Of a stretch of DNA of 32,000 nt, positions 1 to 32,000 are shown piece after piece. The translations under genes and the position numbers were made by a program. The stretch spans positions 2,340,001 through 2,372,000 of the forward strand of contig NZ_CP017260.1 in assembly GCF_001735745.1 (NCBI RefSeq), written 5' to 3'. Origin of the DNA: Formosa sp. Hel1_33_131. GTDB lineage: Bacteria > Bacteroidota > Bacteroidia > Flavobacteriales > Flavobacteriaceae. How positions within the stretch are numbered: position 1 is the stretch's first letter; every line of letters starts with the position of its first letter. Under the pieces are notes generated by a model, which saw only the letters and a list, made by a program, of their open reading frames with translations, ran no database searches and was not told where the DNA came from.

Positions 1-1
1 A

Positions 2-1021
2 CCTGTACGCTTGGAATTATTGAGTTCCAATGTACATTTTCACGAAGTCAACGTGCCAGAATACCCGCTGTTTCATTACCAGCCTTATGAGTTGGCGTTG
101 TCAAGTAAACTAGTGGATATGGTCAAAGTTCATAAAATTGATGTTTTGCATGTGCACTACGCTATTCCGCATGCCTATGCCGCCTATATGGCTAAAAAAA
201 TGCTTCACGAAGAAGGCATTGATGTCCCAATTGTTACTACTTTGCACGGCACCGATATTACCTTAGTAGGAAGCCATCCTTTTTATAAAACGGCGGTAAC
301 GTTTAGCATCAATAAATCAGATGCGGTGACCTCTGTGTCTCAAAATTTAAAAGAAGATACCCAACGATTATTTAACACCAAAAAAGAGATTAAAGTCGTT
401 CCGAATTTTATCGATATAGATAAATATAAAAACACTTATAAAGACTGTGATCGGGATCTTTTGGCACTTCCTGAGGAACGTGTGATTACCCATGTGAGTA
501 ATTTTAGACCTGTCAAACGCATTGCAGATGTGATTGAAATTTTCTATAGAATTCAAAAAGAACTTCCTGCAAAATTAATGATGGTAGGCGAGGGGCCTGA
601 GCGGAAGGAAGCCGAACTGCTTTGTGAAACGTACAAAATAGAAGATAAAGTTGTGTTTTTAGGCAACAGTAGTGAAGTGGATAAAATCTTGTGTTTTAGT
701 GATTTATTTTTATTGCCCTCCCAAACGGAGAGTTTTGGATTGGCGGCTTTAGAAGCCATGGCTTCTGGAGTTCCTGTGATTTCAAGTAATTCTGGAGGCA
801 TTCCAGAAGTGAACATTCAAGGGGTTTCTGGATTTTTAAGTCCCGTAGGTGCCATTGATGAAATGGCTCAAAACGCACTAAAAATTCTTAAAGAGGACGC
901 TGTTTTAGATGTATTTAAAAAAGGGGCACAAGCCACGGCGACTAAATTTGATATTCACAAAATTGTTCCTTTTTACGAAGCTATTTATGAAGAAGCGCTC
1001 CAAAACTGCATTTCAATTTAA
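2..1021 (+). CDS. bshA: GT4 glycosyltransferase, BshA-type (bacillithiol biosynthesis); 5' end outside window
   Basis: The ORF stays open to the window edge. Motifs as I recall them from BshA: NVHFHEV, HVHYAIPHA, TTLHGTDIT, HVSNFRPVKR, SESFGLAALEAMASGVP...GGIPEV. Confidence 0.75.
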   Translation, partial: PVRLELLSSNVHFHEVNVPEYPLFHYQPYELALSSKLVDMVKVHKIDVLHVHYAIPHAYAAYMAKKMLHEEGIDVPIVTTLHGTDITLVGSHPFYKTAVTFSINKSDAVTSVSQNLKEDTQRLFNTKKEIKVVPNFIDIDKYKNTYKDCDRDLLALPEERVITHVSNFRPVKRIADVIEIFYRIQKELPAKLMMVGEGPERKEAELLCETYKIEDKVVFLGNSSEVDKILCFSDLFLLPSQTESFGLAALEAMASGVPVISSNSGGIPEVNIQGVSGFLSPVGAIDEMAQNALKILKEDAVLDVFKKGAQATATKFDIHKIVPFYEAIYEEALQNCISI

Positions 1022-1115
1022 TTCGTAAAAAGATTCGACACTTAGTAGCGTTGGAATTTTTGTTTTTATAATAATACAATTACTTTTACATTCTAAAAGA
1101 CTTAAGGACTAGTAT

Positions 1116-2180
1116 ATGGCAGGGAATGCATTTGGATCGATTTTTAAACTGACAACTTTTGGGGAATCTCATGGAACTGCTATTGGCGGTGTGATTGATG
1201 GATGCCCTGCGGGAATTACAATTAATTTTGAAGCGATTCAGCTTGAAATGGACCGTCGGAAACCCGGACAATCCAACATTGTGACCCAACGAAAAGAACC
1301 GGATACCGTTAAGTTTTTATCTGGAATTTTTGAAGGGATTACTACTGGTACACCTATTGGATTTATCATTGAAAATGCCAATCAAAAATCGAATGATTAT
1401 ACACATATAAAAGACGTGTTTCGTCCGAGTCATGCCGATTATACGTACACCGAAAAATACGGTCAACGCGATTATAGAGGTGGTGGACGCAGTTCGGCAA
1501 GAGAGACAGCCTGTCGCGTGGTGGCAGGAGCCATTGCAAAACAATTTCTCAAAACAATTGAAATAAACGCATATACGTCTTCTGTTGGAGACATAGCACT
1601 TAACAAATCTTATAAAGATTTAGATTTAGCCAATGCTGAAACAAACGACGTTCGTTGTCCAGATTCAGAAGTGGCTGCAGAAATGATTTCCAAAATAAAA
1701 GCCATTCGTAAAGAAGGTGATACTATTGGAGGCGTGATTTCTTGTGTGATAAAAAATGTACCCGTAGGCTTAGGGGAACCCGTGTTTGACCGTTTGCATG
1801 CACAGTTAGGAAAAGCGATGCTTTCCATTAATGCGGTGAAAGGATTTCAATACGGTAGTGGATTTGAAGGGACGCAACTCAAAGGAAGTCAGCATAACGA
1901 TGCTTTTAATGCTGATGGCTCTACCAAAACAAATTTATCGGGTGGCATTCAAGGCGGAATAAGTAATGGGATGGACATCTATTTTGATGTGGCTTTTAAG
2001 CCGGTTGCGACAATCATGCAAGCCCAAGACACAATCGATAAGGATGGTAATGTGGTTGAAATGCACGGAAAAGGTCGGCACGATCCTTGTGTAGTACCGC
2101 GTGCGGTGCCAATTGTCGAAGCCATGGCTGCCTTGGTTATTGCCGACTTTATGCTGTTAAATCGGCTTAGTAAAGCTTAA
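1116..2180 (+). CDS. aroC: chorismate synthase
   Basis: Full-length 354 aa with [24 protein letters not shown] and [13 protein letters not shown] signature blocks. Confidence 0.95.
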
Positions 2181-2199
2181 AATATAAAAAAACACCCAT

Positions 2200-3522
2200 A
2201 TGAAATCACTTGCACTACATTGGAAAATATTAATTGGCATGCTATCAGGTGTGACCTTTGGTTTTATAATGCTCGAAGTAGGCGGTGCTGATTTTGTGGC
2301 GAGTTGGATCAAACCCATTGGGACGATTTTTGTAAAACTCTTAAAATTAATTGCGGTGCCGCTTATTTTAGCTTCACTGATTAAAGGGATTTCAGATTTA
2401 AAAGACATTTCAAAATTTGCGTCTATTGGACTTAAAACCATTATAATCTATGTACTCACCACAGTGATTGCTATTAGTATTGGATTGATTTTGGTGAATA
2501 CACTAAATCCTGGTGACGGCGTTTCTGCTGAAACCATTTCGAAATTGACTGAAACCTATGCGGACAACAGCAGTGTGCAAGGAAAAATTGCAGAAGCAAG
2601 TCGCCAACAAGCCAGTCGTCCTTTGGATTTTCTGGTAGATATGGTACCGGACAATGCCTTTTCTGCTCTGAGTAATAATAAACTGATGTTGCAAGTCATT
2701 TTCTTAGCGATGTTTTTAGGGATTTCTCTCTTGTTAGTAGGCGAAAAAAGTGCGAAACCCCTCAAAGATTTCTTTGATTCTTTGAATGATGTCGTCCTAA
2801 AAATGGTGGATTTAATCATGCTGACTGCGCCTTTTGCGGTGTTTGCATTGTTGGCCAATGTGGTCGTGTCTTCTGGAGATCCTGAGTTGTTATATGCCCT
2901 GTTGTTTTATTCAGGTGTGGTAGTAGGTGGATTAACACTGATGGTTTGCTTTTACCTTGTATTGGTATCGGTGATTACCAAAAGAAATCCACTATGGTTT
3001 TTGAAACAAATCAGTCCAGCACAGTTATTAGCATTTTCAACCAGTAGTAGTGCGGCAACGCTTCCTGTGACTATGGAACGTGTGGAAGAACACCTCGGTG
3101 TGGATAAAGAAGTGTCTAGTTTTGTGTTGCCCGTAGGCGCGACCATCAATATGGATGGAACCAGTTTATACCAAGCAGTAGCGGCTGTGTTTATAGCCCA
3201 AGCCTTGGATTTTGACTTGACGTTTACAGATCAATTAATGATTGTTCTCACAGCGCTTTTAGCGTCTATAGGAAGTGCAGCAGTCCCAGGTGCAGGAATG
3301 GTGATGTTGGTAATTGTTCTAGAGTCGGTTGGCTTTCCAGCGGATAAGTTGGCCATTGGATTGGCACTTATTTTTGCAGTGGACCGTCCATTAGACATGT
3401 GCCGTACGATGGTAAATGTCACAGGCGATGCCACGGTTTCTATGATAGTGGCAAAGTTTGAAGGCAAACTTCACACCCCAAAATCTAAAGAATGGGATGA
3501 TCATTTGGAGGAGGTGAAGTAA
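2200..3522 (+). CDS. dicarboxylate/amino acid:cation symporter (DAACS, GltP-like)
   Basis: 440 aa, polytopic. Family motifs SSSAATLP, NMDGTSLYQ, AVPGAGMV and DRPLDMCRTMVNVTGD. Confidence 0.85.
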   Translation: MKSLALHWKILIGMLSGVTFGFIMLEVGGADFVASWIKPIGTIFVKLLKLIAVPLILASLIKGISDLKDISKFASIGLKTIIIYVLTTVIAISIGLILVNTLNPGDGVSAETISKLTETYADNSSVQGKIAEASRQQASRPLDFLVDMVPDNAFSALSNNKLMLQVIFLAMFLGISLLLVGEKSAKPLKDFFDSLNDVVLKMVDLIMLTAPFAVFALLANVVVSSGDPELLYALLFYSGVVVGGLTLMVCFYLVLVSVITKRNPLWFLKQISPAQLLAFSTSSSAATLPVTMERVEEHLGVDKEVSSFVLPVGATINMDGTSLYQAVAAVFIAQALDFDLTFTDQLMIVLTALLASIGSAAVPGAGMVMLVIVLESVGFPADKLAIGLALIFAVDRPLDMCRTMVNVTGDATVSMIVAKFEGKLHTPKSKEWDDHLEEVK

Positions 3523-3831
3523 ACTATTTTCAAGAGTCTAACTGATTACGAAAGAGGTATTCTTTATCGTGAGTTTCCTATAATAAAGATATTTTTTACT
3601 CTGTATTTCTATTTAGATCTAATAATAATTTTTCATCTTTAAATAAATAAAAAGTTAATTTTAGATTTGAAAAGCATATTTGAAGATATTATATTAAAAT
3701 GAGGTTTACAATCCCTTAATTTTGTATGTTATTGAAAATTAAATTTTAAAAACAGGATCACTAATTTTTTAAGAAGTTTTTGATTTACTTTAGTTTAAAT
3801 GCCACACAAAAGAATTGGATTGGGAGTGGGA

Positions 3832-4254
3832 TTATTTTTTAACAAGACTGTTTAGAAACTCATCTGGAGACATCACAGGTAGTAATGATTTTTTAAAATC
3901 TTTTCCGTTTCTAGTAATGATTAATTCACAACCAGATTCGATAGCACTAAAATATTGAAGCGCATCTTCAAAATCCTTAAATGATGAATTTAAGCCTTTT
4001 TCAATAGTTTGTGCATCAAGAGAACAAATTTCACTTATAACATTGAACTTCCTCAGTTTTTCTCGAGCCTTTTTAGAGTTTTCAAATTTTGATAGAAAAT
4101 AATTCAAGGTTGCATATGAAATAGGAGAAACCACTAAAGTTAAAACTTCTTTTTCCCCTAAGGATGCTATTTTAGCAATGGACTCATAGAAAGGTTTACG
4201 CTCCCCCAAAAGGTCTAACATTACATTTGTATCTATAAAAATTCTTTTACTCAT
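3832..4254 (-). CDS. PIN-domain toxin (VapC-like)
   Basis: 140 aa. N-terminal IFIDTNVMLD acidic motif and C-terminal ITRNGKDF, as in PIN proteins. ATGA overlap with the upstream small ORF. Confidence 0.75.
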   Translation of the reverse strand: MSKRIFIDTNVMLDLLGERKPFYESIAKIASLGEKEVLTLVVSPISYATLNYFLSKFENSKKAREKLRKFNVISEICSLDAQTIEKGLNSSFKDFEDALQYFSAIESGCELIITRNGKDFKKSLLPVMSPDEFLNSLVKK

Positions 4255-4499
4255 TGATATTTCTCTATTAAGTAATCAGAGTAAACTTCTTTATCATCTA
4301 AATCAGCAGGAATGTTAATCCCTGTTGCCATACTTTTTACAAAAGGAGATATTTCAAAATCCGTTTTATTTTTTTCAGACGTTAGCGACTGCAGATAAGC
4401 CTCAATAATTCTAGATAAACTCATTTTTTTATCAGAAGCATATTTTTTTGCATTCTCAATAATTTCCTGATTTAACTTTAATGTTAGTTTAGTATCCAT
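4251..4499 (-). CDS. cognate antitoxin-like small protein
   Basis: 82 aa. Its stop overlaps the PIN start by 4 nt (ATGA at 4251-4254). N-terminal LTLKLNQEIIENAKKYA...SLSRIIEAYL resembles an RHH-like antitoxin. Confidence 0.55.
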   Translation of the reverse strand: MDTKLTLKLNQEIIENAKKYASDKKMSLSRIIEAYLQSLTSEKNKTDFEISPFVKSMATGINIPADLDDKEVYSDYLIEKYQ

Positions 4500-4517
4500 A
4501 AAATTAATTTATACGTA

Positions 4518-4525
4518 CAAATATA
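4518..4525 (-). promoter_or_regulatory. Bacteroidetes-type -7 box TATATTTG upstream of the antitoxin/PIN pair
   Basis: Exact TAnnTTTG match on the minus strand, 18 nt upstream of the ATG at 4499. Confidence 0.35.
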
Positions 4526-4625
4526 ATAATTAAAGCCGTGCAAACCGATTTTAGAGCAGGATTTTTTGGATGCACGGTAATGAGTCGTTCATCCATTTCC
4601 AATAAGGGAATGTTCCGTCTACTTA

Positions 4626-4793
4626 TTACTGGCAAACAAAAATCTGTTTTTCCGATTGATCATTAAATGCTTCTTCTTCAAAACCTCCAAACTTATGAAT
4701 CACATTAAAACCGCTCCATTCAAGATAGGAATCTAATTCTTGAGGAAAAAACAATCGCATGTCCAAATTTTGAATCGAATCAAACACCCCATT
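4626..4793 (-). pseudogene. C-terminal fragment of a class I SAM-methyltransferase-like gene
   Basis: A frame not listed in the ORF track reads NGVFDSIQNLDMRLFFPQELDSYLEWSGFNVIHKFGGFEEEAFNDQSEKQIFVCQ* (stop at 4626-4628). This looks like the tail of a methyltransferase. No N-terminal part is present. Confidence 0.45.
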
Positions 4794-4927
4794 TCATAAG
4801 TGACACTACAATGTGCTAACATTTGTCCAACTGTCATCTTTCCCCATTTCGGTTTAGAATTTGGATTCAGTAAATTTATTCGTCCGATAATTTCTTCTGA
4901 AACGGTTTTGTCAAATACGTCTTTCAT
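4789..4927 (-). pseudogene. N-terminal fragment of a DUF1569-family gene
   Basis: The first ~46 aa, MKDVFDKTVSEEIIGRINLLNPNSKPKWGKMTVGQMLAHCSVTYEM, match the DUF1569 N-terminus as I recall it. After that the frame runs into unrelated sequence and abuts the methyltransferase fragment. Confidence 0.55.
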
Positions 4928-4951
4928 TTTCTTTAAGTTCGTTTTCAGCTT

Positions 4952-5091
4952 GTTGCCAACGGTTTTGTGTATGGTTAGTTGCGTGATTAAGCAACTAATT
5001 TAGTAAACAAAAACGAGCGCGAGAAAATTCCGAAGGAATTTTCCAAGTAGGCAACGACCAAAGCAATTAATTATACACGGTGTTAGCAAAT
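4952..5091 (-). repeat. attC-like junction element (long form) 3' of the SBBP/T9SS unit
   Basis: Plus-strand layout: GTTGCCAAC (4952-4960), 6-nt spacer, 16-bp stem 4967-4982/5063-5078 (13 Watson-Crick pairs plus 3 G-T), 3-nt spacer, GTTAGCAAAT (5082-5091). The 80-nt loop holds a nested 9-bp hairpin at 5023-5043. Confidence 0.5.
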
Positions 5092-5092
5092 G

Positions 5093-6739
5093 TTATTTTT
5101 TTACAATCTTAATTATCTGTTGGCTATTCTGCGTTTTTATAGTTAAGAAATAGATTCCTTTTGTATTTGGTAATTCAAGGTTTTTGTTAATTATGGAACT
5201 ATAAGTTTGTATTTTAATTATTTTTCCTAAAACATCAGTAATAATAAACTGAACATTATTTACTATTCGACTAAAATTGATGTTTATTATACCTTCCGAA
5301 GGGTTAGGGTAAGCAATTACTTTAATTTTATTACTAATCTCTTGTACTCCTAAATTACTTTGACTCATTTTCTGAACAAAGACATCATAATTTCCTAATG
5401 AAATTAAGTCATTAGTGCCCAAATCAGGGTCAAAATCTACTGTGCCATTAAACCCTCCTACAGTATAAATGTTTTCGGAAGTATCTACAGCTATTGATAT
5501 ACCAGAATCGCTATTACTTCCTCCAAAGGATTTTGCCCAAATTGAATTGCCATTTGTATCCATTTTCTGAACAAAGACATCCCCAGCTCCTTCAGATGTT
5601 AAGTTGTTGATTCCAGTACCAGGATCAAAATCTACAGTTCCATAAAAATAACCTATCAGATAAAGGTCTCCAGAAGCACCTATAACTATTGAGGTACTAC
5701 CATCTAGATTAGCTCCTCCAAAGGATTTTGCCCAAATAAAATTTCCATTTGCATCCATTTTCTGAACAAAGACATCCCTACTTCCTGATGCTGTCAAGTT
5801 ACTTATTGACGTTCCTGAATCAAAATCAACAATGCCTTCAAAATATCCTGTAGTATATACATTTCCAGAAGCGTCTGTAATTATTGAACTACCACCTTCA
5901 TGATCATCTCCTGCAAGGGATTTTGCCCAAAGGAAATTCCCATTTGCATCCATTTTCTGAACAAAGACATCATCATATCCATTTCCTCCTGTTAAGATAC
6001 TAATCCCTGATCCAGGATCAAAATCTCCTGAACCTCGAAAATATCCTGTAGTATATACATTTCCAGAAATATCTAAAGCTATAGATTTCCCTTCACTATA
6101 TCCATTTCCTCCAAATGATTTTGCCCAAAGAAAATTACCGTTGGTATCCAACTTCTGTACAAAAATACCTCTAGTCCCAAACGCTGTTAAGTTGCTTATC
6201 CCTGTTCCCGGATCAAAATCAACAGTACCTTGAAAATATCCTGTAGTGTATACATTTCCAGAAGTATCAACAACTATTGAGAAACCAATGCATATTAAAG
6301 ATGATTCTAAAAAAATTTCCCAAAGGATATTGCCATTGGTGTCCATTTTCTGCACAAAAACATTTCCATTAAATTCTCCTGTTATATAGACATTGTTAGA
6401 AGTATCCAAAGCTATTGAGTAACCAATATTATCACTAAAGGAAGACCCTCCTAAAGATTTTGCCCATTGAAAATTGCCATTTGCATCCAACTTCTGTACA
6501 AAAATACCTTCATCCCCTGACGATGTTAAGTTGCTTATTCCAGTTCCTGGGTCAAAATCTACAGTACCTTGAAAAAAACCTGTAGTATACACATTTCCCA
6601 AAGCGTCAACAGCTATTGAGTAACCAATATCATTATTTATTTCTCCAAAAGATTTTGCCCATTCAAATGTTTGAGCATTTATTGTATTGAATCCTAAAAA
6701 TAGAATTGTAAAAAAGAGTACTTTTAAATTTGTTTTCAT
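5093..6739 (-). CDS. secreted beta-propeller repeat protein (SBBP-type) with T9SS C-terminal sorting domain
   Basis: Signal peptide, then about 7 repeats of GNVYTTGYFxGTVDFDPGTGxxNLTxxGxxDVFVQKMDxNGNFxWAKSFGG. C-terminal ...YPNPSEGIININF...GIYFLTIKTQNSQQIIKIVKK is typical of the type A sorting domain. Confidence 0.85.
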   Translation of the reverse strand: MKTNLKVLFFTILFLGFNTINAQTFEWAKSFGEINNDIGYSIAVDALGNVYTTGFFQGTVDFDPGTGISNLTSSGDEGIFVQKLDANGNFQWAKSLGGSSFSDNIGYSIALDTSNNVYITGEFNGNVFVQKMDTNGNILWEIFLESSLICIGFSIVVDTSGNVYTTGYFQGTVDFDPGTGISNLTAFGTRGIFVQKLDTNGNFLWAKSFGGNGYSEGKSIALDISGNVYTTGYFRGSGDFDPGSGISILTGGNGYDDVFVQKMDANGNFLWAKSLAGDDHEGGSSIITDASGNVYTTGYFEGIVDFDSGTSISNLTASGSRDVFVQKMDANGNFIWAKSFGGANLDGSTSIVIGASGDLYLIGYFYGTVDFDPGTGINNLTSEGAGDVFVQKMDTNGNSIWAKSFGGSNSDSGISIAVDTSENIYTVGGFNGTVDFDPDLGTNDLISLGNYDVFVQKMSQSNLGVQEISNKIKVIAYPNPSEGIININFSRIVNNVQFIITDVLGKIIKIQTYSSIINKNLELPNTKGIYFLTIKTQNSQQIIKIVKK

Positions 6740-6767
6740 CTTAATTTTTTGTTTTCGGTATGCTAAT

Positions 6768-6832
6768 ATTTGCTAACGGTTGGGCTATGCGCAGTGTCCG
6801 GAAGGGCATTGCGTATAGGTGTTGTTGTGCGT
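6768..6832 (-). repeat. attC-like junction element between the SBBP unit and the three-gene unit
   Basis: Plus-strand layout: ATTTGCTAAC, 7-nt spacer, 15-bp stem 6785-6799/6804-6818 (12 Watson-Crick pairs plus 3 G-T) with a 4-nt loop, 5-nt spacer, GTTGTGCGT. Confidence 0.55.
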
Positions 6833-6867
6833 TCGTGCTTTACTTTTCATATTTTCCTCTTCTAAGG

Positions 6868-7440
6868 TTACAATCCATTTACCTTAAATATTAATACACA
6901 CAGTGCTTTATCAAATCGGTGGTAAATTTTTTCCTCTTCTTTTTTGTCGAGAATGGAGTACTTGAATCCTTTTTTTTGAAAGTCACCTCCTGTAACCATT
7001 TTTCGATATTGAAAACGACAACTCTTTATCTCATCAAAGTCATCCTTAAACTTGTTCTTTCCACAATGATCAGAAAGAGTAATAATAGTGTCAAGTTCGT
7101 TAGAGATAGTTGTAAATAGACTTATCAGTTGGTATGTGTTTGCAGTTGAAACGGCCTGTTTTTGAACGCATTCTGCAACGGTGTGATTCACAATTCGAAT
7201 AGTTCCTTGCAAGGCCTCAACTTTGCGAATAATTACATCTTTCTCGCTTCTCTTGTTATGCATGTTTCGCTCAAGAAAAATCGGGATGTAGACAGCAAGA
7301 AAAATTGTGACAAGCAAAGTTGCCAATCCAACTACATCAATTTTGTCTTCAAATGAAAAGAGCGGGTAATAATGCTGTAATCCCATTCCGATTACAACAC
7401 CAACAATTACCAGTATAACTCCAATAATGTAGCGTATCAT
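6868..7440 (-). CDS. 2-TM membrane protein of unknown function (candidate effector)
   Basis: 190 aa. Two N-terminal hydrophobic helices (IIGVILVIVGVVIGMGL, VVGLATLLVTIFLAVYIPIFL), then a soluble helical region. The start overlaps the upstream stop as ATGA (7437-7440). Confidence 0.55.
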   Translation of the reverse strand: MIRYIIGVILVIVGVVIGMGLQHYYPLFSFEDKIDVVGLATLLVTIFLAVYIPIFLERNMHNKRSEKDVIIRKVEALQGTIRIVNHTVAECVQKQAVSTANTYQLISLFTTISNELDTIITLSDHCGKNKFKDDFDEIKSCRFQYRKMVTGGDFQKKGFKYSILDKKEEEKIYHRFDKALCVLIFKVNGL

Positions 7441-7793
7441 TTTTCGTTGGCTTCTTTAATGTACTCGATAATGTCATCTTCTAGGAACGGATCATCATCT
7501 GATTTGAATTCTAGGTTGGCCAGCACGATTTTGGATTCCTTGTACTCCCTTGCAAGACCACCAAAGGCAGCTTCAAGAAAAGAAGTTGCATAGCCTGCCG
7601 TACCATCAAGGTCGATTAACAATTTTTTCTTCTCCGTGAGTGCTTGCTTAAATTTTGGTAGGAGAATCTTTTCCAAAAACTCTTCTCCAGGGAAATCGCC
7701 TTCAATTTCCTCCCGTACACCAGGAATCGTAGTGTAGTCGTTTGCTATTTTAATAATTAACTTGTCCATCTGTTTGTGTTGTTTAGTTCCCAA
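7437..7793 (-). CDS. STAS-like small protein (DUF4325-type)
   Basis: 118 aa (110 aa if the start is the MDKLII Met at 7769). The core LLIDLDGTAGYATSFLEAAFGGL resembles the STAS / anti-sigma-antagonist strand-helix motif. It overlaps both neighbouring genes. Confidence 0.55.
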   Translation of the reverse strand: MGTKQHKQMDKLIIKIANDYTTIPGVREEIEGDFPGEEFLEKILLPKFKQALTEKKKLLIDLDGTAGYATSFLEAAFGGLAREYKESKIVLANLEFKSDDDPFLEDDIIEYIKEANEK

Positions 7794-8785
7794 TAAAGAA
7801 ATGTTCCACTAAATTCTTTTGATAGTCTTTCAAATTTGTCTGTGCTCAAATCAGCCTTCACATCATTCGAAATAATTTTAAGATTGCTGTAGTAATTGCG
7901 TTCAAGGCCTCTGTATATGTTTGGTAATCCCTTACCTCTATAAGGGATCTTAGTGCTTGACATTTTTCGGCCACTGATGATTTCTTTCAATACATCACGG
8001 TTGTCTGTGATACCAAAGAAGGATGTTAGTTTGTCACGGAATCCACTCATTTTTGAAGACTTAAAGATTCCAACTCCCATATCAATGAAAGCAAAAGATA
8101 CCTTGTTATGAGCTTGGTCGTGATACACTGTGAGCCACCAAGTTTCCTGCCCTACTTGTTGGGGTTTAGCATGATAGCAGGTATTTGCCATGCATTCCAT
8201 TAATGCACTATAAATACCCATACATCTTGCCTCTTGTCCAAATACGATTTTTGTTGCTCGTTTTATCAATTCATTGGCAATACCGCCTTCTGCTTTCTTA
8301 TTCTGTCGAGTAAGAATGTAATTCTTGTGTTCGCTATCTGAACTACTTGCACCAAAAACACCGCTTTCCTGAAATATCTTCCTCAATTCTTCATCTCTAG
8401 GGTAGTTGCCTTTAATCGGAACTCCTTTGGTTATTGCAGGATTCTTTACAATCGCTAGTAAAAGGACAATAGCATCATTTGTCAAGTTGGTAATGTCCTT
8501 TAGGTTAATTAAAACCGGCTTTCTGTGATTAATCTTTTCTCGAATTCTTTCTAGATACGCTAAAACGGCAACCGTATTCTCTACAAATGAAAAATTCGAA
8601 GGTGCATGCAAACTCTCAAATTGGCTGATTATCCTTCTTTCACGTTGTTCTGCGATTGGAACCCCATCTGTTGCTCTTCTCTTTGCTTTGGCTTTTTCTT
8701 TACTCAATAGCTGTTGCTTCAAACGATCTTTTGCCCGTTTGGTATTGCGCTTTTTATACTCAGCTGTTGTGTAAAGTTTCTTCAT
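7757..8785 (-). CDS. GHKL-superfamily ATPase/kinase-like protein with basic N-terminal tail and an internal STAS-like segment
   Basis: N-box-like ALMECMANTCYHA, G1-like FIDMGVGI, G2-like RGKGLPNI, terminal GTFLYWEL. Residues 1-50 are Lys/Arg-rich. Residues ~55-140 (VLINLKDITNLTNDAIVLLLAIV) look STAS-like. Confidence 0.6.
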   Translation of the reverse strand: MKKLYTTAEYKKRNTKRAKDRLKQQLLSKEKAKAKRRATDGVPIAEQRERRIISQFESLHAPSNFSFVENTVAVLAYLERIREKINHRKPVLINLKDITNLTNDAIVLLLAIVKNPAITKGVPIKGNYPRDEELRKIFQESGVFGASSSDSEHKNYILTRQNKKAEGGIANELIKRATKIVFGQEARCMGIYSALMECMANTCYHAKPQQVGQETWWLTVYHDQAHNKVSFAFIDMGVGIFKSSKMSGFRDKLTSFFGITDNRDVLKEIISGRKMSSTKIPYRGKGLPNIYRGLERNYYSNLKIISNDVKADLSTDKFERLSKEFSGTFLYWELNNTNRWTS

Positions 8786-8831
8786 TTAAATTTCACTTCC
8801 TGTCTAGGCTTAGCTTGTTCTTTTTTGTATG

Positions 8832-8888
8832 ACGCACAACGGTCTTTGTAAAATGCGTTTTAATGCATCTTTACATATTGTTAGCTGC
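8832..8888 (-). repeat. attC-like junction element between the three-gene unit and the helicase unit
   Basis: Plus-strand layout: ACGCACAAC, 6-nt spacer, stem 8847-8856/8865-8875 (6 bp + 4 bp, with C8869 extrahelical), 4-nt spacer, GTTAGCTGC. Confidence 0.5.
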
Positions 8889-8904
8889 TGGTTTTTGTTT
8901 TTTT

Positions 8905-11058
8905 TTATTCATTTAGTTTTTGTTCGTCTCCGCAATATGGACAGAAAGCGAAGCCTTCGTCCAAGCGGTTGCTACATTTTGAGCAAAGCGTTATTTCCTC
9001 AATTACAGACTTAAATGGAATACTAGTCTTGAAAGTAAAATTATCTGGAATCTCTTTTAGAAAACTCGATTCATTTCCTTTTTCTGTAATAAGAAACAGG
9101 TCGTCTTTTGCTCTTGTGATTGCTACATAAAAAAGTCGTCTTTCTTCTTCAAGTAACAGGTCGTGATTCGATTCTTTGATAACTTGATAAATTCTGTCCT
9201 CCATCCAAATGTCAGGAAATCCTCCACCTCCTTCTGTCAAACCGATAATAAAGACTGCTTTTGCTTCAAGTCCTTTTGAAGCGTGAATTGTTTTGCCTGA
9301 AACAAATACTCGTTCTTGTTTGAATCTTTCAAAATATGGACTGTACATTTTACTTCTGCGATAGAGAAATAGAATATCCTCTTTCGTGTAGCCTTTTTCT
9401 TTTAGCTTGTGTACTTGGTCAAGCACATATTCAATGTTTTCAGCTTCATTTTTCCCTGAATATATGTGAATCTTGCTACTTGACTTTTTATTGGACTGAA
9501 CATTTTTATTTACCTTGAATTTGTTATGCTTGATTACTTCATTACTTGCACCAACAATATGTTCGGTGCTTCTGTAATTCATACTCAATTTTATAGTTTC
9601 GGAATCCTTAAAATGCTTCTTGAAATTTACAATGTAATCTACATTTGAACCTCTGAATCCATATATGCTTTGCCAATCATCTCCAACGCAGAAAAGTTGG
9701 TTTTTAGCTGTCAACAGAAGTTTAATTAATTCCACTTGCAGGTTGTTTACATCTTGAAATTCATCTACTAGAATATATTCATATTTACCTCTGAACTTAT
9801 CTGCTATTTCATTATGATTTTTAAATAGCGAAATGGTCTTTGTAATCATATCGTTGAAGTCGAGATATGATTTGTTGGTGCAATACGATTGATATTGTTC
9901 TATTGCAGGAATGGCAAGTTTGTAAAAATCTCTAACTCGTTCGTGTTGGTCTTTTTGTGATTGTTCTAAAACCATTTTTGTTGGTATATTCTCCACTTTT
10001 ATCATATCAATTACACGCATAGTTTGGCGTAAAAAGTCTTTTACTTCTTTGTGGTAAGAGTTAAATTCCTCCTCAAAAGACAGGGCAGTAGAGAAGTGGT
10101 AATTTGAAGGAAGTCTATTTTTTACAATTCGCTCTAAAACCAAATTAAACAGCGCTGTATCTTTTGTTTGGTGCTCAAATGTTTTTACAAGTAGTTTGTT
10201 TGCTTTGTTAAACTGTTGTTCTTTGCCTTTAGTTGGATAACTTTTTTGGCTTACGTGTTCTAAGTACAGATTGGCTTCTGGAATGAAAAAATCTGGTCTA
10301 AAATCAAAATCTCTGAAATTCACATTAGGTTCATACTCGAACTTGATACTGTGGCGATAAAGCCAATCAGCAATATATTGTTCAGATTTTGAACGAACCT
10401 TAGTTCCGTTTAATGTTGTGTAAAATTTACCGTCCTTAGGTAAGGAAAGACGTTTGTCTTTTTCAATGTGGATTTTATCAATCATATAATCCAAAATGTA
10501 TCTTTTCAAGTTGAGCAGATACTCGTTGGATTCGCAGTTTTCGATTAGAATTTTATGAATGACTTCAAAAGCTGTTTCGGTAGCCGAATACTTTGCAAAT
10601 TCATCATCTGTAGCTTTTGTATCTCCAATAATTTTGAATTTGTTGTCAAATTCATTTACTCCAAAATTTCGGATAATGCCGTAGCAAAGACTATGAAAAG
10701 TCTTGAGCGTTAGGTTATCAATCCATTTGTACTTCTTGGTGAAAAAGTATCGTTCTGTATCTTTTTCTTTTGCAGTTCGATTTTTGTTTGCTAAAATTTC
10801 GACATATTCTTCTGTATCATCTGCTGAAATAATAAGCCTATCAAGCATTTCATTAGCGGCATTTTTAGTAAAAGTGATTGCCAAAATGTTGCTTGGATTT
10901 ACTCCCTTTTCTTCAATGAGATAAATTAGCTTTTGAAGTAAGGTTTTCGTTTTTCCCGAACCTGCTCCTGCAAGTACAAGAAGTCTTTTACATTCAGAAA
11001 CTACAGCTTGTCTCTGTTTTTCATTCAGTCCACTTAAATCAGTTTTGGTTTCCGTCAT
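8905..11058 (-). CDS. SF1 UvrD/Rep-like helicase with embedded restriction-endonuclease-fold-like insert and C-terminal zinc ribbon
   Basis: Helicase motifs I AGAGSGKT, Ia ILAITFTKNAANEM, II ILVDEFQDVN, III VGDDWQSIYGFRG, IV NYRS, V IHASKGLEAKAVFI, VI YVAITRAKDDLFL. The insert between Ia and II carries SKSEQYIADWL...FEYE...RPDFFIP...LYLEH. The C-terminus is CSKCSNRLDEGFAFCPYCG. Confidence 0.88.
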   Translation of the reverse strand: MTETKTDLSGLNEKQRQAVVSECKRLLVLAGAGSGKTKTLLQKLIYLIEEKGVNPSNILAITFTKNAANEMLDRLIISADDTEEYVEILANKNRTAKEKDTERYFFTKKYKWIDNLTLKTFHSLCYGIIRNFGVNEFDNKFKIIGDTKATDDEFAKYSATETAFEVIHKILIENCESNEYLLNLKRYILDYMIDKIHIEKDKRLSLPKDGKFYTTLNGTKVRSKSEQYIADWLYRHSIKFEYEPNVNFRDFDFRPDFFIPEANLYLEHVSQKSYPTKGKEQQFNKANKLLVKTFEHQTKDTALFNLVLERIVKNRLPSNYHFSTALSFEEEFNSYHKEVKDFLRQTMRVIDMIKVENIPTKMVLEQSQKDQHERVRDFYKLAIPAIEQYQSYCTNKSYLDFNDMITKTISLFKNHNEIADKFRGKYEYILVDEFQDVNNLQVELIKLLLTAKNQLFCVGDDWQSIYGFRGSNVDYIVNFKKHFKDSETIKLSMNYRSTEHIVGASNEVIKHNKFKVNKNVQSNKKSSSKIHIYSGKNEAENIEYVLDQVHKLKEKGYTKEDILFLYRRSKMYSPYFERFKQERVFVSGKTIHASKGLEAKAVFIIGLTEGGGGFPDIWMEDRIYQVIKESNHDLLLEEERRLFYVAITRAKDDLFLITEKGNESSFLKEIPDNFTFKTSIPFKSVIEEITLCSKCSNRLDEGFAFCPYCGDEQKLNE

Positions 11059-11788
11059 CTTTCAGATTTTGAGATTCATAAATTAGTCTTTGTCCATTAG
11101 ATTCTATTGAGCCTTTCCCTCTTTGGAAGCATTCAGAAAGTAGGTCAAGGTCATTTGTGTATTTGATAGCTTTGTTTAGAAGCTCTTTTTCCATATCAGT
11201 CCAAGATTCGTATGCTCTTGGGTGATTGATTCTTGCAATCTGAACGTATTCAGAAAGGTTTTCGGTCTTTTGAATTCCTAATTGGTCAACCTTTTCTTTT
11301 AGCTGATTAACAGCTTTTTCGGTGAGCTTATTGAATGTTTCTTTTTGAAAAAAGTCAATTTCCTTGTAAGGGTTGTTTTTTCGATTGTTTCTGTTGGTCA
11401 AGTTGTTGTCTGAAAGATATTGAGTGAAAAAATCTAAAAGCTGTCCTTTTTGGTAGAGATTCCGATACTTTCCATAGAGTTGATTTGAAACAAGAGTTTC
11501 ATTTTTGAATTTCCTTGTCCCAAGGAAGAAGCCAACTAATTTATTGGAAGTAGGGTTTTGCTCTTTTTCTTTAAATAAGTCAATTACGTTTTTAATTTCC
11601 AAATCGTCAATCTCAATTTCTGAAACTGGTTGTGGTTGATTTGTTTTTAGGTAGTCAATAGCAATTTGTAATGCTCGGATAACATCACGTTCATTTAAGA
11701 CACTTTCATTGTCAATCATTTCTCCTGTTGTGGGTGAACAACCTGAGACAAGGGCTTCTAATATTTCTATGGTTCTATTTATATCCAT
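11039..11788 (-). CDS. uncharacterised 249-aa partner of the helicase
   Basis: It overlaps the helicase start by 20 nt. The C-terminal RAYESWTDMEKELL...CFQRGKGSIESNGQRL resembles a SANT/Myb-like W-x3-E-x2-L helix-turn-helix. This assignment is weak and rests on the motif alone. Confidence 0.5.
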   Translation of the reverse strand: MDINRTIEILEALVSGCSPTTGEMIDNESVLNERDVIRALQIAIDYLKTNQPQPVSEIEIDDLEIKNVIDLFKEKEQNPTSNKLVGFFLGTRKFKNETLVSNQLYGKYRNLYQKGQLLDFFTQYLSDNNLTNRNNRKNNPYKEIDFFQKETFNKLTEKAVNQLKEKVDQLGIQKTENLSEYVQIARINHPRAYESWTDMEKELLNKAIKYTNDLDLLSECFQRGKGSIESNGQRLIYESQNLKDDGNQN

Positions 11789-11804
11789 TCGGTTTCTTCA
11801 ACTT

Positions 11805-11876
11805 GCAGCTAACGTTAAGTATATGAAGCGTTGCCTGCCGATAGGCGGCTATGATTTCATATACAGTGTTAGGCAC
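11805..11876 (-). repeat. attC-like junction element between the helicase unit and the Sel1-like unit
   Basis: Plus-strand layout: GCAGCTAAC, 5-nt spacer, 9-bp perfect stem 11819-11827/11856-11864 plus an inner GC stem around GATA, 3-nt spacer, GTTAGGCAC. On the minus strand the end boxes read GCCTAAC ... GTTAGCT. Confidence 0.6.
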
Positions 11877-11884
11877 TTTTTTTT

Positions 11885-12991
11885 TTAATTTTTTCTACTT
11901 TCATAATACTTATACACGACCGCCAATTCTTGCCAACGATTGTTTTCGAGCGAGTAAAAGCTAAAGCTTAGTTGAGTGTAATTCGTTCTATATCTTTTTT
12001 GGTCTAGAAAAAGAACTAGTGTACTATCTCTTAGGAAAATTGGTTTTGAGAAGGTATAAACGATAGAGCACATATTCTTTTCCTTTTCAGTTCCTAGTTT
12101 TTCAGTTTGGTCGAATGTATTTTGAATTTCTTGTGGACTATCAAGACGACTAGAGTAAGGAAATAGATGTTCTTCCCATTCGTGATTCGATAGCGTGCTT
12201 AATTCCTTTAAGATATAACTCTTTTCTTCAGCTGATAACTTTAAATTTTCAGTTTGTTTCCCTCTGTATAATGACCATAATTCAAATTCTTCAGTTGTCT
12301 CAATAGCTGATATCGTTGAATTGATTATTGATGTGTCTATGGACTTTGTATAATAGAGAGTGTCACACTCAAACCTTTCATATTTCCACCTTGATACCCA
12401 ATCTCTGTAAGGATCTTCCATCAGCTCTAATTTATTCTCAGGTATCTCAGACTTTTTGGATTTTTCATTACCCACATCAGGAATAGTAGCGTTGAATTCT
12501 TCAAGATTTATTTTGTCAAAGGTTTGCTTTTTTTCTTCTAGTATCTGCTTAGCTGATTGTAACTCCTCAGAAGACATATAAGCCTTGATTAAATATCTAG
12601 TGGTCGTTCCTTTTTGAATCGGGTCATAAGCAGCAGCAATTTCAGCCCAGACCAAAGCATCTACTTTATATTTTGGATTGGTTGAACTCTTTTCAAAATA
12701 CACAACAGATAATAATCCCATTGCTCTCCCAAACTCTTGATTTGCAGATTTAACTAAATACTGTTCAGCCAGTGAGTCATTTTTTATTTCTAATTCCTTA
12801 CTGTAATAACAAAATCCAACAATAAACTGGGCTACTTTATCACCTGAATTTGCATATGGCTGCATTATTTTAAAAGACTTCATGAATTGTTTCGAATCAA
12901 AAGCTTTCAGTCCTTTTTCAAACCTAGCATCTTGTGAAAATGTTATTGTTGATATGAAGCAAAATAATATTATTGATGTAAATTTTTTCAT
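11885..12991 (-). CDS. secreted protein with N-terminal Sel1-like repeats and an unknown C-terminal domain
   Basis: Signal peptide MKKFTSIILFCFISTITFSQ. Segments such as GDKVAQFIVGFCYY and EFGRAMGLLSVVYF are Sel1/TPR-like. Confidence 0.5.
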   Translation of the reverse strand: MKKFTSIILFCFISTITFSQDARFEKGLKAFDSKQFMKSFKIMQPYANSGDKVAQFIVGFCYYSKELEIKNDSLAEQYLVKSANQEFGRAMGLLSVVYFEKSSTNPKYKVDALVWAEIAAAYDPIQKGTTTRYLIKAYMSSEELQSAKQILEEKKQTFDKINLEEFNATIPDVGNEKSKKSEIPENKLELMEDPYRDWVSRWKYERFECDTLYYTKSIDTSIINSTISAIETTEEFELWSLYRGKQTENLKLSAEEKSYILKELSTLSNHEWEEHLFPYSSRLDSPQEIQNTFDQTEKLGTEKEKNMCSIVYTFSKPIFLRDSTLVLFLDQKRYRTNYTQLSFSFYSLENNRWQELAVVYKYYESRKN

Positions 12992-13063
12992 TGTATTTAA
13001 TTGTGCCTAACTAGTGTGTATATATCCCTTAGGTGTGCATATTTCCATTATATCCAGTGTTTT

Positions 13064-13102
13064 GTTCAACAATACATCCCGATTTGGCATGTATTGTTGA
13101 AC
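13064..13102. repeat. perfect 14-bp inverted repeat with 11-nt spacer
   Basis: GTTCAACAATACAT (13064-13077) and ATGTATTGTTGAAC (13089-13102), lying 73-111 bp upstream of the Sel1-like gene start. Confidence 0.7.
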
Positions 13103-13255
13103 GTTCTGTTTTATATAATTCATTTATATATTTTTTCATCTCACCCATTTTAGCAGTAAAAATCTAAGTCTATTGTTCATTATGATGCGTGCTACGCTAC
13201 TCGATTCGTTTTTAAAAAAACACATACACGCACCCGCTGTGTCATTCACAGTACA

Positions 13256-13329
13256 CTAATATCTTACTAAAAGGTTGAATTGGTTAAAATGAAGAATCAG
13301 ATTTGAGGTCTAAATCTGTCATAAATGTA
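13256..13329. repeat. direct repeat copy 1 (74 bp perfect; 85 bp with 2 mismatches over 13250-13334)
   Basis: Identical to 14446-14519 base by base. Contains a 7-bp stem / 7-nt loop hairpin at 13298-13318. Confidence 0.95.
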
Positions 13330-13347
13330 GTAAAGAAATTTTTCAAA

Positions 13348-13773
13348 TCAAACTTTCTCCTTTGTTTTTTTGATTTTAAACACAACATCTTTCTTAACCA
13401 ACTCATCAGATGCAGCAGGCTTTCTAAATTGCTCAACTTGAAGTGTTGATTGAAATTCAGGGATTTCAATTAAACTAATATTTAGTATTTGTTCAATTTT
13501 AGTAACAGTTTCTAATTGCAGGTTTTCAGTACCTTTCAATAGTTTGTTCACATATTGTGGTGAACAAACCATTGCTTCGGCTAATTCTTTTTGAGTTTTT
13601 GGAAACACATCAGCCGTTTTATTTGCTTTAAGAGCAGACATTATTCTGACAGCAATCGTAAAAGAAATATCTAGCCAAGTTTTATTTTCTTTACGGTATT
13701 TTGCTCTTTCAACCCAAGAGTTATCTTGTTTTGAGTTTTTTTCAAGTCTATTTTTTATGTTGCTCATACGCAT
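13348..13773 (-). CDS. XRE-family helix-turn-helix protein (antitoxin/regulator-like)
   Basis: QKELAEAMVCSPQYVNKLLKGTENLQLETVTKIEQIL is a canonical HTH_3 motif. Confidence 0.8.
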   Translation of the reverse strand: MRMSNIKNRLEKNSKQDNSWVERAKYRKENKTWLDISFTIAVRIMSALKANKTADVFPKTQKELAEAMVCSPQYVNKLLKGTENLQLETVTKIEQILNISLIEIPEFQSTLQVEQFRKPAASDELVKKDVVFKIKKTKEKV

Positions 13774-13792
13774 TTGAAATTATTAGATTATT

Positions 13793-14344
13793 TTAATTTA
13801 TTTCAACGAATTCTAAATGTTTGTTACCTTCATCCTGTAGGTGATTTCTTGTAAATTCTAATTTATACAGCTCTAAAATTAAATGATCTCTATTATTCAT
13901 TGTTTGTGTGAGTTTAATTGCTCCTCCGCAAACAACAAATAGATTGGCTTCAATTCTTATTGCATACATCCGAAGCCAACTGTGTCTTTTGATTCCTTTC
14001 GCTTTGTCTTTTTCAAATTTTCCGTAGATGTACCCTTTTGATAAAGGCTCAAATAAGGTTGATAATGTTTCAAGTCTTTCAGTTTTTCCAGTTTCTGCGA
14101 TGTATAATAATTCTTCTTCAAAAAGTTGAGCATCTTCTCTTGTTTTAATAATGGCATCTTCAATTGTTATGTCATTCCAAAACTTGTGCTCTAAATCTTC
14201 CTTGTGCTGCTCGAAAAACGCTCTTAAATAGATTGGATCGTTCCATAATTCAAAACATTTCGCAAATTCATTTAACATCTCAGTTTCATACTGAACTGAA
14301 TATAAACTGTCTTTTACTATTACAAATGTATTAATTATTTTCAC
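13793..14344 (-). CDS. hypothetical protein; the C-terminal half weakly resembles RelE/HigB/Gp49-type toxins
   Basis: 183 aa with a GTG start, 19 nt upstream of the HTH gene. HSWLRMYAIRIEANLFVVCGGAIKLTQTM resembles the beta-strand core of RelE-fold toxins. The N-terminal 100 aa are unassigned. Confidence 0.4.
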   Translation of the reverse strand: MKIINTFVIVKDSLYSVQYETEMLNEFAKCFELWNDPIYLRAFFEQHKEDLEHKFWNDITIEDAIIKTREDAQLFEEELLYIAETGKTERLETLSTLFEPLSKGYIYGKFEKDKAKGIKRHSWLRMYAIRIEANLFVVCGGAIKLTQTMNNRDHLILELYKLEFTRNHLQDEGNKHLEFVEIN

Positions 14345-14445
14345 TAAATCAACTTGTAGGTTTATTTTTTTTAATTTTATTGTTAGTTTTTACAAGATGC
14401 TTTTCACAAACAGGCATAAAAAAAGCTACTCTCAATTTGAGTACT

Positions 14446-14519
14446 CTAATATCTTACTAAAAGGTTGAATTGGTTAAAATGAAGAATCAGATTTGAGGTC
14501 TAAATCTGTCATAAATGTA
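14446..14519. repeat. direct repeat copy 2
   Basis: Identical to 13256-13329, offset 1190 bp. Lies 63 bp downstream of the DCC-family gene stop. Confidence 0.95.
14488..14508 (-). terminator. possible terminator hairpin of the mutS2-DCC transcription unit, inside repeat copy 2
   Basis: CAGATTT-N7-AAATCTG, followed on the minus strand by ATTCTTCATTTT. Confidence 0.3.
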
Positions 14520-14581
14520 TTAAAAATAATTTAATTGTAGTTAAAGTGAGTTGGGTTTTAACATTCGGGTGTTCAATACCA

Positions 14582-14977
14582 TCAATCCAAAAATCGTTCT
14601 TTTAAATCTGCTGTCGGAATCATACATTGGTCTTTTTTGCCAAACCATTTATAGCGATTGTTTGCAATAAATGTGTACACAGCATTTCTAAGAAATGACG
14701 GTAGGAGGTACCCAATTCTAAAAAAATGAAAACCGCCTCCTAAAGATTTACAAATTGCTAAAACGGCACTGCTTTTTGTAAAGAATTTTTTCCCATCCGA
14801 AAAGACGATGCTGTCTAAATCCGCACTGTTTACTAAGTCTTCAGGCAGAAAGGACTTCGCAAAATCACTCTGCAAAGATGCAAATTTTAAAAGGCCTTTT
14901 TTGTCTTGTTTTATGAGGAAATTCACACTGCGATTACAGAGGTTACAAACGCCATCAAAGAAAACAATTTTTTGCAT
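14582..14977 (-). CDS. DCC1-like thiol-disulfide oxidoreductase family protein (DUF393)
   Basis: N-terminal FDGVCNLCN motif; 131 aa; TAATG overlap with mutS2. Confidence 0.8.
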   Translation of the reverse strand: MQKIVFFDGVCNLCNRSVNFLIKQDKKGLLKFASLQSDFAKSFLPEDLVNSADLDSIVFSDGKKFFTKSSAVLAICKSLGGGFHFFRIGYLLPSFLRNAVYTFIANNRYKWFGKKDQCMIPTADLKERFLD

Positions 14978-17145
14978 TATTTTTTAGAATTCACATATTC
15001 AAGGCGGTCCACACTCACATTGGTTGTGAAAAGTCCATAATTGACCACCGCTTTATTTTTCTCTAATTTATCAATCGTACCCACCGCGCGGCCATCTTCC
15101 AGTCGGACTTGGTCTCCAATTTTCAAGGTGCGTTTTGGTTTTGGTGGAATCAGTGCTGCTTTTTCTTTTTGTTGCTTTTTTTGTTGGCGAATCACCGCTA
15201 CTTTTTGACCGACTTCCTTCTTTAATTCAATTTCTTTTGCCAAAAGAATCTTCTTTTGTTTGAGGCTTATTTTTTGACGTTTCGAATTGTCAATCTGCAC
15301 CAATTTAAAAAGTTCGTTCATCAATTCGCGTTTCCGATTGTTATCGAAATAGCGTTCACCTAAATCACTAATTTTTTGTCCCAGATACACCAAACGCTGA
15401 TTGCTGTCAAAAAGTTCTTGATAGCTTTGCAGTTTTTTCTTTGCCTTGGCATTCGTTGTCTCTAATTTATCGGCTTCTAAACTCTTTTTAATTTCATTTT
15501 GTTTGAGCGCACGTTCGGTTTTTTCAAGTTTCGAACGTTCTTTTTGAAGCTTCGAAATGGTTTTATCAAACCGTATTTTGCCGCGCTCAATTTTCTTTTT
15601 AGACCGATTGATCAAACTGAAAGGAATGCCGTTTTTCTGAGCCACTTCAAAAGTGAAAGAACTTCCCGCTTGTCCAATCACCAACTTATACAACGGTAGT
15701 AAGGTCTTTTCATCAAACAACATATTCGCATTCTGAATGTGTGGCAATTCGTTGGCCAATAATTTTAAATTACTATAATGCGTCGTAATGATGCCAAACG
15801 CTTCTCGCTCGTAAAACACTTCCAAAAAAGTTTCTGCCAAGGCACCTCCCAATTCAGGATCACTTCCCGTCCCAAATTCATCAATTAAAAAGAGGGTATG
15901 CTTGTTACACTTCTTTAAAAAATAATTCATCTGCTTCAGACGGTAGCTATACGTACTTAAATGGTTTTCAATCGATTGATTATCGCCAATATCACTTAAA
16001 ATTGAATCAAACAAACACAGTTTAGACCGTTCATGGACAGGTATCAACATGCCCGATTGCACCATAATTTGAAGCAGTCCAACCGTTTTTAGCGTGATAC
16101 TTTTCCCCCCAGCATTCGGACCCGAAATTACAATGATTCGACTTTCGGTAGTCATCGTAATTGTTTGTGGAAAAGTGGTAATTCCTTCATTTTTATTCGC
16201 CACCAATAACAAAGGGTGGTAAGCGTCCACAAGCTCAATTTCTTGATGTTCTGTAACTTCTGGAAGAATGGCATCAATTACTTTGGCATATTTTGCTTTG
16301 GCATAGATGACATCTAATTTTGTCAGAAATAACTGAAAATCTTCTAAGAGGGGGCCGTAACCACTTATAAAACTGGTAAGCTCAAGTAAAATCCGCTTGA
16401 TTTCTTCGGTTTCTTCAAAGGTTAAATTATTAAGATCCCGTTGGTGTTGTTGTGTGGTATCTGGTTCAATATAGACGATGCTGCCTGTTTTACTAGCCCC
16501 CAAAATACTGCCTTTTACCTTGCGTCGGTACATCGCCTTGACGGCCAATACACGTCGGTTTTCCATCACCGTTTCACGGATGTCATCCAAATAATCCAAG
16601 CTGTTATAATTGCTTAAAGCAGAATTGAAACTGGTATTGATTTTTATACGAACCGCTTGAATCGATTTACGCAATCCGTACAAGGTATCAGATGCATCGT
16701 TGCGAATTTCGCCAAATTTATCAACCACGCTATTAATGGCTTCTGGGATCTCTTTATTGGATTCTAATAGCAAAGAAACTTTGTGTAAAAGCGGATAGTA
16801 TTCATGAAATTTCTTAAAGAATTTCAATAAGATATTTGTGGTCAAACAGATGCTTGCTATTTTTCGAAATCCGTCTATTTCTAGATAATTATTCTCAATC
16901 CGAATTAATTTTAATTCTGCGGTGATCGCATCAAACCCGTGGTTTGGAATTCGATTTTCATTATCAAAAGAAGCTACAAATTCGTTGGTGAGCTGTAGCG
17001 CTTCAATCACATCCTCTCTTTTTGAAAAAGGGAGTGTTCCGAGAATTTCAATTTTCCCCAAGCTTGTAACATTGTGAGTTGCCACCTGTTGAATTACGGA
17101 TTCAAATTCTAAATCCTGCAATGTTTTCTTGGAAATATTAATCAT
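14977..17145 (-). CDS. mutS2: MutS2-family protein
   Basis: MutS ATPase core GPNAGGKSITLKTVGL and LIDEFGTGSDPELG; 722 aa; long coiled C-terminal region. Confidence 0.85.
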   Translation of the reverse strand: MINISKKTLQDLEFESVIQQVATHNVTSLGKIEILGTLPFSKREDVIEALQLTNEFVASFDNENRIPNHGFDAITAELKLIRIENNYLEIDGFRKIASICLTTNILLKFFKKFHEYYPLLHKVSLLLESNKEIPEAINSVVDKFGEIRNDASDTLYGLRKSIQAVRIKINTSFNSALSNYNSLDYLDDIRETVMENRRVLAVKAMYRRKVKGSILGASKTGSIVYIEPDTTQQHQRDLNNLTFEETEEIKRILLELTSFISGYGPLLEDFQLFLTKLDVIYAKAKYAKVIDAILPEVTEHQEIELVDAYHPLLLVANKNEGITTFPQTITMTTESRIIVISGPNAGGKSITLKTVGLLQIMVQSGMLIPVHERSKLCLFDSILSDIGDNQSIENHLSTYSYRLKQMNYFLKKCNKHTLFLIDEFGTGSDPELGGALAETFLEVFYEREAFGIITTHYSNLKLLANELPHIQNANMLFDEKTLLPLYKLVIGQAGSSFTFEVAQKNGIPFSLINRSKKKIERGKIRFDKTISKLQKERSKLEKTERALKQNEIKKSLEADKLETTNAKAKKKLQSYQELFDSNQRLVYLGQKISDLGERYFDNNRKRELMNELFKLVQIDNSKRQKISLKQKKILLAKEIELKKEVGQKVAVIRQQKKQQKEKAALIPPKPKRTLKIGDQVRLEDGRAVGTIDKLEKNKAVVNYGLFTTNVSVDRLEYVNSKK

Positions 17146-17201
17146 AGCGTTCGTGCATAAGTCGTCACAAATGTAGGTATTAATGTTTAAAATATATAGT
17201 T

Positions 17202-17209
17202 TAAATTTG
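17202..17209 (+). promoter_or_regulatory. -7 box TAAATTTG upstream of ung
   Basis: TAnnTTTG match 33 nt upstream of the ATG at 17242. Confidence 0.3.
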
Positions 17210-17241
17210 CCATCTAAGCCTTAATTGTTAAGCTCTATTTT

Positions 17242-17907
17242 ATGTTACAACTCAGCGGGACTTGGCGTTCCCATTTAGAACCAGAATTTAAGAAACCTTA
17301 CTTCGAGACATTGGATGTTTTTGTGCATGCCGAATATGGTTTACACCCCTGTTATCCCCCTTTTAATCAGATTTTTAATGCGTTTGAAAGCTGTGCGTTT
17401 GAAGCGGTTAAGGTTGTCATCATCGGTCAGGATCCCTACCATGGTGAAGGACAGGCCAACGGTTTGTGTTTTTCTGTGAATGAAGGAATGCCGCATCCAC
17501 CTTCTTTAAAAAATATTTTCAAGGAATTAGAAACGGATTTGAAACTTCCAGTTCCGTCTAGTGGCGATTTAAGTCCGTGGGCAAACCAAGGCGTGTTACT
17601 TTTAAATGCAACCTTGAGTGTCCGTGCAAAGGAAGCGGGGAGTCATCAAAAACACGGGTGGGAAAAATTCACAAATGAGGTGATCAAAACACTTTCTAGG
17701 GAACGATCGGATTTGGTATTTTTATTATGGGGAAGTTTTGCTAAAAATAAAATTAGATTTATCGATACAGAAAAACATACTGTTTTACAAACGGGACATC
17801 CATCGCCTTTGAGTGCCAATCGTGGTTATTGGTTCGGGAATAAGCATTTTAGTAAAACGAATGAAGTGCTGAAATCATTAGGCAAATCGCCCATTCAATG
17901 GGGTTAA
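17242..17907 (+). CDS. ung: uracil-DNA glycosylase
   Basis: GQDPYHG, LLLN and HPSPLS motifs; 221 aa. Confidence 0.95.
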   Translation: MLQLSGTWRSHLEPEFKKPYFETLDVFVHAEYGLHPCYPPFNQIFNAFESCAFEAVKVVIIGQDPYHGEGQANGLCFSVNEGMPHPPSLKNIFKELETDLKLPVPSSGDLSPWANQGVLLLNATLSVRAKEAGSHQKHGWEKFTNEVIKTLSRERSDLVFLLWGSFAKNKIRFIDTEKHTVLQTGHPSPLSANRGYWFGNKHFSKTNEVLKSLGKSPIQWG

Positions 17908-18764
17908 TCTTCTAGAGAGGCAACCAATTTATTGTAGGGTAGTTTTTCGGAAATGATGTCTAATTTCAACAATTGATTTTGAACCGCTTCAACGGTAGAA
18001 GATTCAATGTTTTCTTGTGACCATTCCGTAAGCTCTAACCAATTTTTTACATCTTCATTTTTTTGCTGATAGCGTTCGGAAATAATTGCATCGATTTCAG
18101 GGATTTGTTTAAAACCAGCCGTGATTGTATTGATGACTTCTAGAATGGCTTGAAGCGTTTCCTTTTCATTAGTTATAAATTCATCGCGCACCGCAATCAC
18201 AAAGCAAGGCCACGGCGTTGGACAATCGCCCAAACGTCGGAATGTCTGTTGATCCACTAAAGGCTTTGTCGTAAATTTTTCCCACATAAAATAATCAGCC
18301 TTCTCATGTGTAAGTGCCTCCACAGCACCATCCAAATCTTTCACAACTTCAAACTCTAAATCCGTTGCTGTATCCCATCCAAGTTCTAACGCATTCACAT
18401 ACGCCATCAGATGCGATCCAGAGCCATAGCGACTGATAGCAGCCCGTTGGCCTTTGAGGTCACTGAGTTTTTTAAATGCGGATTTTTCTGCCACATGGAT
18501 TCCCCAAATCAAGGGCGACTCTACAAAAACTTGCACAATTTTACAAGGACTGCCTTCTGTGATGTCTTTAATAATTCCTTCGGTTAGAATCACAGCGATG
18601 TCAATTTCATTATCACGCAGTGCTTTGGTCATTTGACCCGTACCACCAAAATAATTCTTCCAACGAACATTGATGTCGTGGGGTTTAAAATGGCCTTGTT
18701 TTAAAGCCAAATACCAAGCGTAATTGAAGTGTTCAGGAACTCCACCAATGCGTACATTTTTCAT
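17904..18764 (-). CDS. periplasmic-binding-fold protein (NMT1/SsuA-like), no signal peptide
   Basis: General resemblance only (IGGVPEHFNYAW..., GSGSHLMAY). Confidence 0.45.
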   Translation of the reverse strand: MKNVRIGGVPEHFNYAWYLALKQGHFKPHDINVRWKNYFGGTGQMTKALRDNEIDIAVILTEGIIKDITEGSPCKIVQVFVESPLIWGIHVAEKSAFKKLSDLKGQRAAISRYGSGSHLMAYVNALELGWDTATDLEFEVVKDLDGAVEALTHEKADYFMWEKFTTKPLVDQQTFRRLGDCPTPWPCFVIAVRDEFITNEKETLQAILEVINTITAGFKQIPEIDAIISERYQQKNEDVKNWLELTEWSQENIESSTVEAVQNQLLKLDIISEKLPYNKLVASLED

Positions 18765-18854
18765 GTGTGTATTGTTATTGATTTTTAATGGTCACATGTT
18801 ACATCCATTTGATTATTTTTCTTAGGTTTCAAGTTTTAGTTATGGATGTTTCAT

Positions 18855-19724
18855 CTAAGAAATAAGTTTATTCAGCGTATAAGTTATTAATTTTTCGATA
18901 GTGGCCTGCGGGTCTTTACTAAAAGTCCCCAAAGCCCTGTTGGCTAAAATAGCATTCATAGAACAGGCTTCATGCCCCAATAATTTTGACAATCCATAAA
19001 TGGCAGAAGTCTCCATTTCAAAATTGGTTACTCTCAAGCCGTTATACTCAAAACTATCTATTTTTTGATTTATGTTTTCGTCTTGTAATTCCAAGCGTAA
19101 TACACGGCCTTGCGGTCCGTAAAACCCGCCACAAGTCGCCGTCAGTCCGTTAATGGTCTGATCACTTTTTAATTTTACTTCTAATATTTTTGAATTTTCA
19201 ATGATGACAGGATAGGGTTTTTGTGGACTCCATTGCGTATGTTTCACAAAAGCAGCTTCGATATCCGAATGTTTGATCGCAGCAATTTTATAGGATTGTA
19301 ACATCCCATTAATATCCATTCCATACCCACTCAGTACAAAACTGTCAATATCAATATCAGGTTGTAAAGCCCCGGAAGTTCCAATACGCACAATCGATAA
19401 ACTTGTTTTATTCGCTTTGATTTCTCGTGTTTCAAAGTCAATATTCACCAAGGCATCCAGTTCATTAAGCACAATATCAATATTATCTGGACCGATTCCT
19501 GTAGAAATTACAGAGAGGCGTTTCCCTTTATAAATTCCTGTTTGGGTTTTAAATTCACGACTTTGCACCTCAAAATCTACAGTATCAAAATGCTTCGTCA
19601 CTTCAGTCACGCGCTCTTGATCCCCCACAAAAATGATGGTATCCGCAATGTCGGAAGGTTTTAAATGAAGATGATAAATACTACCATCCGAATTGAGTAT
19701 GAGTTCAGAATTTTTTATTGACAT
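18855..19724 (-). CDS. nucleoside phosphorylase (PNP/UDP family 1)
   Basis: RIGTSGAL and FEMETSAIY motifs. Confidence 0.8.
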   Translation of the reverse strand: MSIKNSELILNSDGSIYHLHLKPSDIADTIIFVGDQERVTEVTKHFDTVDFEVQSREFKTQTGIYKGKRLSVISTGIGPDNIDIVLNELDALVNIDFETREIKANKTSLSIVRIGTSGALQPDIDIDSFVLSGYGMDINGMLQSYKIAAIKHSDIEAAFVKHTQWSPQKPYPVIIENSKILEVKLKSDQTINGLTATCGGFYGPQGRVLRLELQDENINQKIDSFEYNGLRVTNFEMETSAIYGLSKLLGHEACSMNAILANRALGTFSKDPQATIEKLITYTLNKLIS

Positions 19725-19739
19725 TTAATTGTTTTATGG

Positions 19740-20069
19740 TTAGCCCCCAACACGTTTGACATTGAATCCCAATTCTTTTAAAAACTCCATAATTTTATCT
19801 CTGTAATCGCCTTGTATGATGATGCTGTCGTTTTTAAAACTGCCACCCACACTGAACTTCTTTTTGAGATCTTTGGCAAGGATTTTAAAATCTTTATCCC
19901 CCCCAGTGTAGCCTTCAATAATGGTGATGGGTTTCCCTTTTCGTTTTTCGTATTTACAAATAATAGGGGCGTCTTGCATCCAAAGGGATGTTTTTTTTAC
20001 TTCAGAGAGGTCTTCGGGACTTTCGGTATGCTCTGGGAATAGGTTTTTAAGTTGGTCTTTTAAATCCAT
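19740..20069 (-). CDS. SUI1/YciH-type translation initiation factor
   Basis: 109 aa with a SUI1-like core: RKGKPITIIEGY...KDLKKKFSVGGS...IIIQGD. Confidence 0.8.
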   Translation of the reverse strand: MDLKDQLKNLFPEHTESPEDLSEVKKTSLWMQDAPIICKYEKRKGKPITIIEGYTGGDKDFKILAKDLKKKFSVGGSFKNDSIIIQGDYRDKIMEFLKELGFNVKRVGG

Positions 20070-21019
20070 TATTTTTTGGCGAATCCTAATTCTTTAATAC
20101 GTTGATCCAAATATTCGCCCGCAGTGATGTCATCAAATTGTTTTGGGTGTTCGGCATCAATACAGTCCTCTAAGACGTTTAATTTCATAGCACTGATAGG
20201 GTGCAAGAAAAAAGGAATCGAATAGCGCGAAGTACCCCATAGTTCTCGTGGTGGATTCACCACACGGTGGATGGTTGATTTTAATTTATTATTGGTATGA
20301 CGCGAGAGCATATCGCCCACATTGATCATTAATTCATCTGGATTTGCGATGGCATCAATCCAATCGCCATCATGATTTTGAACTTGCAGTCCTTTTCCTT
20401 GTGCCCCCATTAATAAGGTAATCAAGTTGATATCTCCATGGGCTGCAGCACGTTCTGCATTTTTTGGTTCTTCTTGAATGGGTGGATAATGAATAGGGCG
20501 TAAGATGCTATTTCCATTATGCACATAGTTGTCAAAATAAAATTCATCCAATCCTAAATGGATGGACAGTGCTCTTAAAACATAAGTAGCTGTTTTCTCC
20601 AACATTTTATACGTTTCTTTTCCGACCTTATTAAATTCAGCCAACTCTGGAACTTCTACGTTTTTAGGATATTCTGCTTCGAGTTCTGGATTGTCTTGCA
20701 CATACTGTCCAAAATGCCAAAATTCTTTTAAATCGCCTTCTTTTCTTCCTTTTGCACTTTCCTTTCCAAAAGATACATAACCACGTTGTCCTCCAATTTC
20801 TGGAACTTCATAGCTTTGTTTTTGAGCTGTTGGTAAATCAAAAAATTTCTTTATTTCTGAATATAAAGTATCCACTAAAGTATCATCCAAAAAATGGCCT
20901 TTAAGTGCTACGAACCCAATTGTTTCGTATGCTTCACCAATTTCATCTACAAATTTTTGTTTGACTTTTGGATCGTTGGATAAAAACTCTGAAAGATTGA
21001 CACTTGGAATTTTGTTCAT
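20069..21019 (-). CDS. 2OG-Fe(II) oxygenase (isopenicillin N synthase family)
   Basis: HGDINLITLL (HxD) and STIHRV motifs; 316 aa. Confidence 0.8.
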   Translation of the reverse strand: MNKIPSVNLSEFLSNDPKVKQKFVDEIGEAYETIGFVALKGHFLDDTLVDTLYSEIKKFFDLPTAQKQSYEVPEIGGQRGYVSFGKESAKGRKEGDLKEFWHFGQYVQDNPELEAEYPKNVEVPELAEFNKVGKETYKMLEKTATYVLRALSIHLGLDEFYFDNYVHNGNSILRPIHYPPIQEEPKNAERAAAHGDINLITLLMGAQGKGLQVQNHDGDWIDAIANPDELMINVGDMLSRHTNNKLKSTIHRVVNPPRELWGTSRYSIPFFLHPISAMKLNVLEDCIDAEHPKQFDDITAGEYLDQRIKELGFAKK

Positions 21020-21125
21020 GGCTTTTGTTTAATCATGTTTGTAACAAAGATAACAATTCAAACAATAAGCACAACAGTAAATATAAATATCCAAATCTCA
21101 CTTCGTAAAGATGTTCGTTTTTTAA

Positions 21126-21230
21126 GTGTCTGAAAATGAATTAAACCGTATCCGTAAATACATTCGTGAAAACCCTGTGATCTGGCAACGGGATCGAAAT
21201 AATGAAAATAAATTTAAAACTACAAAATGA
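21126..21230 (+). pseudogene. possible C-terminal relic of an IS200-like/COG1943 transposase-like gene
   Basis: Reads VSENELNRIRKYIRENPVIWQRDRNNENKFKTTK*. This resembles the conserved tail (NE-x-L-x-x-I-R-x-YI-x-x-NP-x-x-W-x-x-D) of that family as I recall it. A stop codon sits immediately upstream and there is no ATG. Confidence 0.3.
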
Positions 21231-21314
21231 GGTGGTATTTCAATTAACATGATCCATTCAAAAATTATACAAAAGCAATTTTTAAAGTTAAACGGAGTTA
21301 ACTATTATTTTCCT

Positions 21315-21322
21315 ATTTTTGA
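21315..21322 (+). promoter_or_regulatory. -7 box TATTTTTG upstream of the E1 gene
   Basis: TAnnTTTG match 19 nt upstream of the TTG start at 21341. Confidence 0.3.
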
Positions 21323-21340
21323 AACAGAAATATACTAGAT

Positions 21341-23329
21341 TTGAAACCATTATTTAACTACGATTTTAAAGAAGTAAGCCCAGAAACTCAAAAGGCATTG
21401 TATTTCAATATGTTGAAATCCAGACTTATCGAGGATAAAATGTTGATATTACTCCGACAAGGAAAAATATCAAAATGGTTTTCAGGGATTGGACAAGAAG
21501 CCATTTCTGTTGGGGTCACATTGGCCTTGAACTCCGATGAATACATCCTTCCAATGCACCGTAATTTAGGAGTGTTTACAACGCGAGAAATTCCCTTATA
21601 CCGTTTGTTTTCTCAATGGCAAGGAAAAGCCAACGGCTTTACAAAAGGGCGGGACCGTTCGTTTCATTTTGGAACCCAAGATTATAAAATTATTGGAATG
21701 ATTTCGCATTTAGGGCCTCAGCTTGGGGTTGCCGATGGGATTGCACTTTCTCATATATTAAAAAAAGAACCTAAATTGACTGCTGTATTTTCAGGAGATG
21801 GCGGGACGAGCGAAGGCGATTTCCACGAAGCGCTGAATGTGGCTTCTGTTTGGAATTTACCCGTTTTATTTTGCATTGAAAATAATGGCTATGGACTTTC
21901 GACCCCGTCTAATGAACAATATAATTGTGAATCCATTGCCGATCGTGGCGTGGGCTATGGAATGGAATCTCATGTGATTGAAGGCAATAATGTGATGGAA
22001 GTGTTTTCTAAATTAGATACCATTGCAAAAAGTGTTCGACTCAATCCACGACCTGTTTTGATTGAATTTAAAACATTCAGAATGCGAGGCCATGAAGAGG
22101 CGAGTGGGACGAAATATGTTGCTCAAGAGCTGTTAGATGCGTGGGCTGAAAAAGATCCTATCTCTAATTTTGAGATCTATCTTCTTCAAGAAAAAGTAAT
22201 TACAGAAACTGAAATAGAGGATTTTAAAGCGGCCTATAAAAAAGAAATTCAAGACGGATTGCAAACGGCTTCTGAGGAACCTGCGATCATTCCAGATTTA
22301 GAAACGGAGCTCGCAGATGTTTATAAATCGTTTGAATATAAAGAAACGAAACCCACATCAAACCAAGAAACAAAACGATTGATTGATGCCATTTCGGATG
22401 GCCTTCGTCAGTCCATGGAAGTACATCCCGATTTGGTGATTATGGGACAAGACATTGCCGAATATGGAGGGGTTTTTAAAATCACAGAAAATTTTGTCGA
22501 ACAGTTTGGAAAAGCACGCGTTCGGAATACACCCATTTGTGAATCTGCGATTGTGGAAGCAGCGATGGGCTTGTCCATTGCGGGCATCAAATCAGTGGTT
22601 GAAATGCAATTTGCAGATTTTGTAAGTTCAGGATTTAATCCGGTGGTTAATTATTTAGCAAAATCCCATTACCGATGGGGGCAAGCAGCGGATATTGTGG
22701 TCCGTATGCCTTGTGGAGCCAGCGTGGCTGCTGGGCCTTTTCATTCCCAAACCAACGAAGCTTGGTTTACAAAAACCCCTGGTCTAAAAGTGATATATCC
22801 CGCCTTTCCTTACGATGCAAAAGGCTTGTTGGCAACCGCCATCAACGATCCTAATCCAGTCTTGTTTTTTGAGCATAAAGCCTTGTACAGAAGCATAAGG
22901 CATGAGGTGCCTACAGATTATTTTACGCTGCCGTTCGGTGTTGCTTCAACACTCAAAAAGGGTACGGATGTTACCATTATTTCTTATGGAGCTGCAGTAC
23001 ATTGGGCATTGGAAACTTTAGAGAAACATCCGCATATATCCGCGGATTTAATAGATTTAAGAAGTTTGCAACCCTTAGATTTTGAAGCCATATTAGCGTC
23101 CGTTAAAAAAACCAATAAAGCCATTATAGTACAAGAAGACTCGTTGTTTGGAAGTATTGCTTCTGATATTTCGTCCCAATTGATGGAACAAGCGTTTGAG
23201 TTTTTAGATGCACCTGTCAAACGAGTGGCAAGTATAGAAACTCCCATTCCATTTGCAAGTCAGCTAGAACAGCAGTATCTTGCAAAGCGAACTTTTGAGC
23301 ATGAATTAATGGAGTTACTAGCGTATTAA
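21341..23329 (+). CDS. fused alpha/beta E1 component of a 2-oxoacid dehydrogenase (TPP-dependent)
   Basis: The alpha part carries GDGGTSEGDFHEALN...NNGYG (TPP motif). The beta part carries transketolase-like MGQDIAEYGGVF...NTPICE. 662 aa with a TTG start. Confidence 0.85.
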   Translation: MKPLFNYDFKEVSPETQKALYFNMLKSRLIEDKMLILLRQGKISKWFSGIGQEAISVGVTLALNSDEYILPMHRNLGVFTTREIPLYRLFSQWQGKANGFTKGRDRSFHFGTQDYKIIGMISHLGPQLGVADGIALSHILKKEPKLTAVFSGDGGTSEGDFHEALNVASVWNLPVLFCIENNGYGLSTPSNEQYNCESIADRGVGYGMESHVIEGNNVMEVFSKLDTIAKSVRLNPRPVLIEFKTFRMRGHEEASGTKYVAQELLDAWAEKDPISNFEIYLLQEKVITETEIEDFKAAYKKEIQDGLQTASEEPAIIPDLETELADVYKSFEYKETKPTSNQETKRLIDAISDGLRQSMEVHPDLVIMGQDIAEYGGVFKITENFVEQFGKARVRNTPICESAIVEAAMGLSIAGIKSVVEMQFADFVSSGFNPVVNYLAKSHYRWGQAADIVVRMPCGASVAAGPFHSQTNEAWFTKTPGLKVIYPAFPYDAKGLLATAINDPNPVLFFEHKALYRSIRHEVPTDYFTLPFGVASTLKKGTDVTIISYGAAVHWALETLEKHPHISADLIDLRSLQPLDFEAILASVKKTNKAIIVQEDSLFGSIASDISSQLMEQAFEFLDAPVKRVASIETPIPFASQLEQQYLAKRTFEHELMELLAY

Positions 23330-24205
23330 ATGGAGTATTTAGAATTGTTTTTAAACGCCTTTATGGGAACCGTACAGTGGACTTGGAAATCCATTTGTTT
23401 TGAGGTGCCTTGGACGCAAAATTATTTTTGGGGTCTGATAGCGATCTCATTAATTGTGTGGGGAATTGAAATGATTTTTCCTTGGCGCAAACAACAATCA
23501 GTTTTTAGAAAAGATTTTTTTCTTGATGGGTTTTATATGTTTTTCAACTTTTTCATCTTTAGTATGTTGATTAGTGGAGTGTATAAAATCATCACCAAAA
23601 TTGCAGTCGATGCGTTTCAGATTTCTCCAAATGCCATTGCCCTCGTTGATTTGTCTAATTTTTCACCCCTACTTCAATTATTGATTTTCTTTGTTGTTCT
23701 CGATTTTGTACAATGGTTGACACATATCATATTACACCGTTTTTCGTTTTTATGGAAATTTCATAAAGTGCACCACTCAGTAAAAGAAATGGGGTTTGCG
23801 GCACATTTGCGCTACCATTGGATGGAGAATATTCTTTACAAACCGTTCAAAGTGATTGCGTTAATGTTATTGGGAGGCTTTGAACCTGAGCAAGCATTTA
23901 TCATTCACTTTATTGCCATTTCAATTGGACACCTGAACCATGCGAATATCAAATTAGATTATGGTCCTTTAAAATATGTATTTAACAACCCCGTGATGCA
24001 TTTATATCACCATGCACAGGCAATTCCTAAAGGATTTAAAACTGGAGTTAATTTTGCAATCAGCTTAAGTTTGTGGGATTATATTTTTAAAACCAACTAT
24101 GTGCCAACGCCAGATAAAAATCTTGTGTTAGGTTACAGCGATGACCAACAAATGCCATCTGGGTTTTTTGGTCAGTTGTTTTATGGGTTTAAAAAAGGAG
24201 ATTAA
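23330..24205 (+). CDS. sterol desaturase / fatty acid hydroxylase family membrane protein
   Basis: Histidine boxes HRFSFLWKFHKVHHS and HLYHH; multiple TM segments. Confidence 0.8.
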   Translation: MEYLELFLNAFMGTVQWTWKSICFEVPWTQNYFWGLIAISLIVWGIEMIFPWRKQQSVFRKDFFLDGFYMFFNFFIFSMLISGVYKIITKIAVDAFQISPNAIALVDLSNFSPLLQLLIFFVVLDFVQWLTHIILHRFSFLWKFHKVHHSVKEMGFAAHLRYHWMENILYKPFKVIALMLLGGFEPEQAFIIHFIAISIGHLNHANIKLDYGPLKYVFNNPVMHLYHHAQAIPKGFKTGVNFAISLSLWDYIFKTNYVPTPDKNLVLGYSDDQQMPSGFFGQLFYGFKKGD

Positions 24206-24206
24206 T

Positions 24207-25232
24207 TTAAGAATCTTTTCGAGCGTTCATAAAATCTGTAATCAAATAGGAGAGGAGCTTTCCAGTTAGTGCGTTTGTTTGTGAATCTTCACCAGTTGCA
24301 GCTTCACAAATATGTAAGTAAGTGGCGTTTGGGTCGCTTCCAAAATAGTGTACAAATTGACGTGTTTGATTTACAGAAAACCCACTCGGTGTCTGCGCAC
24401 TGCTAGGAATGTTTTGAATGGCATCACAATCAATTTCAATTCCAAATTTTGTATTAGAAATAAAGTCCATCGCGTTTTCAGAAGCCTTCTTAAAAGACAT
24501 CTTTTTACGAACGATAAGATCCTCAAAAGTATTGAATTCTATTTTTGATTTTGACACCTCTATATAGTTTAAAATCTCTTTAGAAGTATAATTTTCATGC
24601 ACTCCAAAAATAAAGTAGCGATCCAAATAACCTTCTTCTAGAGCGTATTTAAAGCCATTTCCACTGTGTCGACCTTCTAGTGCTCGTAAATCTGTATGGG
24701 CATCAAAATTTAGACTGTTTATTTTAGAATCTAAAGCGAGTGCACTTCCTTTTATAGCGCCATACGCATTGTTGTGACCGCCTCCAATGAGAATGGGAAT
24801 CTTTCCCGCCTTAACAATTGTACAAACCAATTCTGTAACACTCTTGTCAATCTGCTCCACATAGGTTTGATAGGTGTGTTGGAGTTGATCGGGTTGGATT
24901 GAAGGCAGAGTATCGTATAATTCTGAAAAATCCAAGTGGCCTAACAAAAGTACATTCGAAGGGTTTGTAAATTGATTGCTCTGAAGGTTTAAAAGTGATT
25001 TCAAGGCAACATCCCAAGTATCTTTTGCACCAGCGCGCCCATTATTCGCCAAAACGCCAATGTCTTCTTTGATTCCAAAAAGCACAAATTTCACTTCAGA
25101 ATCTTCGAGTATCGAAGGTAAATGAGTCGTGTTCTTCAGGTATTTAACAAGTTCAAAAAATTTAGTTTCACCCGCTCTTTTGGTCGTGATGCGATTTAAC
25201 GTTTCAGTGGAAATAATTTGAAGATTGTTCAT
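24207..25232 (-). CDS. hutG: formimidoylglutamase (arginase family)
   Basis: Arginase-fold metal motifs GGGHN, FDAHTDLR and EIDCDAI. Confidence 0.75.
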   Translation of the reverse strand: MNNLQIISTETLNRITTKRAGETKFFELVKYLKNTTHLPSILEDSEVKFVLFGIKEDIGVLANNGRAGAKDTWDVALKSLLNLQSNQFTNPSNVLLLGHLDFSELYDTLPSIQPDQLQHTYQTYVEQIDKSVTELVCTIVKAGKIPILIGGGHNNAYGAIKGSALALDSKINSLNFDAHTDLRALEGRHSGNGFKYALEEGYLDRYFIFGVHENYTSKEILNYIEVSKSKIEFNTFEDLIVRKKMSFKKASENAMDFISNTKFGIEIDCDAIQNIPSSAQTPSGFSVNQTRQFVHYFGSDPNATYLHICEAATGEDSQTNALTGKLLSYLITDFMNARKDS

Positions 25233-25322
25233 TTTTTGTAATACATTTGCTGGACTTTAAAATTACAATAATTTTTATTGATTTTAAAAACCATTTATTT
25301 TAATCCTTAATTATATACCATT

Positions 25323-26204
25323 ATGAATTCTACATTTTCAAATAAAGGCTCAAAGGCAGCGATTATTATTTTAGCCTTATTGCTTATCGGAACCTTGTTT
25401 TACAGCTATCAAATGCATCAAGAGAGTAACGCAACTGAGGCACTCCTTGAAAATGAAAAAACGGAAGTTCTTAGGAATTTAGAAAACATGTCTTCTTTGT
25501 ATAACGAAGCCAACGCTGATAATGAAGTTGCGAATGAAAAACTGATCGAAGCTCAAGCACGTTTAGAAGCGCTTATGGCGGAACTTAAATCCTCAAAATC
25601 ATCTGTGTCAGCATTGCTTAAATACAAGAAGAAATTTTTCGAATTAGAATCTGAAATGGAAGTGTTGTTAGATGAAAATGCAACTTTGAAATTTCAAAAT
25701 GCATTATTAGAAACTTCTTTAGACAGCACGCAAGTTCAATTGTCTTCTCAATTAGCTTCCAATACTGTATTGTCAGAGCAAAACCTTCGTTTGTCAGAGT
25801 CTGTGGATGCTGCCAAAAAACTAACCGTTGAACGTTTGAATGCTTACGGAGTTATCCAACGAAAGTCTGGGAAGTTAGTCCCAACGACACGTGCTTCAAG
25901 AGTTGACAATTTAAGAATCTGTTATTCAGTACCTTCTAATCTGTTAACAGAAGCAGGCGATAAAAAATATTTCGTTCAAGTGATCGACCCGAACCTTAGT
26001 GTGATTGGATCCAATAAACCAGTTCAGTTTGATGAAGACATTTTAAAATACAGTTACGTGAGTGCTTTCACATACGACAACGAACTGTTAGATGTTTGTG
26101 ATTTTGTTTCTGCTGAAGAAGGTGATTATGAAAAAGGAGTCTATATGGTGAACGTTTTTGATCAGAATGTGTTGGTTACTACTTCTACATTCACTTTGAA
26201 ATAG
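25323..26204 (+). CDS. membrane-anchored coiled-coil protein, unknown function
   Basis: One N-terminal TM segment (AAIIILALLLIGTLFY) followed by long heptad-like Leu/Glu-rich sequence. Confidence 0.45.
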   Translation: MNSTFSNKGSKAAIIILALLLIGTLFYSYQMHQESNATEALLENEKTEVLRNLENMSSLYNEANADNEVANEKLIEAQARLEALMAELKSSKSSVSALLKYKKKFFELESEMEVLLDENATLKFQNALLETSLDSTQVQLSSQLASNTVLSEQNLRLSESVDAAKKLTVERLNAYGVIQRKSGKLVPTTRASRVDNLRICYSVPSNLLTEAGDKKYFVQVIDPNLSVIGSNKPVQFDEDILKYSYVSAFTYDNELLDVCDFVSAEEGDYEKGVYMVNVFDQNVLVTTSTFTLK

Positions 26205-26211
26205 GAACAAA

Positions 26212-27450
26212 TTAGTTCACAAATTCACCGTTAATCATCACCTTGTGTATGGGGTTATTCCCAAAATGATAAGGAATTTGACGGTAGGACGTCATGTTTT
26301 TTGTGATGATAAGGTTTGCTTTTTTCCCTGTTGCAATACTTCCATACTGCTCTGATATATTCATCGCGTACGCGCCATTTAGGGTGGCTGCATTGATGGC
26401 TTCTTCGGGGCTCATATTCATTTTGATACAGGCGAGACTCACCACAAAATTCATATTGCCACTAGGAGCAGAGCCGGGATTGAAATCGGTTGCGATGGCC
26501 AATGCCATGCCTCCATCTATTAGTTTTCGTGCGGGCGTATAAGGAATCCCTAAGAAAAAAGAACAGCCAGGTAAGGCCACTGGAATGGTTGAGGATTTTT
26601 TTAAAACTTCAAGATCTTCCGTGTTGAGTACTTCCAAATGATCCACAGATAAGGCTTTGTGTTTGACGCCTAAGCCGACACCGCCAAAAGCATTAAATTG
26701 ATTCACATGAATTTTTGGAACGAGGCCATATTTTGTCGCTGCCTCTAGAATTTGTTCGGTATCTTCTAAAGAGAAATAGCCTTTTTCGCAAAATACATCT
26801 ACAAAATCAGCTAATTTTTGAGTGTGTATTTCTGGGAGCATGGTATTGATAATGAGATCAAGATATGCTTGTTTATTGTTCTTATATTTTTTTGGAATTG
26901 CGTGGGCTCCTAAAAAGGTCGCTTTTATTTTTAAGGGTGCAGTCTCTTTAATAGCCTTAATGACACGCAGCATTTTAAGCTCCGCTTCGGTACTGAGTCC
27001 GTATCCAGATTTTATTTCCAAGGCACCCGTCCCAAGTTGAATGAGTGCATGGACACGCTCCATGGATTGTTCAAATAAGGCATCTTCACTTGTGTCTTGT
27101 AAGGTTTGAGCAGAGTTCAAAATACCGCCGCCTTTGGCCGCAATATCTTCGTAGCTTAATCCATTCAATCGGTCTACAAATTCTTGCGAACGATCGCCTG
27201 CATAGACCACATGCGAATGGCTGTCGCACCAAGTCGGAAGTATTATTTTTCCAGTGACATTCACTACTTCATCCGTTTCTTGAATGACCAAATCATCCAT
27301 CGTACCAAAATCTAGAATAGTATCGCCTTGAATTCTCAGAAACGCATTTTTGATATGTGGTAATTTCTTCATTGCAGTACCCACCACTTTTAGTTCCGAT
27401 TTTGGTCGGGTTTGAAGTAATTCTTTGATATGCGTAAAAAGGATGTTCAT
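26212..27450 (-). CDS. hutI: imidazolonepropionase
   Basis: 412 aa amidohydrolase with DSHSHVVYAGDR and ATDFNPGS motifs. Confidence 0.88.
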   Translation of the reverse strand: MNILFTHIKELLQTRPKSELKVVGTAMKKLPHIKNAFLRIQGDTILDFGTMDDLVIQETDEVVNVTGKIILPTWCDSHSHVVYAGDRSQEFVDRLNGLSYEDIAAKGGGILNSAQTLQDTSEDALFEQSMERVHALIQLGTGALEIKSGYGLSTEAELKMLRVIKAIKETAPLKIKATFLGAHAIPKKYKNNKQAYLDLIINTMLPEIHTQKLADFVDVFCEKGYFSLEDTEQILEAATKYGLVPKIHVNQFNAFGGVGLGVKHKALSVDHLEVLNTEDLEVLKKSSTIPVALPGCSFFLGIPYTPARKLIDGGMALAIATDFNPGSAPSGNMNFVVSLACIKMNMSPEEAINAATLNGAYAMNISEQYGSIATGKKANLIITKNMTSYRQIPYHFGNNPIHKVMINGEFVN

Positions 27451-27454
27451 AAAT

Positions 27455-28852
27455 TTATTTTAGGCTTCCAACCATGTTTTCGGGTTTGACCCACGCATCA
27501 TAATTTTCTGCTGTGACATACCCAAGATTGATGGCTTCTACCTTAAGCGTTGTCCCATTTTTGTGAGCAGTATTCGCTATTTCAGCAGCTTTGTAATAAC
27601 CTATTTTGGTATTTAAAGCGGTGATTAACATCAAGGAGTTATTTAATAATTTTTCAATCACATCGTGGTTGGGTTCAATGCCTGAAGCACAATGGGCTTC
27701 AAAACTAAGTGCTGCATCGCCCAACAATTCTGCGGATTGCAAGAAGTTAGCGGCCATCATTGGCTTAAATACATTCAGTTCGTAATGGCCTTGAGTGCCA
27801 CCAACCGAAATGGCAACATCATTCCCCATCACTTGCGCACAGACCATGGTAAGTGCTTCACACTGTGTAGGATTCACTTTTCCGGGCATGATTGAGCTTC
27901 CAGGTTCGTTGGCAGGAATGGTAATTTCTCCAATGCCAGAGCGAGGCCCTGAAGCCATCATACGAATGTCATTGGCGATTTTGTTTAAGGAAACTGCCAA
28001 CTGTTTTAAAGCCCCGTGACTTTCTACAATTGCATCGTGAGCAGCCAGCGCTTCGAATTTATTGGGGGCGGTTATGAAAGGCAAGCCAGTAAATTTTGCA
28101 ATATAATCGGCTACCAATTCGGAGTAACCTTCAGGTGTATTTAATCCGGTTCCTACAGCGGTGCCTCCCAAAGCGATTTCGCTTAGGTGTTCCAGTGTAT
28201 TTTTCAATGCTTTTAATCCGTGGTCTAGTTGTGATACATAACCCGAAAACTCTTGCCCCAAGGTCAGAGGCGTCGCATCCATCAGGTGGGTACGTCCGAT
28301 TTTTACAACAGATTTGAATTTTTCAGATTTCGCTTGAAGTGTATCTCGTAATTTTTGAACCCCTGGAATGGTTGTTTCGACTACTTTTTTATAAGCAGCA
28401 ATGTGCATTCCTGTGGGGAAAGTATCGTTTGAAGATTGTGATTTATTAACGTCGTCATTGGGTTGGATGGTTTTTTCACCTTCTCCAATAATTTTTCCTG
28501 CCAGTTGTTGGGCACGGTTGGCAATCACTTCGTTCAGGTTCATATTGCTTTGCGTTCCTGAGCCGGTTTGCCAAATGACTAAAGGAAATTGATCATCGTG
28601 TTTTCCTGTGAGAATTTCATCACACACTTGTGCAATCAAATCACGTTTTTCAGAAGATAGAATTCCGAGTTCGCAATTGGTATAGGCAGCGGCTTTTTTA
28701 AGATATGCAAATCCATAGACGATATCAATTGGCATGGAAGCAGCGCTTCCGATTTTGAAATTGTTTCGAGAGCGTTCGGTTTGGGCGCCCCACAATTTAT
28801 CTGCGGGAACCTGAACATCTCCCATCGTATCTTTTTCTATTCTAAACTTCAT
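27455..28852 (-). CDS. fumC: class II fumarate hydratase
   Basis: [11 protein letters not shown]...WGAQTERS N-terminus and the [11 protein letters not shown] signature. I prefer the Met at 28852 to the track start at 28873. Confidence 0.92.
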
Positions 28853-29068
28853 AACATTCTGATTTGAATACAAATTTACAATTTTTTCACTTCAAATCCA
28901 TGCTGTTATCAAGCTGTTGATGAATCTGAAATTTTATGTAGTAAAACTAGTTTTCTGATAGACTGTTTACAGCGTAAAACAAACGGATAGCCTGCTGCTG
29001 CCACGCTAGCGGAAAATTGATGAGGGATTTTCATAAACTATTTCTTTTTTTTGATGGTAATAATTACT

Positions 29069-29076
29069 TAATTTTG
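29069..29076 (+). promoter_or_regulatory. -7 box TAATTTTG upstream of the DUF2721 gene
   Basis: TAnnTTTG match ending 9 nt before the ATG at 29085. Confidence 0.3.
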
Positions 29077-29084
29077 ACATCTAT

Positions 29085-29492
29085 ATGGAAGAATTAACAT
29101 TGACTACCCCTGCAGTTTTATTTTCTGCAATTTCTCTAATTATGTTGGCGTATACCAACCGTTTTTTAGCCTATGCTGCAGTCATTAGAAATTTGCACGA
29201 TATTTATTTAGAACGCAAAGAAGAGTCTTTAATAAGACAGATTAAGAATTTAAAACTACGTCTAAACTTAACCCGATGGATGCAAATTTTTGGAATTTCA
29301 AGTTTACTTTTCTGTGTGTTGACCATGTTTTTAATCTATATTCATCAACAAAACATGGCCGTTTGGATTTTTGGGTTCGCTTTAATTTTATTAATCATTT
29401 CTTTATTATTATTGATCAAGGAAATACAGATCTCTGCTCAGGCGTTGCAATATCATATTGCTGATATTGAAGAACATTTAGAAAATAACTAA
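29085..29492 (+). CDS. DUF2721-family membrane protein
   Basis: 135 aa, 3 TM segments. N-terminal PAVLFSAISLIMLAYTNRF is typical of the family. Confidence 0.65.
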   Translation: MEELTLTTPAVLFSAISLIMLAYTNRFLAYAAVIRNLHDIYLERKEESLIRQIKNLKLRLNLTRWMQIFGISSLLFCVLTMFLIYIHQQNMAVWIFGFALILLIISLLLLIKEIQISAQALQYHIADIEEHLENN

Positions 29493-29536
29493 GGAGTCTT
29501 ATTTTTATGTTCTATGAGTTCATAAATCATTCCGCT

Positions 29537-29559
29537 GCCGCTAAGTTGTACTTAGTGGC
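29537..29559. repeat. REP-like GC-rich hairpin
   Basis: GCCGCTAAGT-TGT-ACTTAGTGGC: a 10-bp stem with one G-T pair. Confidence 0.5.
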
Positions 29560-29620
29560 CGTAAACTAGCTAAAAACATCTTTTATTTCCACTACTACCA
29601 TGACTTACCATTCTTTGACG

Positions 29621-29642
29621 CCACCACGCTAAAGCGTGGCGG
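29621..29642. repeat. REP-like GC-rich hairpin
   Basis: CC-A-CCACGC TAAA GCGTGG-C-GG: 2 bp, an A/C mismatch, 6 bp. Same layout as the RAYT-flanking REP. Confidence 0.5.
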
Positions 29643-29670
29643 TAGTGTGGGTTTAATTCTTTTATAAAGT

Positions 29671-30291
29671 TTATTTAAATTTTATGTCTTCAATTTTCGT
29701 ATTTCCATAATAAAGTGTAGCACTTTTAGTCCCTTTTATCAATGGAAAATATAAATTAATATTTCTTTTTCTTAATTCTTTAGGTTCAAAATACGTTTCG
29801 TGAGGTACTTTTTTTGGATTTTTAAAACTTATTTTATATTTGTTATATGCTTCGAAATGTATGGGTATGATATAATTAGTAATTCCCTCAAATTCATAAT
29901 CCAAAAATGTATCTTTAATACTAGGGTCATACCGATTTTCAAGAGATTTATAGCTTGGCTTATTCTTTATTAATTTGTAAAAATGCCATTTGTCTGTGAA
30001 ATTTGTATAGGCTACATCAACAGGTCTTAGTCTTATTTTGTTTTGATAATCTATAAGTGAAAATTTGTTGGGGTCAAAAGATCTTTTCTTATTATCAATC
30101 ATCTCGATTCTAACTTTAATGTTGTATTGAACTATTTTTTTTGACTTTGTTCTAACATTAGTCACCGCTATTAATTGACTCGCTTTTTTAGTTTTTTCAT
30201 ACTCAATAGTCAGGTTGTCCTCTTGAATTTTAATTTGAGAATAAAATACTTGAGTGAATAGGAATGCTAGTATTATTAATCTTGTTTTCAT
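29671..30291 (-). CDS. secreted hypothetical protein
   Basis: Signal peptide MKTRLIILAFLFTQVFYSQ. No motif recognised. Confidence 0.45.
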   Translation of the reverse strand: MKTRLIILAFLFTQVFYSQIKIQEDNLTIEYEKTKKASQLIAVTNVRTKSKKIVQYNIKVRIEMIDNKKRSFDPNKFSLIDYQNKIRLRPVDVAYTNFTDKWHFYKLIKNKPSYKSLENRYDPSIKDTFLDYEFEGITNYIIPIHFEAYNKYKISFKNPKKVPHETYFEPKELRKRNINLYFPLIKGTKSATLYYGNTKIEDIKFK

Positions 30292-30317
30292 ATTAATTTA
30301 TTTTTTTTCTATTGCTG

Positions 30318-30348
30318 GGGCACGAGCAAAAGATGCTCGCGCTAGCGG
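30318..30348 (+). repeat. REP copy A (31 bp; two extra A relative to B and C)
   Basis: GGGCACGAGCAAAAGATGCTCGCGCTAGCGG. Confidence 0.85.
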
Positions 30349-30363
30349 GGTTACTCAACGTTT

Positions 30364-31185
30364 TTATTTGTATTCAATTTGTCTTTCCCAAACATATCCT
30401 AATTCTCCTTTGGAAAACCTTTTCTTAGTAATCCAATTGTCATTCTTATCATAACTGTACTCCCAATTATTCCAATGTTTTTGTTTTCCATCCTTATCGT
30501 ACCAATATTGTGTTAGGATATTATTTCGTTCATTATATGTAGAAATAAATTTTGTGTAATCACCATTTGGTCTTGTTAATTCAGATTCAATTTCATTACC
30601 TTTTGTGTCATATCTATAAGTTCTTATGCCTTTTATTATTCCATCTGATTTGAAATCAGTTTCTTTAATCTTTTGGTTTTTGGAATTATATTCGTTAGTT
30701 GTTTTAAAGGTTCGATTTGACTTAACACTCGATTTAGTCAATGCTATTTGATTTCCTTTAGTGTCGTATTCATTCTTTTGTAAAAAAATTAATTCATTAT
30801 CAGAATTGTATGTTTTGTACTCAATAATTTTTCCATTTTCATCAAATTCAGTTGTTGTAAGTTTTTTTAGATTGCCATCTTTGTCAAAAGTGATACTTTT
30901 TATAAGTTTTCCTTCTTTGTTTTTTGTGAGTTTTGTTTTTTCATAAATTGTATCATCATTTTCAAAACGCCAATATTCTATCAAATCTCCTTGTACATTA
31001 TAAATTTCCTTTCTGTTAACTTTTTGGTTTAAGGCTTTTTTACGGGTTAATTCTCCACTTCGTTTTGAACTGTATGAAGCTTCAGTAATTGTTTTAAATG
31101 TATTTGTATTTTCTTTTTTAATATTCTTTGTCGAAGAGCAAGAAAGGATTAATCCAAAAACTAATAGGTTGAGTATTATTTTCAT
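30364..31185 (-). CDS. lipoprotein with YD-repeat-like motifs
   Basis: Lipobox LILSCSS. Recurrent EYDTKGNQI, YRYDTKGNEI, WYDKDGKQ, YSYDKNDNWI, FDKDGNL and FDENGKII. Confidence 0.55.
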   Translation of the reverse strand: MKIILNLLVFGLILSCSSTKNIKKENTNTFKTITEASYSSKRSGELTRKKALNQKVNRKEIYNVQGDLIEYWRFENDDTIYEKTKLTKNKEGKLIKSITFDKDGNLKKLTTTEFDENGKIIEYKTYNSDNELIFLQKNEYDTKGNQIALTKSSVKSNRTFKTTNEYNSKNQKIKETDFKSDGIIKGIRTYRYDTKGNEIESELTRPNGDYTKFISTYNERNNILTQYWYDKDGKQKHWNNWEYSYDKNDNWITKKRFSKGELGYVWERQIEYK

Positions 31186-31248
31186 AATGTTGGGTAACTA
31201 GTTATATCAAAACAAAAGGATGTGTTAACGGTTCTATATTTCGGATCG

Positions 31249-31277
31249 CCGCTAGCGCGAGCATCTTGCTCGTGCCC
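31249..31277 (-). repeat. REP copy B (inverted relative to A and C)
   Basis: CCGCTAGCGCGAGCATCTTGCTCGTGCCC is the exact reverse complement of copy C. Confidence 0.9.
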
Positions 31278-31305
31278 TTAAACAAACTAAAGTTAGTATT
31301 TCTTC

Positions 31306-31788
31306 TCATATATCAATTTCTAAAACTGTTTGGTCTTCTTGATAATTTCTTGCACTACTATACTTCCAGTCTATTGGATCGGTAACAAAACCGCTTTCAA
31401 CAGGGTTGTTATGAATATAATCTATTTTTTGTTGTATTACTTTTTCACTCCATAATTCTATTGGTTTATTGTGTTGCTGCCAAAATTGACGTTGGTTAAC
31501 ATTGCTTTTCTTTTTACCTGCTCGTTCCATCATCCAGAATAACCACTCTTTTCTACTTTCTTGTGGATTTTCTTCTATTGATTTTATTAGTTTTCTTGCT
31601 GTAAAACCTTTAAAATCTCTTATTAATCCTGATGGATCTTCATTACTTGACCTAAATATTAAATGCACATGACTTGGCATAAAACAATAAGCAAATACTT
31701 CCATACCTTTTTCTTCTCTGCAATAATCTATACTTTCTTCTAATACATTAAAATATACTTGACGAGTAAAAATATCTAACCAATACAC
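31306..31788 (-). CDS. REP-associated tyrosine transposase (RAYT, IS200-like Y1 family); the N-terminus appears frameshifted
   Basis: HUH motif PSHVHLIF and catalytic Tyr region KIDYIHNNPV. The frame stays open upstream to 31848 (YEQKIQFHNESAAYFISFATVYW) without an ATG. An ATG at 31847 (MSRKYNF...) sits in another frame. Confidence 0.8.
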   Translation of the reverse strand: MYWLDIFTRQVYFNVLEESIDYCREEKGMEVFAYCFMPSHVHLIFRSSNEDPSGLIRDFKGFTARKLIKSIEENPQESRKEWLFWMMERAGKKKSNVNQRQFWQQHNKPIELWSEKVIQQKIDYIHNNPVESGFVTDPIDWKYSSARNYQEDQTVLEIDI

Positions 31789-31878
31789 GGTAGCAAAACT
31801 TATAAAATAGGCTGCTGATTCGTTATGAAATTGTATTTTCTGCTCATAATATTATTTTTCTATCTTCTTTCTCTTGCT

Positions 31879-31907
31879 GGGCACGAGCAAGATGCTCGCG
31901 CTAGCGG
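31879..31907 (+). repeat. REP copy C
   Basis: GGGCACGAGCAAGATGCTCGCGCTAGCGG. Contains the CGAGCA-AGA-TGCTCG hairpin and the CGCTAGCG palindrome. Confidence 0.9.
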
Positions 31908-31923
31908 GGATTGGCATCATTTT

Positions 31924-31998
31924 TTATTTTTTCAGCTCTATTATTTGTTGTTTCGCATATTCTTTTGCTCTATCATCTCCAAATTCAACAGTCTTTTC
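31924..31998 (-). CDS. 3' end of a gene continuing beyond the window (unknown product)
   Basis: The open frame reads ...EKTVEFGDDRAKEYAKQQIIELKK* with its stop at 31924-31926. Only 24 codons are visible. Confidence 0.25.
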   Translation of the reverse strand, partial: EKTVEFGDDRAKEYAKQQIIELKK

Positions 31999-32000
31999 GT

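Follow-up and report, generated by a model that had tools for sequence, protein, structure and literature searches.

An integron-like gene cassette array without its recombinase in the flavobacterium Formosa sp. Hel1_33_131

Analysis of a 32,000-nucleotide stretch of the genome of Formosa sp. Hel1_33_131 (here called the window) revealed a genuine integron-like cassette array that lacks its recombinase. The region from 4952 to 13011 is tiled by four GTT.../...AAC bracket repeats of 9 to 10 bp each, and the four units delimited in this way are likely cassettes of an integron-like site-specific recombination system of Flavobacteriia and their phages. The array is probably an undescribed variant and not a canonical integron. 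The evidence comprises the architecture of the locus, covariation in the stems of the hairpin sites, exact junctions across strains and species, and matches to a model of the site family, as well as the association with a recombinase and a reordering of cassettes between two cultured phages.

The brackets consist of GTTAGCAAAT (5082-5091) and ATTTGCTAAC (6768-6777) for unit 1, GTTGTGCGT (6824-6832) and ACGCACAAC (8832-8840) for unit 2, GTTAGCTGC (8880-8888) and GCAGCTAAC (11805-11813) for unit 3, and GTTAGGCAC (11868-11876) and GTGCCTAAC (13003-13011) for unit 4. Within each pair the boxes are exact reverse complements, and complementarity ends at the box edges in all four. The gaps between units measure 46, 39 and 54 bp and fold into imperfect hairpins, with DNA fold z values of -3.0 (6768-6832), -3.3 (11805-11876) and -0.9 for the remaining, third gap. 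On the minus strand, 11 to 46 nt separate the GTT box from the ORF start and 1 to 35 nt the stop from the AAC box. No TAnnTTTG motif was found upstream of the first gene in any of the four units, and the boxes of unit 4 include the classical pair GCCTAAC/GTTAGGC. On all these points, i.e., the eight boxes with their perfect complementarity, gaps of 39 to 54 bp with imperfect hairpins, the ORF-to-box distances, the missing motif and the classical pair, our results agree with a preliminary description of this DNA.

All cassettes and sites lie on the minus strand. The array starts at 13011|13012, next to a platform sequence, D1 (13012-13222), with an attI-like junction of the form ...GGGATATATAC-ACACTA|GTT and a perfect 14-bp hairpin (13064-13102). 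Cassette 4 (11813-13010) carries a 368-aa gene (11885-12991) without a match in Pfam, NCBIfam or PADLOC, and its attC-like site (11805-11876) is composed of an R'' box at 11868-11876 and an R' box at 11805-11813, the latter being the start of cassette 3. Cassette 3 (8840-11812; site at 8832-8888, 57 nt) contains a 249-aa gene (11039-11788) and a gene for a 717-aa UvrD/GajB-like helicase with a C-terminal zinc ribbon (8905-11058; Pfam UvrD-helicase, 2.9e-64; PADLOC GajB models, about 1e-64), which from their sequences form a candidate defence pair. Cassette 2 (6777-8839; site at 6768-6832, 65 nt) harbors a STAS-like gene (Pfam DUF4325, 9.6e-12) together with a 342-aa gene and a 190-aa two-transmembrane gene, for both of which the family search matched nothing. 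Pfam supported neither of the earlier labels "GHKL" and "Sel1-like". Cassette 1 (4960-6776) encodes a 548-aa SBBP beta-propeller protein with a T9SS sorting domain (5093-6739; Pfam SBBP, 1.6e-22; Por_Secre_tail, 4e-8). Its long, "E-type" site (4952-5091; R'' 5082-5091, R' 4952-4960) has a 16-bp stem, GTGTATGGTTAGTTGC / GCAATTAATTATACAC, and is 80 to 88% identical to E-type sites elsewhere that bear other boxes. It is followed by a truncated "cassette 0" (4798-4959), which opens with TTGGCAAC and has a gene start ATG at 4927; this cassette is cut at 4798 and fused there to the 3' remnant of a methyltransferase gene, the position at which homology to the RecQ/methyltransferase-state strain L012 begins.

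The hairpin sites belong to a large family, other members of which occur in Polaribacter phage P12002L and in contigs of flavobacterial phages. A single 22-nt degenerate pattern recovered 23 viral-contig loci, in most of which the bracket rule holds, and more than 30 further cassettes obey the same rule. Family sites are hairpins of 57 to 270 nt, all in one orientation, without extrahelical (bulged) bases and with an unpaired spacer that is asymmetric, 3 nt on one side and about 6 nt on the other. Across 50 aligned sites, 13 of 16 stem pairs vary on both sides (147 cells), a level of covariation reached in 0 of 500 shuffles, with slid controls far lower. The top strand shows A.C (G.T on the bottom strand) at stem position 7 in 41/47 sites and at position 12 in 46/47, and these two positions likely mark which strand folds and the direction of the site. 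We built a covariance model, R1, from 76 sites outside the window, the loops of which were trimmed, so that long-loop sites are missed. Its three top matches in the window were the sites of cassette 2 (6769-6832, 28.1 bits, E = 0.001), cassette 4 (11805-11875, 26.2 bits, E = 0.0026) and cassette 3 (8832-8888, 25.0 bits, E = 0.0045). All three are full-length matches to the minus strand, and the E values are rough owing to a short calibration. This family-specific model thus matches three of the four gaps on the coding strand; at 4952-5091 R1 matched the two ends only, because the loop is long. D1 gave a weak match (13003-13067, minus strand, 12.3 bits, E = 1.7).

The array lies in a conserved chromosomal hotspot, with DCC1-like/MutS2 genes on one side and a PIN/DUF6364 toxin-antitoxin pair plus dctA on the other. 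Closely related strains, such as L001, carry a single RDD-gene cassette in place of the four-unit block, with its own 10-bp bracket, GTTACCATAC/GTATGGTAAC. The breakpoints between the window and L001 lie at CAAC|G (C4960|G4961) and ...AAC|TAGTGTG (13011|13012), and right up to these points the flanks share 99.0% and 97.7% identity; the terminal hairpin sites of the two states are 76% identical, with two compensatory stem changes. D1 is absent in L012, is 97.7% conserved in strains with a different array and is joined by four different first cassettes, always at the same nucleotide. The hotspot is also occupied in other species of the genus, where different cassettes with brackets of 9 to 10 bp abut conserved D1 or D2 sequences, with the junction at ..TA|GTT. 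Breakpoints in related strains and species, as foreseen in the preliminary description, thus fall exactly at the boxes, but the 8 kb form one invariant block in 20/20 contigs with the exact helicase protein of the window, and no unit-by-unit turnover of these four units was seen among them. Recent movement of single units in this population is therefore unsupported.

Complete platforms, all of them found in phage or prophage genomes, carry a divergent Xer-like tyrosine recombinase of ~266 aa that scores closest to XerA/XerC/XerD models and has no IntI-specific insertion (I2 helix). The array begins 40 to 110 bp upstream of the recombinase start codon at ...TATATA..TA|GTT, and the attI-like junction and first-cassette brackets were identified in 13 platforms; in one contig (L115) the divergent recombinase adjoins an array of at least six cassettes. 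The recombinase served to retrieve 65 viral loci. In this set, strict site patterns occurred only upstream of close relatives (≥43% identity), always on the opposite strand, and were missing at the other, distant tyrosine recombinase loci. The single further pattern match (L163) sits beside a partial recombinase match of 47% identity. Most cassette genes of the phage platforms lie on the strand opposite to the sites, so that the mRNA corresponds to the G.U-capable strand, and the hairpins may have a role at the RNA level there. The window contains neither this recombinase nor one of any other tyrosine recombinase family, as had been claimed before, and a search of ±10 kb at 104 related loci, and of phage P12002L, found none either. 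Because these loci hold no such enzyme, it is from its association with arrays in the complete platforms that we infer that the ~266-aa recombinase catalyses cassette exchange.

The cassettes of the cultured sister phages P12002L and P12002S are the same but differently ordered, and the junction falls at GTT. Both phages have a methyltransferase cassette (99.2% identical), but the cassettes that come after it differ, with the junctions ..CCAAAC|GTTACCTGCA in P12002L and ..CCAAAC|GTTAGCAACA in P12002S. A "CALIN" of two sites had been predicted in P12002L with canonical tools (Qi et al. 2023, PMC9892861), and it belongs to the same site family as the window. P12002L_attC1 corresponds to 30003-30061 of our locus L198 (R1, 28.4 bits), and attC2 is a 72-nt repeat ahead of two arrays. 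In that study, IntI1 did not recombine P12002L_attC1 but did recombine attC2, via the bottom strand, an assignment that agrees with ours. The bracket series over about 10 P12002L cassettes is absent from that report, as are the wider family, the associated recombinase and the chromosomal arrays described here.

Chance, i.e., terminator hairpins combined with fortuitous short inverted repeats, is a practically negligible explanation. GTT/AAC pairs of 9 bp are common in the window (39), a tiled chain of at least four pairs arose in 64 of 2000 dinucleotide shuffles of the 32 kb (3.2%), and unrelated loci also show such chains if coding DNA is allowed; tiling by itself is therefore weak evidence. 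Masking the ORFs left only the four real pairs and one low-complexity pair, and when the gene layout was fixed and only the five spacers were shuffled, single links arose at frequencies of 4e-4 to 5e-3, which gives a four-link product of about 5e-13. This probability, the matches of a model trained elsewhere, the further cassettes obeying the rule and the strain breakpoints refute a chance origin. It is also very improbable that the hairpins represent a repetitive intergenic element (terminator, mRNA-stabilising stem-loop or MITE/REP-like) and that blocks are swapped by homologous recombination between the arms. The conserved stem-arm sequence could support such exchange, the transcript in phages is the G.U-capable strand, and the four units form one block in this population. 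However, homologous exchange explains neither the unit-specific complementarity of 9 to 10 bp, nor junctions at the same nucleotide beside the unrelated D1, nor the constant orientation relative to the recombinase, and the coding strand has no T run after the hairpins.

Integrons and CALINs (Mazel 2006; IntegronFinder definitions) share with this system promoterless-looking cassettes in a single orientation, an imperfect hairpin after each cassette with AAC and GTT as its sole invariant parts, a cassette start complementary to its own inverse core, a crossover at G|TT or close to it, a divergent tyrosine recombinase beside an attI-like junction in complete platforms, the existence of integrase-less arrays, and contents that look like defence and toxin-antitoxin genes. 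The class 1 cassettes we fetched obey the same complementarity rule (8 to 10 bp). Together with the classical pair in unit 4, the HattCI prediction of a family site in P12002L and the recombination of attC2 by IntI1 (PMC9892861), this would fit a canonical CALIN with ordinary attC sites and a true, I2-containing IntI encoded by another part of the Formosa genome or by a plasmid. We nevertheless regard this as unlikely. The sites differ from attC in the missing extrahelical bases, the 3-versus-6-nt spacer and the two conserved G.T/A.C positions; neither site model detects the other's sites, and R1 gave no significant match in four class 1 arrays. The enzyme lacks I2 in every complete platform found, IntI1 was inactive on P12002L_attC1, and IntegronFinder surveys found Bacteroidetes nearly devoid of integrons (PMC9024848). 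Further differences are the phage or prophage location of complete platforms, the mostly antisense cassette genes and the two multi-gene window cassettes of 2 to 3 kb. The preliminary description's central reading, a cassette start complementary to its own inverse core after a G|TT crossover, is thus upheld by the class 1 rule, the breakpoints, R1 and the two phages, but its expectation of an ordinary integron or CALIN with intI elsewhere is not.

Quite improbable, too, is that a host XerC/XerD-type resolvase moves the cassettes at sites mimicking dif, with the 266-aa enzyme incidental or a helper. IMEX elements enter chromosomal dif via host XerCD, and in Acinetobacter plasmids pdif modules lie between 28-bp sites of alternating orientation. 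Such a mechanism would fit the Xer-like layout of the site, with two arms flanking a centre of ~6 nt, the Xer-like recombinase and the persistence of arrays without an encoded dedicated enzyme. IMEX (CTX phage) and pdif modules likewise combine an Xer-family recombinase without I2 with modules bounded by recombination sites (PMC7790495), and CTX phage can use a folded single-stranded hairpin as substrate. The present system, in contrast, has one-way hairpins and a dedicated recombinase adjoining the array, to which the arrays are tightly and directionally tied. As for cassettes at chromosomal sites away from an integrase, such as D1 and D2, a preprint (Loot et al., 10.1101/2022.09.11.507474) offers a precedent in the insertion of cassettes outside att sites by integron integrases; it concerns IntI and canonical attC, whereas here one specific, conserved sequence of the chromosome serves repeatedly in different species.

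In the integron-like system that we propose, each cassette, read on the minus (coding, "top") strand, consists of TT and a unit-specific box, the gene or genes, and the complement of that box (R''), which ends in AAC. After about 3 nt come the 5' stem arm, a variable loop and the 3' stem arm, then about 6 nt and, as the last base, a G; the next cassette opens with the following TT. This order of parts fits the insertion of a circular cassette with one folded hairpin site by strand exchange at or beside G|TT. The window array begins at the attI-like D1, with the enzyme missing from the locus. The recombinase presumably works in trans, e.g., during phage infection or lysogeny, and its substrate would be the folded bottom strand. 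Unit 3, and perhaps also unit 2, may act in phage defence. Flavobacteria and their phages thus apparently share a cassette system that is new to description.

The four units lie within a variable island of ~11 kb between the gene for a DctA-type symporter and a DCC1-like/MutS2 gene pair, with housekeeping genes on both flanks. MutS2 of the window shares 98% identity with the protein of a metagenome-assembled Formosa genome. The island contains a PIN/DUF6364 toxin-antitoxin pair, gene fragments, the four units, and an HTH_3 gene with a neighboring gene for a 183-amino-acid (aa) protein. Unit 1 encodes an SBBP/T9SS protein, unit 2 a trio including DUF4325 (STAS-like), unit 3 a 249-aa protein and a GajB-like UvrD helicase, and unit 4 a 368-aa protein without a family match. 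Unit 3, and perhaps also unit 2, is a candidate phage defence unit. Rfam and tRNA scans of the window gave zero matches.

Closer examination of the units confirmed the four bracket pairs at the positions described before, in which a GTT-box at one end of a unit is perfectly reverse-complementary to a box ending in AAC at the other, without further extension in any of the four (5082-5091/6768-6777, 6824-6832/8832-8840, 8880-8888/11805-11813, and 11868-11876/13003-13011). Together the units cover positions 5082 to 13011, separated by 46, 39, and 54 bp. The distances from the boxes to the first and last open reading frame (ORF) of each unit agree with the preliminary description, and the Bacteroidetes -7 motif TAnnTTTG is absent upstream of every unit's first gene. 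A hairpin had been proposed for each gap; in two of the three, folding is far stronger than in shuffled sequence (z about -3). GTT/AAC inverted pairs of at least 9 bp are common, with 39 in the window, and a tiled chain of four arose in 3.2% of dinucleotide shuffles and also by chance in unrelated loci. Shuffling, which had been suggested as a test that could refute the array, thus could not settle the question of chance by this criterion alone, and the raw chain statistic was discarded as too permissive and replaced by ORF-masked and spacer-only tests. ORF masking left only the four real pairs and one low-complexity pair. When only the five spacers were shuffled, each link appeared at a frequency of 4e-4 to 5e-3, i.e., about 5e-13 for four links. 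The improbable part is that every box falls in an intergenic spacer. Furthermore, class 1 integron arrays show the same bracket rule over 8 to 10 bp, as in the aadB cassette with GTTAGGCCGC/GCGGCCTAAC, so the proposed cassette signature is real. The start of a cassette complements its own inverse core, and the junctions differ between genomes at G|TT in strains, species, and phages alike.

Contigs with identical flanking proteins differ in content at this spot. In the commonest strain state, the spot is occupied by one RDD-gene unit, perfectly bracketed by boxes of its own, GTTACCATAC/GTATGGTAAC. Window and RDD state share 99.0% identity up to C4960 and 97.7% from 13012 onward, while element E, the 140-nt attC-like site of the first unit (4952-5091), is only 76% identical to its RDD-state version. 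The two E versions differ, among other things, by two compensatory changes in a stem of 16 bp. The exchange of E fixes the polarity: a hairpin moves together with the gene that lies 5' of it on the coding strand. The cassette order on the minus strand accordingly reads as TT-box, genes, box-AAC, hairpin, G, as in integrons. Probing a metagenome collection with D1, the platform sequence at 13012-13222 (minus strand), yielded two more first cassettes, GCACTACAAC|TAGTGTG and GTTGCCAAC|TAGTGTG, at the same junction nucleotide, for a total of four first-cassette states at D1. In one of these states, an E-type site 88% identical to that of the window is combined with different boxes. Turnover unit by unit, which had been proposed as a check in related strains, was not seen for the window's four units, which always occurred as one block (20 contigs, exact look-up of the helicase protein). 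In other species of the genus (L027, L029, L034, L036, and L037), the same hotspot is occupied by other cassettes, which have brackets of 9 to 10 bp, and each first cassette is joined at ..TA|GTT to one of two conserved upstream sequences, D1 and D2.

In one of these species (L036), a ~330-bp stretch comprising a 93-bp element and D2 is duplicated (12565-12890 and 17255-17540), and a different single cassette follows each copy. The cassettes at the second copy and in L037 stop directly at the box-AAC and then continue into the same flank (AAAGAACTGAGC...), which is either a shared hairpin site or chromosomal sequence. In a species-representative metagenome-assembled genome (L025, ~13010-13150), this hotspot has a degenerate E-type site directly upstream of a gene for a RecQ helicase. 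The strain state with RecQ may thus itself be cassette-derived.

At the array start, D1 of the window reads GGGATATATACACACTA|GTT, which fits the attI-like ..ATATA..TA|GTT of phage platforms. Inside D1, positions 13064 to 13102 form a perfect 14-bp hairpin, GTTCAACAATACAT-11 nt-ATGTATTGTTGAAC (DNA fold z = -4.6), that opens with GTT and closes with AAC like an "empty" bracket and is partly kept in other D1 copies. A small ORF across D1/D2 that ends at the junction was dropped from consideration, as its protein is not conserved. In strain L001, which has the RDD state, a second D1-like copy (2077-2203, 81% identity) lies about 7 kb to the left of where the window starts. It is accompanied by the 93-bp element, has a tiny ORF for a signal peptide and an ASCH-domain gene beside it, and showed no clear bracket. 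The second copy suggests that a genome may have more than one attI-like hotspot.

Further features of the island lie beside the array. The PIN (VapC-like)/DUF6364 pair (3832-4499) forms the distal island edge; every strain variant has it, and its surroundings showed no bracket boxes. Next to it, in the gene fragments at 4504-4927, only the 3' part of a methyltransferase gene (class I) is left and is fused at 4798 with the 5' part of a different gene, which marks a deletion truncating the distal array end; the methyltransferase is intact beside the RecQ gene in strains L012 and L014. On the other side, the HTH_3 and 183-aa genes are bracketed by a ~93-bp direct repeat (13250-13341 and 14440-14532) with the hairpin CAGATTT..AAATCTG. 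The presence of this module varies between strains, and in other strains different modules (RhuM plus HTH) lie between copies of the same repeat; further copies are found in other parts of the genome (2339-2388 and 5632-5680 of L001). The repeat looks like the attachment site of a second, independent insertion system.

To characterize the hairpins, we searched for a common site family. A generic scan of related loci picked up mainly terminators, so that family filters were required; alignment of the long sites gave conserved arms. A single 22-nt degenerate pattern then led to 23 IMG/VR loci, most of which obey the bracket rule. About 80 sites share one top-strand plan: box-AAC, 3 nt (A-N-N), a 5' arm (G-T/G-R-T-A-T/A-A...), a loop of a few to >200 nt, a 3' arm, about 6 nt, and a GTT-box. 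The integron site architecture R''(..AAC)-spacer-L''...L'-spacer-R'(GTT..) with a variable loop is thus present. Among 50 aligned sites, 13 of the 16 stem pairs vary in both partners (147 cells), a value reached by none of 500 shuffles, and slid controls remained far lower. At stem positions 7 and 12, A stands opposite C on the top strand, i.e., G opposite T on the bottom strand (in 41 of 47 and 46 of 47 sites, respectively). The stems of the aligned sites are continuous, with no bulges and no extrahelical bases in the L stem.

A covariance model, R1, was built from 76 sites outside the window with the loop trimmed and was run without filters on the 32 kb. The attC-model search proposed in the preliminary description, carried out in this family-specific form, gave three of the four expected sites as its best matches: 6769-6832, 11805-11875, and 8832-8888, all on the minus strand and over the full length (25 to 28 bits, E = 0.001-0.0045). 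D1 gave a weak fourth match in the window. The model performs well on short sites and splits those with long loops, as it was made from loop-trimmed sites; E was accordingly split in two, and it is 80 to 88% identical to E-type members. In long-loop phage sites (L115, 5700-7400; L116 and L118), small bottom-strand ORFs start inside the loop and read through the 5' arm and the box into the cassette, so that the recombination site overlaps coding sequence. The hairpins may have an RNA-level role in phage transcripts.

No tyrosine recombinase was found in the window, as described before, or in 104 related loci of ±10 kb. At the viral locus L115, at least six cassettes run away from a divergent 266-aa tyrosine recombinase. 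This protein scores best against XerA, XerC, and XerD models and stays below every curated cutoff, including that for integron integrases (TIGR02249, 121 bits versus a cutoff of 265). The closest solved structures are archaeal XerA, followed by IntI4 and XerD. Alignment of the protein and nine relatives to IntI1 showed that the catalytic R, K, H-x-x-R, H, and Y are kept and that all ten lack about 45 residues at the IntI1-specific insertion. The family comprises >120 protein clusters at 52 to 71% identity. In 65 viral loci retrieved with the L115 protein, site patterns and R1 matches were confined to the opposite strand immediately upstream of close relatives; a single further match (L163) adjoins a 47%-identical partial recombinase match, and the other loci, with distant recombinases, gave none. 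The first junction of these platforms, ..TATATA..TA|GTT, lies 40 to 110 bp from the recombinase start codon. The platforms belong to phages or prophages (RIIA, primase, terminase, head protease, and tail genes are present), and in some a separate larger integrase lies immediately downstream. A Thalassobellus prophage platform gave a weak site match (19 bits). The divergent ~266-aa recombinase expected 40 to 110 bp from the first junction is missing from the window, which is thus an array without its enzyme, like that of phage P12002L, where no member of this recombinase family was found.

Different phage arrays mostly have only their sites in common in BLAST comparisons and are therefore unfit for presence/absence tests, except for P12002L versus P12002S. 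In these two, a methyltransferase cassette is 99.2% identical, site included, up to ..CCAAAC, after which one phage continues with GTTACCTGCA and the other with GTTAGCAACA, the start of a cassette placed upstream in P12002L. The cassette order has thus changed, with the junction at GTT. A "CALIN" was reported in the Polaribacter phage P12002L by Qi et al. in 2023 (PMC9892861). There, P12002L_attC1 was predicted by HattCI only and gave no verified recombinants with IntI1, while recombinants were obtained with attC2 (PMC9892861). We found that attC1 is a member of the hairpin family described here. P12002L_attC2 is a 72-nt identical repeat (L198, 29169-29240 and 37204-37275) ahead of two separate arrays and is possibly an attI-like platform site instead of an attC. 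Different first cassettes, GTTAGGCACA and GTTACCCACA, follow its two copies.

Current views place hardly any integrons in Bacteroidota and tie single-strand recombination in integrons to the I2 insertion of IntI. The arrays described here share the cassette order and site architecture of integrons and differ from them in enzyme and site. Integrons use an IntI with the I2 helix, whereas the ~266-aa recombinase beside these arrays has none; the L stem of integron attC sites carries extrahelical bases, whereas the present sites lack these and have A.C/G.T at positions 7 and 12 instead. As IntI uses its I2 helix to dock extrahelical bases (PMC7790495), the two absences fit each other. R1 in turn found no attC site in class 1 arrays, and IntegronFinder surveys reported almost no integrons in Bacteroidetes (PMC9024848). 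Xer-dependent mobile modules are the other comparison suggested by the recombinase. In contrast to pdif modules and IMEX, which have 28-bp XerC/XerD core sites in alternating orientation or integrate at dif, the window has hairpins of 57 to 140 nt in one orientation, on the strand pointing away from the platform junction. Hairpins between genes could also be intrinsic terminators or REP/MITE-type repeats. This explanation is unlikely: on the coding strand, the hairpins are not followed by a T run, and their ends are unit-specific and complementary across each unit.

We slightly favor the view that Flavobacteriia and their phages harbor a separate integron-like platform lineage, in which a short, I2-less, Xer-like recombinase shuffles cassettes via folded hairpins. 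One partner of the strand exchange would be an attI-like duplex site and the other a folded one, and the enzyme would act at G|TT or next to it. The bottom strand would be the one that folds, as suggested by the G.T asymmetry, with the asymmetric spacer and the two fixed G.T wobbles replacing extrahelical bases as strand markers. Phages would thereby shuffle counter-defence genes, e.g., those for DNA methyltransferases, while hosts, as in the window, would accumulate helicase-based and other candidate defence cassettes at conserved attI-like hotspots, with chromosomal arrays filled by the recombinase in trans. Such a lineage would have arrived at the integron principle independently or would have survived from a stage of integron evolution that preceded I2. 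The window is an enzyme-less member of this recombinase-site variant, and our search of the open-access literature (full text) found no description of the recombinase-site pairing.

If this view is correct, the integron principle would extend to a major ocean clade, the marine Flavobacteriaceae and their phages, without I2 or extrahelical bases. The system would offer a natural test of structure-specific recombination without I2 and would bear on the proposed transition from Xer to IntI (PMC7790495). It would also represent a route of gene flow between phage and host that tools of the IntegronFinder type have probably missed, and it would help to explain the strain-level variable islands in bloom-forming Formosa populations.

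Follow-up and report, generated by a model that had tools for sequence, protein, structure and literature searches.

The locus described here lies on the minus strand of a 32,000-nt window of the Formosa sp. Hel1_33_131 genome (NZ_CP017260.1, positions 2,340,001-2,372,000); by the window we mean this whole analysed stretch, and all coordinates below are positions in it. The original prediction placed three translationally coupled genes at this locus, and all three, here called A, B and C (Table 1), are present where it put them. B can be read from a TTG codon (7437..7793, 118 aa) or from an ATG codon (110 aa), and its overlap with A is 37 or 13 nt accordingly, the range first proposed; B and C share the tetranucleotide ATGA at 7437-7440, again as first proposed. 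Gene calls made independently on metagenome contigs with identical genes choose the 110-aa version of B, which is the one listed in Table 1.

Table 1. Features of the three-gene cassette, in window coordinates
Feature	Position	Strand	Basis
Gene A, VapK/CapK-like, 342 aa: basic helix, STAS-like domain and SpoIIAB-type GHKL domain	7757..8785	-	ORF, AF2, Foldseek, hhalign, HMM
A residues 1-54, strongly basic helical extension	8624..8785	-	Sequence; model helices 8-39 and 44-54
A residues 55-145, STAS-like alpha/beta domain	8351..8623	-	Model, Foldseek, weak Pfam STAS match, colinear with VapK STAS region
A residues 160-342, GHKL (Bergerat-fold) ATP-binding/kinase domain	7760..8308	-	Invariant motifs, VapK register, SpoIIAB structural matches
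Gene B, VapS-like STAS protein, 110 aa	7437..7769	-	Pfam DUF4325; S/T62-S63 dyad; acidic C-terminal tail
Gene C, 190 aa: two N-terminal TM helices and cytoplasmic helical bundle	6868..7440	-	ORF, ATGA coupling to B, AF2
Upstream non-coding stretch	8786..8840	-	DNA similarity to L002 reaches 8840; moves with cassette
Stem-loop, 15 pairs	6785..6818	- (reported on + strand)	Just 3' of C; inside stretch common to L002

DNA similarity to the closest relatives of the cassette ends where the three genes end (8785-6869). With two of these relatives (L001 and L003) it stops at the start codon of A, and an Aquimarina MAG (L002) is the only one in which similarity continues past the gene ends, from 8840 to 6776. 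The bracketed unit originally proposed, 6824-8840, therefore stands only in part: the stretch in common with L002 spans it, but the other close relatives end at the gene ends, and a repeat search around the cassette found no flanking direct or inverted repeats, just short chance ones. There is no tRNA gene in the window. The non-coding stretch upstream of A probably contains the promoter and 5' UTR of the cassette; a scan for sigma-70-type promoters gave nothing convincing and did no better than on shuffled sequence, and the consensus that it uses excludes Bacteroidota promoters. The sole feature that flanks the cassette is the hairpin 3' of C, which has no T-run on the minus strand and might act as the terminator of the cassette.

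Gene A joins a STAS-like domain to a GHKL domain

The original prediction gave A a very basic N-terminal tail, a STAS-like segment of its own and a GHKL domain with Bergerat-fold motifs, and each of these proved to be real. The first 54 residues include 19 K/R, and the AF2 model of A (pLDDT 83) makes this region a long basic helix; no HTH family matched there. The segment that follows alternates strands and helices in the model and matches chain C of the RsbV/RsbW complex 6m37 (6m37_C) over 88 columns with an rmsd of 3.0 (Foldseek). In the C-terminal domain the four ATP-binding motifs, namely the N box (E197/N201/H205), G1 (D235/G237/G239), G2 (G284-K-G-L-P288) and G3 (G327-T328), are invariant in an alignment of 33 sequences that reaches down to 26% identity. 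SpoIIAB structures head the Foldseek matches of the model (1til_E, 1l0o_A, 1tid_C and 1th8_A; E 8e-5 to 5e-4, target TM 0.65-0.70, probability 1.00), and CheA P4 comes after them. Searches of the PDB by sequence and profile returned chance matches only, and scans of Pfam, NCBIfam and PADLOC placed A in no family; among 33 homologues, Pfam gives weak matches to HATPase_c in six and to STAS in two. A also matches phrog_3364 (E 5e-34). From its fold and motifs we take A to be a putative Ser/Thr protein kinase of the anti-sigma-factor (SpoIIAB/CapK/VapK) type.

B is a DUF4325 protein and C a diverged membrane protein

B had been called STAS-like, with a Thr or Ser where antagonists of the RsbV type are phosphorylated, and both points hold. 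Pfam places it in DUF4325 (E 8.6e-12); position 62 is S or T in 77 of 79 sequences, S63 is invariant in all 79, and this dyad sits at the start of helix alpha-2. Beyond the DUF4325 domain there is only a short acidic tail (9 D/E among the 22 residues from residue 89 on), and a Pfam scan finds no winged-helix DNA-binding domain. B is the candidate antitoxin of the set.

The AF2 model of C (pLDDT 78.7) consists of helices at residues 2-23, 36-94, 99-127, 132-150 and 166-189. Since positively charged residues follow the second TM helix, the bundle should lie in the cytoplasm and not in the periplasm. C is strongly diverged in sequence (mean column identity 28%), and its conservation is strongest in the TM helices, at G14xxxG18 and T45; the invariant residues are G14 and G18 (a GxxxG motif), T45 and T150. 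The last of these is unexplained by the reading of the trio that we favour below, and C itself might be a kinase substrate. In distant trios whose third protein is not detectably homologous to C, the third gene still encodes 160-210 aa with one or two TM helices. C belongs to no Pfam, PADLOC, NCBIfam or PHROG family, its Pfam matches being weak, sub-threshold and unrelated, and it has no match to a Pfam SLATT family at E <= 1. A PIN domain is absent by Pfam, model and Foldseek, and Foldseek searches of the PDB and BFVD reveal no recognisable toxin or pore-forming fold. What these searches do return are generic four-helix bundles (E of at least 0.04 in the PDB and at least 0.0055 in BFVD), and we discounted homology to Tar/Tsr ligand-binding domains, OspC, FAT domains and tail-fibre segments as resemblance among generic helical bundles.

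The three genes move together through variable, defence-rich regions

We fetched 80 loci and set aside two that are cut by contig ends (L058 and L075). The co-occurrence of the three genes, on which the original prediction depended, was then found without exception: each of the 78 evaluable loci carries A, B and C in colinear order, 77 of them recognised by profile search and one (L077) after its C was identified by clustering. The family of A comprises 3,972 clusters at 50% identity (E <= 1e-3). Trios occur in Bacteroidota, Acidobacteriota, Verrucomicrobiota, Proteobacteria, Patescibacteria and other phyla with a patchy spread, and Bacteroidota are rich in them, gut Bacteroides, Alistipes and Parabacteroides among others. 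Trios with 80-89% protein identity occupy unrelated neighbourhoods in different genera, and the genes downstream differ from locus to locus while C is constant. The trio is horizontally mobile.

Homologues had also been expected in variable regions near defence genes and not in conserved operons, and this is where they lie: R-M, BREX, Abi and integrase genes are among their varying neighbours (as raw counts), and type I R-M genes are found within 6 kb in 15 of the 80 loci (also a raw count). Some trios directly follow the 3' end of a type I or type II R-M operon; one begins 7 nt past hsdS, and another comes after a pair made up of an Eco57I-type methylase and a BsuBI/PstI endonuclease. One trio lies within a BREX locus together with AbiE, and GmrSD, Schlafen-type, MmeI and integrase genes are further neighbours. 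On a Leptospira plasmid the trio adjoins an MNT-HepT pair. Most loci are chromosomal, beside R-M or BREX genes and without phage genes near, and versions of the trio are also present in 12 IMG/VR viral contigs. In the temperate Marinobacter phage AS1 the trio adjoins a CI-like repressor in the immunity region and is not part of the lysis cassette, and in the Francisella prophage KIRK a comparable set of genes is found between CI and integrase (PMC7924643). A functional tie to the UvrD-type helicase that neighbours the Formosa cassette was rejected, since this helicase is missing from the 80 related loci in other genomes. Neither a PP2C phosphatase nor a sigma factor is present in the window operon, in the recurrent neighbour clusters or among the 25 commonest Pfam families of 121 immediate neighbours; the absence of the phosphatase from the frequent neighbours fits a switch that is thrown in one direction.

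The trio is an unnamed relative of VapKSC

The original prediction matched the locus to no named system, a statement that is now outdated, since VapKSC and CapKS, described by Chambers, Rani, Min, Villa and Corbett (EMBO J 2026; PMC13373217), are clear relatives. In VapKSC, ssDNA activates a STAS-GHKL kinase, which phosphorylates the STAS antitoxin so that a PIN toxin is released; this mechanism and the protection against phage have been demonstrated experimentally, and the antitoxin VapS binds its toxin directly (PMC13373217; VapS-VapC structure 9Z7O). In CapK-CapS the GHKL kinase, with a STAS domain of its own and an HTH at its N-terminus, transfers phosphate to a conserved serine of a second STAS protein; that protein, CapS, is a repressor with a winged-helix DNA-binding domain, and the pair often directly follows R-M operons (PMC13373217).

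The present trio is a widespread relative of VapKSC that has no name of its own. As in VapKSC, three coupled genes follow one another as kinase, STAS protein and effector; the second protein is in both cases a DUF4325 protein of about 110-116 aa with a conserved Ser/Thr where helix alpha-2 begins and with a short tail at its C-terminus; neither system has a linked phosphatase, and both are often near other defence genes. A is homologous to VapK and B to VapS. A global hhalign of A with VapK is colinear over 283 columns (P 5.4e-5, 16% identity) with the GHKL motifs in register, and a broadened HMM of A gives VapK 19.3 bits (one-to-one P 2e-8); VapS is also a Pfam DUF4325 protein (E 2.7e-17), the profile of B gives it 15.7 bits, and its phospho-site S48 aligns with T62 of B. 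Both similarities are remote, with one-to-one hhalign probabilities of 18-39%. The trio differs from VapKSC in its third gene, whose product is a membrane protein of two TM helices and a helical bundle where VapKSC has a VapC-like PIN nuclease. A also carries an additional basic N-terminal helix of about 40-54 aa, and its alignment with VapK starts at A residue 39. In that alignment, which is remote and to be read as provisional at this position, the aromatic residue of ssDNA activation (VapK F54, CapK W68) lies opposite the variable N100 of A.

CapK-CapS resembles the trio in pairing a kinase with an internal STAS domain with a separate STAS partner, and in the placement of some trios after R-M genes. 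It differs in having an HTH where A has its basic helix and a DNA-binding domain that B lacks, and what stays constant beside A and B is a membrane protein, where CapK-CapS has a variable operon downstream. SpoIIAB-SpoIIAA and RsbW-RsbV share with the trio the logic of a phospho-serine STAS antagonist, and structures of this group (1TIL, 1L0O, 1TID and 1TH8) are the best matches of the kinase domain of A; the trio differs from them in lacking a sigma factor and a PP2C phosphatase, in the fusion of the kinase to a STAS domain of its own, and in its mobile, patchy spread. RexAB of phage lambda is a two-component abortive infection system in which a small membrane protein is under the control of a sensor in the cytoplasm, and rexAB adjoins cI. 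The trio resembles it in adjoining a prophage repressor in phage AS1, but the two are not known to be related in sequence or fold, and control in the trio would act through phosphorylation of a STAS protein. No model in PADLOC-DB v2.0.0 matches A, B or C at E <= 1. Our literature search returned nothing on partner-switching in an anti-phage role or on defence pairs of a STAS-like and an ATP-binding protein, and the mentions of STAS in Kaur et al. 2020 are unrelated to the trio.

A phosphorylation switch that may release a membrane effector

On balance, and with moderate confidence, we read the trio as a kinase-gated toxin-antitoxin or abortive-infection module of the VapKSC kind into which a membrane effector has been swapped. 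Since a membrane protein occupies the slot of the VapKSC nuclease toxin, the same phosphorylation switch probably governs a membrane-acting killer, and C would be a toxin that acts on the membrane. The phospho-switch logic put forward in the original prediction is plausible, with an experimental precedent in the homologous VapKSC (PMC13373217), and none of the computational checks that the prediction named as able to overturn it did so. In such a module A would stay idle until a cue of infection or damage arrives; this might be a nucleic acid that docks in the STAS-GHKL groove or on the basic N-terminal helix of A. Until then, unphosphorylated B would bind the cytoplasmic helical domain of C and keep it harmless. 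Activated A would phosphorylate B on the conserved Thr62/Ser63 dyad where helix alpha-2 begins, phosphorylated B would let go of C, and free C could then self-associate through its GxxxG TM helix and damage the membrane, so that the infected cell would stop growing.

A more specific form of this proposal, which we offer tentatively, is that such trios make up a large unnamed class of kinase-gated Abi systems in which a VapK-like kinase frees a membrane-disrupting 2-TM toxin from its STAS antitoxin, answers to a trigger other than ssDNA, and might act as a second line, appended to R-M or BREX, when restriction fails. The reasons to expect another trigger than the ssDNA of CapK and VapK are that A does not conserve the stacking aromatic residue and has gained a conserved basic helix. 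PrrC, which fires upon restriction failure alongside EcoprrI, is a model for the trio as a second defence line.

Other readings of C and of the switch

Of the other readings, an assignment of C to the input side of the switch survives best, and we regard it as unlikely. C would here serve in the membrane as an anchor, or as a sensor of events such as envelope perturbation or DNA injection, and would pass a signal to the switch formed by A and B, and the output would fall on an unlinked host or phage target. Such a role would suit a protein without a toxin-like fold whose soluble part looks like the four-helix bundles of many receptors; its strong divergence is what would be expected of a surface that tracks variable partners, and the invariant T150 could be a regulatory phospho-site. 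Against this, exactly three genes move into unrelated contexts, so the output must be encoded inside the module, and the third gene of VapKSC is a toxin (PMC13373217). In addition, the charge pattern after the second TM helix puts the bundle in the cytoplasm, and conservation peaks in the TM helices.

It is slightly less likely still, in our estimate, that the trio works by classical partner switching, in which A would hold the cytoplasmic domain of C, unphosphorylated B would displace A, phosphorylation of B would keep C silent, and loss of ATP or of the kinase would free C. The closest structural matches of A are anti-sigma kinases, which have two binding partners, a STAS antagonist and an output protein; the basic helix of A and its own STAS domain could add binding surfaces, and the acidic tail of B could pair with that helix. 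However, in the sole close relative that has been characterised, the STAS protein is an antitoxin that binds the toxin directly (PMC13373217); our own observations suit either arrangement.

Homologues occur in the immunity region of a temperate phage, among contigs predicted to be viral and within PHROG families, which raises the question of whether the set serves the phage or prophage itself, in superinfection exclusion or in the timing of lysis with C as a regulated holin, and the topology of C, with two TM helices and both ends cytoplasmic, is like that of a class-II holin. We judge this improbable: most loci are chromosomal, beside R-M or BREX genes and without phage genes near, the trio of phage AS1 adjoins the repressor and lies outside the lysis cassette, and exclusion by a prophage is itself a defence that overlaps with our main explanation.

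Even less can be said for a transcriptional controller of the CapK/CapS type, in which phosphorylation of B by A would de-repress an adjacent immune operon. Homologous kinase-STAS pairs do often lie just 3' of R-M genes, as some trios do, but B, at 110 aa, lacks the winged-helix domain that defines CapS, and the downstream genes are unrelated between loci while C is constant; with no DNA-binding domain in B, we consider this role very improbable. Finally, a housekeeping partner-switching module for a sigma factor or another core process, which the fold and the RsbW/RsbV- and SpoIIAB/SpoIIAA-like logic might bring to mind, is scarcely credible, since the operon and its frequent neighbours include neither a sigma factor nor a PP2C phosphatase, the spread across phyla is patchy, closely similar cassettes lie in different genera and contexts, and we saw no synteny with core genes.

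What a membrane output of the switch would mean

If the module is a kinase-gated membrane effector as we propose, then the kinase-STAS phospho-switch of CapK and VapK, for which the outputs described in 2026 are a transcription factor and a PIN nuclease, would also gate an effector in the membrane, and the trio would be a type of defence system beyond the models of PADLOC-DB v2. A large family of hypothetical proteins, many DUF4325 proteins, and PHROG families 3364 and 5816 would thereby acquire a function. The altered N-terminus of A, together with the missing ssDNA-contact residue, suggests that the family may respond to a new trigger, an idea that is directly testable.

Organization and conservation of the gene trio

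The genes designated A, B and C encode a kinase-like protein, a STAS-like protein and a two-transmembrane-helix (2-TM) membrane protein, and all three open reading frames are present where they had been placed from the sequence (table below). The claimed overlaps are also there: A and B share 13 nt if B begins at its ATG codon or 37 nt if it begins at TTG, and the ATGA at 7437-7440 is common to B and C. Independent gene calls on metagenome contigs with identical genes choose the 110-aa start of B. The "brackets" proposed around the unit are not repeats; a search for direct and inverted repeats flanking the trio found none that is meaningful, and a hairpin is its sole flanking feature. Even so, the trio is a discrete unit, since DNA similarity to its three closest relatives (Cyclobacterium, Aquimarina and a Flavobacteriales MAG) stops at the first and last codons (8785-6869) and the genes that surround it there bear no relation to its neighbours in the window. 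In one of the three, the Aquimarina MAG, similarity spans 8840 to 6776. The G+C content of the trio is 0.375, compared with 0.33 in the genes on both sides.

Coordinates of the trio, its protein features, its surroundings and related loci
Sequence	Position	Strand	Feature
Window	7757..8785	minus	Gene A, 342 aa
Window	7437..7769 (ATG) or to 7793 (TTG)	minus	Gene B, 110 or 118 aa
Window	6868..7440	minus	Gene C, 190 aa
Window	6785-6818		15-pair hairpin
Window	3832-4499	minus	PIN_3-domain toxin (140 aa), overlaps upstream 82-aa ORF by 4 nt
Window	4504-4927		Short overlapping ORFs, 43-64 aa, resembling remnants of disrupted genes
Window	8905-12991	minus	717-aa UvrD/PcrA-type helicase directly upstream of trio, overlaps 249-aa ORF by 20 nt; 368-aa ORF precedes the latter
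Window	13348-14344	minus	HTH_3 protein (141 aa) and adjoining 183-aa ORF
Protein A	8-54		Long basic helix (AlphaFold2)
Protein A	55-145		Domain of alternating strand/helix (AlphaFold2)
Protein A	160-342		Alpha/beta sandwich (AlphaFold2)
Protein A	E197, M199, N201, T202, H205, A206		N box, invariant
Protein A	F233, D235, G237, G239		G1, invariant
Protein A	G284, G286, P288; K285, L287		G2, invariant; nearly invariant
Protein A	G327, T328		G3, invariant
Protein C	2-23		TM1 (AF2)
Protein C	36-94		TM2 from 36, continuous with one long helix (AF2)
Protein C	99-127, 132-150, 166-189		Three further helices (AF2)
Marinobacter phage AS1	AS1_41		371 aa, A-family HMM E 5e-22
Marinobacter phage AS1	AS1_40		B family, E 4e-34; DUF4325
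Marinobacter phage AS1	AS1_39		159 aa, one TM
Related loci L103-L105	L103:2516-9921		Trio starts 7 nt (L103) to ~50 nt (L104, L105) past hsdS stop of hsdR-hsdM-hsdS operon
Related loci L096-L098 (gut Bacteroides-type contigs)			Trio after Eco57I-type methylase / BsuBI-PstI endonuclease pair
Related locus	L099:1028-13747		Trio inside BREX locus: 1,216-aa PglX/MmeI-like methyltransferase on one side; AbiEi/AbiEii, PglZ, BrxL on the other

One genome per species was scanned for relatives of A; the scan yielded 135, from which 80 loci were kept. Bacteroidota predominate, and other loci are from Acidobacteriota, Verrucomicrobiota, Gamma- and Betaproteobacteria, Nitrospirota, Fibrobacterota, Cloacimonadota and Patescibacteria, plus an archaeal MAG. 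In 77 of the 80 loci, iterated profile searches of all ORFs showed A, B and C side by side, in that order and on one strand, and in one more (L077) the third gene was assigned to the C family by clustering; the two remaining loci end within or just past the unit and were left out as non-evaluable, giving linkage in 78/78 evaluable loci. When 1.84 billion cluster representatives were searched exhaustively by profile, 3,972 clusters (at 50% identity) fell in the A family at E 1e-3, 2,755 at E 1e-10 and 1,248 at E 1e-30.

The three proteins

Single-sequence scans of Pfam, NCBIfam and PADLOC gave no family for A, sequence and profile searches of the PDB found nothing, and every homologue is annotated "hypothetical". 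The invariant columns of a 33-homologue alignment (down to 26% identity) are exactly the Bergerat (GHKL)-fold ATP-binding motifs. With the AlphaFold2 model built from this alignment (mean pLDDT 83, pTM 0.76), Foldseek gave four significant PDB matches, all to the anti-sigma factor kinase SpoIIAB (1til_E, 1l0o_A, 1tid_C and 1th8_A; E 8e-5 to 5e-4, target TM 0.65-0.70), and CheA P4 ranks next. In addition, an 88-column match to 6m37_C, a chain of an RsbV/RsbW complex, fits a STAS-like domain in the N-terminal part of A, and when the 33 homologues were scanned separately Pfam HATPase_c was matched weakly by 6/33 and STAS by 2/33. Motifs, model, Foldseek matches and these weak Pfam matches together indicate that A is a basic helix followed by a STAS-like domain and a SpoIIAB-type GHKL domain of predicted kinase activity, as the original prediction had guessed. 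The very basic N-terminal helix is conserved and a feature of the family.

B belongs to Pfam DUF4325 ("STAS-like domain of unknown function", E 8.6e-12), in agreement with its earlier STAS-like designation. Residues R19, G24, G28, G59, S63, F69, G70 and L72 are invariant across 79 family members; D55 is present in 78/79 and invariant in a 36-sequence alignment (A3). Position 62 is Thr or Ser in 77/79 and position 63 is Ser in 79/79. The C-terminal 22 residues are acidic (9 D/E).

C has no family match in any of four libraries (Pfam, PADLOC, NCBIfam and PHROGs). Its family is fast-diverging, with a mean column identity of 28%, and two N-terminal hydrophobic helices and a helical segment of ~130 residues are kept in all members. 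The invariant residues are G14 and G18 (a GxxxG in TM1), T45 (TM2) and T150, and R64 is nearly invariant. The K/R-rich stretch following TM2 places the helical domain, by prediction, in the cytoplasm. Fold searches of PDB and BFVD with the AF2 model (pLDDT 78.7) returned only generic four-helix bundles and nothing at E <= 0.001. T150 lies in the cytoplasmic bundle; it is invariant in the two curated alignments of C (36 and 38 sequences), is kept in 99% of 78 family members, falls inside an "LTxTP" motif in many homologues, and may be a second target of the kinase. In two MAG loci (L016:7082-8016 and L052:7260-7878) C is either a split gene or an out-of-frame fusion to B, which could reflect inactivation of a toxic gene or an assembly error.

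Relationship to VapKSC and CapKS

The B profile weakly matches PDB 9Z7O, "Escherichia VapS", a link to the kinase-STAS systems of Chambers et al., EMBO J 2026 (PMC13373217). There CapK, which has HTH, STAS and GHKL domains and is activated by ssDNA, phosphorylates Ser54 on helix alpha-2 of CapS (STAS + wHTH), and adjacent immune operons are de-repressed. In the related three-gene operon vapKSC, VapK is a STAS-GHKL kinase and VapS, a 116-aa STAS protein with a C-terminal helix, is the antitoxin to the PIN nuclease VapC; the phosphomimetic S48E abolishes VapS binding and antitoxin activity, and the operon gives ~2 logs of protection against phage Bas42 (PMC13373217).

We took the VapS and VapK sequences from the AlphaFold file deposited with that paper. 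VapS is a DUF4325 protein (E 2.7e-17), thus of the same Pfam family as B, and VapK matches HATPase_c weakly, as A-family members do. In hhalign the N, G1, G2 and G3 boxes of the A alignment and VapK are in register (P 9.5e-4), and a global alignment of A 39-342 with VapK 1-296 is colinear over 283 columns (P 5.4e-5). VapK scores 19.3 bits (one-to-one P 2e-8) with a broadened HMM of the A family, and VapS 15.7 bits (P 6e-7) with that of the B family. VapS Ser48 falls opposite B position 62, just before the invariant S63, in 3/3 B-VapS alignments. Judged by these alignments, the homology of A to VapK and of B to VapS is genuine, though remote.

The trio is like VapKSC in gene order, coupling, absence of a phosphatase and genomic context; however, its third gene encodes a membrane protein where that of VapKSC encodes VapC. 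Membrane or transmembrane third genes are not mentioned in PMC13373217, and the searchable literature library gave no other description of the trio proteins. Unlike VapK and CapK, A has a variable position, N100, opposite the aromatic residue that ssDNA activation requires (F54 and W68, respectively), and this, with the acquired basic N-terminal helix, calls for caution about the trigger.

Mobility and genomic neighbourhood

A, B and C are a conserved, mobile unit. In Marinobacter phage AS1 the three genes have 4-nt overlaps and lie directly beside a CI-like repressor gene, divergent from cro. In the published annotation of Francisella prophage KIRK, the interval from the CI repressor to the integrase includes a 293-aa protein (best match phage AS1), a 112-aa DUF4325 protein and a 125-aa TM protein (PMC7924643). 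Twelve IMG/VR viral contigs encode A relatives, and those of sufficient length also encode B together with a protein that resembles C and has 1-2 TM helices. On Leptospira interrogans plasmid p4 an MNT-HepT pair adjoins genes annotated as an "ATP-binding protein", a "STAS-like domain-containing protein" and, at 166 aa, a hypothetical protein. Among PHROGs, A matches phrog_3364 (E 5e-34) and B the C-terminal 100 positions of phrog_5816, both of unassigned function there; B aligns solely with positions 339-439 of the latter's 441-position profile. The match suggests that in some phages the STAS module is fused into a larger protein, which may be a kinase-STAS fusion.

Genes neighbouring the trio are nearly all singletons across loci; those that recur are HsdM, HsdS, HsdR, RhuM, Fic/Bro-N, DUF4268 and N4/N6 and C5 DNA methylases. 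In 15/80 loci the trio has type I R-M genes no more than 6 kb away, and the top Pfam families of 121 immediate neighbours include type I S subunits, N6_Mtase, phage integrases, ResIII, Eco57I, GmrSD and Schlafen/AlbA_2, with one case each of MmeI, BsuBI/PstI and C5 methylase. By comparison, 36% of vapKSC operons are <10 kb from another defence gene (PMC13373217). Where the trio follows hsdS (L103-L105) it is spaced as if co-transcribed with the R-M operon, a placement that recalls capK-capS, found after an R-M system in 88/443 cases (PMC13373217).

In the window the trio sits in a low-G+C stretch of ~11 kb, flanked by housekeeping genes. A PIN toxin-antitoxin pair, a UvrD-type helicase unit, HTH proteins and gene fragments share this stretch with it. 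The PIN pair, at the left edge, is likely a VapBC-type toxin-antitoxin, and the remnant-like ORFs fit a decaying or variable region. In the helicase, the 1A/1B region contains a ~130-aa insertion and the C terminus a zinc ribbon; RTasHel and GajB are its best matches in PADLOC, and neither the 249-aa nor the 368-aa ORF has a family match. This unit may be a separate helicase-based defence candidate, and its linkage to the trio is absent from the 80 related loci of other genomes. At the right edge, beside DCC1 and MutS2-like genes, the HTH_3 protein matches the PADLOC candidate-system models PDC-M64B/C and the 183-aa ORF matches PDC-M64B weakly.

Proposed mechanism and significance

The most economical reading would be that the VapKSC logic is kept and the output alone changed: unphosphorylated B would hold the cytoplasmic bundle of C, activated A would phosphorylate B at T62/S63, and freed C would damage the membrane, probably via GxxxG-mediated self-association. 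The analysis shows homology, linkage, mobility and context; all activity of the trio is inferred. Alternatively, C might be held by A instead of B, or might be a sensor or anchor rather than a toxin, or the trio might serve the phage's own exclusion or lysis control. We disfavour an A-B pair acting as a CapKS-like regulator, and likewise a housekeeping sigma switch.

The original prediction proves essentially right both in its domain calls and in its guess at a mechanism, with the GHKL and STAS assignments confirmed and the trio a relative of VapKSC with presumed activity. The design principle is already known from VapKSC/CapKS, published in 2026 (PMC13373217). The novelty lies in a very large sister family that couples a VapKSC-type switch to a membrane protein and has a distinct kinase N-terminus; it is without a PADLOC-DB v2 model, and Pfam covers B only. 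The family is not categorically new, and it is widespread and experimentally tractable; it likely carries a recently described mechanism over to a new class of effector and possibly to a new trigger.

Follow-up and report, generated by a model that had tools for sequence, protein, structure and literature searches.

The window analysed here, a stretch of 32,000 nucleotides, comes from the marine flavobacterium Formosa sp. Hel1_33_131 and contains a unit of two genes, gene A and a helicase gene, whose features are collected in Table 1. ORF calling in the window returned both genes on the minus strand with the coordinates given in a preliminary description of the locus, and the 20-nt overlap of the upstream ORF with the helicase start was likewise borne out. 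The overlap is kept in 15 other loci, where the first in-frame start codon lies 4 to 59 nt inside A.

Table 1. Features of the A + helicase unit and its borders (positions counted from the first nucleotide of the window).
Feature	Position	Strand	Description
attC-like site, preceding cassette	11807..11876	(-)	368-aa cassette; R'' GTGCCTAAC (11876-11868), imperfect hairpin, R' GTTAGCT (11813-11807)
R' box, A + helicase cassette	11805..11813	(-)	5' boundary; GTTAGCTGC, 16 nt upstream of the start codon of A
Gene A	11039..11788	(-)	FORMB_22720; 249 aa, all-alpha
A N-terminal motif	11639..11788	(-)	A residues 1-50; two helices, LxALxxGxSPxTGE...LN..V.RAL
A Myb/SANT-like segment	11054..11221	(-)	A residues 190-245; three helices, PRAYESW-x3-E-x2-LL...TNDL..L..CFQRGKGSI
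A/helicase overlap	11039..11058	(-)	20 nt, end of A against helicase start; translational coupling
Helicase gene	8905..11058	(-)	717 aa, SF1A UvrD family; no 2B domain; C-terminal half helicase-IV-like
Nuclease core	10159..10446	(-)	Helicase residues ~205-300; PD-(D/E)xK / Vsr-like, alpha-beta-beta-beta-alpha-beta (model)
Zinc ribbon	8923..8997	(-)	Helicase residues 688-712, CSKC-x10-CPYC, C-terminal
attC-like site, A + helicase cassette	8834..8888	(-)	R'' GCAGCTAAC (8888-8880), hairpin GTAAA[G]ATGC...GCATTTTAC, R' GTTGTGC (8840-8834)

The conserved motifs I, Ia, II, III, V and VI, which define membership of SF1A, are all present in the helicase, with AGAGSGKT at residue 30, DEFQD at 432, GDDWQSIYGFRG at 459, NYRS at 494 and ITRAK at 647. 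Together with the Pfam matches to UvrD-helicase (2.9e-64; 217.8 bits against a cutoff of 23) and UvrD_C (9.4e-28; 98.1 bits against 25.6), they confirm the earlier assignment as a UvrD-like helicase with all SF1 motifs. Residues 362-562 of PcrA have no counterpart, the alignment spanning this jump with only 19 query residues, which means that the helicase is a 2B-less variant and departs from the four-subdomain layout. The insert previously put at ~300 aa does exist as extra sequence, but it amounts to ~210 aa relative to PcrA, since part of the region 136-395 aligns as a normal 1B domain. In a similar way, the C-terminal ribbon is present, while its spacing is 10 residues (C695 to C706) and not the 12 of the CxxC-x12-CxxC pattern first given. 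Its CSKC and CPYC motifs stand at 692 and 706, all four cysteines are invariant in 115 homologues, and the Pfam matches over residues 688-712 (Zn_Ribbon_1, DUF7575, DZR) are all below cutoff.

The insert sits at the 1B position of the helicase and had been read as a restriction-endonuclease-fold (Vsr/DUF2726-like) module. It has no match in Pfam, its profile retrieved nothing from PDB sequences, and a homologue search with the insert only returned just fragments of the same helicase family and no independent domain family. The AF2 model of the insert (pLDDT 80) was compared with the PDB using Foldseek, and only PD-(D/E)xK/Vsr-like nucleases matched: the catalytic domain of I-Bth0305I was best (3r3p_B; TM 0.71, rmsd 3.0), and NGO0050 (3hrl; TM 0.68) and PvuRts1I (4oq2; E 0.018, probability 1.0) were also found. 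Among PADLOC profiles the insert matched PDC-S69 (2e-12), PDC-S68 (7e-11) and HEAT_CxxC_PD-DEXK (2e-6), the first two being PADLOC defence candidates to which the insert is linked by profile. Model, Foldseek comparison and PADLOC profiles agree with the earlier reading, the proposed structural check having recovered a nuclease fold; as modelled, the insert is a PD-(D/E)xK (Vsr/DUF559-like) fold with predicted nuclease activity. Its motifs SKSEQ, RPDF and LEH begin at helicase residues 223, 254 and 266, and no variation occurs in the helicase family at E226, E243, D256, E267, H268, S270 and K279. E25, D51 and position 62 of Vsr (Vsr numbering per PMC3239194) correspond in register to E226, D256 and E267. 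Between H268 and Vsr H64 there is an offset of one residue, Lys at +2 is absent, and K279 in alpha2 is invariant. That the canonical Lys and His positions of the nuclease motif are not kept in register (E267-H268-V269) counts against a defence reading of the unit.

Separate searches with A gave 268 homologues and 716 cluster representatives. No Pfam, NCBIfam, PADLOC or PDB family was found for A, and its profile retrieved nothing from PDB sequences; judged by sequence comparison, A is a new, uncharacterised family. Its AF2 model has a pLDDT of 83. The N-terminal motif, in which L13, G16, S18, P19, G22, R34, I37, R38 and A39 are invariant, recurs in the proteins P0318 and P0400. A degenerate HRDC was considered for this N-terminus, since HRDC holds that position in RecQ fusions, and was rejected at an hhalign probability of 0.1%. 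In the C-terminal part, helices are predicted at 198-207, 214-221 and 225-245 in the AF2 model, and R186, R191, E194, W196, E200 and R223 are near-invariant in 82 diverse members. Of these members, nine match Myb_DNA-bind_6 (best E 6.4e-5) and five match Myb_DNA-binding (best E 2.5e-6) in Pfam, A of the window itself matching neither. The family-member matches and the three-helix prediction support the SANT/Myb-like C-terminus (W-x3-E-x2-L) suggested beforehand for the 249-aa protein. Parts of A are also found in larger proteins: residues ~55-245 are placed after the HRDC of RecQ helicases in seven representatives, and residues ~145-245 form a C-terminal extension of MkoC in P0412 (1019 bits to the MkoC profile). 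A search of 50,697 phage records gave no match to A, and a single plasmid match came from a Persicobacter megaplasmid.

The unit had been described as self-contained and bracketed (8880/11813), and this bracket is real. The R' box GTTAGCTGC (11813-11805) is the exact reverse complement of the R'' box GCAGCTAAC (8888-8880), a 9-nt exact inverted repeat for which the null P(>=9 nt) is 0.014 per pair of 60-nt flanks. The same R' box occurs in the related loci L010 and L020, a one-base variant (GTTAACTGC) in L011 and a covarying version in L007; nucleotide homology to L010-L012 starts at 11814. Taking as attC criterion an R'' (...AAC), an imperfect hairpin and an R' (GTT...) within ~57-141 nt 3' of an ORF, the sequence identifies the bracket as the R'/R'' pair of an integron-type cassette. 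This A + helicase cassette comprises 2.97 kb, runs from 11812 to 8840 on the minus strand as one of an array, and begins within R' GTTAGCT (G|TT). The site at its 5' end, which belongs to the preceding cassette, folds as bottom-strand DNA at -13.4 kcal/mol (z = -3.5), the R boxes pairing in this fold, and that cassette has its cognate partner GTTAGGCAC at 13011-13003. The site at the 3' end has one bulged hairpin base and folds weakly (z = -0.6); its R' GTTGTGC opens the next cassette, whose cognate R'' ACGCACAAC lies at 6832-6824.

Across four consecutive cassettes, cognate R'/R'' boxes match exactly over 9, 9, 9 and 10 nt (null P = 0.014 each), whereas non-cognate pairs match over 5-8 nt, apart from one match of 9 nt, which is the attC hairpin common to adjacent flanks. 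In the case of L007 the corresponding values are 9.6/12 for cognate and 7.4/12 for non-cognate boxes. The complementarity of each cassette's 5' end to its own R'' would be the footprint of crossover at G|TT. The four attC-like sites measure 70, 55, 62 and 138 nt, and three of them form more stable folds than shuffled sequences do (z = -2.7 to -3.5). A generic fold-based attC scanner returned one site only, as MFE folding rarely pairs AAC with GTT, and the cognate-complementarity test was used in its place. Scanning the window against Rfam gave no match, the IntegronFinder attC model being absent from Rfam. IntI, attI and Pc were not found in the window, where the integrase test covered two 300-aa-class ORFs, identified as a 2OG oxygenase and an arginase-family protein; for this reason we class the array, provisionally, as CALIN-like. 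Neither Pfam nor a PDB sequence search recovered the GHKL identity earlier given to the neighbouring protein of 342 aa. The cassette context explains both the modularity of the unit and its horizontal spread; the centres of the attC-like sites, which differ between orthologous cassettes, count against reading it as a defence cassette.

The helicase belongs to a 90%-identity cluster with members in Formosa, Allomuricauda, Dokdonia and Kordia, and its insertion sites are unrelated, with at least eight chromosomal contexts. Identity above 90% across genera combined with unrelated insertion sites points to horizontal transfer. Homologues are labelled 'DNA helicase-4' by JGI, and the helicase scores 257.9 bits against the cutoff of 543 for the NCBIfam helicase IV and 66 against 419 for the HelD_BACSU profile. 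With the helicase IV score below cutoff and so many unrelated contexts, the helicase is not a core repair gene held in synteny.

The pair was found in at least 15 loci besides the window, so that the two genes do co-occur elsewhere. The helicase is present in 15 of the 36 A-centred loci, counting only loci with enough downstream sequence, and ~58% of A homologues are without it. Conversely, A was present in none of eight independent helicase-centred loci; an RNase H1-type gene lies upstream in two of them, and the other six have no intact upstream partner gene. The RNase H gene (Cauli_VI+RNase_H; L043 and L051), whose product includes a hybrid-binding domain, lies 3 nt upstream of the helicase. 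In L044 and L052 the upstream remnants are the 3' end of an RNase H gene, and tblastn gave no A remnants upstream of solo helicases. A CHC2 zinc finger of DnaG type is fused to the helicase in P0135. In P0172 A(140-244) is fused to it, in a single cluster that could be a frameshift or gene-calling artefact. The helicase frequently stands alone amid housekeeping genes (L044-L049) and A is frequently solo as well; both observations count against a defence reading and mean that the pair is not a fixed system. The pairing is facultative and the genes often travel separately. An obligate two-gene system can therefore be dismissed: the pair recurs, but A does not always accompany this helicase.

These neighbours bring up the possibility that the helicase is an accessory genome-maintenance helicase (helicase IV/HelD-like), which would resolve R-loops or transcription-replication conflicts; the displaced strand would be processed by the nuclease, and recognition of nucleic-acid structure would fall to A or RNase H. 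Such a role would suit the RNase H1-type partner with its hybrid-binding domain and the remnants of it, the fusion of A domains to RecQ, the position of A next to mfd in L056 and that of the window array next to mutS2. It would also suit a C-terminal half collinear with the helicase IV and HelD profiles and the lack of 2B, as in HelD, yet the N-terminal RNAP-channel arm of HelD has no counterpart and the helicase stays under every equivalog cutoff. We consider this role unlikely in view of the absent synteny, the sporadic distribution with high identity across genera, the packaging as a mobile cassette and the defence candidates among the relatives of the nuclease domain.

Genes of defence or TA systems are frequent neighbours in related loci, among them RADAR, type I R-M, TIR+Mrr, a DpdF/GajB-like helicase, ParE, RES-Xre and C5-MTase+MutH. 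Part of the adjacency of A to defence genes may be mere co-residence in cassette arrays. It is quite unlikely that A is mainly a transcription regulator of downstream genes, comparable to BrxR/CapW in defence islands, instead of a helicase subunit. Its HTH-type (Myb-like) C-terminus would allow this, as would its occurrence as its own cassette in L007 and L020, and A lies 5' of, or divergent from, type I R-M, TIR+Mrr, the DpdF/GajB-like helicase, M78+DUF4411 and a PLD-SNF2 locus. Adjacency is weak evidence, however, because adjacent cassettes in arrays are independent units. No operator-like repeat was found between A and its neighbours, and both the overlapping helicase start, which argues for stoichiometric co-production, and the covalent fusion of A domains to MkoC, RecQ and the helicase speak for a subunit.

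A selfish or addiction-type cassette, whose helicase-nuclease would promote its own retention or spread (by homing-like cutting of empty sites, or by post-segregational killing with A as antidote) and not host defence, appears improbable. In structure the nuclease comes closest to the catalytic domain of a homing endonuclease (3r3p), but the sequence-specific DNA-binding domain typical of homing enzymes is absent. Insertions of a single gene are found at precise sites that are unrelated to each other, one of them inside the trmD-rimM operon, yet flanking target duplications are absent at solo loci. Arrays of this type commonly include TA cassettes, but A is not a required antidote, given that many genomes stably keep the helicase without it.

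To our reading, there is about an even chance that the unit is a candidate helicase-nuclease defence cassette against invading DNA with an optional, exchangeable nucleic-acid-binding adaptor; it has the look of a weapon against viruses or plasmids that has not been described before. The motor would load on DNA ends, forks or replication intermediates and move 3'->5', and the embedded nuclease would cleave the strand that the motor unwinds. A may bind DNA and/or the helicase and set substrate choice or licensing. An adaptor role of this kind is suggested by the slot before the helicase, held elsewhere by an RNase H1-type protein or a DnaG-type zinc finger, by the fusion of A domains to RecQ helicases and the Mokosh II MkoC, and by the one case in which the C-terminal part of A is fused to the helicase. 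Expression would occur by read-through, as in integron arrays, since the 16 nt between R' and the ATG leave no promoter room. According to PADLOC, neither A nor the helicase is a member of a validated defence family, and no known defence family was assigned to either; the PADLOC matches of the helicase correspond to generic UvrD similarity.

The position in front of the helicase, where A, an RNase H with hybrid-binding domain and a DnaG zinc finger can replace one another, offers a natural experiment on the substrate choice of such motors, and the A domain connects three helicase families that are not related in other respects, Mokosh II among them. Judging from the cassettes, genes may be shuffled in the manner of integrons in marine Flavobacteriaceae and in Chitinophagaceae; these groups, for which integron surveys report almost nothing, would then offer a new source of compact genes for defence. 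Tentatively, and with considerable doubt, two propositions may hold jointly: that A is a new portable nucleic-acid-sensing or licensing module for unrelated defence motors, fused or free-standing (Mokosh II MkoC, RecQ-like helicases, UvrD-nuclease), and that Bacteroidota hold functional integron-like arrays, largely missed by surveys, which shuffle such modules and 3-kb effectors as independent cassettes.

The array resembles integron cassettes and CALIN arrays (sedentary chromosomal integrons, defence 'biobanks') in its co-oriented ORFs with little or no promoter room, in the imperfect hairpin site after each ORF bounded by ...AAC and GTT..., in the 5' TT-box of each cassette complementing its own 3' R'' and in the TA cassettes within it. 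Defence-type cargo is typical of them (10.1101/2024.07.02.601686), and defence systems are abundant among integron cassettes (bioRxiv 10.1101/2024.07.02.601686, 10.1101/2024.07.02.601719). It differs from integrons in lacking a detected IntI, attI or Pc in the window (two ORFs tested for integrase), in its Bacteroidota host, where IntegronFinder surveys reported almost nothing (PMC9024848), in the unusual length of the ~3 kb cassette and in attC centres that vary between orthologous cassettes.

With Gabija the unit shares a UvrD-family helicase in a two-gene layout, and PADLOC GajB profiles reach 216 bits. This likeness is to the generic UvrD core only, as PcrA and UvrD score higher; moreover, there is no GajA (OLD ATPase-TOPRIM), and neither A nor any of the neighbours matches GajA or another PADLOC profile. 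In the 'type II Gabija' Liu-DS1, a GajB homologue with a domain added is accompanied by the small hypothetical protein GajC (PMC13069673); GajC is a split MazF-like fold, unlike the all-alpha, Myb-like A. E. coli helicase IV and HelD of Bacillus and Mycobacterium have the same 2B-less UvrD-family architecture, an insertion in the 1A/1B region and a collinear C-terminal half, whereas the window helicase is without the N-terminal secondary-channel arm, has a nuclease fold as its insert and is mobile, sporadic and not syntenic. The A-type C-terminal module is common to Mokosh type II (MkoC, an SF1 helicase with a PLD nuclease) and RecQ. In contrast to these fusions, A of the window is free-standing with an extra N-terminal motif, the helicase is neither MkoC nor RecQ, and neither window protein matched MkoC in PADLOC. 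We know of no described system with a Vsr-like nuclease inside 1B of a 2B-less UvrD motor, or with a Myb-like adaptor as partner.

Anti-phage immunity has repeatedly made use of proteins that fuse a helicase to a nuclease. The previous statement that the layout matches none of Gabija, Nhi, Hachiman or Hna is supported, and Hhe, Nhi, Hna and HmaA were absent among the 25 best PADLOC matches. These four nevertheless unite, as the window helicase does, an SF1/SF2 motor with a PD-(D/E)xK/Vsr-type nuclease in one polypeptide and likewise occur in variable genomic regions. In Hhe, a DUF4011 SF1 helicase with a Vsr endonuclease, mutation of the Vsr-type domain abolishes defence (bioRxiv 10.1101/2022.06.16.496414; PMC11232893). 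The window motor is set apart from them as a UvrD-like SF1A helicase without 2B, which carries its predicted nuclease inside the 1B region and not at a terminus, ends in a zinc ribbon and has an optional upstream partner.

Both open reading frames lie where the preliminary description had placed them: the 717-aa helicase, annotated as "helicase UvrD", at 8905-11058(-) and the 249-aa protein A (FORMB_22720) at 11039-11788(-), with an overlap of 20 nt. Every helicase motif quoted there was found in the 717-aa frame, which matched the Pfam families UvrD-helicase (2.9e-64) and UvrD_C (9.4e-28). The zinc ribbon (residues 688-712) gave weak Pfam matches, and its four cysteines do not vary among 115 helicase homologues. 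Comparison with PcrA aligned residues 8-76, 373-570 and 589-658; residues 77-372 are the counterpart of PcrA 78-162, and PcrA 362-562 is without counterpart. The helicase therefore carries ~210 additional residues in the 1B region and is missing the 2B domain, so that the insert proposed earlier is present, but not at the 300 residues given for it.

The insert had no match in Pfam, and a search with the insert only returned nothing beyond fragments of the same helicase family. The AF2 model of residues 136-395 (pLDDT 80) revealed an alpha-beta-beta-beta-alpha-beta core at ~214-295, for which Foldseek against the PDB returned almost only PD-(D/E)xK/Vsr-type nucleases. Among the matches were PvuRts1I (E 0.018, probability 1.0), the catalytic domain of I-Bth0305I (TM 0.71 on target, rmsd 3.0 Å, 102 columns) and the DUF559 protein NGO0050 (TM 0.68), as well as AbaSI, Bax1, T7 endonuclease I, RAP-domain proteins and R2 RLE domains. 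At the sequence level, the nuclease core matched the PADLOC profiles PDC-S69 (2e-12), PDC-S68 (7e-11) and HEAT_CxxC_PD-DEXK (2e-6). E226, E243, D256, E267, H268, S270 and K279 are invariant family-wide. Set against the Vsr/EDxHD active site (PMC3239194), E226 aligns with Vsr E25, D256 with D51 and E267 with position 62, and the His and Lys positions are offset; catalytic competence is thus plausible but unproven. A 1259-aa UvrD-domain protein on a megaplasmid of the haloarchaeon Natribaculum luteum (L057:3129-6908), adjoined by an IS630 transposase, has one segment 31% identical to the insert (E 3e-4), from which the design of helicase plus nuclease insert may extend to Archaea.

Protein A had no match in Pfam, NCBIfam, PADLOC or PDB sequences. 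Its homologues, mostly from Bacteroidota, number 268 when word-indexed and 716 cluster representatives by exhaustive profile search. AF2 predicts an all-alpha fold (pLDDT 83, pTM 0.43), which has no significant neighbour in the available structure libraries. Across 82 diverse members R186, R191, E194, W196, E200 and R223 are near-invariant, and the SANT/Myb-like C-terminus suggested earlier found support in Pfam matches to Myb_DNA-bind_6 in nine and Myb_DNA-binding in five of them (best E 2.5e-6). An HRDC identity for the N-terminal motif was rejected, there being no HRDC likeness. Several homologues (P0069, P0106, P0113) bear the JGI label "ribosomal protein S18", probably an annotation artefact; the one signal in that direction is a very weak Foldseek match (E 8.5) between the A model and chain R in a 70S ribosome structure from S. 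aureus.

The pair recurs, its overlap conserved, at 15 other loci (L001-3, L009-15, L017, L018, L022, L025, L029), and the helicase is present in all eight loci with an A that shares 76% identity or more with that of the window. However, it is missing from 21 of the 36 A-centred loci that extend far enough downstream, and the two-gene system first proposed holds only in part. The neighbours of A without helicase are a type I R-M system (L005), TIR and Mrr genes (L007), a 1604-aa DpdF/PsyrT-like plus GajB-like double helicase (L008), RADAR RdrA/RdrB (L004), a NERD protein (L038), M78 and DUF4411 genes (L054), a PLD-SNF2/MmeI-like locus (L055) and housekeeping genes (L006, L056). In L004, from a Chitinophagaceae MAG, the A homologue is divergent from the RADAR-like genes (3345-8579; PADLOC 1e-31 and 2e-30).

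The helicase also has other partners. In Cellulophaga and Geojedonia, a Cauli_VI+RNase_H gene (RNase H1-type) lies 3 nt upstream of it, and decayed remnants of this gene were found upstream in L044 and L052. In Cellulophaga sp. Hel_I_12 (L043:8614-12814), a 199-aa Acetyltransf_3 gene stands on either side of the RNase H and helicase genes, which may reflect insertion between paralogues or duplication. Solo helicases were found in Pedobacter as an insertion between trmD and rimM, and in L046-49, L050 and L053, beside ParE and RES-Xre genes. The solo gene of Pedobacter sp. MR2016-19 (L045:5133-8709) lacks cassette flanks; it lies on the opposite strand and interrupts the conserved rpsP-rimM-trmD-rplS cluster. 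Fusions join the helicase to a DnaG CHC2 zinc finger (P0135) or to A(140-244) (P0172), CHC2 to A (P0318), RecQ-HRDC to A(55-245) (seven representatives), and MkoC to A(145-230) (P0412), where the full Mokosh II MkoC profile (1019 bits) precedes an A module at residues 1166-1251. Taken together, the paired, solo and RNase H loci and the fusions indicate that the helicase-nuclease is the self-sufficient core, that the slot upstream accepts exchangeable nucleic-acid-binding modules, and that A is a portable module with affinity for helicase/nuclease enzymes. A purely regulatory A is quite unlikely.

The inverted-repeat bracket (8880/11813) reported around the unit is present and, on the coding (minus) strand, reads as a cassette R'/R'' pair, the 5' TT-box being complementary to the R'' of the same cassette. 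This is integron-cassette geometry, with an ORF followed by attC (R''...AAC, L'', L', R' GTT...). Between ccaGCAGCTAAC and gaccGTTGTGC (8840-8834) lies an imperfect hairpin in which one base is bulged. The same box pair flanks A+helicase in L010 and A alone in L020; L011 has a one-base variant (GTTAACTGC), L012 a degenerate version and L007 a covarying pair (GTTGGCAGC...GCTGCCAAC), and cassette flanks were not present at every locus examined. Orthologous cassettes have different attC centres, their homology ending directly past R''. This geometry predicted R'/R'' complementarity for the neighbouring units, and the prediction holds, giving four consecutive integron-type cassettes plus the start of a fifth, degenerate one at 4950-13011(-).

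Cassette boundary boxes in the window, in order along the minus strand
Cassette	R' box	R' position	R'' box	R'' position	Strand
368 aa	GTTAGGCAC	13011-13003	GTGCCTAAC	11876-11868	(-)
A+helicase	cG|TTAGCTGCaag (precedes unit)	11813-11805	ccaGCAGCTAAC	8888-8880	(-)
342+118+190 aa	GTTGTGCGT	8840-8832	ACGCACAAC	6832-6824	(-)
548 aa	GTTAGCAAAT	6777-6768	ATTTGCTAAC	5091-5082	(-)
Fifth, degenerate (start)	GTTGGCAAC	4960-4952			(-)

Cognate boxes match exactly over 9, 9, 9 and 10 nt, each beginning GTT (P = 0.014 for a match of at least 9 nt in random 60-nt window pairs). In bottom-strand DNA folding, three of the four attC-like sites beat shuffles (z = -3.5, -2.8, -2.7), and the site 3' of the helicase folds weakly (z = -0.6). 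Every ORF from 3832 to 17145 is on the minus strand. The three-gene cassette (6868-8785(-)) encodes the 342-aa protein, which gave no GHKL signal in Pfam or PDB sequence searches, a 118-aa DUF4325 STAS-like protein and a 190-aa membrane protein; since the 90%-identity cluster of the 342-aa protein includes Cyclobacterium, this cassette is also horizontally shared. The 548-aa product is a secreted repeat protein whose C-terminal tail is of T9SS type. Close to the array's distal end lies a putative PIN-type TA pair (3832-4499(-)), in which, judged by sequence, a 140-aa PIN-like ORF and an 82-aa ORF overlapping it from upstream look like toxin and antitoxin. At the upstream edge, perfect 72-bp direct repeats (14517-14446 and 13327-13256) bracket a 183-aa and 141-aa (HTH_3) gene pair matching the PADLOC candidate profiles PDC-M64B/C, which appears to have been inserted by a mechanism other than that of the array. 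Neither of two 300-aa-class candidate ORFs examined turned out to be an integrase, and since the window yielded none, the array of this 2.7-Mb marine flavobacterium is provisionally CALIN-like.

Beyond the window, L007 (Chitinophagaceae MAG, 5300-20400) carries small cassettes in one orientation, at least 15 of them in a 20-kb run, including A alone and a TIR and Mrr_cat pair. The spacers are homogeneous 210-240-nt repeats, VCR-like but exceeding classical attC length, and cognate 12-mers match at 9.6/12 positions against 7.4/12 in non-cognate pairs. In published surveys integrons are nearly absent from Bacteroidetes (PMC9024848; 10.1101/2024.07.02.601686), and reviews name the phylum among the integron-bearing ones (PMC8618304, PMC9668308).

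Domain composition, coupling, modularity, mobility and cassette packaging of the unit are established. Mechanistically, the SF1A motor would track on DNA while the nuclease at the 1B site cuts the substrate being unwound; the zinc ribbon would supply an extra DNA or partner contact, and A, RNase H with its hybrid-binding domain, or the CHC2 finger would direct or license the helicase-nuclease. For a defence role of the cassette we see about an even chance. This reading draws on nuclease-domain relatives that are defence candidates, the fusion of the A module to MkoC, neighbours that are frequently defence or TA genes, a sporadic, horizontally transferred distribution, and defence cargo known from integron cassettes, in which stores of compact defence systems have been documented (10.1101/2024.07.02.601686; 10.1101/2024.07.02.601719). 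The 90%-identity cluster of the helicase spans four genera. An R-loop or repair role of the helicase-nuclease seems unlikely to us, and a selfish cassette is very improbable.

Neither the helicase architecture nor the A family was found described in the literature searched. The helicase IV and HelD profiles are collinear with the C-terminal half of the helicase, but its score is far under every equivalog cutoff, it is non-syntenic and it lacks the N-terminal arm; hence it is not helicase IV/HelD. The unit is no member of Mokosh, nor of Gabija, since GajA is missing. There is a loose likeness to type II Gabija and to DarH, a helicase that also has no 2B domain (PMC13069673), and the working logic of the helicase-nuclease resembles that of Hhe (helicase + Vsr), Nhi, Hna and HmaA (PMC11232893; 10.1101/2022.06.16.496414).
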